Notes under the pieces: generated by a model
Databases searched by the model: none
What the model saw: only the letters and a program-made list of their open reading frames with translations
Told to the model about the DNA's origin: nothing
Position numbers and translations under genes: made by a program
Shown: positions 1-36,575 of the stretch, one piece after another
Layout of the letters: every line of letters begins with the position of its first letter
Position numbering within the stretch: the first letter of the stretch is position 1
Virus record (IMG/VR): IMGVR_UViG_3300032753_000092
Coordinates: 1-36,575 of that record
Source: a virus
Taxonomy: Duplodnaviria; Caudoviricetes
Strand: one strand, 5' to 3'
DNA: 36,575 bases

Positions 1-2
1 CT

Positions 3-59
3 GCAGGAGCTTTGTTAGTAATTGCTGAATTACTTGGCATTGCTGAGGAGGTAGTATGA
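3..59 (+). CDS. 3' end of a small hydrophobic phage protein (partial, start outside window)
   Basis: Frame from base 3 reads AGALLVIAELLGIAEEVV*; its TGA overlaps the next ATG (ATGA at 56-59). Confidence 0.55.
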   Translation, partial: AGALLVIAELLGIAEEVV

Positions 60-274
60 GCTCAATAATTAAATTTCTTCAAACAGAAGATAATAAAGAG
101 GGTATTGCTTCTATCGTGCCTTGTACTGTTGAGTTTACAATAAGCGGAGCCGCTACTACTGGGGAGTTAGTTGAGCAGTTTACCTATTTCTTAAAGGCTA
201 TGGGTTATTATGTACCTGAAAACGCTCAGCTTGATTGGGTAAGTACAGATACCGGAGAGCCTATAGAGGATTAA
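56..274 (+). CDS. Hypothetical protein (72 aa)
   Basis: ORF with GAGGAGG upstream and ATGA coupling to the previous gene; no motif recognised. Confidence 0.7.
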   Translation: MSSIIKFLQTEDNKEGIASIVPCTVEFTISGAATTGELVEQFTYFLKAMGYYVPENAQLDWVSTDTGEPIED

Positions 275-285
275 TAAATAACTTT

Positions 286-651
286 ATGAAGTTAGTACCG
301 TTCCTATCATTTCTCAATCAAGTCAAGATATTCCATTGGCAAACGTTTTCGTATGCTCAGCATAAAGCCTTAAACAAGGCTTACCAAAATTTGGACGACC
401 AGTTTGATTTATTTGTAGAAACGTACTACGGAAAATACGGTAAATCATTGGAAAATAAGGTTTACCATTTTGAGATAGAATCGTTAACGGACCAAGATAC
501 CGTTAAGAAGATCTTAAGCAATAAGAAGAGAGAGCTGTTATCCTATCTTAGAACAGAAGTATGTAGTAATGAAGATCAAGATTTACTCAATATCGTTGCA
601 GATATTGAGATTGAGCTTAACCACTTGCAGTACTTTTTGGATCTGAAGTAG
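286..651 (+). CDS. Ferritin/Dps-like four-helix protein (DUF5856-like)
   Basis: FHWQTFSYAQHKAL...DLFVETYYG and C-terminal LNHLQYFL resemble phage ferritin-like proteins; start moved to ATG 286, 5 nt after TAAATA. Confidence 0.7.
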   Translation: MKLVPFLSFLNQVKIFHWQTFSYAQHKALNKAYQNLDDQFDLFVETYYGKYGKSLENKVYHFEIESLTDQDTVKKILSNKKRELLSYLRTEVCSNEDQDLLNIVADIEIELNHLQYFLDLK

Positions 652-1609
652 TTTCTACTTTAACAACTACTGGTCGGTCAGCAGTTGGTTTTTTCTTTGA
701 TCTAAACATTTCAATAGCAATAACTATTGCAATAATACCACCTAAAGAAGCTCCTACCACCCACATTTCTACTGTAGCAGCAACATACGCTAGTCCTAGT
801 GAAGCTATTGCCCCTAATCCCATTGTAATGTTCTTTAACAGGATTGCTAGTACAAGGAATAGTATACCAACACCAATTAAAGCTTTTACCATCAAACCAA
901 TAAGTTCTGCTTTTTGAGCAGCTTTAGCTAATTCTAATTGATCTGCAGCTTGTTTTTTAATTTGATCAATTTCAGCATTTCTTTCTACTTGTAATTTATT
1001 AATTGTCACCTTTTCTGCTTCTCTTAAAGCTGCTTTTTCTTTTTCTTGTTGATCTATCACCGTTTGCGCATTATCTAAAGCTTGTTTTTGCACAATAGCT
1101 AATTCTACCGCACCATTATACTTGGTATATAACTGATCAATAGTTAAAGCTTTTTCTTTATTAATTTCGGCTGTAATAACAGCTTTTTGTTCAGGTGTGA
1201 GTTTATCTGTACGATTCATTATTTCTTTAGCACGTAAGTGAGCTACAAGGGTATTCATATCTTGTTTCTTCTTCTCTTGTGTTACCATATAGATACCAAA
1301 ATTCAATTCACCAATCTTTGCAAAGTTGTCATCATCTTTTTTCTTTAACTCATCGTACGACTTTTGTAATTGATCTCTAGCTGCATTGTACTTTATTTCC
1401 ATTTCTTGACGTGCAGCTTCAACCCTTTTATTAGCTTCTGCTAGTTGATCAACTTGCTTTTGTGTGTTTTCTGCTTTAACAACAACTACAGCATTCTTGG
1501 CAATATTATCATCAGGTATTTTACCAACACTACTAAAACTTGGTGTGGATGGTACAATACTACATGCAACAAAACATAAGCAAATTAATGTAACTATAAC
1601 GTATTTCAT
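617..1609 (-). CDS. Lipoprotein with long coiled coil and C-terminal transmembrane helices (candidate unimolecular spanin)
   Basis: Signal peptide ending in lipobox-like FVAC(16); ~200 aa Ala/Glu/Lys/Gln-rich helical region; three hydrophobic segments followed by RSKKK. Confidence 0.6.
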   Translation of the reverse strand: MKYVIVTLICLCFVACSIVPSTPSFSSVGKIPDDNIAKNAVVVVKAENTQKQVDQLAEANKRVEAARQEMEIKYNAARDQLQKSYDELKKKDDDNFAKIGELNFGIYMVTQEKKKQDMNTLVAHLRAKEIMNRTDKLTPEQKAVITAEINKEKALTIDQLYTKYNGAVELAIVQKQALDNAQTVIDQQEKEKAALREAEKVTINKLQVERNAEIDQIKKQAADQLELAKAAQKAELIGLMVKALIGVGILFLVLAILLKNITMGLGAIASLGLAYVAATVEMWVVGASLGGIIAIVIAIEMFRSKKKPTADRPVVVKVETTSDPKSTASG

Positions 1610-1615
1610 ATAAAG

Positions 1616-1628
1616 TATTTAATAAATA
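1616..1628. promoter_or_regulatory. Back-to-back T4-like late promoters (TATTTA-A-TAAATA inverted repeat)
   Basis: TAAATA on both strands in a 26-bp divergent gap, 6 and 7 nt from the ATGs at 1609 (-) and 1636 (+). Confidence 0.65.
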
Positions 1629-1635
1629 ATACTAT

Positions 1636-2187
1636 ATGAACAAAGACATGCACAGCATTTATGAGACGTACAAAGGTACGGCAGCCAATAAAGAAATCTT
1701 AGAAGAAGGTCTTTTTGATAGACTTAAAGCTCGTGGTGCACAGGCGGTTGGTGCAGTTAAAGGTTTAGGTAATCAGGCTGCAGGTATTGCTAAAGGTGCT
1801 GTTGCAGGCGTTAAAGGTGACACAGCTGGTGTTCAAGCAGCTCAGCAACAAAGACGAGCAGGTGCTGCACAAGGTGAATTAGCTAAAATTAATTCATATA
1901 AAGCAACAGCAATGAAAAAGCTTGATGCTACTTCAAACGAAATTTTTAATGATTTAAAAGCTTTAGGAATTGATCTTTCAAAAGTATCACAAAAAAGCAT
2001 TGGTTCATTTAAAGGTCAATTAAACAAAGCCTTTGATGCTTTAACAGCAAGTATTCAAAACCCAGCAAGTGGGGAAGAAGATTGTGAATGGAGTACTGGT
2101 GAAGAAGATTGCGACGAAATGGTAGATGGTGTGAAAACAAGAGTTGGGTTAGAACCTCAGGTTAAACCAACAAAGTTCTTCCCTTAA
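1636..2187 (+). CDS. Putative internal head/virion protein
   Basis: Late promoter motif upstream; ILEEG resembles a gp21 cleavage site; Ala/Gly-rich region; duplicated GEEDC motif near the C-terminus. Confidence 0.55.
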   Translation: MNKDMHSIYETYKGTAANKEILEEGLFDRLKARGAQAVGAVKGLGNQAAGIAKGAVAGVKGDTAGVQAAQQQRRAGAAQGELAKINSYKATAMKKLDATSNEIFNDLKALGIDLSKVSQKSIGSFKGQLNKAFDALTASIQNPASGEEDCEWSTGEEDCDEMVDGVKTRVGLEPQVKPTKFFP

Positions 2188-2223
2188 TACTTGATAAAAT
2201 ATAGAGACTAAATAAGTCTTTAT

Positions 2224-2997
2224 ATGCGCATTGCTATTTCCGGGACAGCTAACCAGGGCAAGTCCACCCTAATTAAAGATTTTGTATCCAACTGGCCTAT
2301 GTATACAGTTGGTGGTAACTCTTATAGAGAGTATATTAAGAAGAATAAATCCCCACACAGTAAGAAAACAAACAAAGATACACAATGGAAGTATCTTAAC
2401 TTAATTGTTGAAGACTTACAAAGTTTTAAAAAAGACGATCATGTTATTTTTGACAGATGTGCTTTAGATAATTTGGTTTACTCGTTGTGGTGCTGTGATA
2501 AAGAGGTTGGTAGGATTGATGAGAAGTTTATCCAGAAATGTATACCAATTGTAAGAGAAAGTTATAAACATTTAGATATAGTATTTTTCTTACCTATTAC
2601 AAAGGTAGCTCCAGTACCTATAGAAGATAACGGTACAAGAGAAACTGACGAAATTTACGTTAAAGAAATTGATGCATTGTTTAAAAGTATGATGCAACAA
2701 TATCAGCATAATCTTGGAAGAAACCCTTTCTTTCCTTCAGATGATTGCCCTGGTTTTATTGAAATATTTGGTAAACCAGAAGAACGTATTCAAATGATAA
2801 AGTGGTATTTGGATGCAGAAGGTGATTTAATTGGTGGTGATGTAAACTCACCAGATAACCTTTTCAATCCAGAAAACTTAACTGAAATGGAAGAGTTAAT
2901 TAAGTCGCAAAAGCTACTTAAAGAACAAGAGACTTCAATGGCTGCTGAATTAGCAAAGATTAAAGACTTTGTTAAAGAGACTGGTGTAAAGTTTTAA
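2224..2997 (+). CDS. P-loop NMP-kinase-like protein (AAA_28/NadR-Ttd14-like)
   Basis: Walker A GTANQGKST at the N-terminus, DRCALDNLVY motif and EDNGTR lid-like motif. Confidence 0.75.
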   Translation: MRIAISGTANQGKSTLIKDFVSNWPMYTVGGNSYREYIKKNKSPHSKKTNKDTQWKYLNLIVEDLQSFKKDDHVIFDRCALDNLVYSLWCCDKEVGRIDEKFIQKCIPIVRESYKHLDIVFFLPITKVAPVPIEDNGTRETDEIYVKEIDALFKSMMQQYQHNLGRNPFFPSDDCPGFIEIFGKPEERIQMIKWYLDAEGDLIGGDVNSPDNLFNPENLTEMEELIKSQKLLKEQETSMAAELAKIKDFVKETGVKF

Positions 2998-4310
2998 GCT
3001 ACTCTCATCCAAATATACGTACCATATATTGGTGGTACGTTATTGTGAGGTGTATCAGTCGTTGCATTTGACAGTGTTGTAAACGTAGTGTTTAAATCTA
3101 AACGCCAAGCTGGAGCTGCTTGTGGACCGTTTTGATAACCATTTGTTGAATTTGTATTCTGTAATTGTATCTGAAAGTCATGTGAGTGTGAAGCAATTTG
3201 AGTTTTATCTAACTGCACGTTATATTCACCTAAACTATTTGCAGGAGCAATACCGTAATTAGCAGTTACTATAACGTCACTTGCTGGCATATAAAAACTA
3301 ACTTCACCAGGTTTACTATAATCTACTGGTTGACTAAAGCCTGAACCATTAACTGTAAAACCTAACAATTGATAACCTGCATATGCATTACCAATAATTA
3401 CAACTGGATCATTGTAGTGATAACCACTTTCTGTTGTAGGGCCATAGCCAGTTTGATAAGAACAAGATCCTCCACCCACCGGATTGGTTAATAAGGTAAC
3501 ATAATGTACACCTGCAAGTGGAGAACTAACAGGTGTAAATGTACCTGTTACTGTCACGTTATTAGGAGGCATATAAAAACTAATTTGACCAAATACTGAA
3601 GTATCTACATCACCAAACGTTGTACCGTCTTGGTTTGTTACTGTCCAAGAAGAAAAATTGTACCCTGTGTTTGGAGTAGCTACAATAATAACTGGTTGGT
3701 TAGGTGTAAACCCACCGTAATTGTATGGTTCCCAACCTGATTTATATGTCACTGAACCACCTGCAACTGGGCTATTAACTAAATTTGTATAGTATAAATC
3801 TCCTGGAGGTGATCCTGCTGCAGCTGCATTAGCTCCTGGATAAAAGTATTCATTAGTTCTATTTTTATCCCCATTAATATATGGAGCTCCATTTTCATAT
3901 GTATGACCAACTCCTGCTAATAATTGTCCTTGGCCAACTAAAGTCCAAACTGTATTAGCTATATATGTTCCTGGATTGACATTATCACTTGTACATTTAA
4001 TACTACTAATTGGATATATTGCTAATGATAAATTTGTAAAAGCGTTATTAACTTGATTAACAATTAAACTTGAAAGGTAATTATATTCTGTTGTATTTTG
4101 AGACGATAAAGAATATAAAGAAGTAGATAAGAATGCTATTTCAGTGGTGTGTGCTGATATAGTAGGTGAGAAAGTAGCATTGTCGTAACCAAATATTAAA
4201 TTATTAAACGATACTTGCTTTGTAATATTGTCTTGTTGAACAATAAACAAATCATTGCCTACAATTGTGCTTGTTTCTGGTAGATATAAAATTCCAAGAC
4301 TTGATGACAT
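2994..4310 (-). CDS. Baseplate/short fibre protein (gp10-C/collar-like) with two inserted InlB B-repeat-like domains
   Basis: YPISS..NPG..W..GQGQLLAGVG, GEY....L...IASHSH and HNNVPPIYGTYIWMRVA; internal repeats ATPNTGYNFSSW..MPPNNVTVTGTF and AYAGYQLLGF..MPASDVIVTANY. Confidence 0.7.
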   Translation of the reverse strand: MSSSLGILYLPETSTIVGNDLFIVQQDNITKQVSFNNLIFGYDNATFSPTISAHTTEIAFLSTSLYSLSSQNTTEYNYLSSLIVNQVNNAFTNLSLAIYPISSIKCTSDNVNPGTYIANTVWTLVGQGQLLAGVGHTYENGAPYINGDKNRTNEYFYPGANAAAAGSPPGDLYYTNLVNSPVAGGSVTYKSGWEPYNYGGFTPNQPVIIVATPNTGYNFSSWTVTNQDGTTFGDVDTSVFGQISFYMPPNNVTVTGTFTPVSSPLAGVHYVTLLTNPVGGGSCSYQTGYGPTTESGYHYNDPVVIIGNAYAGYQLLGFTVNGSGFSQPVDYSKPGEVSFYMPASDVIVTANYGIAPANSLGEYNVQLDKTQIASHSHDFQIQLQNTNSTNGYQNGPQAAPAWRLDLNTTFTTLSNATTDTPHNNVPPIYGTYIWMRVA

Positions 4311-4319
4311 GTTATGTTA

Positions 4320-5033
4320 TTAGCTTACACGTTTCCAAACATAAACACCATAAAATGGTGGTACGTTATTGTGAGATTGATCACCATTAGCATTAGTAAA
4401 AGTTGTGTACGTTGTCAATGTATCTAATCTGTAAGCTGGAGCAGCTTGTGGACCATTTTGGTAACTCGTTGTTGAGTTAGTGGTTTGTAAATGTATTTGA
4501 AAATCGTGTGTATGAGCAGGTAACTCAGCTGCTAACAATGTATGGTTGTATTCACCAACGTTAAAATTACTTGCAGCATTTTCTTCACCAACCGTTAAAC
4601 CGACACCGTTTTTATCTACACCATTACCTACACCAGCAACAAATAAACCTTGTGAAACTTGATCCCAACTTGTACCAAATATGTAAAGCCCTGGGTTAAT
4701 ACTATTTGTTGTAAACATTATACAATTTACTGGATATAATATGTTTAAAAAGTTAGCTGTAGCTGTTTGTACCGTGGTGTTTAGTAAGCTTTCTAATGAA
4801 TTAACTTCACTATAAAGTTGTGATGATAAGGAACTTATATTTGTTGATAGTGATACAATATCAGTTGATTGACTTGAAATAGTTGAAGCAAAAGTAACGT
4901 TATCTAAACCAAATATTAAGTTCTGGTAATCTAACTTTTTTGCACCTGTTATATCTTCAATAACAAAGAAATCACCATTTTGAACCTCTCCGGCTACTGG
5001 TAATTGGTCAAAACTTAACGTTGCAGTTGACAT
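4320..5033 (-). CDS. Baseplate/short fibre protein (gp10-C/collar-like), paralog of 2994-4310
   Basis: YPVNC..NPG..GTSW..GLFVAGVG, GEYNHTLLAAELPAHTH and HNNVPPFYGVYVWKRVS; TAAATA 6 nt upstream. Confidence 0.72.
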   Translation of the reverse strand: MSTATLSFDQLPVAGEVQNGDFFVIEDITGAKKLDYQNLIFGLDNVTFASTISSQSTDIVSLSTNISSLSSQLYSEVNSLESLLNTTVQTATANFLNILYPVNCIMFTTNSINPGLYIFGTSWDQVSQGLFVAGVGNGVDKNGVGLTVGEENAASNFNVGEYNHTLLAAELPAHTHDFQIHLQTTNSTTSYQNGPQAAPAYRLDTLTTYTTFTNANGDQSHNNVPPFYGVYVWKRVS

Positions 5034-5054
5034 ATTAATTATTTATGTTATAAT
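5027..5054 (+). promoter_or_regulatory. Sigma70-type promoter for the glycan cluster, overlapping a divergent late promoter
   Basis: TTGACA (5027-5032), 16 nt, TATAAT (5049-5054) with extended TG; ATG 6 nt later. TAAATA on the minus strand at 5040-5045. Confidence 0.7.
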
Positions 5055-5060
5055 ACTAGT

Positions 5061-5888
5061 ATGGCTAAAATAGGTGTTGGCATAATAACATGCAATAGAA
5101 ACGAATTTTTAAAAGGCTTACTAGCTACATTACCTAAAGATGTTATAGACGAACTAGTAGTAGTTAATGATGGTAAAGCTGAAAATCAAATAGAAGTACC
5201 AGGTACCTGGCTACAAAATGAAGTTAATATTGGTGTAGGTAAATCTAAAAACAAAGCAATGAAACACCTATATGATGTAGGTTGTGATTATATTTTTATA
5301 ATTGAAGATGATATGCTTATTAAAGATAAATCTGTATTTGATAGATACATTAAAGCATGTGAAGCAAGTGGTATACAACACTTTAACTACGGGCCAGGTT
5401 CACCATTTAATCGTAAACAAACAATACAAAATTTTGATTTACATAATAGACATTTGTTAGATCAGCACAGTGAACCAAACCCAAAGCTTGTAATTGATTA
5501 TGGCAATGATATAAAGATTGCTTTGTATGAACATACAGTGGCAATGTTTTCGTTCTTTACACGTAAAGTATTTGAAACTGTTGGTTATATTGATGAAAAT
5601 TACTACAACGCTTGGGAGCACGTAGACCATACATACTGTATTATTAAAGCAGGAATGCACCCACCATTTTGGTGGTTTGCAGACATTGCAGATAGTGATA
5701 AATATTTGACAGAAGCACCTGGTGCAATTGATAATTCATCTATTGCAAACAAATCAGACCAGTGGCTTAAAAACGTCAATATGGGTAGAGAAATATATCT
5801 TAAAAAACACGGCCACTATCCAAATATGCCACCATACGTGACTAAAGAACAAGTCATACAGTCCCTGAAAGACATAAAAAGAAAATGA
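5061..5888 (+). CDS. Glycosyltransferase, GT2 family
   Basis: IITCNR, VVVNDG, N.GVGKSKN, IFIIEDD, GYIDENY...WEHVD. Confidence 0.85.
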   Translation: MAKIGVGIITCNRNEFLKGLLATLPKDVIDELVVVNDGKAENQIEVPGTWLQNEVNIGVGKSKNKAMKHLYDVGCDYIFIIEDDMLIKDKSVFDRYIKACEASGIQHFNYGPGSPFNRKQTIQNFDLHNRHLLDQHSEPNPKLVIDYGNDIKIALYEHTVAMFSFFTRKVFETVGYIDENYYNAWEHVDHTYCIIKAGMHPPFWWFADIADSDKYLTEAPGAIDNSSIANKSDQWLKNVNMGREIYLKKHGHYPNMPPYVTKEQVIQSLKDIKRK

Positions 5889-6520
5889 AATTAGGTATAT
5901 GTCTAGTAGGTATAAGCCATCTCATACACGATCAAAGATGGCCTATCTCTAGATCATACCTCGATTGTAAAGAAAATTTTACAGAAGAAATACTCAAACC
6001 ACTAGCAAAGTTTGATACAAAAATATATCTTACCAGTTACCTATCACCTGAAACTGGTAATATTATAGATTTTTATAAGCCAGAAGCTTGTCAATTTCTT
6101 AACATAAAAAGCTCACATCAAATTAAAACGTTCATTAAGAGTATAGAGCAGGTAGAGGCTGAAGATTTGGATTACGTTTTATTTACCAGGTTTGACATCT
6201 ATTTTAACAAAGGTAAATTAAAGACGTTAAATTACAATTTAAACAACGTTAACTTTTTATGTCGTGAAAAAGATCATTGGGATAACATGAATTTCGTTAA
6301 TGATTGCTTTTACTTTTTACCTACAAAACACTTATTACAGTTTAAAAAGGCGTGTGTAGCACTGTTAAGCAACCCACCAAGACCTGGGCTTATGGATATG
6401 CACGGGCTATATAAAATATTAACCAATTACCTTTCCACAGATAATATTTCTTTCATGACGGAAGAACATCATTTAAGTAGTAAAAATTCTATATACGAAC
6501 TCAAGAGAAGAACACGTTGA
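5885..6520 (+). CDS. Putative glycosyltransferase/sugar-modifying protein
   Basis: MKLGICLVG start, DYVLFTRFD and NDCFY motifs; position within the GT cluster. Confidence 0.5.
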   Translation: MKLGICLVGISHLIHDQRWPISRSYLDCKENFTEEILKPLAKFDTKIYLTSYLSPETGNIIDFYKPEACQFLNIKSSHQIKTFIKSIEQVEAEDLDYVLFTRFDIYFNKGKLKTLNYNLNNVNFLCREKDHWDNMNFVNDCFYFLPTKHLLQFKKACVALLSNPPRPGLMDMHGLYKILTNYLSTDNISFMTEEHHLSSKNSIYELKRRTR

Positions 6521-6544
6521 TTATATAAATCTATATATTATAAT
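6517..6544 (+). promoter_or_regulatory. Sigma70-type promoter
   Basis: TTGATT, 16 nt, TATAAT; ATG 6551 is 6 nt downstream. Confidence 0.55.
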
Positions 6545-6550
6545 TGACAA

Positions 6551-7192
6551 ATGGTTGTTTTAATATTATCCAATACAGCTAATCCTGAGTACTACATGAT
6601 GTTGGAAGAGTGTATAAACTCTTTACAGGGATTTGAAGCTGTTGTCGTAGAAACTAACACTAAGCTAAAAGATAAAAACATACCTTTAGCTTCTAAAGCC
6701 AAGTTTATATTTCCAAATGAACCTTTTAACTACAATAGATTTCTTAATTTAGGTATTGAACAAATTAAGAGTGATAAAATTTTAATATCTAATAATGATG
6801 TCGTTTATCATAATGACAGTTTAATTAACTTGAGTTTAGCTCTTGACACGTTTGATTCAGTAAGCCCTAAAGATCTTAATAATCCTAAACACCAGTACTT
6901 CTTCCAAGACCCTATTGAAGGTTATGATATTGGGGTGCATGTAACAGGTTGTTGTATTGGTTTGACACGCAAGACTTTAGATACGATTGGTAAGTTTGAT
7001 GAGACGTTTAAGTTTTGGTACCAAGATAATGACTATGCTAATTTACTTAAAAAGCATAACTTAAAGCATGCATTAGTACCTGAAGCAATGGTTACACATA
7101 AAGGTTTTAGTAGTCATAAATTACTTGGTGATAAATTAACTGATATGACTCACGGATTGGAAAGCACTTACAAGGAGAAGTGGTTTGAATGA
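6551..7192 (+). CDS. Glycosyltransferase, GT2 family
   Basis: FNYNRFLNLG, ISNNDV, GKFDETFKFWYQDND. Confidence 0.85.
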   Translation: MVVLILSNTANPEYYMMLEECINSLQGFEAVVVETNTKLKDKNIPLASKAKFIFPNEPFNYNRFLNLGIEQIKSDKILISNNDVVYHNDSLINLSLALDTFDSVSPKDLNNPKHQYFFQDPIEGYDIGVHVTGCCIGLTRKTLDTIGKFDETFKFWYQDNDYANLLKKHNLKHALVPEAMVTHKGFSSHKLLGDKLTDMTHGLESTYKEKWFE

Positions 7193-7917
7193 AAATAGCA
7201 CTACTTTGTCCTACAAGAAATAGAAGAAACAAACTTCTTACACTTATTGCAAGTTTAATAACTACCGTTAAGACTGACGGGGTGTATTTGGTATTAGGAG
7301 TTGATGAAGATGATCCAATTAAAAAATATTATGATTACCTTCAGCATAATGTACCTTTTATTAGAGTAATTACTTTTAAAAATAATGGTAAGTTTTTAGG
7401 ATTGTCTACCATGTGGAATGAAATGGTAAAACAAACACAAGATGTAAACATTTATGCAATGATAGGTGATGATATGACGTTTTTAACTCAAGACTGGGAT
7501 GTAGAAATAAAGAAAGAGTTTGAAAACGGCCCTAAAGACAATGTTTTAATGGTCCATTGTAATGATGGTATGAGAGGACCAGGTAACAAGTATGAAAATG
7601 TTAAACCGTTTTGTGTTAACTTCTTTGTACATAAAAAGTGCGTAGACGCATTAGGTTACTTTGTTGAACCTTACATTGAAAATATTCATCAAGACACATG
7701 GTGTCAAGTTGTTTATGATTCAGTAGGTAGGACAAAATATAGACATGACATTTTAATTAAACATTTACATGTTAGTGAAACGAAAGATAAAGTAGATCCA
7801 ATCACAGATAACTTAGAGAAGTTAAGAGTTGGTATTTGGGATAATAATAATTGGATGACAACATATAGAAAAGAACTTGAAGGAGATGTAGCTAAGCTAC
7901 AGAAATTAATTAAATGA
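7189..7917 (+). CDS. Glycosyltransferase, GT2-like (GT-A fold)
   Basis: LLCPTRNR, GVDEDD, MIGDDM, HCNDG, late HLH motif. Confidence 0.75.
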   Translation: MKIALLCPTRNRRNKLLTLIASLITTVKTDGVYLVLGVDEDDPIKKYYDYLQHNVPFIRVITFKNNGKFLGLSTMWNEMVKQTQDVNIYAMIGDDMTFLTQDWDVEIKKEFENGPKDNVLMVHCNDGMRGPGNKYENVKPFCVNFFVHKKCVDALGYFVEPYIENIHQDTWCQVVYDSVGRTKYRHDILIKHLHVSETKDKVDPITDNLEKLRVGIWDNNNWMTTYRKELEGDVAKLQKLIK

Positions 7918-8609
7918 AAAAGATAGGAATAATACAACCAGGTAGATTAGGTGATTTGTTTATATGTCTACCAATAGCTAAATACTACAGCAAGAAAGGC
8001 TATAAAGTTTATTGGCCAGTGATGGTAGATTATGTTAACTTAGCGCATTTCATTGCAGATTATGCAATTTTTATACCAGTAACAAGTGATGTTTACAAGT
8101 GTGTTGATGAAGCTAGAGATGCATTAAAGTATCACAAAGTAGATAAAGTTATAGATATAGCTGCAACCTTTCCTGGTAGTACATGCACAGAAGAGTATGT
8201 TAAATTGGGAGATGGTTTTGGTGAAGAAAAGTTTGATGAATTCAAATACAGATTAGCTAAAGTACCTTTTAAAAATAAATGGAATCTTCAATATACTAGA
8301 GATTTAGATAGAGAACAAGAAGTGTATGACTTATATGTAAAAGAGAAGAAGTATGATGTGGTTGGTTTAAAACATTCAAGAGGTGAAGCTAATGTACAAG
8401 TACTAAGTAAGAATCAAGTAATTCACATAAATGAAAAACACCGTATAGTGGATTGGCGTAAAGTGTTAGAGGGTGCTGAGCACATTGTACTTGTAGATAG
8501 TGCAATGGCTAATTTTGTAGAACAGTTAAACTTACCTAATAAGAAAACGTTAGTTACAAAGCCTGGTCAACCAACACCGACATTTAAAAATAAATGGGAT
8601 ATAAGATGA
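7914..8609 (+). CDS. GT-B glycosyltransferase, GT9 (heptosyltransferase)-like
   Basis: QPGRLGDLFICLP at the N-terminus and LEGAEHIVLVDSAMAN near the C-terminus. Confidence 0.6.
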   Translation: MKKIGIIQPGRLGDLFICLPIAKYYSKKGYKVYWPVMVDYVNLAHFIADYAIFIPVTSDVYKCVDEARDALKYHKVDKVIDIAATFPGSTCTEEYVKLGDGFGEEKFDEFKYRLAKVPFKNKWNLQYTRDLDREQEVYDLYVKEKKYDVVGLKHSRGEANVQVLSKNQVIHINEKHRIVDWRKVLEGAEHIVLVDSAMANFVEQLNLPNKKTLVTKPGQPTPTFKNKWDIR

Positions 8610-9379
8610 GAATTGGATTTACAATAATATTAAACGGTCTACATCATTTAAAGCATAATGATTATTACAAGACATTGTGTGATAATTTAGACTATTGGGT
8701 TTTAGTTGAAGGAGTATCGTTACCAACAGGATCAACATCTTGGTGTAAAGAGTTACCTGATGATATGCATAAAAACTTTTTATCTAATGATGGTACAACT
8801 GAATTTTTAGATAGCATTAAAAGTGATAAAGTAAGAGTAATTAGACCAAATAATAGAGCATGGAAAAATAAAGATGAGCAAGTTAATGCTGCTATAGCAG
8901 AAATAAAAACCATTACTGATGAATGTATGTTATGGCAAATTGACGTTGATGAGCAGTGGACATTGCAACAAATGAAAGAAGCTGAAACCCATTTAACTAA
9001 TCATAATGGGAAAACAGGTTGTTTTTATTGTAACTACTTTGTTGGTCCTAGACAAATGGCGTATGGTCAATGGGGGGAAGGTAAGCATGAACCATACAGA
9101 AGGTTATGGGATTGGAAAGGTGAAGATTTTGAAACACATGAACCACCTAAGTTAAAAGGTAAAAATGGGCCTGGGTTATTATTAACTCAGCGTTTTAATC
9201 ATTATGCTTACTATTACCCACAAGATGTTAAGTTCAAGGAAAAGTATTACGGAGGGTATGAAGGTTTATATCAAAGGTGGTTAAACGTGCAAGATAATAG
9301 AGATGTTATATCAATTAAAGAGTTGTTAGGACCAAACACCTGGTGGTCATTTACACAAACTTATATAAAATATGTATAA
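8606..9379 (+). CDS. Glycosyltransferase, GT2-like
   Basis: FTIILNG, VLVEG, SNDGT, WQIDVDE, FNHYAY; start placed at the ATGA overlap (8606). Confidence 0.7.
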   Translation: MRIGFTIILNGLHHLKHNDYYKTLCDNLDYWVLVEGVSLPTGSTSWCKELPDDMHKNFLSNDGTTEFLDSIKSDKVRVIRPNNRAWKNKDEQVNAAIAEIKTITDECMLWQIDVDEQWTLQQMKEAETHLTNHNGKTGCFYCNYFVGPRQMAYGQWGEGKHEPYRRLWDWKGEDFETHEPPKLKGKNGPGLLLTQRFNHYAYYYPQDVKFKEKYYGGYEGLYQRWLNVQDNRDVISIKELLGPNTWWSFTQTYIKYV

Positions 9380-10212
9380 TGCTTATTGAAGGAAACAATT
9401 TTATATCTCATTACCTTAAATTAGGTAAACCGTTATGCGCAGGTAAGATTGGCGTAACAGAGCTTAACTTAATGTACTGTGCTCATACAATAGAGAACGC
9501 AAATAGATTTCAACCGCAATTACAACATGAGGTTGAAGATATTGCTGGTTTATACCCTTATACAGTAGCTACTACATTAACATTCAATGATCATATTAAG
9601 CATGCACTTAAGCAAGTAGACTTAATACCACAATGGAATAAAGTTAACCCAATGTTTGAAAAGTTTGTATTTGAAGAGTATTGCCCTGAAGCAAGAATTA
9701 CTGATTTGCAACATTTAGAGCCATACTTTTTTGAAAAGCCATGGACAAATTATCTTGATGGTAAAAAAGTTTTAGTGTTTAGTCCGTTTGCAGAATCTAT
9801 TGAAAATAATTTTATTAATTTAGACAAGATATGGAACGGTCGTATAATTCCAAATTTTAGATTAAAGACAGTTAAGTATCCATTTGCATTGAAAATTTCT
9901 CCTAACCCAAAATATAAATCATCATTTGATATTTACGAAGAGTATTTAGAGATTTTACGCAATGAAGACTTTGATGTTGGTATATTCGGGACTGGGTTCA
10001 CCTCATTGCTGTTTGCAGCTGAGTGTAAACGTTTAGGAAAAACAGGTATTCATTTAGGTGGTTCAACGCAAATATTATTTGGCATCAAAGGTCAAAGATG
10101 GCTTGATATACCAGAATTTGCACCCTTCTTTAATGAGTATTGGACAACACCTTTAGAATCTGAAAAACCAGAAAAGAGACAACTTGTTGAAGGTGGATGT
10201 TATTGGGCATGA
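9379..10212 (+). CDS. Putative glycosyltransferase of polysaccharide loci (GT-D-like)
   Basis: GKIGVTE, GKKVLVFSPF, DFDVGIFGTG, IHLGGSTQILFGIKGQRW, GGCYW; start at the TAATG overlap. Confidence 0.55.
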   Translation: MLIEGNNFISHYLKLGKPLCAGKIGVTELNLMYCAHTIENANRFQPQLQHEVEDIAGLYPYTVATTLTFNDHIKHALKQVDLIPQWNKVNPMFEKFVFEEYCPEARITDLQHLEPYFFEKPWTNYLDGKKVLVFSPFAESIENNFINLDKIWNGRIIPNFRLKTVKYPFALKISPNPKYKSSFDIYEEYLEILRNEDFDVGIFGTGFTSLLFAAECKRLGKTGIHLGGSTQILFGIKGQRWLDIPEFAPFFNEYWTTPLESEKPEKRQLVEGGCYWA

Positions 10213-10979
10213 GTGTTTTTATTCAATATGATGAATGGGGTAGGATGGGTAATAGAATGTTTCAGCTTGCGTTTGGTTATATTTTAGCTAAACAAAAAGG
10301 TGTAAAATTATATCATACAGGATTACCTAACTTTGAGATAACACCAAGTGTATTAGGCGTTACACCGGTTAACGCCATATATACTAGGTCTTACGGAGAC
10401 AATTACGTTGACATGAGTGAGTTGTTAGAAACTAATAGAGACATAGTTATTAATTCATTTGTACAAAAAGCAGAATATTACACACCCTATAAGCAAGAAC
10501 TTAAAACGTTTTTCAATATCAGACCATATACGATTAATAGAGATAAATTGGTAATGCATATTAGAGAAACTGATTACCAAATGATTAACCAATTTCTAGG
10601 TTATGAAGTGTATAAACAAATTATAGAAAAATCTGGGTTTAAAACTGCAACCATAATAACAGACAATTCTGAATGCGAGACAGTTAAGAAACTACTAGCA
10701 GATGGGTGCATTTTAAATAGTGAAGGAGTTGTTAAGGAATTTAATACCGTTAGTGATGCAAGAGCAATGAATGATTTTGACACGTTATTACAAAGTGCTA
10801 ACATTGCATTATCTCAATCTTCATTCTCATGGTGGGCAGCATTCTTAGGTGAGCATGATAAAATCATATTTCCAAGTGTATGGAATAAAGGCCAGTGGAA
10901 GGCTAACCCTGGTAAAGATGATGTTAATTTATGGTTGAATGACAATAATTGCATTCGCTATAATATTGATAATAAGTAA
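10209..10979 (+). CDS. Alpha-1,2-fucosyltransferase-like, GT11
   Basis: GRMGNRMFQ, HIRETDY (HxRxxD) and SSFSWWAAFL are the GT11 signature motifs. Confidence 0.85.
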   Translation: MSVFIQYDEWGRMGNRMFQLAFGYILAKQKGVKLYHTGLPNFEITPSVLGVTPVNAIYTRSYGDNYVDMSELLETNRDIVINSFVQKAEYYTPYKQELKTFFNIRPYTINRDKLVMHIRETDYQMINQFLGYEVYKQIIEKSGFKTATIITDNSECETVKKLLADGCILNSEGVVKEFNTVSDARAMNDFDTLLQSANIALSQSSFSWWAAFLGEHDKIIFPSVWNKGQWKANPGKDDVNLWLNDNNCIRYNIDNK

Positions 10980-10999
10980 CTCTTACCTATATAAATTAT

Positions 11000-11743
11000 A
11001 TGTTTACATTCAGTGCACTAATGAATAATAGCTCTGGCTATAAAGAAAAGAACTTACCTGAAAAATGGGCAATTTTAGAAAAACTATACGAGCAAAACAT
11101 TAAACCAAAAGGTGAAGAAAAGATACCAAAAATTATTCACCAAATTTGGTTAGGTGATGCTATACCAAATGCGTTGTATGATATGATGGATACCATTAAA
11201 AAGGTTAACCCTGGTTATGATTACAAACTTTGGACAGATGTTGAAGCAGAAGAATTCATGTTTGAAAACAAACAGTTATTCAACAAGCTGAGAAATTTAG
11301 GTCAAAAGTCAGATGTATTGAGATATGCTATTTTGTTAAAGTATGGTGGCATTTATTTAGATACAGATTTTATTGGTATTAAATCTTTTGACGAACTATT
11401 GCATTTAGATTTCTTTACTGGAGTTTCTTACGATAAAGAACCAACTTTATTCAATGGGTTAATTGGTTGTGTACCTAACCATGAATTAATGGCTGATTTA
11501 AATAACATAGAAGAAGCAAGAGATGGTGATGGAATGGAAATTATTAAGACTACGGGGCCTTGGTATATGACTAAAAAGCTTTTCAGAAAGATTGACAAGC
11601 TAAATAATATTGTGGTTTTACCTGTAGCATATTTCTATCCATATCCTAATTTTGATAGAGATAGAACTAAAGGCACTGATTACAACGAGTATACAACAAT
11701 TAAAACAATTTGCGTACATCTATGGAATTCAAGCTGGAATTAA
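11000..11743 (+). CDS. Glycosyltransferase, GT32 (OCH1/DXD sugar-binding)
   Basis: IPKIIHQIWLG, SDVLRY, YGGIYLDTD, TGP, HLWNSSW. Confidence 0.88.
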   Translation: MFTFSALMNNSSGYKEKNLPEKWAILEKLYEQNIKPKGEEKIPKIIHQIWLGDAIPNALYDMMDTIKKVNPGYDYKLWTDVEAEEFMFENKQLFNKLRNLGQKSDVLRYAILLKYGGIYLDTDFIGIKSFDELLHLDFFTGVSYDKEPTLFNGLIGCVPNHELMADLNNIEEARDGDGMEIIKTTGPWYMTKKLFRKIDKLNNIVVLPVAYFYPYPNFDRDRTKGTDYNEYTTIKTICVHLWNSSWN

Positions 11744-12573
11744 AAGAAAGTGATTTTATCTCTGGTGAAAGAATCCAAGAAATAGCTCACGTAACCTATT
11801 TTGGTACAACTAACGATAACATACCAAAACAACTCTTAAACACTAAAACAGTTTTAAGAGATAGGTTTGACTTCTATGTAAAGGATAATGAGACTATTGT
11901 TTATGTTTATGGGCATGACTTGGATTTGTTTTTTAGAGAAGCATTTCCAGAAATTGATCACTCAATAAAGTTAATATCTCATAATACAGATTACCCAGTT
12001 GATAGTAAGTATATACAATACTTGGATGATGATAAAATTATTAAATGGTATGCACAAAACGCTATACTAGATCATCCAAAGTTAGTACCTGTACCTATTG
12101 GTATTGCAAATAAACAATGGCCTCATGGCAATATAGATAACTTCTTACATGTGATGAGGTTAGATAATAAAAAAGAAAACGTAGTATATAAAAACTTTGA
12201 TATTGGTACTAATATGGGAGTAAGAAGTAGAGTAAACCAAATTACTAATCAAAACAACATTTTTATGGATAGAACATATCCACATACTGAGTATTTACAA
12301 AGAGTAGCTAAAAGCTTATTTGTAATATCCCCACCAGGTAACGGTATTGATTGTCATAGAATTTGGGAAGCATTATATCTAGGTACAGTGCCAATAGTAG
12401 AGAGAAGCCCAGCTTTTAGAAACTTTACTGATCTACCTATTCTGTTTATAGATAAATGGGAGGATGTTACTTTAGATTTTGTTAAAGCTCAGATACCTTA
12501 CTTTTACGGTGGTCATAAATTTGATTTAACAAAAATAACTTTACCTTATTGGAAGGCTCTTATAAATGAATAA
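11722..12573 (+). CDS. Exostosin/GT47-like glycosyltransferase
   Basis: SHNTD, KWYAQN, PVPIG, SPPGNGIDCHRIWEALYLGTVPIV. Confidence 0.7.
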   Translation: MEFKLELKESDFISGERIQEIAHVTYFGTTNDNIPKQLLNTKTVLRDRFDFYVKDNETIVYVYGHDLDLFFREAFPEIDHSIKLISHNTDYPVDSKYIQYLDDDKIIKWYAQNAILDHPKLVPVPIGIANKQWPHGNIDNFLHVMRLDNKKENVVYKNFDIGTNMGVRSRVNQITNQNNIFMDRTYPHTEYLQRVAKSLFVISPPGNGIDCHRIWEALYLGTVPIVERSPAFRNFTDLPILFIDKWEDVTLDFVKAQIPYFYGGHKFDLTKITLPYWKALINE

Positions 12574-13414
12574 TTTTGGTATAATTTGCAACGACGATGT
12601 TAACAAAGTCGGTCATTTATTGTTTAATAACTTTAAATTAGCTTTAATAAACATCTTTAAATGTAACTTAATTGACATTGTTATACCAATTCAAATACCG
12701 CAACATAATATAAAAACATTAATAATTGTAGATGAACATTATGAACCAAATGTAAAGGTTTGGAGAAATGATGAGTTTATTAGAACTTTAAACGATAATA
12801 AAGTTAAGGTTATAGTTTTTAATTTTGAAAGAATATACAACTCAAGCTTTCCATGGAATGTAGAGCATCAAAAAATGTTAGAAAGGATTAATAACTTAAC
12901 TCAGTTTGTGAGTGATATTGATGATGCTAAATTAATGAACAAGCAAGTTATTAATAAACAGCACTTATCGGTACATACTAATTTAAATGTCATACCATTA
13001 GAAAAGAAAGAAAATAAAGTAGTCTTTATAGGTCAAGTTAATGATTATTACCCAACAAGAAAAAGAGTTATAGAACAAGTTAAAAAAATACTTGACATGG
13101 ATGTGATTGTAACAGACCGTAAATTAATGTATAAAGATTTTCTAGAGACACTTAACAAATACAAATACGTTTTTAATCCTCTAGGCACTGGTAAATTTAT
13201 TAATTTGAGATTTTACGAAGCCATCACTTTAGGTTGTATACCTATTCAAGAAATTAGAGATGATATGATTAGTTGGTATCCTGAGTTAATGCACAGTGTT
13301 AATTTTACATCTGTAGATAAAATAGATTTTGATAAAACTATAGTAAAATATGATAACAGATATAAACTAGAAGATTATTTAAAAGATATTAAAATAGAGA
13401 CATACTTTGAATGA
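12566..13414 (+). CDS. GT-B glycosyltransferase (CgeB/Glyco_trans_1_2-like C-terminus)
   Basis: VVFIGQ....YPTR and NPLG....NLRFYEAITLGCIPI. Confidence 0.65.
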   Translation: MNNFGIICNDDVNKVGHLLFNNFKLALINIFKCNLIDIVIPIQIPQHNIKTLIIVDEHYEPNVKVWRNDEFIRTLNDNKVKVIVFNFERIYNSSFPWNVEHQKMLERINNLTQFVSDIDDAKLMNKQVINKQHLSVHTNLNVIPLEKKENKVVFIGQVNDYYPTRKRVIEQVKKILDMDVIVTDRKLMYKDFLETLNKYKYVFNPLGTGKFINLRFYEAITLGCIPIQEIRDDMISWYPELMHSVNFTSVDKIDFDKTIVKYDNRYKLEDYLKDIKIETYFE

Positions 13415-14781
13415 TTAAAGTTATTATATTTGATTTAGATGGTGTATTAGTTAGCTCAAAAGAGCTACACTATGAAGCACTTAACAGGGCTCTTTTTAAT
13501 GTAGACTCAGATTTGCCTATATCTTTTGAAGAGCATATCGGTAAATATGATGGTTTAAGTACGCGTAAAAAGTTAGAAAAACTAACAAAAGATAAAGGGT
13601 TATCAGAAAAGTATCACGATAAGGTTTGGGAAGATAAGCAAATAGAAACTTTAAGATTAATTAAAAAATTTAAACCTGATTTAAGAATTCAATCCATTCT
13701 TAAATCTTTAGCTCCTAATTATAGGCTTGCATGCTGTACAAATTCAATAAGAGAGACAGCAAAGTTGCAATTAGAGAAGAAAGGCTTTGTAGGTTATTTT
13801 ACCAAATTGTATACCAATGAGGATGTAAAACAAACAAAACCAAACGCAGAAATATATATGCGTTGTATGTTAGACCTTGAAGTTAACCCAGACGAGGTTA
13901 TAATAGTAGAAGACTCATTTATTGGTAGAAGAGCAGCACAAAGATCTGGTGCACATGTTTTACCAGTAAACACTCCAGAAGACTTAACACTTAAATTAAT
14001 ACAAGACTTTATTATGAAATTAGAAAACAAAACCCCAAACCATAAATGGAAATCAGATAAACTTAATATTTTGATTCCAATGGCAGGTGCAGGGTCTAGG
14101 TTTGAGAAAGCCGGTTACACATTCCCAAAACCTTTAATTGATGTTAAAGGTAAACCTATGATTCAAGTTGTAGTAGAAAATCTAAACATGGACGCTAACT
14201 ACCACTTTATTGTACAAGAATCTCATTTACAAAAGTATAATTTAGATCAAATGTTAAAACTTATTACACCTAAAAGCACTTGCATTGCTATTAACGGTAT
14301 GACAGAGGGAGCTGCATGTACAACTTTAAAAGCAGAACAATATATTAATAATGACAATCCTCTTATTATTGCTAATTCAGATCAGTTTGTAGAATGGCAA
14401 AGTGATGAGTTTATGTATAACATGATTACAAGTAATGTTGATGCTGGTATATTAACTTTTAAAGCTACACACCCTAAATGGAGTTTTGCTAAAGTAGATG
14501 ATAATGGGTTTGTTACTGAAGTAGCTGAAAAGAAACCTATTAGTGATATTGCTACTGTAGGTATATACTATTGGAAAAAGGGTAGTGATTACGTAAAGTA
14601 CGCAAAACAAATGATTGAAAAGAATATAAGAGTCAATAATGAGTTTTATGTATGCCCTGTATTCAATGAAGCAATACAAGATAGCAAAAAGGTAAAGGTG
14701 TTCAACATTGATAAAATGTGGGGCATTGGTACTCCGGAAGATTTAACCGTATTTTTAAACAATGCTAATTATATCCCATAG
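13411..14781 (+). CDS. HAD phosphatase fused to a sugar-phosphate nucleotidyltransferase
   Basis: FDLDGVL, TNS, KP and VEDS..G (HAD motifs I-IV), then IPMAGAGSRF...PKPLI, TEGAACT, ANSDQ, EKKPIS, GIGTPEDL. Confidence 0.88.
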   Translation: MIKVIIFDLDGVLVSSKELHYEALNRALFNVDSDLPISFEEHIGKYDGLSTRKKLEKLTKDKGLSEKYHDKVWEDKQIETLRLIKKFKPDLRIQSILKSLAPNYRLACCTNSIRETAKLQLEKKGFVGYFTKLYTNEDVKQTKPNAEIYMRCMLDLEVNPDEVIIVEDSFIGRRAAQRSGAHVLPVNTPEDLTLKLIQDFIMKLENKTPNHKWKSDKLNILIPMAGAGSRFEKAGYTFPKPLIDVKGKPMIQVVVENLNMDANYHFIVQESHLQKYNLDQMLKLITPKSTCIAINGMTEGAACTTLKAEQYINNDNPLIIANSDQFVEWQSDEFMYNMITSNVDAGILTFKATHPKWSFAKVDDNGFVTEVAEKKPISDIATVGIYYWKKGSDYVKYAKQMIEKNIRVNNEFYVCPVFNEAIQDSKKVKVFNIDKMWGIGTPEDLTVFLNNANYIP

Positions 14782-15175
14782 AGGCAATTTAGAAGGCCCA
14801 CAACCTGAGCTAGAAAATAACCCTGAACATATTAAAGAGGTACTTAAAAAGTATCACTGTGAAGTAGATGTCTGGAAAAAAGGCGATTGGTTTTTCTTAG
14901 GCCATGATCAAGGGCAATACTGTGTGTATGAAGACTTTTTTAAACATCCAAGGTTATGGTGTCATGCTAAAAACCTTGAAGCATTTGAGTGGCTATTAAA
15001 GAAAAAGGTTAAATGCTTTTACCACAATACTGATGATTACACACTGACAAGTAATGGATATATTTGGACTTTTCCAGACAAGCCAGTTTCAAAGAAATGT
15101 ATTATAGTTGACAAGAGTAAGGATTGGAAAAAGAAAAACTATAATTGTCATGGTGTTTGTGTTGATTATGTATAG
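14762..15175 (+). CDS. Glycerophosphodiester/PI-PLC-like phosphodiesterase domain protein
   Basis: ISHRGN, EN.P, CEVDVW, LGHD, WCHAKN, GVCVDY. Confidence 0.75.
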   Translation: MLIISHRGNLEGPQPELENNPEHIKEVLKKYHCEVDVWKKGDWFFLGHDQGQYCVYEDFFKHPRLWCHAKNLEAFEWLLKKKVKCFYHNTDDYTLTSNGYIWTFPDKPVSKKCIIVDKSKDWKKKNYNCHGVCVDYV

Positions 15176-15190
15176 GAACCATATTACAAT
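15162..15190 (+). promoter_or_regulatory. Sigma70-type promoter
   Basis: TTGATT, 17 nt, TACAAT; ATG 15197 is 6 nt downstream. Confidence 0.5.
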
Positions 15191-15196
15191 CGTAGT

Positions 15197-15787
15197 ATGA
15201 TTATTAACGATATTCCTGTATACGACGGCTTATTAATTCATAAACGTTTTGCTTATAACTATTTCAGAAAGAAAACCTTACCTATTGGTAACATTGTAGC
15301 ATTTAGAGCTCCAATGAATGTCCAAGCAGAGGGTATGATTGATAGTGAAGATGTATTGCAAAACGATTATATCTATAGTGATGATGCAATTAACTTCTGT
15401 TGGGAAATACCTAACTTAGATCCATTTGGTGCAGTTGCATATCAAAGACTTTTTAATACGCAAATTGCTATGATTTTATCAAATCGTTATCTTAAGAAGC
15501 CAATTGAGGTAGATGGTGATGATTTTATGGTACATGACCAGTTTGAAGGTAGTGATGGTGCATTGCAAAAGGTAGGTAAGTGCAGTGTAAGTATCACGTA
15601 CTCAAAAGATAATGTAGCAATTGGCCATACCGGTATTAATGTTAATGCAGGACGTAAAGCACCAGCATTTGCATATAGTACCAAATTAACTGATGAACAA
15701 GCAACTCAATTTATGAAAGATGTTATTGATTTGTTTTATGCATTAAATGATGACCTCTTTATAGCTACGACAAAAGTTATTACTTGA
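15197..15787 (+). CDS. DUF366-like protein (biotin/lipoate-ligase-like fold)
   Basis: YDG, IVAFR.P, MIDSEDV, I.SDD, QRLF, DGDD, K.SVSI and HTGINV match my recollection of the DUF366 pattern. Confidence 0.65.
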   Translation: MIINDIPVYDGLLIHKRFAYNYFRKKTLPIGNIVAFRAPMNVQAEGMIDSEDVLQNDYIYSDDAINFCWEIPNLDPFGAVAYQRLFNTQIAMILSNRYLKKPIEVDGDDFMVHDQFEGSDGALQKVGKCSVSITYSKDNVAIGHTGINVNAGRKAPAFAYSTKLTDEQATQFMKDVIDLFYALNDDLFIATTKVIT

Positions 15788-16146
15788 TGACAATATTTGA
15801 TTATTTAAATTCTATACTGTTTAGTAAGAAGAAGATAGAGCTGAACTGTGATGACGAGTCACAGTTCAGTATTTTTATGGTTAATAGATGGAGTTCTTTT
15901 TATTCAAAAGATGCTGCAATTTATATTAACCAAACTACTAATACGTACGCAAATTTGTTTAACAGTAAACAAGAACAGTATGATATGTTGCACCACGTAC
16001 TTCCTAGACTAAAGTACAAACGTCTAGATTACGTGAAAAAGGTTAAGAAAGAGGACGCAGAAAAAGATAAACCTTTGATACCGGAGTTTATGAGCCAAAG
16101 AGAGTACCTCCATAACGTTGAATTAGAGAAACTCATAGCTAAATAA
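15787..16146 (+). CDS. gp62: Clamp-loader small subunit, T4 gp62-like
   Basis: IFDYLNSI...FSIFMVNRWSS...KQEQYD resembles gp62; the protein is short and divergent. Confidence 0.55.
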   Translation: MTIFDYLNSILFSKKKIELNCDDESQFSIFMVNRWSSFYSKDAAIYINQTTNTYANLFNSKQEQYDMLHHVLPRLKYKRLDYVKKVKKEDAEKDKPLIPEFMSQREYLHNVELEKLIAK

Positions 16147-16152
16147 AATTAT

Positions 16153-16647
16153 ATGAGCGGACAAGTATCAATTGATAAATTAGCAACGAAGAGAAGTTTA
16201 ATAGACTTAGATAGCTACGGTAAGGGTAATTTTGGTCTTGGTGACGACTTTATCTTATCTAAACTATTTGATGATATTATTTTAGTAGAATTTATTGATG
16301 AAGTAAATGATAACTCTGGCGATGCTATTAAAAGAAATGGTATCTTCGTACCAACCAATGCTCTTATTAAAGCATGGAGAAAAGCTCAAGTAGTATTAAC
16401 CGGTCCAAGTGTAACACAATGTAAAGTAGGTGATATTGTTATATTTCCAAACGATAAAGGTGCAGCAGTATCTAACATTGAAGTTGATGGGCATGGTAAA
16501 CTAAAGAAAGGTGTATTCTTAAACGAACTTAGAATCTTCGGTGTATGTAAAAAGGTAAAACAAGAATCAATTGCAGAAAACGTAGAATTAATTAATGAAG
16601 ACAACGTTGCCCAACCTGAAAAACCTACTAAGTCAAAACGTGTGTGA
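16153..16647 (+). CDS. GroES-like co-chaperonin (T4 gp31 analogue)
   Basis: DDIILVE, mobile-loop-like NGIFVP, AQVVLTGP...CKVGDIVIFP, LNE.RIFG. Confidence 0.75.
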   Translation: MSGQVSIDKLATKRSLIDLDSYGKGNFGLGDDFILSKLFDDIILVEFIDEVNDNSGDAIKRNGIFVPTNALIKAWRKAQVVLTGPSVTQCKVGDIVIFPNDKGAAVSNIEVDGHGKLKKGVFLNELRIFGVCKKVKQESIAENVELINEDNVAQPEKPTKSKRV

Positions 16648-16969
16648 AATAGTGTTTGCTAGACGCAGACCTAAGCCAGATAAACCACCAGTAAGACGTA
16701 TGCTTTGTACTTTAGATGATAACATTCTAAATAGTACAAACGGAAGATTGTCTTTAAACTATAAACCACCAGGAGGTGCTATGCCATATAATCCAGAAAC
16801 TAAAAACTTATTATTAGTATGGGATATATTCATGCAAGATTGGAGAATGGTGAATATGGACGCTTGTGATTTAGTAAACACAATACCGGAAAACGAATTT
16901 TGGAATTATTTTAACAATACTCTTTTGAAGATGTCTCCTCAACAAAAGATGACTTACATGGACTCATGA
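16595..16969 (+). CDS. WYL_2/DUF2693-like SH3-fold phage protein
   Basis: LSQNVCEIVF....RRMLCTL...VWD....WR pattern. Confidence 0.55.
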   Translation: MKTTLPNLKNLLSQNVCEIVFARRRPKPDKPPVRRMLCTLDDNILNSTNGRLSLNYKPPGGAMPYNPETKNLLLVWDIFMQDWRMVNMDACDLVNTIPENEFWNYFNNTLLKMSPQQKMTYMDS

Positions 16970-17304
16970 TCGATAAAACAGAAAAAATGATCAACAATTT
17001 CCTGCAAAGGAATATAGTTTTTTACATTAACAGTGAAAAACCGATGAAGTCCGGTAAGCTTTTAATCTTCAAGTTTAAAGATTTTTATTTTAATTTTATT
17101 ATTAAATCTGATAACGTTACAAAAACGTTTGAAATTCCATACCCTTTTAAAGTAGAAGAAGGTCCTAATTGTTTAAAGTTTTCATATACAATGGAAGATT
17201 TTTCTCAAAAGAATATAGATTTGCTTATTAAAGCAAAGTTACTCAAACCTAAAAAAAGAAATAAATTATACAACTCTACAGTTGTTTTATCTGCACTTAA
17301 CTAA
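16966..17304 (+). CDS. Hypothetical protein
   Basis: 112-aa ORF coupled by ATGA overlap; no motif recognised. Confidence 0.65.
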   Translation: MIDKTEKMINNFLQRNIVFYINSEKPMKSGKLLIFKFKDFYFNFIIKSDNVTKTFEIPYPFKVEEGPNCLKFSYTMEDFSQKNIDLLIKAKLLKPKKRNKLYNSTVVLSALN

Positions 17305-17315
17305 TATAATTAGGG

Positions 17316-18944
17316 GTGTACAGTCGATTCCTTACCAAATTTCCAGATGGCTACAATCCTAGTAGTCAGCAAATTGACCTTATTAAGCGTATAGAGGATG
17401 CTTATGCAAAAGGTTACAAATACGTTATATGTACTGCACCTACAGGGTCAGGTAAAAGCTTTATATCAAAGACTTTAGGTAACGTTTCAAATAAATGTAC
17501 TGATGAGTTTAAAAGGCTTATTACCTCTTACGATGCCTTTAAACAGGACTATGTTGGTAATCACGTACATGAAATAGATTGCTTAAAAGAACCTAGCCAC
17601 GGTACTTTTGCACTTACTATTACTAAATCATTGCAAGATCAGTATAAGCAATTGTTTGACGACTCTTCGACACTCAAAGGTAAAAGTAATTACCAGTGTG
17701 AGGTTAATACTGACGTGGACGTTGAGAATGCACCGTGTCTACTATTGCCAAAGTTAAAAGAAGAGTGTTGGTCAACTAATAAGTGCCCGTATTATAATGC
17801 TCGTAACAAAGCATTAATTGATCAGTTTAGTATTCTAAACTATAAGATGTTTCTATCTTTACCAGGACATGTAAAACGTAAAAATTTTATTGTATGTGAT
17901 GAAGCATCTGAATTAGAGGATGAACTTGTAAAACACTTCTCGGTATTTGTTGAGCCTGAAAGGTTTAAGTTATTAGGGGTTAAAATACCTTTACTTTATT
18001 CAGAAGATATGCAACATGTACGTACCTGGCTTACAACATTAATGGCGACGTTAGGTGAACATATTGATTCATTAACTTCAAAGCATAATCATAAAAATGC
18101 TACATTAAACATTAATGATAAAATAAAATTAAATTATTTTAAGAACTTTCACCGTACATTAAACTTAATTGACAGTACATGGGAAAATTGTGAGTATGTG
18201 GTACAGCGTGAAAAGAGTACAGTAAGAATAACCCCCTTACGTGTAGATGTTTTATCAAAGTACGTATTTGACTATGCTGAAAATGTTTTGTTAATGTCAG
18301 CTACAATTGTTGACCATAAAAACTTTGCAAAAACTTTAGGTATTGATCAATACAAATATATTGAGGTAGATAGTACCTTTGATAGTAAAAAAGCTCCTAT
18401 ATACGTTTCAAATGTAGGTAGACTTAATAAACAAAATATTGATAGAAATATGCCAAAGATAGCAAAAGTTATTAAAGACATTTGTGAATCTCACGGTAAA
18501 GAAAAAGGTATTATACATACACATACTTTAGATATTACCAAACAATTACAGAAACATTTAAAAGGGGATAGATACTTGTTTAGAGATAACGAATCTAAAA
18601 ACGATAATATATTATCTAAACATTCCAAATCTAAAGAGCCTACTATTATAGTGAGCCCGTCAATGACGTTCGGTATTGACTTAAGAGATGATTTAGCAAG
18701 ATTTCAAATAATAGTTAAAGCTGCTTATTTACCTTTGGGTGATAATAGAATAAAACGTTTGTTTGATGAAGATAAAGAATGGTATACTGATAAGATGCTC
18801 ATTAATTTAGTACAAGCTTGTGGTAGAGGTATAAGAAGTAAGGACGATTATTGTACGACTTATATTATAGACCAAGCTATTACAGACGCTGTTATTGCTA
18901 ACAGAGCTAAGTTACCAAAGTACTTCGTTGATAGATTTGCATAA
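17316..18944 (+). CDS. DinG/Rad3(XPD)-family SF2 helicase
   Basis: Q motif, APTGSGKS, KGKSNYQC..C..C..CPYY (FeS ligands), DEAS, MSAT, GIDL, QACGRGIR; preceded by TTGTTT-17-TATAAT. Confidence 0.88.
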   Translation: MYSRFLTKFPDGYNPSSQQIDLIKRIEDAYAKGYKYVICTAPTGSGKSFISKTLGNVSNKCTDEFKRLITSYDAFKQDYVGNHVHEIDCLKEPSHGTFALTITKSLQDQYKQLFDDSSTLKGKSNYQCEVNTDVDVENAPCLLLPKLKEECWSTNKCPYYNARNKALIDQFSILNYKMFLSLPGHVKRKNFIVCDEASELEDELVKHFSVFVEPERFKLLGVKIPLLYSEDMQHVRTWLTTLMATLGEHIDSLTSKHNHKNATLNINDKIKLNYFKNFHRTLNLIDSTWENCEYVVQREKSTVRITPLRVDVLSKYVFDYAENVLLMSATIVDHKNFAKTLGIDQYKYIEVDSTFDSKKAPIYVSNVGRLNKQNIDRNMPKIAKVIKDICESHGKEKGIIHTHTLDITKQLQKHLKGDRYLFRDNESKNDNILSKHSKSKEPTIIVSPSMTFGIDLRDDLARFQIIVKAAYLPLGDNRIKRLFDEDKEWYTDKMLINLVQACGRGIRSKDDYCTTYIIDQAITDAVIANRAKLPKYFVDRFA

Positions 18945-18952
18945 ATATAAAT

Positions 18953-19600
18953 GTGCAGTCATTTAAACAACATCACACTCAAATGTTAGAAGAGGGTAAA
19001 TTTGGTAACATACTAAAAGCAGCCACGTTAGCTACTATGGTTGGTTCTTCTGCCCCAGGTATGCCAACGCATGACAATAAAGTAGATACAAGCATACAAC
19101 AAGCTGCAAACCCAACACCTAGTACTAGAGTAAGTAGTGAAGCTATTTTTAAACAATTAGTAAAACACGAAGGTTACAAAAAACATATATACAAAGATAC
19201 AAAAGGAATACCTACCATTGGTATTGGTTTTAATTTAAACGATAAAAACAATCAGCGTATATTAGCTAAGTATGGGATTTCTAATCATGAATTGCATAAC
19301 GGGTTAAGTGATATGGAAATTAGACAATTGTACAATGATACCGTACAGATTGCTATTAAAAATGCTAAACACTTTGCACCTAATTTTGATTCATTACCGA
19401 GCAACGCACAGTTAGCTTTAATTGATTTATCTTTCAATTTAGGTGCTAATAAACTAAATGAGTTTAAAAATTTAAAGCACGCTGTAGCAAATAAAAACTT
19501 TCATGCGGCAGCTGCAGCTTTAAAAGATAGCAAATGGTACCGTCAAGTCGGTAATAGGGGTATTGATTTAGTTAACCAACTTAAAAACGCTTCTTCTTAA
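18953..19600 (+). CDS. T4-type (GH24) lysozyme with N-terminal extension
   Basis: HEGYKKHIYKDTKGIPTIGIG has E-x8-D-x5-T catalytic spacing; FNLG; SKWYRQVGNR. Confidence 0.88.
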   Translation: MQSFKQHHTQMLEEGKFGNILKAATLATMVGSSAPGMPTHDNKVDTSIQQAANPTPSTRVSSEAIFKQLVKHEGYKKHIYKDTKGIPTIGIGFNLNDKNNQRILAKYGISNHELHNGLSDMEIRQLYNDTVQIAIKNAKHFAPNFDSLPSNAQLALIDLSFNLGANKLNEFKNLKHAVANKNFHAAAAALKDSKWYRQVGNRGIDLVNQLKNASS

Positions 19601-19817
19601 GAATAGTTTTTTTACTTGCTTTAATATTTTTAGGTAACGTGCCTACAAATGTATTCATGTGAGTGTTTGTATCACCCCAAAAACCACTTGCAGCATCTGT
19701 TGTACCACTACTTTGATTATCACTATTAAACACATTGTTCATGTGTCCATGTGATTTTGATCTACGTGCTGTTATACGGCGTTTCGTATCAAACGGAACG
19801 CGAAAATCTTCATTTAC
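19581..19817 (-). CDS. Unlisted open frame (78 codons), either a frameshift extension of 19810-20022 or a 53-aa ORF from ATG 19742
   Basis: Manual translation VNEDFRVPFDTKRRITARRSKSHGHMNNVF...ASGFWGD...KKKRF*; fills the otherwise empty gap. Confidence 0.5.
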   Translation of the reverse strand, partial: VNEDFRVPFDTKRRITARRSKSHGHMNNVFNSDNQSSGTTDAASGFWGDTNTHMNTFVGTLPKNIKASKKTILKKKRF

Positions 19818-20022
19818 TTTTTTTTTTAGGTTTAGCGCCTAAACCTTTATATCTATCACCGATTTTTTTAATGTATGGGTTTTTAGATAGACCAAGTTTG
19901 CTTTTTTCTTTTTCAGAAACTTTAGCATCTTTTTTCATTTCAGCTTTTACTTCAGCTTTTTCTAACCATTTAGGTTTATGAGCTTCTTTTAAGATTTCAT
20001 TTACTATGGTATCAAACTTCAT
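19810..20022 (-). CDS. Small basic putative internal head protein
   Basis: MKFDTIVNEILKE leader, Lys-rich body, TAAATA 7 nt upstream. Confidence 0.65.
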   Translation of the reverse strand: MKFDTIVNEILKEAHKPKWLEKAEVKAEMKKDAKVSEKEKSKLGLSKNPYIKKIGDRYKGLGAKPKKKSK

Positions 20023-20028
20023 ATAGTA

Positions 20029-20637
20029 TTATTTATTATTAACATTAACGTTTATTATAAATCTTGCTCCAACAGTTGGAGATGTGCTGGTATGATACCT
20101 ATTACCGTTAAAGATTAAAACTCTACCTTTTTTAGGCTTAACTCTGGCTAACTCTTTAAAGCCAAGTTTAGCAGGGTCTATATCTAAACCTTTAAATGGT
20201 ACTTCTTCTGTTGTTTTATCAAACAATACCGTATCACCATCAGCATCATTTACATAGTATAGAAACACTGAGTGGGGTTCATCCAAATCTATATGTACAC
20301 AATCATACTGTTTAATAAACTTTTTATCTAATGGTAATAAACAAAATCCTCTAGCTTGTAATACCTCATTATATTGTATGTTAGCTTTCTTAGCAATTTC
20401 TTCTATTAAAGGTACAACAACATCGGTATATACATCTTCTTTAACGTTTGTAAAATTATTGTAAAGAGGTAAACTAAATCCCATAGTACTATCATGCCTT
20501 ACATCTTCCCTTCTAACTGAACAGACGTTAACACGAAAAGCCCAAGAATTTTGTTTAGTTATAGTTTCTTCAAGTAAGTCTTGAAAATTCTTCTTAACAA
20601 CGTCATCAATGATGAGATATTCTTTACCGTCAAACAT
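20029..20637 (-). CDS. 2OG-Fe(II) oxygenase-like protein
   Basis: HID (HxD), YYVNDADGDT, FNGNRYH and distal R (RFIINVN). Confidence 0.75.
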   Translation of the reverse strand: MFDGKEYLIIDDVVKKNFQDLLEETITKQNSWAFRVNVCSVRREDVRHDSTMGFSLPLYNNFTNVKEDVYTDVVVPLIEEIAKKANIQYNEVLQARGFCLLPLDKKFIKQYDCVHIDLDEPHSVFLYYVNDADGDTVLFDKTTEEVPFKGLDIDPAKLGFKELARVKPKKGRVLIFNGNRYHTSTSPTVGARFIINVNVNNK

Positions 20638-20858
20638 TATTTCTTTTTTCTAATATTGTCTGCAAACTGAGCACGCTTTCTTTCTAACTTGGTGCCTGTT
20701 TTTTCTAAACGTTTAAGTTCACTTACTGAAATTTTTTCGCCTTTCTTTTTATGTTCCTGTTTTCTAAGTGCACCTTTTTTGATGCCTTTAACTGCTTTTT
20801 TTACCCAGTTCTTTTTAGATTCATTTAAGATTTCGTCAACTAATGTATTGAATTTCAT
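20637..20858 (-). CDS. Small basic putative internal head/DNA-binding protein
   Basis: Start moved to ATG 20858 (TATAAATA 5 nt upstream); MKFNTLVDEILNE leader then NWVKKAV..KKGALRK..KKGEKI..KRAQFA. Confidence 0.7.
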   Translation of the reverse strand: MKFNTLVDEILNESKKNWVKKAVKGIKKGALRKQEHKKKGEKISVSELKRLEKTGTKLERKRAQFADNIRKKK

Positions 20859-20875
20859 ACTATTATTTATATAAT
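20848..20875 (+). promoter_or_regulatory. Sigma70-type promoter overlapping a divergent late promoter
   Basis: TTGAAT, 16 nt, TATAAT; ATG 20881 is 5 nt later; TAAATA on the minus strand at 20864-20869. Confidence 0.55.
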
Positions 20876-20880
20876 CAAGT

Positions 20881-21264
20881 ATGGTTAAAGTCTCAAGTAA
20901 AAAGGTTACATGTGTAGTTACAGGCAAGTCTACTGCTTACGCCGGTGAATACCTACAGAAAAAAATAGAAGAATACGGTGGTGAAACTTCTTTAGACAAA
21001 TATTACGTTTGCAAAGAAGTTAGAGCGTTACTAAAAAAAGGGTATAAAGTTAACGACATACGTAAGATATTAGATGTGCCTGGAGATGTAGACCCGTTAC
21101 CGGAAGATGTAATTAATGAAATAGAAAAAGATTATCAAAAGACGTCTTTTAAGGTAAATGACATAAGCAGTCAATCTTTAAGCACCATTACAAATTTAAC
21201 TTACGATAAATCGGATGAAGACGTTGAATCCTTCATAAATGCATATATAATGAATAAGTCATGA
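20881..21264 (+). CDS. Hypothetical protein
   Basis: 127-aa ORF; CVVTGK...YVC motif; followed by coupled genes. Confidence 0.7.
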   Translation: MVKVSSKKVTCVVTGKSTAYAGEYLQKKIEEYGGETSLDKYYVCKEVRALLKKGYKVNDIRKILDVPGDVDPLPEDVINEIEKDYQKTSFKVNDISSQSLSTITNLTYDKSDEDVESFINAYIMNKS

Positions 21265-21485
21265 AAGAGTCCCGCATCTTAACATTAAATTCAAATCATT
21301 CTATAGCTATAAAAAACTCCCGAACCGGTCAGACAATTAAGATACTAACCGTTGATGGTGAAATTATAGGAGGGCCTAGCGTATCTGGAGATACAGGTTA
21401 CGTTAGTGTTAAAAAAGGTGGTGTAAACAAAACGTATGTATATGATATGACAAAAGGAACAGTTATAAAAATTTTTACTACATGA
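21261..21485 (+). CDS. Hypothetical protein (beta-rich, 74 aa)
   Basis: ATGA-coupled at both ends. Confidence 0.65.
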   Translation: MKESRILTLNSNHSIAIKNSRTGQTIKILTVDGEIIGGPSVSGDTGYVSVKKGGVNKTYVYDMTKGTVIKIFTT

Positions 21486-21991
21486 TTGATATTGAAACAG
21501 TTAATAAACCAATTGATTATTCTGCTTATAATTTTGTAAGCAGTTTAAAAGAGTATCCTATTTTATTTTTAGGTTTCGTAATTAAAAACCAATATGATAA
21601 CCTGAGAGTTAATATTGAAGAAAATTATAAGCCTATTAATTTGCTACATTTTAGCAAAGATAGGCAATCTGTTACCGCTCTCAAAGGTATTAAACTAATA
21701 CCAAATAATAATGTAAAAAAGCTTTATAATGCAATAAAAGTACAAGAGCAACTAGCAATGAATTTAGTTATATACGAAAATCTATTAAATCAGTATGGTT
21801 TTGCTTGTAAAGAGACTTACGGGCTTTTTGCTCCAGGTATGTATCCAATAGACTTTACTAATTTAAAATCTATTTGCGATAACGATTTTAATGGAGATAA
21901 AAAAATATTTCAACATCTTTTAGGGTTAGATGAAAAGGTTTTTGACTTTCAAAAATTTTCTTCCTTAAAGTTATTCATACTAACAGTATGA
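21482..21991 (+). CDS. Hypothetical protein
   Basis: 169-aa ORF coupled to the previous gene. Confidence 0.65.
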   Translation: MIDIETVNKPIDYSAYNFVSSLKEYPILFLGFVIKNQYDNLRVNIEENYKPINLLHFSKDRQSVTALKGIKLIPNNNVKKLYNAIKVQEQLAMNLVIYENLLNQYGFACKETYGLFAPGMYPIDFTNLKSICDNDFNGDKKIFQHLLGLDEKVFDFQKFSSLKLFILTV

Positions 21992-22020
21992 ACCCCGAAC
22001 CAACAATAAATAATATACCT

Positions 22021-22992
22021 ATGATTTTTAATGAACAGATTTCACGCAAACCGAATCGCTATCCATGGACGGAAGATTTTATAGAATCCATGCATAACGG
22101 TTTCTGGACTGACAAGGAGTTCAGTTTTAAATCAGACGTGCAGCAATTCAAAGTTAATTTAACAGACCAAGAAAGGGAAATTATTATTCGCACCCTCTCT
22201 GCTATTGGTCAAATAGAAGTAGCTGTAAAAACTTTCTGGGCAAAGTTAGGAGAAAATTTACCTCACCCATCGTTACAAGATTTAGGCTACGTTATGGCTA
22301 ACACAGAAGTTATTCATAACAATGCATATGAAAGATTGATTACAGTTTTAGGACTAGAAGACGTATTTGAAGAAAATTTAAAACTAGAATGGATTGAAGG
22401 ACGCGTAAAGTATCTCAAAAAGTACACGCACCGTTTTTATAAAGATCATAAAAAGCAATACCTATACGCTATTATTCTTTTTACCTTATTTGTAGAGAAC
22501 GTTTCTCTGATGAGCCAGTTTTATATCATTAACTGGTTTGCACGTAATAAAAACGTACTCAAAGATACTGACCAGCAAGTAAAATATACACGCAATGAAG
22601 AAAATATTCATGGCTTGGTTGGTATGAAAATTATCAATACTATTAGAGAAGAATATCCTGAGCTCTTTGATGATGAACTCATGGAAAAGATACTTGGTGA
22701 AGCAAAAGAGGCTTACGAATGTGAAGCCAAAATTGTTGACTGGATGGTTAATGGTATTAACGCAGACGGGCTAACTGCTGCACATCTTAAAGAGTTCATT
22801 AAAGATAGAATAAATGAATCTCTCAAAGGTATTAATTTCCCCACTGTATTTGAAACAGACCAAAAGTTACTTAAGGATACTGCGTGGTTTAATGAAGAGC
22901 TGTTAGGTAATAACATGACTGACTTCTTTCATTCACGTCCTGTCGAGTATTCAAAGAAATCTCAAAGTTTCTCTGAAGACGACCTGTTTTAA
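22021..22992 (+). CDS. nrdB: Ribonucleotide reductase class I beta subunit (class Id-like)
   Basis: FWTDKEF, QIEVAVKTFW, EVIHNNAY, ENVSLMSQF, EENIH, DFFHSRPVEY; start at 22021 preferred (TAAATA 8 nt upstream), 21988 is possible. Confidence 0.92.
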   Translation: MIFNEQISRKPNRYPWTEDFIESMHNGFWTDKEFSFKSDVQQFKVNLTDQEREIIIRTLSAIGQIEVAVKTFWAKLGENLPHPSLQDLGYVMANTEVIHNNAYERLITVLGLEDVFEENLKLEWIEGRVKYLKKYTHRFYKDHKKQYLYAIILFTLFVENVSLMSQFYIINWFARNKNVLKDTDQQVKYTRNEENIHGLVGMKIINTIREEYPELFDDELMEKILGEAKEAYECEAKIVDWMVNGINADGLTAAHLKEFIKDRINESLKGINFPTVFETDQKLLKDTAWFNEELLGNNMTDFFHSRPVEYSKKSQSFSEDDLF

Positions 22993-23018
22993 TCTAAACC
23001 TTATACTATAATACAACT

Positions 23019-24671
23019 ATGTCAAACAAAGATATCTATTGGCTAAATAATGACTCACGTAAATTTCTTGCAAGAGGTTACCTATTAGAAAACGAAACCG
23101 CAGAACAACGTATTAGAGATATTGCTGAAAAAGCAGAATACTATCTCAACTTACCTGGTTTTGCAGATAAGTTTGAAGGTTACATGCATAAAGGGTTCTA
23201 CTCTTTGGCATCACCAATTTGGGCTAATTTTGGACGTAAACGTGGTTTACCTATTTCTTGTTTTGGTTCTTATGTGGATGATGATATGGATGCTATTCTT
23301 TATAAAATAGCTGAAGTAGGTGCAATGTCCAAATCAGGTGGTGGTACATCTGGTTACTTTGGTGCTATTAGACCCCGTGGTACTCCAATTGGTTCAGGTG
23401 GTGAGTCAACCGGTGTGCATCATCAATTGACAGTATTTGAATCCTTAACAGATTATATTTCACAGGGTAATGTACGTAGAGGTTCTTTTGCAGCTTACTT
23501 ACCAATTGATCATAAAGACATTGAAGAGTTTCTAAACATTAGAAAAGACGGTGATGCAATTCAAAACCTTTCAATTGGTGTTTGTGTTACTGATAAATGG
23601 TTTAAACAAATGGTTGACGGTGATAAAGAAAAGAGACGTATTTGGGGTTTAGTAATTAAGAAGCGTTTTGAAACTGGTTACCCATATATCTTTTTTACTG
23701 ATAATGCAAATAGACAAGCACCAAAAGTTTATAAAGATAAAGGGTTAAAAATTAACCACAGTAATCTTTGCACTGAAATTATGCTTTCAAACGGTGTTGA
23801 TGAATCGTTTGTTTGTGATTTGTCTTCGTTAAACTTTGAAAAGTGGGATGAATGGAAAGATACCGATGCAGTAGAAACTTTAGTTTACTTTTTAGATTCT
23901 GTAATGACAGAGTTTATTAATAAGACTGAAGGTATGAAGTTCATGGACCATCCAAGAAACTTTGCTGTTAATCAGAGAGCTCTTGGTATTGGCGCATTAG
24001 GCTGGCATACTTACTTACAATCTAAAATGATTGTATTTGAGTCTATGGAAGCTAAACTTTTAAATACACAAATTTGGAAGTTTGTGCGTACTAAAGCAGA
24101 TCAAGCATCGGAGCAATTAGCTAAAGAATATGGTGAACCGCCTTTATTAAAAGGATATAATCGTCGTAATGTAACTACATTAGCAGTTGCACCTACAACA
24201 TCTAGTTCGTTTATTTTAGGCCAAGCATCACCTTCTATTGAACCTCTTAACTCTAATTACTTTACAAAGGATTTAGCTAAAGGTAAATTTACATACAGAA
24301 ATCCGTACTTAGAAAACTTATTACAAAGTAAGAACAAGAACACTGAAGCTGTTTGGAAGTCTATACTAGTAAAAGGTGGTTCAGTACAACACTTAGAGTT
24401 TTTAACGCAAATAGAAAAAGATGTGTTTAAGACTTTCGGTGAAATTAGTCAGAAAGAAATTGTAATACAAGCAGCAGCTCGTCAAAAATATATTGATCAA
24501 GGTCAATCATTAAACTTAATGATACCACCAGATACTAAGCCAAAGGATGTAAATGACTTACTTATCTTTGCTTGGGAAAATGGTATTAAGAGTTTATATT
24601 ACCAACGTTCAGCTAACCCAGCACAAGAATTAGCACGTTCTATTTTAACTTGCTATAGTTGTGAAGCTTAA
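23019..24671 (+). CDS. nrdA: Ribonucleotide reductase class I alpha subunit without ATP cone
   Basis: ISCF, GGGTS, RRG, SNLCTE, APTTSSS, KSLYYQR, C-terminal CYSCE. Confidence 0.94.
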   Translation: MSNKDIYWLNNDSRKFLARGYLLENETAEQRIRDIAEKAEYYLNLPGFADKFEGYMHKGFYSLASPIWANFGRKRGLPISCFGSYVDDDMDAILYKIAEVGAMSKSGGGTSGYFGAIRPRGTPIGSGGESTGVHHQLTVFESLTDYISQGNVRRGSFAAYLPIDHKDIEEFLNIRKDGDAIQNLSIGVCVTDKWFKQMVDGDKEKRRIWGLVIKKRFETGYPYIFFTDNANRQAPKVYKDKGLKINHSNLCTEIMLSNGVDESFVCDLSSLNFEKWDEWKDTDAVETLVYFLDSVMTEFINKTEGMKFMDHPRNFAVNQRALGIGALGWHTYLQSKMIVFESMEAKLLNTQIWKFVRTKADQASEQLAKEYGEPPLLKGYNRRNVTTLAVAPTTSSSFILGQASPSIEPLNSNYFTKDLAKGKFTYRNPYLENLLQSKNKNTEAVWKSILVKGGSVQHLEFLTQIEKDVFKTFGEISQKEIVIQAAARQKYIDQGQSLNLMIPPDTKPKDVNDLLIFAWENGIKSLYYQRSANPAQELARSILTCYSCEA

Positions 24672-24682
24672 TATATATTATT

Positions 24683-24862
24683 GTGGACGGTAAGTGCTCC
24701 TGTAATAACATTTCATATAAAGAAATATGCCACATCGTTAATAAACACGACGATGTGAAATCTATACTTGATTTACAGCAATATTGTCATTGCGCTGATA
24801 GATGCAGTGGGTGTGTAGATGATATTAAACAAATAATAGATTTGTTTAGAAAAGAAAAATAA
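24683..24862 (+). CDS. BFD-like [2Fe-2S] ferredoxin (59 aa, not in the ORF track)
   Basis: GTG start; MDGKCSCNNISYKEICHIVNKHDDVKSILDLQQYCHCADRCSGCVDDIKQIIDLFRKEK with CxC...CxxC. Confidence 0.72.
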   Translation: MDGKCSCNNISYKEICHIVNKHDDVKSILDLQQYCHCADRCSGCVDDIKQIIDLFRKEK

Positions 24863-27373
24863 TTACTTTACACCATGCACTCTTCTTGATGAAGTTACTG
24901 GTGAAGTGTTTTGATTAATTTCTTTAGCATCATTTCTTACATCAGAGTTTACATCGTACAATGTAAGAGGAATATTTCTAAACACGTGAGAGTGATCACT
25001 TATTGCAATTGCATTAGGATTAGAAGCTAATCCGGTAACGTTTACGAACGGTGCAACTATATAACCACCAACATTACCGTTTTGATCTACCTTTAACCCT
25101 GTGGTAGCTGCATTTATTCTAGCTACAACAGCAGCTAATAGCCCACCAGCACCACCACCCGCAGCATCTGCTGTAGCTCCTGTAGCTGCATCAGCTTCAC
25201 TTAATTGTGTAATTTGAGCCATTTGAGGTGATGTCTTAATCTGGAAGTTAATAGGGCCAATTAATGTAACACCTTCTGTAATTGTACCTGGTTGTATTTG
25301 ACCAAATGCTGTTGTAGGTTGAGTTACTTGATACTCTGCAGGTGCAGTTACGTGCTGGACAAATAATTCACCTTCAACAGAAACTGCCCCGCCTACTACA
25401 ACGTTATTAGTTACACCTAAACTGTTTTGAATTAAAACTTGCTTTTGTTTTGTATTGCGTAATGATAATATTTCTGCAGATATATTAACTGTTTTAGCAT
25501 TAATATTAATTTCATTTTCACTAGAAACGTTTACTTGTTCACCAGTTACATTAGTTACCGTGCCAGTAATGTTAGTTGGACCCATTGACTTTAAGTTTAA
25601 CCCACCAGCACCGACCATTACATTATACCTATTACATACATTTAAGGTGTAATCACCACCTGGTAAATCTTGCACATGTACTAATTCAATTAATGGGCTT
25701 GGTGAATAATTTACATATGTGCCTAAATCATCAATTAACATTTCACTTGGTAACATTTTACCTACTGCGTCGTAACGAATGCTACCGTAATCATTAACTG
25801 TTAATCCAATTGTTTCAACCTTATGTTTAGCAATTTGTATTATTTCACTACCACCAATACCTAAGTTCTTTTCAATTTGAGTTAACGTTGGTAATGTAGC
25901 TTCAGTTAATTGTTTGATTAAATCTTTTCTAGGATCTATTAACCAATTACCACCTTGCGATGATGGACTTAAACCAGGTACACCGCTCCAAGTAATACCA
26001 CTTTCTTCTGTATAGTTTACTAAACTAGGAAATACTGTAGGCTGTGCTGGTAAAGAAACTACATTTAATCTTAACGGACCATTTGCAAAACTATTAGCAA
26101 TATCACCCATAGTTTTGGTTATAAGATCAGGTAAGAATGAAGAATTTTCGTTTAATGCGTAATATGTTTGATTGATTGCTGGGTGAGGAGCAAAAGTACC
26201 TACTCTAGTTTGGTTAGGACTGTTTCTCTTTATTACAACATTACCATAAGGATCTTCTACATTGCTTGGTACTGCTCTTTGTATTTCAAATAACTGCTTA
26301 TTGTCTTGAATAGGAGCATAAGTAGATTTCCAACTTTCCATTGCATCTGCTGCACTTAAGCTTCCTATTTTTGTGTATCTATCTCTTATAACGTTTTCGT
26401 CTAATGATTTACCTACCCAAATATTTTTAAAGCCCCTTGTAGTTTCATAACTATCATTTAAGGTTAATTTTTGATCATTATTAACTGCTAACTCAATATT
26501 AGCTTGATTATTAAACTCTTTAAATGAACCAGAATAGTGGGTAAACTTTAAACTCTCTTTTAAATCAGTATTGGTTACTTCTATAGTACCACCTTTTTGA
26601 TTTATAACGTATTTGTTTCTATATGTTTCAACGTTTACATCATTAGGTGTAACTGCAGAACTTTTGTTTTCGTACGTTTCAGGGTAATCTATACCTGGTG
26701 TTTCATAAGAATTGTATATACCAGACCAATCTACTTCACCTCTTGATACTGCAAAGTAAACAGGTAATGTTGGGTTACCTTCTCTAAAAAATACCCATAC
26801 ATGGCTACCAACAGCTGGTATACCAAATGAACCTTTTGCTCTATTAGAGTAAGTGCTTGGAACGTATTCGTAAGCAAGAGGATTTGGTCTGTTAATATTA
26901 TCTGCTGCATTAACAAATGCGTCAGTTAATCTATTGTTAGGGTCTTCAAAAAAAGCTCCTGGTTTACCTGGTGTATCAGCTGCACTAGAAGTACTTTGTG
27001 AAAAGGTATTATAGTAATTTGAATCTGATATATTAGCAAAGTTGTTATAATTGTTATACCTACCACTAGTGTCTTCACTAGTTAAAGGAGATGCACAATA
27101 AGCCCAAGGTAATACTATTTTTAATTCTTCAATGATTGGAGTTAAACCTTGATAGTTGTTAGCAGCTCCACCAGACAAAGTTGCCTGTATCGTGGTATCT
27201 AAATTAGCGCCTATAAACTTAAACTTTTTGTTTTGTTTGTTATTGACCCATTTACTATATACAGTTGCAGATACGTGAGGTACAAACACCTTTACTTTAC
27301 CTGCTCTATCAGGGTCATCGTTTTGTATTACTATACCAACGTAATTACCGTAAAACTTTTTAAATTCTTTCAT
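24863..27373 (-). CDS. Baseplate hub/central spike protein, gp5/VgrG-like, without lysozyme domain
   Basis: GIVIQNDDPDRAGKVKV, PWA, PAVGSHVWVFFREGNP (gp5 OB fold); beta-helix-like C-terminal region; terminal HSH. Confidence 0.8.
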   Translation of the reverse strand: MKEFKKFYGNYVGIVIQNDDPDRAGKVKVFVPHVSATVYSKWVNNKQNKKFKFIGANLDTTIQATLSGGAANNYQGLTPIIEELKIVLPWAYCASPLTSEDTSGRYNNYNNFANISDSNYYNTFSQSTSSAADTPGKPGAFFEDPNNRLTDAFVNAADNINRPNPLAYEYVPSTYSNRAKGSFGIPAVGSHVWVFFREGNPTLPVYFAVSRGEVDWSGIYNSYETPGIDYPETYENKSSAVTPNDVNVETYRNKYVINQKGGTIEVTNTDLKESLKFTHYSGSFKEFNNQANIELAVNNDQKLTLNDSYETTRGFKNIWVGKSLDENVIRDRYTKIGSLSAADAMESWKSTYAPIQDNKQLFEIQRAVPSNVEDPYGNVVIKRNSPNQTRVGTFAPHPAINQTYYALNENSSFLPDLITKTMGDIANSFANGPLRLNVVSLPAQPTVFPSLVNYTEESGITWSGVPGLSPSSQGGNWLIDPRKDLIKQLTEATLPTLTQIEKNLGIGGSEIIQIAKHKVETIGLTVNDYGSIRYDAVGKMLPSEMLIDDLGTYVNYSPSPLIELVHVQDLPGGDYTLNVCNRYNVMVGAGGLNLKSMGPTNITGTVTNVTGEQVNVSSENEININAKTVNISAEILSLRNTKQKQVLIQNSLGVTNNVVVGGAVSVEGELFVQHVTAPAEYQVTQPTTAFGQIQPGTITEGVTLIGPINFQIKTSPQMAQITQLSEADAATGATADAAGGGAGGLLAAVVARINAATTGLKVDQNGNVGGYIVAPFVNVTGLASNPNAIAISDHSHVFRNIPLTLYDVNSDVRNDAKEINQNTSPVTSSRRVHGVK

Positions 27374-28176
27374 TGTATTGTGTTAATTATTGTCGGTGGT
27401 ACTATTGGTGCTGCACCTAATTCCGTTACCACAGACGATTGCATTACAGCATTATTTATAGAGTTATTTTTATCAACAACTGCTTGAGCAGCATTGTTGA
27501 TAGCTTGTTGTGTAACGTTAGCAGTAAATTCTTTATTATATGCTGGATCTTCTTGTAATCTCTTTATTTGAGAATTAGTTAAGTTAGTTGTGCTGTTAGT
27601 AATGGTGCTGTTAATTGAAGCTTGTACTGCACTCACCTGTGCAATTGTTTGTGTATTACCACTAGCTACTTTTATTTCTCCTTGAACTAAATCTTTAACG
27701 TTTTTAGTTTGAGTTTTAAAAAGTTGAGATACTTTGTTTATTTCTGATATTACAGCTTGATCTATACTAGATACAGTACTGGCTATTCCATTTACTAGGT
27801 TTGTAACTGAGTTAACTGCAGCTGTTGCTCCTGCCAAAGCATTTTTAATTAAACCAGAAGCTAAATTGCTAACATCTTTATAAGCAGTGTTTAAAACTCC
27901 CCCAACGAAACCCAATGCTGAACTAGAGTTTAGGTTTTCAATACTACCAAACATTGAAGATAGTTTTTGTTGAAATGGTGTTAAAGAACCTAATAAACCA
28001 CTACCTATGCTTCCTAATTTGCCTAATAGACTTCCAAAACTAGGTAGCCCTATTTTTGGTACAGAATAAACTAACAACGCGGGTAAGGCTAACTTTGGTA
28101 ATTTAATTCTAGGTATACGCAAAGCCACCTTAAATGATGACTTTTGTAATAAACCAAATAAATTAGATAACCCCAT
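27370..28176 (-). CDS. Ser/Ala/Asn-rich putative tail/baseplate structural protein
   Basis: TAAATA 6 nt upstream; coupled to the gp5-like gene; low-complexity helical composition. Confidence 0.55.
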   Translation of the reverse strand: MGLSNLFGLLQKSSFKVALRIPRIKLPKLALPALLVYSVPKIGLPSFGSLLGKLGSIGSGLLGSLTPFQQKLSSMFGSIENLNSSSALGFVGGVLNTAYKDVSNLASGLIKNALAGATAAVNSVTNLVNGIASTVSSIDQAVISEINKVSQLFKTQTKNVKDLVQGEIKVASGNTQTIAQVSAVQASINSTITNSTTNLTNSQIKRLQEDPAYNKEFTANVTQQAINNAAQAVVDKNNSINNAVMQSSVVTELGAAPIVPPTIINTIQ

Positions 28177-28195
28177 ATATTATATTTAAACGGTA

Positions 28196-28222
28196 TTGAT
28201 TTTATCGGAATATTGCTATAAT
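28196..28222 (+). promoter_or_regulatory. Extended -10 sigma70-type promoter for the deazaguanine cassette
   Basis: TGcTATAAT (28214-28222), TTGATT at 28196 (15-nt spacer); ATG 28230 is 7 nt downstream. Confidence 0.55.
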
Positions 28223-28229
28223 AGTGTAT

Positions 28230-29033
28230 ATGTCAAATAGAATATTAGTATCACACGAATCTCCTATATCAATGTTAGATCAATCAATAGTGTATAATGA
28301 TTACGATTACGCTTTGGTGCACCTCTTTGAAAAGTATCCAGAGTATTATGACTTTTTTAAGAAGTCATTACTAAGAGGTCGTAGTGTACTACTAGACAAT
28401 AGCATATTTGAATTGGGTAAAGCATTTGATGGTGAAAAGTACGCTAACTATATTAAGGAATTAAAACCAAGTTACTATATTGTACCTGATGTACTTGAAG
28501 ATGGTTATGCAACGGTTAAAAGCTTTGCAGACTTTACTACAAAATTTACTGACTTACCGGGCCTTAAAATTGGTGCGGTACAAGGTAAAACATATGATGA
28601 GTTAGTAGATGTATACAAGTATATGAGTGAATATGCTGACTACATTGCAATTAGTTTTGACTTTTCATATTATCTTGTAACCGGTAGAGGTAAAACTAAG
28701 TTAGAAAGATTTGCATCAGGTAGACAGAACTTTATTCAGGACTTAATTAATGATGGTGTTTGGAATTGGAATAAGCCTCATCACCTATTAGGTTGTTCGT
28801 TAGCTAAAGAGTTTAGCTACTATCCTAATAATAACATTTATAACATTAGAAGTGTTGATACATCCAATCCAGTAGTTGCTGGGTTACAAGGTTTAACTTA
28901 TAATGGTGATCTTGGTTTACAAGAAAAGCCAACAGTTAAGTTAGCAGATCTTATTGATACTGAAGTAAATGCAGATCAATTAAGGGATATTTCATATAAT
29001 GTAGTTCAATTCAAAAATATACTAAAACGATGA
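28230..29033 (+). CDS. TGT/DpdA-fold guanine transglycosylase-like protein
   Basis: LLDNSIFE, IVPDV, GAVQG, HHLLG and SVDTSNP align by eye with TGT DSGG, D, GIVQG, LxG and catalytic D motifs; no C-terminal Zn site; two genes upstream of queF. Confidence 0.7.
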   Translation: MSNRILVSHESPISMLDQSIVYNDYDYALVHLFEKYPEYYDFFKKSLLRGRSVLLDNSIFELGKAFDGEKYANYIKELKPSYYIVPDVLEDGYATVKSFADFTTKFTDLPGLKIGAVQGKTYDELVDVYKYMSEYADYIAISFDFSYYLVTGRGKTKLERFASGRQNFIQDLINDGVWNWNKPHHLLGCSLAKEFSYYPNNNIYNIRSVDTSNPVVAGLQGLTYNGDLGLQEKPTVKLADLIDTEVNADQLRDISYNVVQFKNILKR

Positions 29034-29581
29034 TTATTGCTTTTACAGGTGCACAAAGTTCGGGAAAAAGTACTCTTCTTTCTAAAATGCGGGAAGATAA
29101 GTACTTTAAGGATTGGAATTTTGAAGCTGAAATAACTAGACAGCTGAAAGAGAAGTACAAGTTATCTATTAATGAAGACGGGGATAACTTTACTCAGATG
29201 ATTACTATTCATAGTCATATTGATAAATATCTTAAGAATAAAGATGCTAACTGTGTGTTAGATAGATGTTGTTTAGATGCATTAGTTTATACAACATATC
29301 TTTCATATATGAAAAAGTGTGATGAAGAGTTGGGGTATTATTCTGAGTATATTTGTAAGAAACTTATCGGTAAGTATGATATTATCTTTTATACTGATCC
29401 ATCTATTCCGTTGGTTGATGACGGGGTTAGAAGTGTTGATGTAGATTTTAGAAATAAAGTAATACAATTATTTGATTTTTATATTGAGCATTTCAATCCT
29501 AAAAACGTTGTTAAGTTAGCAGGTACAGTAGAACAGAGATATAAAATTATTAAAAAAGAGATTGAAAAGATAAAAAAATAA
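29030..29581 (+). CDS. P-loop NMP-kinase-like protein (AAA_28-like)
   Basis: GAQSSGKST, DRCCLDALVY, DDGVRS, GTVEQR. Confidence 0.78.
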   Translation: MIIAFTGAQSSGKSTLLSKMREDKYFKDWNFEAEITRQLKEKYKLSINEDGDNFTQMITIHSHIDKYLKNKDANCVLDRCCLDALVYTTYLSYMKKCDEELGYYSEYICKKLIGKYDIIFYTDPSIPLVDDGVRSVDVDFRNKVIQLFDFYIEHFNPKNVVKLAGTVEQRYKIIKKEIEKIKK

Positions 29582-29589
29582 CATATAAT
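29562..29589 (+). promoter_or_regulatory. Sigma70-type promoter upstream of queF
   Basis: TTGAAA, 16 nt, TATAAT; ATG 29596 is 6 nt downstream. Confidence 0.5.
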
Positions 29590-29595
29590 TAAATT

Positions 29596-30549
29596 ATGAG
29601 CAATCAAGTATTAGACAATTCAAATATTAACGTACATTTAGGTAAAACATCGCAGTATAAAAATACATACGATAAAACATTGCTTGTTAAGGAGCCAAGA
29701 CAAAATAATCGCACTTACTTAGGTATTCAAAATGAGAGTTTACCTTTCGTTGGGTTTGATACTTGGAATGCTTATGAATGTTCATTCTTACTTAGTAACG
29801 GTTGCCCAGTAACTGGTGTTACTAAGATTTGTTACCCAGCCGATAGTAAGTATATTGTTGAGAGTAAATCTATTAAGCTATACTTTAATAGCTTTAATAT
29901 GGAGAAGATGGGTGGTAATATTAGAGATGCAATTCTTAAGTTTAAGAATACTGCAAGTGCTGATCTATCTGACTTACTTGGTACTCATGCAAGGGTTAGT
30001 TTCTTACCAGGTCATTTAGTAGATAAGACTGAAGTAAGTGCTCATGATTTTTATGATAAAGAGCTCTTTAAGACTGTAGAGAATGAGATACCTGAAGAAG
30101 AGTTAATGAAGATTCAGTTCAATACATATACTGAAACACCTGAACTATTACAACAGGATATGAGTCTTAATACTAGTGAGTTTGACTATACTGAGCAATA
30201 CTATCATTCAGGTTTATTAAAGAGTAATTGCCGTGTTACAAGTCAACCAGATTGGGGTGATATTTACATCTATATGAAATCTAACTCTATTGTAGATAAG
30301 GTTTCATTGTTAAAGTATATCGTATCATTTAGAGATGAATGTCACTTCCATGAAGAGATTTGTGAATGTGTGTATAAACGTTTGCATGATATCTTTAAAC
30401 CTACAGAATTATTTGTAATGTGTTTATATGCACGTCGTGGTGGTATAGATATCAATCCCGTAAGAGCATCTAGTCAAGAACTAATGTTCAAACTAAGTAA
30501 GAACTTATACGATATCTACGGACCGCACGTGAAGACATCCAAACAATAA
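29596..30549 (+). CDS. queF: NADPH-dependent 7-cyano-7-deazaguanine (preQ0) reductase, bimodular type
   Basis: LGK...Y...LL, G.D.WNAYE.S, IVESKSIKLYFNSF (QueF motif), LKSNC.VTSQPDW, FHEE.CE, YARRGGIDINP.R. Confidence 0.93.
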   Translation: MSNQVLDNSNINVHLGKTSQYKNTYDKTLLVKEPRQNNRTYLGIQNESLPFVGFDTWNAYECSFLLSNGCPVTGVTKICYPADSKYIVESKSIKLYFNSFNMEKMGGNIRDAILKFKNTASADLSDLLGTHARVSFLPGHLVDKTEVSAHDFYDKELFKTVENEIPEEELMKIQFNTYTETPELLQQDMSLNTSEFDYTEQYYHSGLLKSNCRVTSQPDWGDIYIYMKSNSIVDKVSLLKYIVSFRDECHFHEEICECVYKRLHDIFKPTELFVMCLYARRGGIDINPVRASSQELMFKLSKNLYDIYGPHVKTSKQ

Positions 30550-30555
30550 GACAAT

Positions 30556-30591
30556 AAGAAACCCGATATCTTTCGATATCGGGCTCTTTTT
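30556..30591. terminator. Bidirectional intrinsic terminator between convergent queF and gp23
   Basis: Perfect stem CCCGATATC (30562-30570)/GATATCGGG (30575-30583), GAAA loop on the minus strand, T-rich tails on both strands. Confidence 0.85.
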
Positions 30592-30607
30592 GTAAGTAAG
30601 CTTGATC

Positions 30608-32143
30608 TTAGAAGTATACTGCCTGAGTTGCAGGAGTAAAACTTTGACCGAGGCCACTAACGAGGATGACGTGGTAATAAAGACTTGCACCGAAAATGTT
30701 ATCTACAACACCATAACGTGTTAATAGACCAACTCTTGGAGCAAAGTCGTTCTGACCGATCGTGCGCTGAACCATAACTGGAATGTATGGGCAGTAGATA
30801 ATACCTGTGTCGTAGAACTCAGGTCCTTTATAGCCTAATAGGGCATATTCAGGACGTGCGCCTGCGGTACCATTAGGTCCTACAGTGCCGTATTCACCGG
30901 CCATATAGTTACCATCGGTACGTGTATCACGATAAACGTTGAAACGTCCACCGAGGTTACCTACTTTAGCAACGCCAACAGGCTGTGTATTTACATTACC
31001 TTGAACTGGTACCCATTGGAATTCAGGTAACATTTCGAGGATAGCTGCAACGCGAGGTGTAGCAACAACGAAGTTAGCTGCTCCACGACGGTTACGAACT
31101 GCAATACGATTTGCTTCAATAATTAATCTCTGATAGAAGTCACGATTACGTTCTACTAACCAACGGCCGTCAGCTGAAGCTGGCGACCATACAGAATAAC
31201 CATTACCGAACCCAGCATTGAGTGCGATTTGGATCATTCTGATTAACATTTCACGGTCAATTTCTGCCTGAATTTCGTACGACATAGCGTTCGTTAATTC
31301 AGTATCGATATCAATACCGTTCATGTTCTTCAAGTCTTGTTCGAGTTCAACTGACCAGTTAGCACCTAAGCGTCTTGTACCAGCTTCAACTGCAGTCTTT
31401 TCAAATGTTACTTCGAATGTAGGAATTGCGTTCGTTAATTCGTAGTTTTGTAAGAGAGCAGCGATACCTTGGTCTACTGACTGTGTGCCAGCAGGACCAC
31501 CTGTAATCCACTGTGTTAAGGTACCATAAGCACCTTGTGAACCAGATAGATAAGCAGCGGTAGTACCGGTATAAGCGGTCTGTAAGTACTGATATCCAGC
31601 TTCATTACCTGCTGCTTCAGCCAAGATTGATGGCTGAGAAGGAGGATAATTTGTACCAGAACCTGCACCGTCATTTGTTCCAAGGGTTTGACCCGTGTAA
31701 CGGTAACGTAATGCAAATGCTAGTCCAACTGGACCGGCCATTGGTTGAACACCAACGATCTCGTTTGTGATTAACTCGGGAAAAGTACGTCTAATCATCG
31801 GAATCAAGATCTTCGGTAGGCGGAAGTCACCTGTTGCGTATGTGTCTGTACCTTGTGTACCTGTAACTGTTGTACCGGCATACATTGTAGCTGCATTACC
31901 AACTGCACCTGGGTTACCAGCACGATTAATGCCAGATGAACCTGGGTTATAGTTTGGACCTGCTTCACGAATACACCACTGCTCTTGGTTCTCAAGTAGC
32001 ATAGCTGTATTCAAGCGTGTGTGATCGTCTTCGATTGCTGCAACACTCTTTGAAGTATAATCGAGCACTGGTGCCCATTTTTCAAGGAGAGCTGCTGCTC
32101 TTGTTTCATCGATATAGGCCTGTGTAGGTCTAATTGATTTCAT
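30608..32143 (-). CDS. gp23: Major capsid protein, T4 gp23-like
   Basis: LLEKWAPVL, LLENQ, IVGVQPM.GP.GL.FALR, WSVELEQDLK, EIDRE, YCPYIP, TRYG; AAGGA ribosome-binding site upstream. Confidence 0.96.
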   Translation of the reverse strand: MKSIRPTQAYIDETRAAALLEKWAPVLDYTSKSVAAIEDDHTRLNTAMLLENQEQWCIREAGPNYNPGSSGINRAGNPGAVGNAATMYAGTTVTGTQGTDTYATGDFRLPKILIPMIRRTFPELITNEIVGVQPMAGPVGLAFALRYRYTGQTLGTNDGAGSGTNYPPSQPSILAEAAGNEAGYQYLQTAYTGTTAAYLSGSQGAYGTLTQWITGGPAGTQSVDQGIAALLQNYELTNAIPTFEVTFEKTAVEAGTRRLGANWSVELEQDLKNMNGIDIDTELTNAMSYEIQAEIDREMLIRMIQIALNAGFGNGYSVWSPASADGRWLVERNRDFYQRLIIEANRIAVRNRRGAANFVVATPRVAAILEMLPEFQWVPVQGNVNTQPVGVAKVGNLGGRFNVYRDTRTDGNYMAGEYGTVGPNGTAGARPEYALLGYKGPEFYDTGIIYCPYIPVMVQRTIGQNDFAPRVGLLTRYGVVDNIFGASLYYHVILVSGLGQSFTPATQAVYF

Positions 32144-32237
32144 ATTTGTTATTTTCCTTTATAATCTATAATAATCGACCCCAAAACCATTGTGAGTGGT
32201 TAGGTAACTCAGGAGATAACCTTTTAGAAAGTGTTTC

Positions 32238-33074
32238 TTAGTACTTACTTAATTCTTTTAAGTAAGGAGAGAGTGTAACGTCTTCATTGATCACTTCTGC
32301 TTGTTCAAAAACAACGCGATCGACGTTTGTACTCTCGGTAAGAGCTTCTTCTTTTAAGGACTCAAGTCTGTTATTGCTCTTCTTATCAAACAACTTTAAA
32401 GTGTAATCAAAGTTCTCTTTAATGAACTCTGGTGACTTATTAGAAAATACTTTCTTAATGTATTTCTTTTGTTGTTCGTCAAGATTTTGCGTACGCTGTT
32501 CGATTACTAAACTTGCCTTAATGGCATTTAGTTCATCTTTTAGCGTTGCATTCTCGGCAACGACAGACTCAAGCTTGCTAGAAGCTTCATTTATTTGGTT
32601 TCTTCCGTCAAGAATTGCTTCTTTAATACTCTCTTTTTGTAGAGCAGCATCGACGGCCAAATGGGATCTTAGATTTTCTAGAACTGTAATAGCTTTCTTA
32701 TTACGTACAGCCTCTTTAATTTCTTCAGCTGGGACTGTTTCTTCTAGATATGTATCTAAATAATCACTGATAGATTCAACTAACTGTGATTTGAAATTGT
32801 TTGCATCTTCAGTAAGAATCTTTTCATACTTGTTGATGACTATTTTGAGCTTTTCTGCTCTATCTGCATCCACTGCTTCAACAACTTTTTCTAATTTGGT
32901 TGAGTGGTCAGCATCAATTGCTTCTAATAATTGGGAAAGCTTCTTGCTGTATAATTCATCTTGTTCGGCTAGTGCCTTTTCAACGTGAATTTGTACTTTT
33001 TCTTGGACCTTGCTGTTAATTGCGTTTTGAATCTCGGTCATTGATTCTGGAGTTAAATCTTTTAAGGTTTCCAT
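32238..33074 (-). CDS. gp22: Prohead core scaffolding protein, T4 gp22-like
   Basis: Acidic coiled coil with LVESISDYLD; lies between the protease and capsid genes. Confidence 0.8.
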   Translation of the reverse strand: METLKDLTPESMTEIQNAINSKVQEKVQIHVEKALAEQDELYSKKLSQLLEAIDADHSTKLEKVVEAVDADRAEKLKIVINKYEKILTEDANNFKSQLVESISDYLDTYLEETVPAEEIKEAVRNKKAITVLENLRSHLAVDAALQKESIKEAILDGRNQINEASSKLESVVAENATLKDELNAIKASLVIEQRTQNLDEQQKKYIKKVFSNKSPEFIKENFDYTLKLFDKKSNNRLESLKEEALTESTNVDRVVFEQAEVINEDVTLSPYLKELSKY

Positions 33075-33075
33075 A

Positions 33076-33210
33076 TTAGAAAATGTTGCTATTATTATTT
33101 ATTATCTTACGTTTAATTTTTTCATTAACGCTCGCTTTAAGATAGTCATTTGCTTGTTTAAATCTTTGATCAAGCACTGCAGCGATAAACTTTTTAATGT
33201 CTTTCTTCAT
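33076..33210 (-). CDS. Small prohead core protein, gp67-like (44 aa, not in the ORF track)
   Basis: MKKDIKKFIAAVLDQRFKQANDYLKASVNEKIKRKIINNNSNIF; exactly fills the gp21-gp22 gap. Confidence 0.65.
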   Translation of the reverse strand: MKKDIKKFIAAVLDQRFKQANDYLKASVNEKIKRKIINNNSNIF

Positions 33211-33212
33211 CG

Positions 33213-33875
33213 TTATAATTTATTTATGAAAGATAAGATGGTTTGACGTAAGTATTCGTCTTTATTCTTAAGAGGAAGTGTACTAATACCCTTTTCAAAT
33301 TTATCATATAGTTCAGCAAATGATCCATCTGCTTCTAATACATATTGCTTACTTTCAAGAATTCCATTAACAAAAGCTTTATCAAAGCTAGGATCTGCTA
33401 CAACGTCAACGGCTACTAATCTAAAGTCTTTAACTCTGTTAACGCCATTTGACTCTGCAACTAATTGACCTAAACCTCTTGTACTAACACCAATTTTAAC
33501 ACCATCTTCAATAAGACTACGAACAATTAAACCTGTAGGCGTTGATAAAATCTTGCTCTTACCGTAAAATACGTTACCATCTTGCTTTAACTCTGTAATG
33601 ATATGACAAGCCCGAGTTAAGTCAACATCAGCTGTTGTTGGGTGGTTTAGCTCACCCATTGCTCTACCCTCTTTAATCATTTCACGGGTATAACGATCGA
33701 CTTCCGTTTTCATCTCATTTAGTGAGTAGATTCTACGGTTACGATTAGCACCTTCAGCCATCATGAAAGGTCCTTTTATATAGTAGTTTCTTGGTTGGTT
33801 AGAATTCTTTTCCTCAACGATATATTCAAAATCGTTGTTATTTGTAGGTGTTTCTACAATAAGTTTAAAACTCAT
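33213..33875 (-). CDS. gp21: Prohead protease, T4 gp21-like
   Basis: IKGPFM..E..NRNRRIY, AMGELNHP, TPTG, GVSTRGLG, DVVADPS..AFV. Confidence 0.93.
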   Translation of the reverse strand: MSFKLIVETPTNNNDFEYIVEEKNSNQPRNYYIKGPFMMAEGANRNRRIYSLNEMKTEVDRYTREMIKEGRAMGELNHPTTADVDLTRACHIITELKQDGNVFYGKSKILSTPTGLIVRSLIEDGVKIGVSTRGLGQLVAESNGVNRVKDFRLVAVDVVADPSFDKAFVNGILESKQYVLEADGSFAELYDKFEKGISTLPLKNKDEYLRQTILSFINKL

Positions 33876-33905
33876 ATGTTATTATTTATTATCGCGCGTG
33901 CCTAA

Positions 33906-34352
33906 TCAACGGATGCCTAGCTCTTTTTCCGTTAATATAACAAATTGACAGCCTTTCTTTTCTGCCCACTTTTTAGCAGCCTCCCATTTGGCTTGATTAG
34001 TTATCCAAGTAGTTTGTTCATATAACATAGTAGATTGTTTTTTTCTTGAATTTGAAATGGGTTTTTCTACTTGTTTACTTGGTTTTATTTCAATTAAAAA
34101 CTTCTGTTTCTCTCCTTTACTATCTTTAAACACTACATAGTTATCAACAAAGTATCTATGCACTTTATTGTCTAGTGGGTTGATGTAAGGTATGATAACA
34201 TTTTCACTACCCCAAGCTAATACATTTTCATTGAGATCAGCCCATCTAAAAAACTTCAATTCCCAACTTGATCTATATTGAGGATAATTACTACCAACGT
34301 ACTTACCACTATTTTGTGGTCTAAAGATACCCTGCTTAAAATAGGTTTCCAT
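33906..34352 (-). CDS. gp4: Head completion nuclease, T4 gp4-like (TnsA-type fold)
   Basis: YRSSWE, WGSE..IPY, HRYFVD, IEIKP, NQAKWEAA, ILTE. Confidence 0.9.
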   Translation of the reverse strand: METYFKQGIFRPQNSGKYVGSNYPQYRSSWELKFFRWADLNENVLAWGSENVIIPYINPLDNKVHRYFVDNYVVFKDSKGEKQKFLIEIKPSKQVEKPISNSRKKQSTMLYEQTTWITNQAKWEAAKKWAEKKGCQFVILTEKELGIR

Positions 34353-35467
34353 TACATCTGGTATAGAGGTCTAATTACATCTGCTTCTGTAGTTTGACCA
34401 TCTTTTAACTTATTGATACTGATCATTAAATCAGCTTTATGGTCACCGGATAGTTTAGTATCATTTACAGCATGTTTAGCTTCTTCAAATTTCTTTTGTT
34501 TAATTAATGCAATAACTTTCATTAATGCAGGATCTTTTTTCTTCATCTCAACTCTACCTTTAGTGGGTTCGTTGATTGTTTTTGATCTTTGTGATTTACC
34601 CACAATATAATTAAATGTTCTTTCTGGACTATTCAAGAGGTTATTTCTTTGAATATCAGTTAATACTGTTTTATAAATTGATAATAAATGAAACGCTGGG
34701 TCAATACCTTCTTGCATTTCACTCTTAGCAAATTTTGATAGTGGTTCAAACTCTGTTTTTCCTCTATAAATGTCATTAAGGAAATTTATAGCAGCTTTTT
34801 CATCTGGACCTTGTCCTGCTATATCTACATCCTGTAACGATTTAAATTCACCACTATTAGCTTGTTTTAATCTCTCTACAAAATTTGTTGATCCTTCTTT
34901 AATTAAATCTTGTACTGCATCTAAAGTGTCTTGTCTTGCTGCTTCACATTTTGTCTTCCATTGACCAGCTAATTGCTCATGTTCTTTAATTTCTTTAATT
35001 AACCAACTTTCATACGACACACCTTTTCTAGTAATTGGTCTTAGTCTCTGTCCTCTAAACTCTTTACTCTTACCATACATGGACATTTCACCTTTGTTTC
35101 GAAGTTTTGTTCCTGCTGTGGAAAGACCACCTCTTACGTTTTCCAATTCTTTGTACAATCTATTTGTATAAGCTTCTTCAGCTTTCCATTCATGATGTAA
35201 ACTACTATAGTGAGACATCACTCTTTGAAGTTCTTTACCAGCTTCTGGATCACTAGCAGTAACGGTTAAAGCAATCTTTATGAGTCTACTAGCTTCAGCT
35301 GCTATGTATCTTCCTTTATCTGGTGTTAGGTTAACTTCTGGTTTTCTAACTTCAGGGTTTTCAATACCAGTACTTTTACGGAACCCAGCAGGTCCAGTAG
35401 CTACAAATTTGTTAGGATCTTTACCTTCTTTCTCGGTAATTAGACCAGCAAGTTCACTAAACTTCAT
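34352..35467 (-). CDS. Hypothetical late protein, possible internal head protein
   Basis: TAAATA 5 nt upstream; MKFSELAGLITE leader. Confidence 0.6.
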   Translation of the reverse strand: MKFSELAGLITEKEGKDPNKFVATGPAGFRKSTGIENPEVRKPEVNLTPDKGRYIAAEASRLIKIALTVTASDPEAGKELQRVMSHYSSLHHEWKAEEAYTNRLYKELENVRGGLSTAGTKLRNKGEMSMYGKSKEFRGQRLRPITRKGVSYESWLIKEIKEHEQLAGQWKTKCEAARQDTLDAVQDLIKEGSTNFVERLKQANSGEFKSLQDVDIAGQGPDEKAAINFLNDIYRGKTEFEPLSKFAKSEMQEGIDPAFHLLSIYKTVLTDIQRNNLLNSPERTFNYIVGKSQRSKTINEPTKGRVEMKKKDPALMKVIALIKQKKFEEAKHAVNDTKLSGDHKADLMISINKLKDGQTTEADVIRPLYQM

Positions 35468-35481
35468 GTTATTATTTATGA

Positions 35482-36575
35482 TTAAGCTACCCAGAACATT
35501 GGTGGTTCGTTGTCGCCAAAGCCAGGTGCACCTTCATATAGCTGTCTTTCAAGTTCTTTCTTTTCTTCTAAACCTTCAGCTAACATATCAGCATTTACTT
35601 GACCACCACCAAATAGCGATGTACCTGTAAATTTACCTCTTACTCTACCTAAAGTGATTTTACTCAATGCTAAAGCATATTGATACACCCATTGTTCCTT
35701 AATAACATCTCTCAATGCTCTTTCTACGTAACATTGAATGACTGCATAGTATTGAATTGTTTGATACTGTGATTGTTGTGGTTGAGGATATAGTCTCATA
35801 ATTTGAGTCCTATCATCAAAATCCCAACTTGGTTTAGTAGCAAGGAGCTTTTCCCTATTCTTTAACCAATCCTTTAATACATACCAACTGATTAAGTCAA
35901 ACCCATAATTACCCATCGAGTAACTGAAATACGTTTGTTGCGCTAACGTCTGCTCAATGGTAAACAAAGTATTAATGCCTGACGTAGAACCTTCTTCTAA
36001 GTCTACTACCGCAATTACTTTACGGTAATCCATTATATCGTAGTCAAAGCTATTCAAATAATTTGGATTGTTTCCATCAACTGGTGAACCTAATTGTGTT
36101 ATATTGTTCTTTAAACTTGGAGTAAAGTAAGGTGATAAATCAATTTGTGTTTGTGTAGCAGATATAATTTGATTATATGTGGAAAGACTTACAACTGTAT
36201 TAGTAAAGATACCATACTGATAAGAAGCAGATAAAGCTGAACTACTTAAGAAGTAACTTCCTGGTATAGCGCTATTAGCTGTAAAAACATTATTATTATC
36301 GTTTACATACTTGCTAAACAAAGGATTACCTCTTTCAGTTCCATTTATATTTGGATCAAATAGATCTAACTGTGCAAGATATGTTGAATTAGCTTGTGCT
36401 GTAAACAACGTATCTAACTTTATACCATAGTTTGGTATATAAAGATTGCTATTAAAGATTAGATACTCTCTAGTATAGCCTGCAAACTTAGTAAACATTT
36501 CACAAGCAATACTAATATTATCATTTAACTGATCTACATGTAACTCAACGTTAACTGTAGGAAAACCTAATGACC
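35482..36575 (-). CDS. gp13: Neck protein, T4 gp13-like (5' end outside window)
   Basis: Frame stays open to the window edge (SLGFPTVNVELHVDQLNDNI); C-terminal WVYQYALALSK..LG..RGKF....GG.VN...LE..L....PP. Confidence 0.85.
   Translation of the reverse strand, partial: SLGFPTVNVELHVDQLNDNISIACEMFTKFAGYTREYLIFNSNLYIPNYGIKLDTLFTAQANSTYLAQLDLFDPNINGTERGNPLFSKYVNDNNNVFTANSAIPGSYFLSSSALSASYQYGIFTNTVVSLSTYNQIISATQTQIDLSPYFTPSLKNNITQLGSPVDGNNPNYLNSFDYDIMDYRKVIAVVDLEEGSTSGINTLFTIEQTLAQQTYFSYSMGNYGFDLISWYVLKDWLKNREKLLATKPSWDFDDRTQIMRLYPQPQQSQYQTIQYYAVIQCYVERALRDVIKEQWVYQYALALSKITLGRVRGKFTGTSLFGGGQVNADMLAEGLEEKKELERQLYEGAPGFGDNEPPMFWVA

What the first reader, a model, noticed from the sequence alone, without database searches (positions are those of the whole stretch)
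28230..30549. TGT-fold + NMP-kinase-like + QueF cassette: candidate nucleotide-level preQ1 substitution of phage DNA
Seen: three co-oriented adjacent genes, the first two ATGA-coupled, with their own promoter and a terminator: a compact TGT-like barrel with no Zn site, a P-loop protein with the kinase-type DR motif, and a complete QueF. Known: QueF reduces preQ0 to preQ1, and phage DpdA-family transglycosylases put 7-deazaguanines into DNA as anti-restriction marks. Inference: a kinase placed between the two suggests base exchange on a free nucleotide (dGMP to dpreQ1-MP) followed by phosphorylation and polymerase incorporation, instead of post-replicative editing. folE, queD, queE and queC are absent from this window, so preQ0 comes from elsewhere in the genome or from the host.
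Basis: partly seen in the sequence, partly recalled or inferred. Interest (0 to 1): 0.85.

Follow-up and report, generated by a model that had tools for sequence, protein, structure and literature searches.

The report
Phage DpdA3-kinase-QueF guanine-replacement cassette
An uncultured T4-like phage carries three genes of a known system that likely replaces the guanine in its DNA with a modified base; the small kinase that travels with the base-swapping enzyme suggests the swap is made on free nucleotides rather than on finished DNA as published, and close relatives suggest the final base would be an acetylated form not yet measured.

Summary
The three genes are real. Gene 1 is a DpdA3 transglycosylase: 47.7% identical to the DpdA3 of phage immuto 2-6A, TGT fold. 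Gene 2 is a NadR/dNK/TMPK-fold kinase; gene 3 is QueF. DpdA3 phages that have been measured replace all their guanine, and the published model is post-replicative.

- kinase within 4 kb in 76 of 84 distinct DpdA3 loci;
- a small P-loop gene beside DpdA3 in 8 of 9 cultured phages (four kinase types), against 0 of 8 DpdA1 phages.
No activity is shown.

The window is a fragment; syntenic kin carry folE/queD/queE just past its left end. This lineage lacks the formyltransferase DpdN. Its kin carry a GNAT behind the queC-linked amidotransferase, often followed by a DUF5664 dNTP pyrophosphatase. GNAT and DpdN never co-occurred in 56 contigs, but that reflects only about two evolutionary events. Predicted base: N-acetyl-preQ1.

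The scan has noted both readings before on other DNA.

The parts
28214..28222 (+). extended -10-like motif TGnTATAAT, 7 nt before the ATG (possible leaderless transcript)
   Evidence: not listed by the consensus scan
28230..29033 (+). DpdA3 guanine transglycosylase (TGT-fold barrel; D56, F60, D87, Q118, D210)
29030..29581 (+). small P-loop kinase, AAA_28/phrog_2107, NadR-dNK-TMPK fold; candidate deaza-dG(MP) kinase
29562..29589 (+). sigma-70-like promoter TTGAAA-16-TATAAT in front of queF
   Evidence: (11 of 12 matches)
29596..30549 (+). two-domain QueF, preQ0 reductase
30559..30586 (.). two-way terminator-like hairpin shared with the convergent major capsid gene
2224..2997 (+). second kinase paralog (26% identical to the cassette kinase); abuts queE in some kin and dUTPase in CP220; role open

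Best explanation
The window encodes a DpdA3 transglycosylase, a small nucleoside/nucleotide-type kinase and QueF side by side; these likely form the core of a pathway that replaces most or all guanine in the phage DNA with a preQ1 derivative, probably by swapping the base on free dGMP (or dG) and phosphorylating the product for the phage polymerase. Proposed steps: (1) phage FolE/QueD/QueE/QueC make preQ0 (genes shown in kin, inferred here). (2) QueF reduces it to preQ1 (established family function). (3) DpdA3 exchanges guanine by the TGT double displacement, with D210 as nucleophile and D56 as acid/base (residues shown; chemistry by analogy; free-nucleotide substrate inferred). (4) The kinase raises the product one phosphate level (inferred; dN vs dNMP acceptor unresolved). 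(5) dGTP is drawn down by DUF5664, dUTPase-like or GMP-reductase enzymes found in kin (inferred). (6) The amine is probably capped by a GNAT acetyltransferase in place of DpdN, giving N-acetyl-preQ1 (inferred from kin, about 0.5). The purpose is likely anti-restriction.
For: Family: 47.7% to immuto DpdA3, 46.8% to CP220, 26.7% to phiST CGPG_00065. All three phages are reported as fully G-substituted (PMC10516641 passages). Kinase linkage: within 4 kb downstream in 76 of 84 distinct DpdA3 loci with enough flank, and directly followed by queF in 66 of 76. Among cultured DpdA3 phages, 8 of 9 have a small P-loop gene one to three genes away: AAA_28 (immuto, CP220, CC_R7), AAA_18 (phiST, MA9V-3), a TMK-like P-loop without a Pfam hit (BSTP12, Youna2) and the dNMP kinase family PF21448 (Ahp1). 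In L109 a T-fold domain (motif-level likeness to DpdL) is fused to an AAA_18 kinase directly upstream of dpdA3. Control: 0 of 8 cultured DpdA1 phages have such a gene within 3 kb, and 7 of the 8 sit within three genes of a sliding clamp. All strong cultured hits of the kinase (E <= 5e-12) are Campylobacter and Flavobacterium phages of the DpdA3 groups, and most of the Campylobacter records carry two copies. NTP-pyrophosphatase-type genes lie near dpdA3 in immuto (PRA-PH), phiST (MazG) and L017 (PF18909). DUF5664 follows the GNAT in 42 of 58 loci; one DUF5664 was shown to turn dATP/dGTP/dUTP into dNMP (PMC12884076). DpdA3 failed in the authors' E. coli test, and ADG nucleoside was found in the cytoplasm of CP220-infected cells. 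DmtZ is a precedent for base exchange on a dNMP.
Against: No enzyme activity was measured. The published model is post-replicative. The 84 loci are one T4-like group, not independent cases; 5 show no kinase in the fetched flank, nor does Rhizobium phage RHph_I1_18. The kinase family also occurs in 64 Streptomyces phage records without a DpdA3 hit. Complete genome G011 has no PF18909, and no MazG or HD family among the 146 of its 247 ORFs scanned. The tested DUF5664 prefers dATP tenfold. Phage P-loop kinases can act on DNA bases (5-HMUDK, PMC8989533). Charge and Zn absence do not separate DpdA3 from DpdA1. DpdA2 was not used as a control. The GNAT is not in the window.
Confidence: 0.58

Rival explanations
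1. Published model: DpdA3 exchanges guanine in newly made DNA. The kinase is a general or salvage dNMP kinase that clusters with it, for example recycling modified nucleotides.
For: PMC10516641 proposes that all deazaguanine marks are post-replicative. The catalytic motifs align with DNA-acting DpdA1 (weak score E 0.09) and match the DpdA residues described in PMC10164549. The kinase family exists without DpdA3. G011 lacks a recognisable dGTPase in what was scanned.
Against: Four different kinase types sit beside dpdA3 and none beside dpdA1. A second kinase copy is available for housekeeping. Complete substitution would need an exchange at every G (inference). The E. coli tests failed.
Confidence: 0.27
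2. Nucleoside-level variant: DpdA3 acts on deoxyguanosine, the cassette kinase makes the monophosphate, and the paralog at 2224-2997 makes the diphosphate. This is a sub-case of the best explanation; the confidence is its share of that explanation.
For: The kinase fold is closest to the NadR ribosylnicotinamide kinase (Z 18.2 and 18.0 vs TMPK 16.3), with invariant E34-x-T-R. The paralog abuts queE in G003 and G013.
Against: Ahp1 puts a dNMP-kinase family gene in the same slot. The CP220 kinase lacks the Glu. The CP220 paralog sits by dUTPase. Foldseek ranks TMPKs first.
Confidence: 0.25
3. The final base is free preQ1 or carries another cap (for example a sugar), and the GNAT has an unrelated target.
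For: The GNAT lies about 50 kb from dpdA3 in kin. The exclusion from DpdN rests on about two events in the tree. A conserved GT2-like gene follows gat in both lineages, and the window holds many glycosyltransferases.
Against: The GNAT follows the queC-linked amidotransferase in 48 of 48 loci. It never co-occurs with DpdN. A second, distant GNAT sits directly behind dpdA3 in L008.
Confidence: 0.45
4. The genes serve tRNA queuosine modification, not DNA.
For: TGT fold and QueF.
Against: Close homologs are in phages whose DNA lacks dG entirely. The protein is 267 aa, without the Zn site.
Confidence: 0.04

Closest known systems
[quoted passage not shown] 2023, PMC10516641)
   Same: DpdA3 48%, kinase 33%, QueF 45% identical; same order dpdA3...kinase-queF.
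   Different: No dpdN in the cassette or in complete kin, which carry a GNAT instead. The paper never mentions the kinase (0 occurrences) and assumes editing of DNA.
DpdA3 of Campylobacter phage CP220 (dADG) and Cellulophaga phage phiST (dDG)
   Same: Same transglycosylase family, with an adjacent P-loop kinase.
   Different: No queF near dpdA3 in the stretches fetched; different final bases.
DpdA1 and bacterial DpdA (phage 9g; S. Montevideo, PDB 7ui4)
   Same: TGT barrel and catalytic aspartates.
   Different: Act on DNA, with partial substitution. DpdA1 genes neighbour the sliding clamp, not a kinase.
Z-genome DmtZ-DutZ/DUF5664 route (PMC12884076)
   Same: Works like the proposed route: dNTP pyrophosphatase, base exchange on a dNMP, polymerase incorporation, full substitution; shares DUF5664.
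   Different: NDT-fold enzyme acting on dAMP; not homologous to DpdA3.
DpdM/DpdN caps of preQ1, and the PaMx11 acetyltransferase of thymidine hypermodification (PMC8989533)
   Same: Capping of an aminomethyl side chain on a phage DNA base (PaMx11 product recalled as 5-acetylaminomethyl-dU).
   Different: No acetyl-preQ1 seen in my searches.

Membership tests
DpdA3 | sequence homology to phiST CGPG_00065 and the CP220 and immuto proteins | tested here: met
   26.7%, 46.8% and 47.7% over 96-97% of length
DpdA3 | encoded with 7-deazaguanine synthesis genes | tested here: met
   queF adjacent; folE/queD/queE/queC in syntenic kin G001 and G011, not in the window itself
DpdA3 | complete replacement of genomic dG | not testable with these tools
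   needs LC-MS of virion DNA
TGT/DpdA superfamily | TGT barrel fold | tested here: met
TGT/DpdA superfamily | three catalytic or base-binding aspartates | tested here: met
   D87 and D210 invariant, D56 at least 90% conserved; aligned to the DpdA1 motifs (weak score)
canonical tRNA TGT / bacterial DpdA | structural Zn site | tested here: not met
   single Cys189; Zn site conserved in DpdA and TGT per PMC10164549
fdPreQ1 system | DpdN formyltransferase | tested here: inconclusive
   absent from the window (a fragment), from 35 of 35 direct-trio loci and from complete kin G011 and G012
QueF (two-domain) | QueF_N and QueF domains with catalytic Cys and FHEE motif | tested here: met
   below the NCBIfam equivalog cut-off
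NMP kinase (TMPK/DNMK) | phosphorylates a dNMP | tested here: inconclusive
   fold lies between NadR, dNK and TMPK
5-HMUDK DNA-base kinase | match to the 5-HMUDK profile | tested here: inconclusive
   Pfam lists only AAA_28 at E <= 0.01

The most novel reading that the evidence does not exclude
DpdA3 is a TGT-fold enzyme that exchanges bases on free deoxynucleotides, making a pre-replicative guanine analogue of the Z-genome pathway, and this phage lineage writes its genome with N-acetyl-preQ1 in place of guanine, a DNA base not yet measured.
Probability: 0.33. Interest if true: 0.88.

Novelty: new variant of a known kind. Interest (0 to 1): 0.62.

Why it matters
How phages replace all of their guanine is open. 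The current proposal is DNA editing, but DpdA3 has not worked in the published test. The kinase link names a missing component and a cheap in vitro test. If right, it gives a new substrate class for the TGT fold and an enzymatic route to 7-deaza-dGTP analogues, and it implies a polymerase that runs on them. The GNAT/DpdN swap predicts a new base in a widespread lineage (3442 DpdA3-like clusters). That would fit an arms race with host glycosylases that target deazaguanines (bioRxiv 2025.10.29.685425, passages).

Tried and rejected
- Sequence search of the PDB with the DpdA3 profile found no relative; Pfam and NCBIfam had no model.
- Net charge as a sign of a non-DNA substrate: rejected (pI 4.9-6.1 for five DpdA3 vs 5.6 for 9g DpdA1). 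Zn absence was rejected for the same reason.
- No queE remnant at the window's left end.
- The metagenome scan gave 15 loci, none long enough to link the window's own species to the gat-GNAT region.
- The GNAT has no match among cultured phages.
- G048 looked like a GNAT-plus-DpdN counter-example; its formyltransferase scores 33 bits on a DpdN profile (members >= 204) and lies in a sugar cluster.
- The L008 GNAT is not significantly similar to the gat-linked GNAT.
- Crippen et al. 2019 was not available; it is cited second-hand through PMC6884629 and PMC10516641.
- A DUF1599 search gave nothing useful (listing only).
- Two DpdA1 rows (L101, L105) were dropped from alignment A4 because their matched stretch holds a stop. 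L105 has one Walker-A-like regex hit that was not examined.
- No complex prediction was run, since no binding is claimed.
- Supplements were not read: Data S1 of Cui et al. may list related gene sets.

Full report
Setting. The window is a 36.6 kb, 33% GC fragment of a T4-like phage: major capsid gp23, prohead protease, ribonucleotide reductase and baseplate genes. The record ends with the window. Complete kin measure 209-230 kb.

Observation. The three ORFs, the ATGA overlap, the DR motif, the single Cys of gene 1, the QueF motifs and the terminator are as described. The promoter scan is at chance level and lists no site before gene 1. An extended -10 motif does lie 7 nt before its ATG, an arrangement repeated at five other genes including queF.

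Gene 1. It matches PHROG 19058 of unknown function. By tblastn it finds 32 of 50,697 cultured phage records, led by immuto (47.7%, annotated DNA guanine transglycosylase), the Campylobacter CP220 group (46-47%) and phiST (26.7%). These are the founding members of DpdA3 in Cui et al. (preprint: parts 2, 4 and 5 of 6 and passages; journal version PMC10516641: passages). The model (pLDDT 95) matches TGTs and DpdA best. D87 and D210 are invariant and D56 nearly so in 59 sequences. They align with the DSG, LD and DSS motifs of DpdA1 (weak score), which by motif correspond to Asp95, Asp130 and Asp256 of bacterial DpdA (PMC10164549 passages). Cui et al. report full G replacement in the three measured DpdA3 phages and propose a post-replicative route. 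They state that their DpdA3 tests in E. coli failed, and they do not use the word kinase. Hutinet 2019 (passages) notes that a modified dGTP had been proposed for Campylobacter phages, so the pre-replicative idea is not new in itself. I found no paper tying DpdA3 to a kinase (searches; listings only).

Gene 2. It is AAA_28/phrog_2107. Its model (pLDDT 92) is closest to the NadR ribosylnicotinamide-kinase domain by VIA (Z 18.2, rmsd 2.5, 170 aligned), then TMPK (16.3) and dGK (16.1); Foldseek ranks TMPKs first. It is a small-molecule kinase by fold, but nucleoside versus monophosphate is unresolved. A paralog lies at 2224-2997 (26%).

Linkage test, IMG/VR loci. Two scans gave 64 and 80 loci (the second kept the best 80 of 559). 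After removing duplicates, 109 DpdA3 sequences remained, 84 with at least 4 kb downstream. Of these, 76 have the kinase within 4 kb, 3 at 5-7 kb and 5 none in the flank. These loci are kin, so cultured phages are the stronger test.

Linkage test, cultured phages. I took nine records covering the groups. Eight have a small P-loop gene one to three genes from dpdA3, of four types, including the dNMP-kinase family PF21448 in Aeromonas phage Ahp1. BSTP12 and Youna2 are related, as are phiST and MA9V-3. Rhizobium phage RHph_I1_18 has none. Control: 9g plus 7 DpdA1 phages, chosen from 40 listed of 228 records, show 0 of 8. Seven of the eight sit within three genes of a sliding clamp. Among 17 IMG/VR DpdA1 loci none matches the kinase profile, and one has an unexamined regex hit. 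Against a strict link, 64 Streptomyces phage records carry weak kinase homologs without DpdA3.

Rest of the pathway. G001 (DpdA3 72% identical) is syntenic with the window and has queE, queD and folE immediately beyond the gene matching window 235-651, and queC about 20 kb further. Complete G011 (70%) has folE2, queD, queE, queC, an amidotransferase, a GMP reductase/IMPDH-family gene and a dUTPase. So preQ0 is most likely phage-made.

The cap. Most relatives have dpdA3-dpdN-(others)-kinase-queF. The window's form, with the kinase directly behind dpdA3, occurs in 35 distinct loci, none with dpdN. In kin a 156-aa GNAT follows the queC-linked amidotransferase (gat): in 20 of 72 gat loci and, conversely, in 48 of 48 GNAT loci with enough flank. 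DUF5664 comes next in 42 of 58. Of 41 contigs, 19 have PF00551, 4 have the GNAT, and none has both. Of the 4 complete ones, G011 and G012 have GNAT only, and G013 and G020 have DpdN only. Of 15 more GNAT contigs, 3 reach dpdA3, all in the direct form (G045 appears near-identical to G011). The one PF00551 hit among them is a sugar formyltransferase. On a FastTree of 114 DpdA3 the direct form falls in one clade (support 0.76) that contains a nested DpdN subclade; two members of that subclade have gat with no GNAT. So the exclusion rests on about two switches. L008 has a different GNAT directly behind dpdA3. Acetyl-preQ1 did not appear or 127 (listings and term counts). I noted this idea before looking it up; earlier scan notes state it too and are not independent support.

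Mechanism. Shown: gene identities, folds, catalytic residues and neighbourhoods. From family knowledge: QueF chemistry, TGT double displacement, and full substitution in DpdA3 phages. Inferred: free-nucleotide substrate, kinase specificity, dGTP depletion and the acetyl cap. A natural precedent for exchange on a dNMP is DmtZ (PMC12884076 abstract and passages). The main caveats are DNA-acting P-loop kinases (PMC8989533 passages), no clear dGTPase in G011 and the published contrary model. Odds: pre-replicative about 0.6, post-replicative about 0.27; acetyl cap about 0.5.

Verdict. A member of the known DpdA3 family in a DpdN-less variant. It carries two testable predictions that go beyond print as far as my searches reached. 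Interest 0.62.

Noticed in passing
window 5061-14781: Run of about 12 co-oriented genes, many glycosyltransferase-like (GT11, DXD-type, GT47-like) plus a HAD/nucleotidyltransferase fusion; largely conserved in G001. May glycosylate the virion or DNA.
   Followed up: no
window 5049, 6539, 20870, 23007, 28217, 29584: TATAAT 5-7 nt before the start codon, mostly with a TTGA box upstream: possible leaderless transcripts.
   Followed up: partly
window 2224-2997: Second kinase paralog; abuts queE in G003 and G013, and dUTPase in CP220.
   Followed up: partly
L009:12753-13142: DUF1599 (Nmad1)-like gene downstream of dpdA3 in 36 of the first 64 loci, typically between dpdN and the kinase; a GMP-reductase-like gene in 8. 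Possible counterpart of DUF5664.
   Followed up: partly
L367:5433-5969, L368:5231-5746, L369:1806-2363, L109:3555-4082: dUTPase/dCTP-deaminase-like genes recur near distant dpdA3 genes; candidates for a dGTP pyrophosphatase like DutZ.
   Followed up: no
L368:3962-5230: Rhizobium phage DpdA3 fused to DUF3310.
   Followed up: no
L064:8717-13379: dpdA3 (643 aa) and queF (508 aa) both carry large insertions, intein- or endonuclease-like; an unknown 199-aa gene fills the DpdN slot.
   Followed up: no
L057:8887-9927: Radical SAM gene directly upstream of a dpdA3 that has no kinase or queF nearby.
   Followed up: no
L195:10448-15033 (G011): NAMPT, nucleoside 2-deoxyribosyltransferase-like and PRPP-synthetase genes together.
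   Followed up: no
window 20029-20637, 15197-15787, 21988-24671: 2OG-Fe(II) oxygenase, DUF366 protein and a short (550 aa) class Ia ribonucleotide reductase.
   Followed up: no
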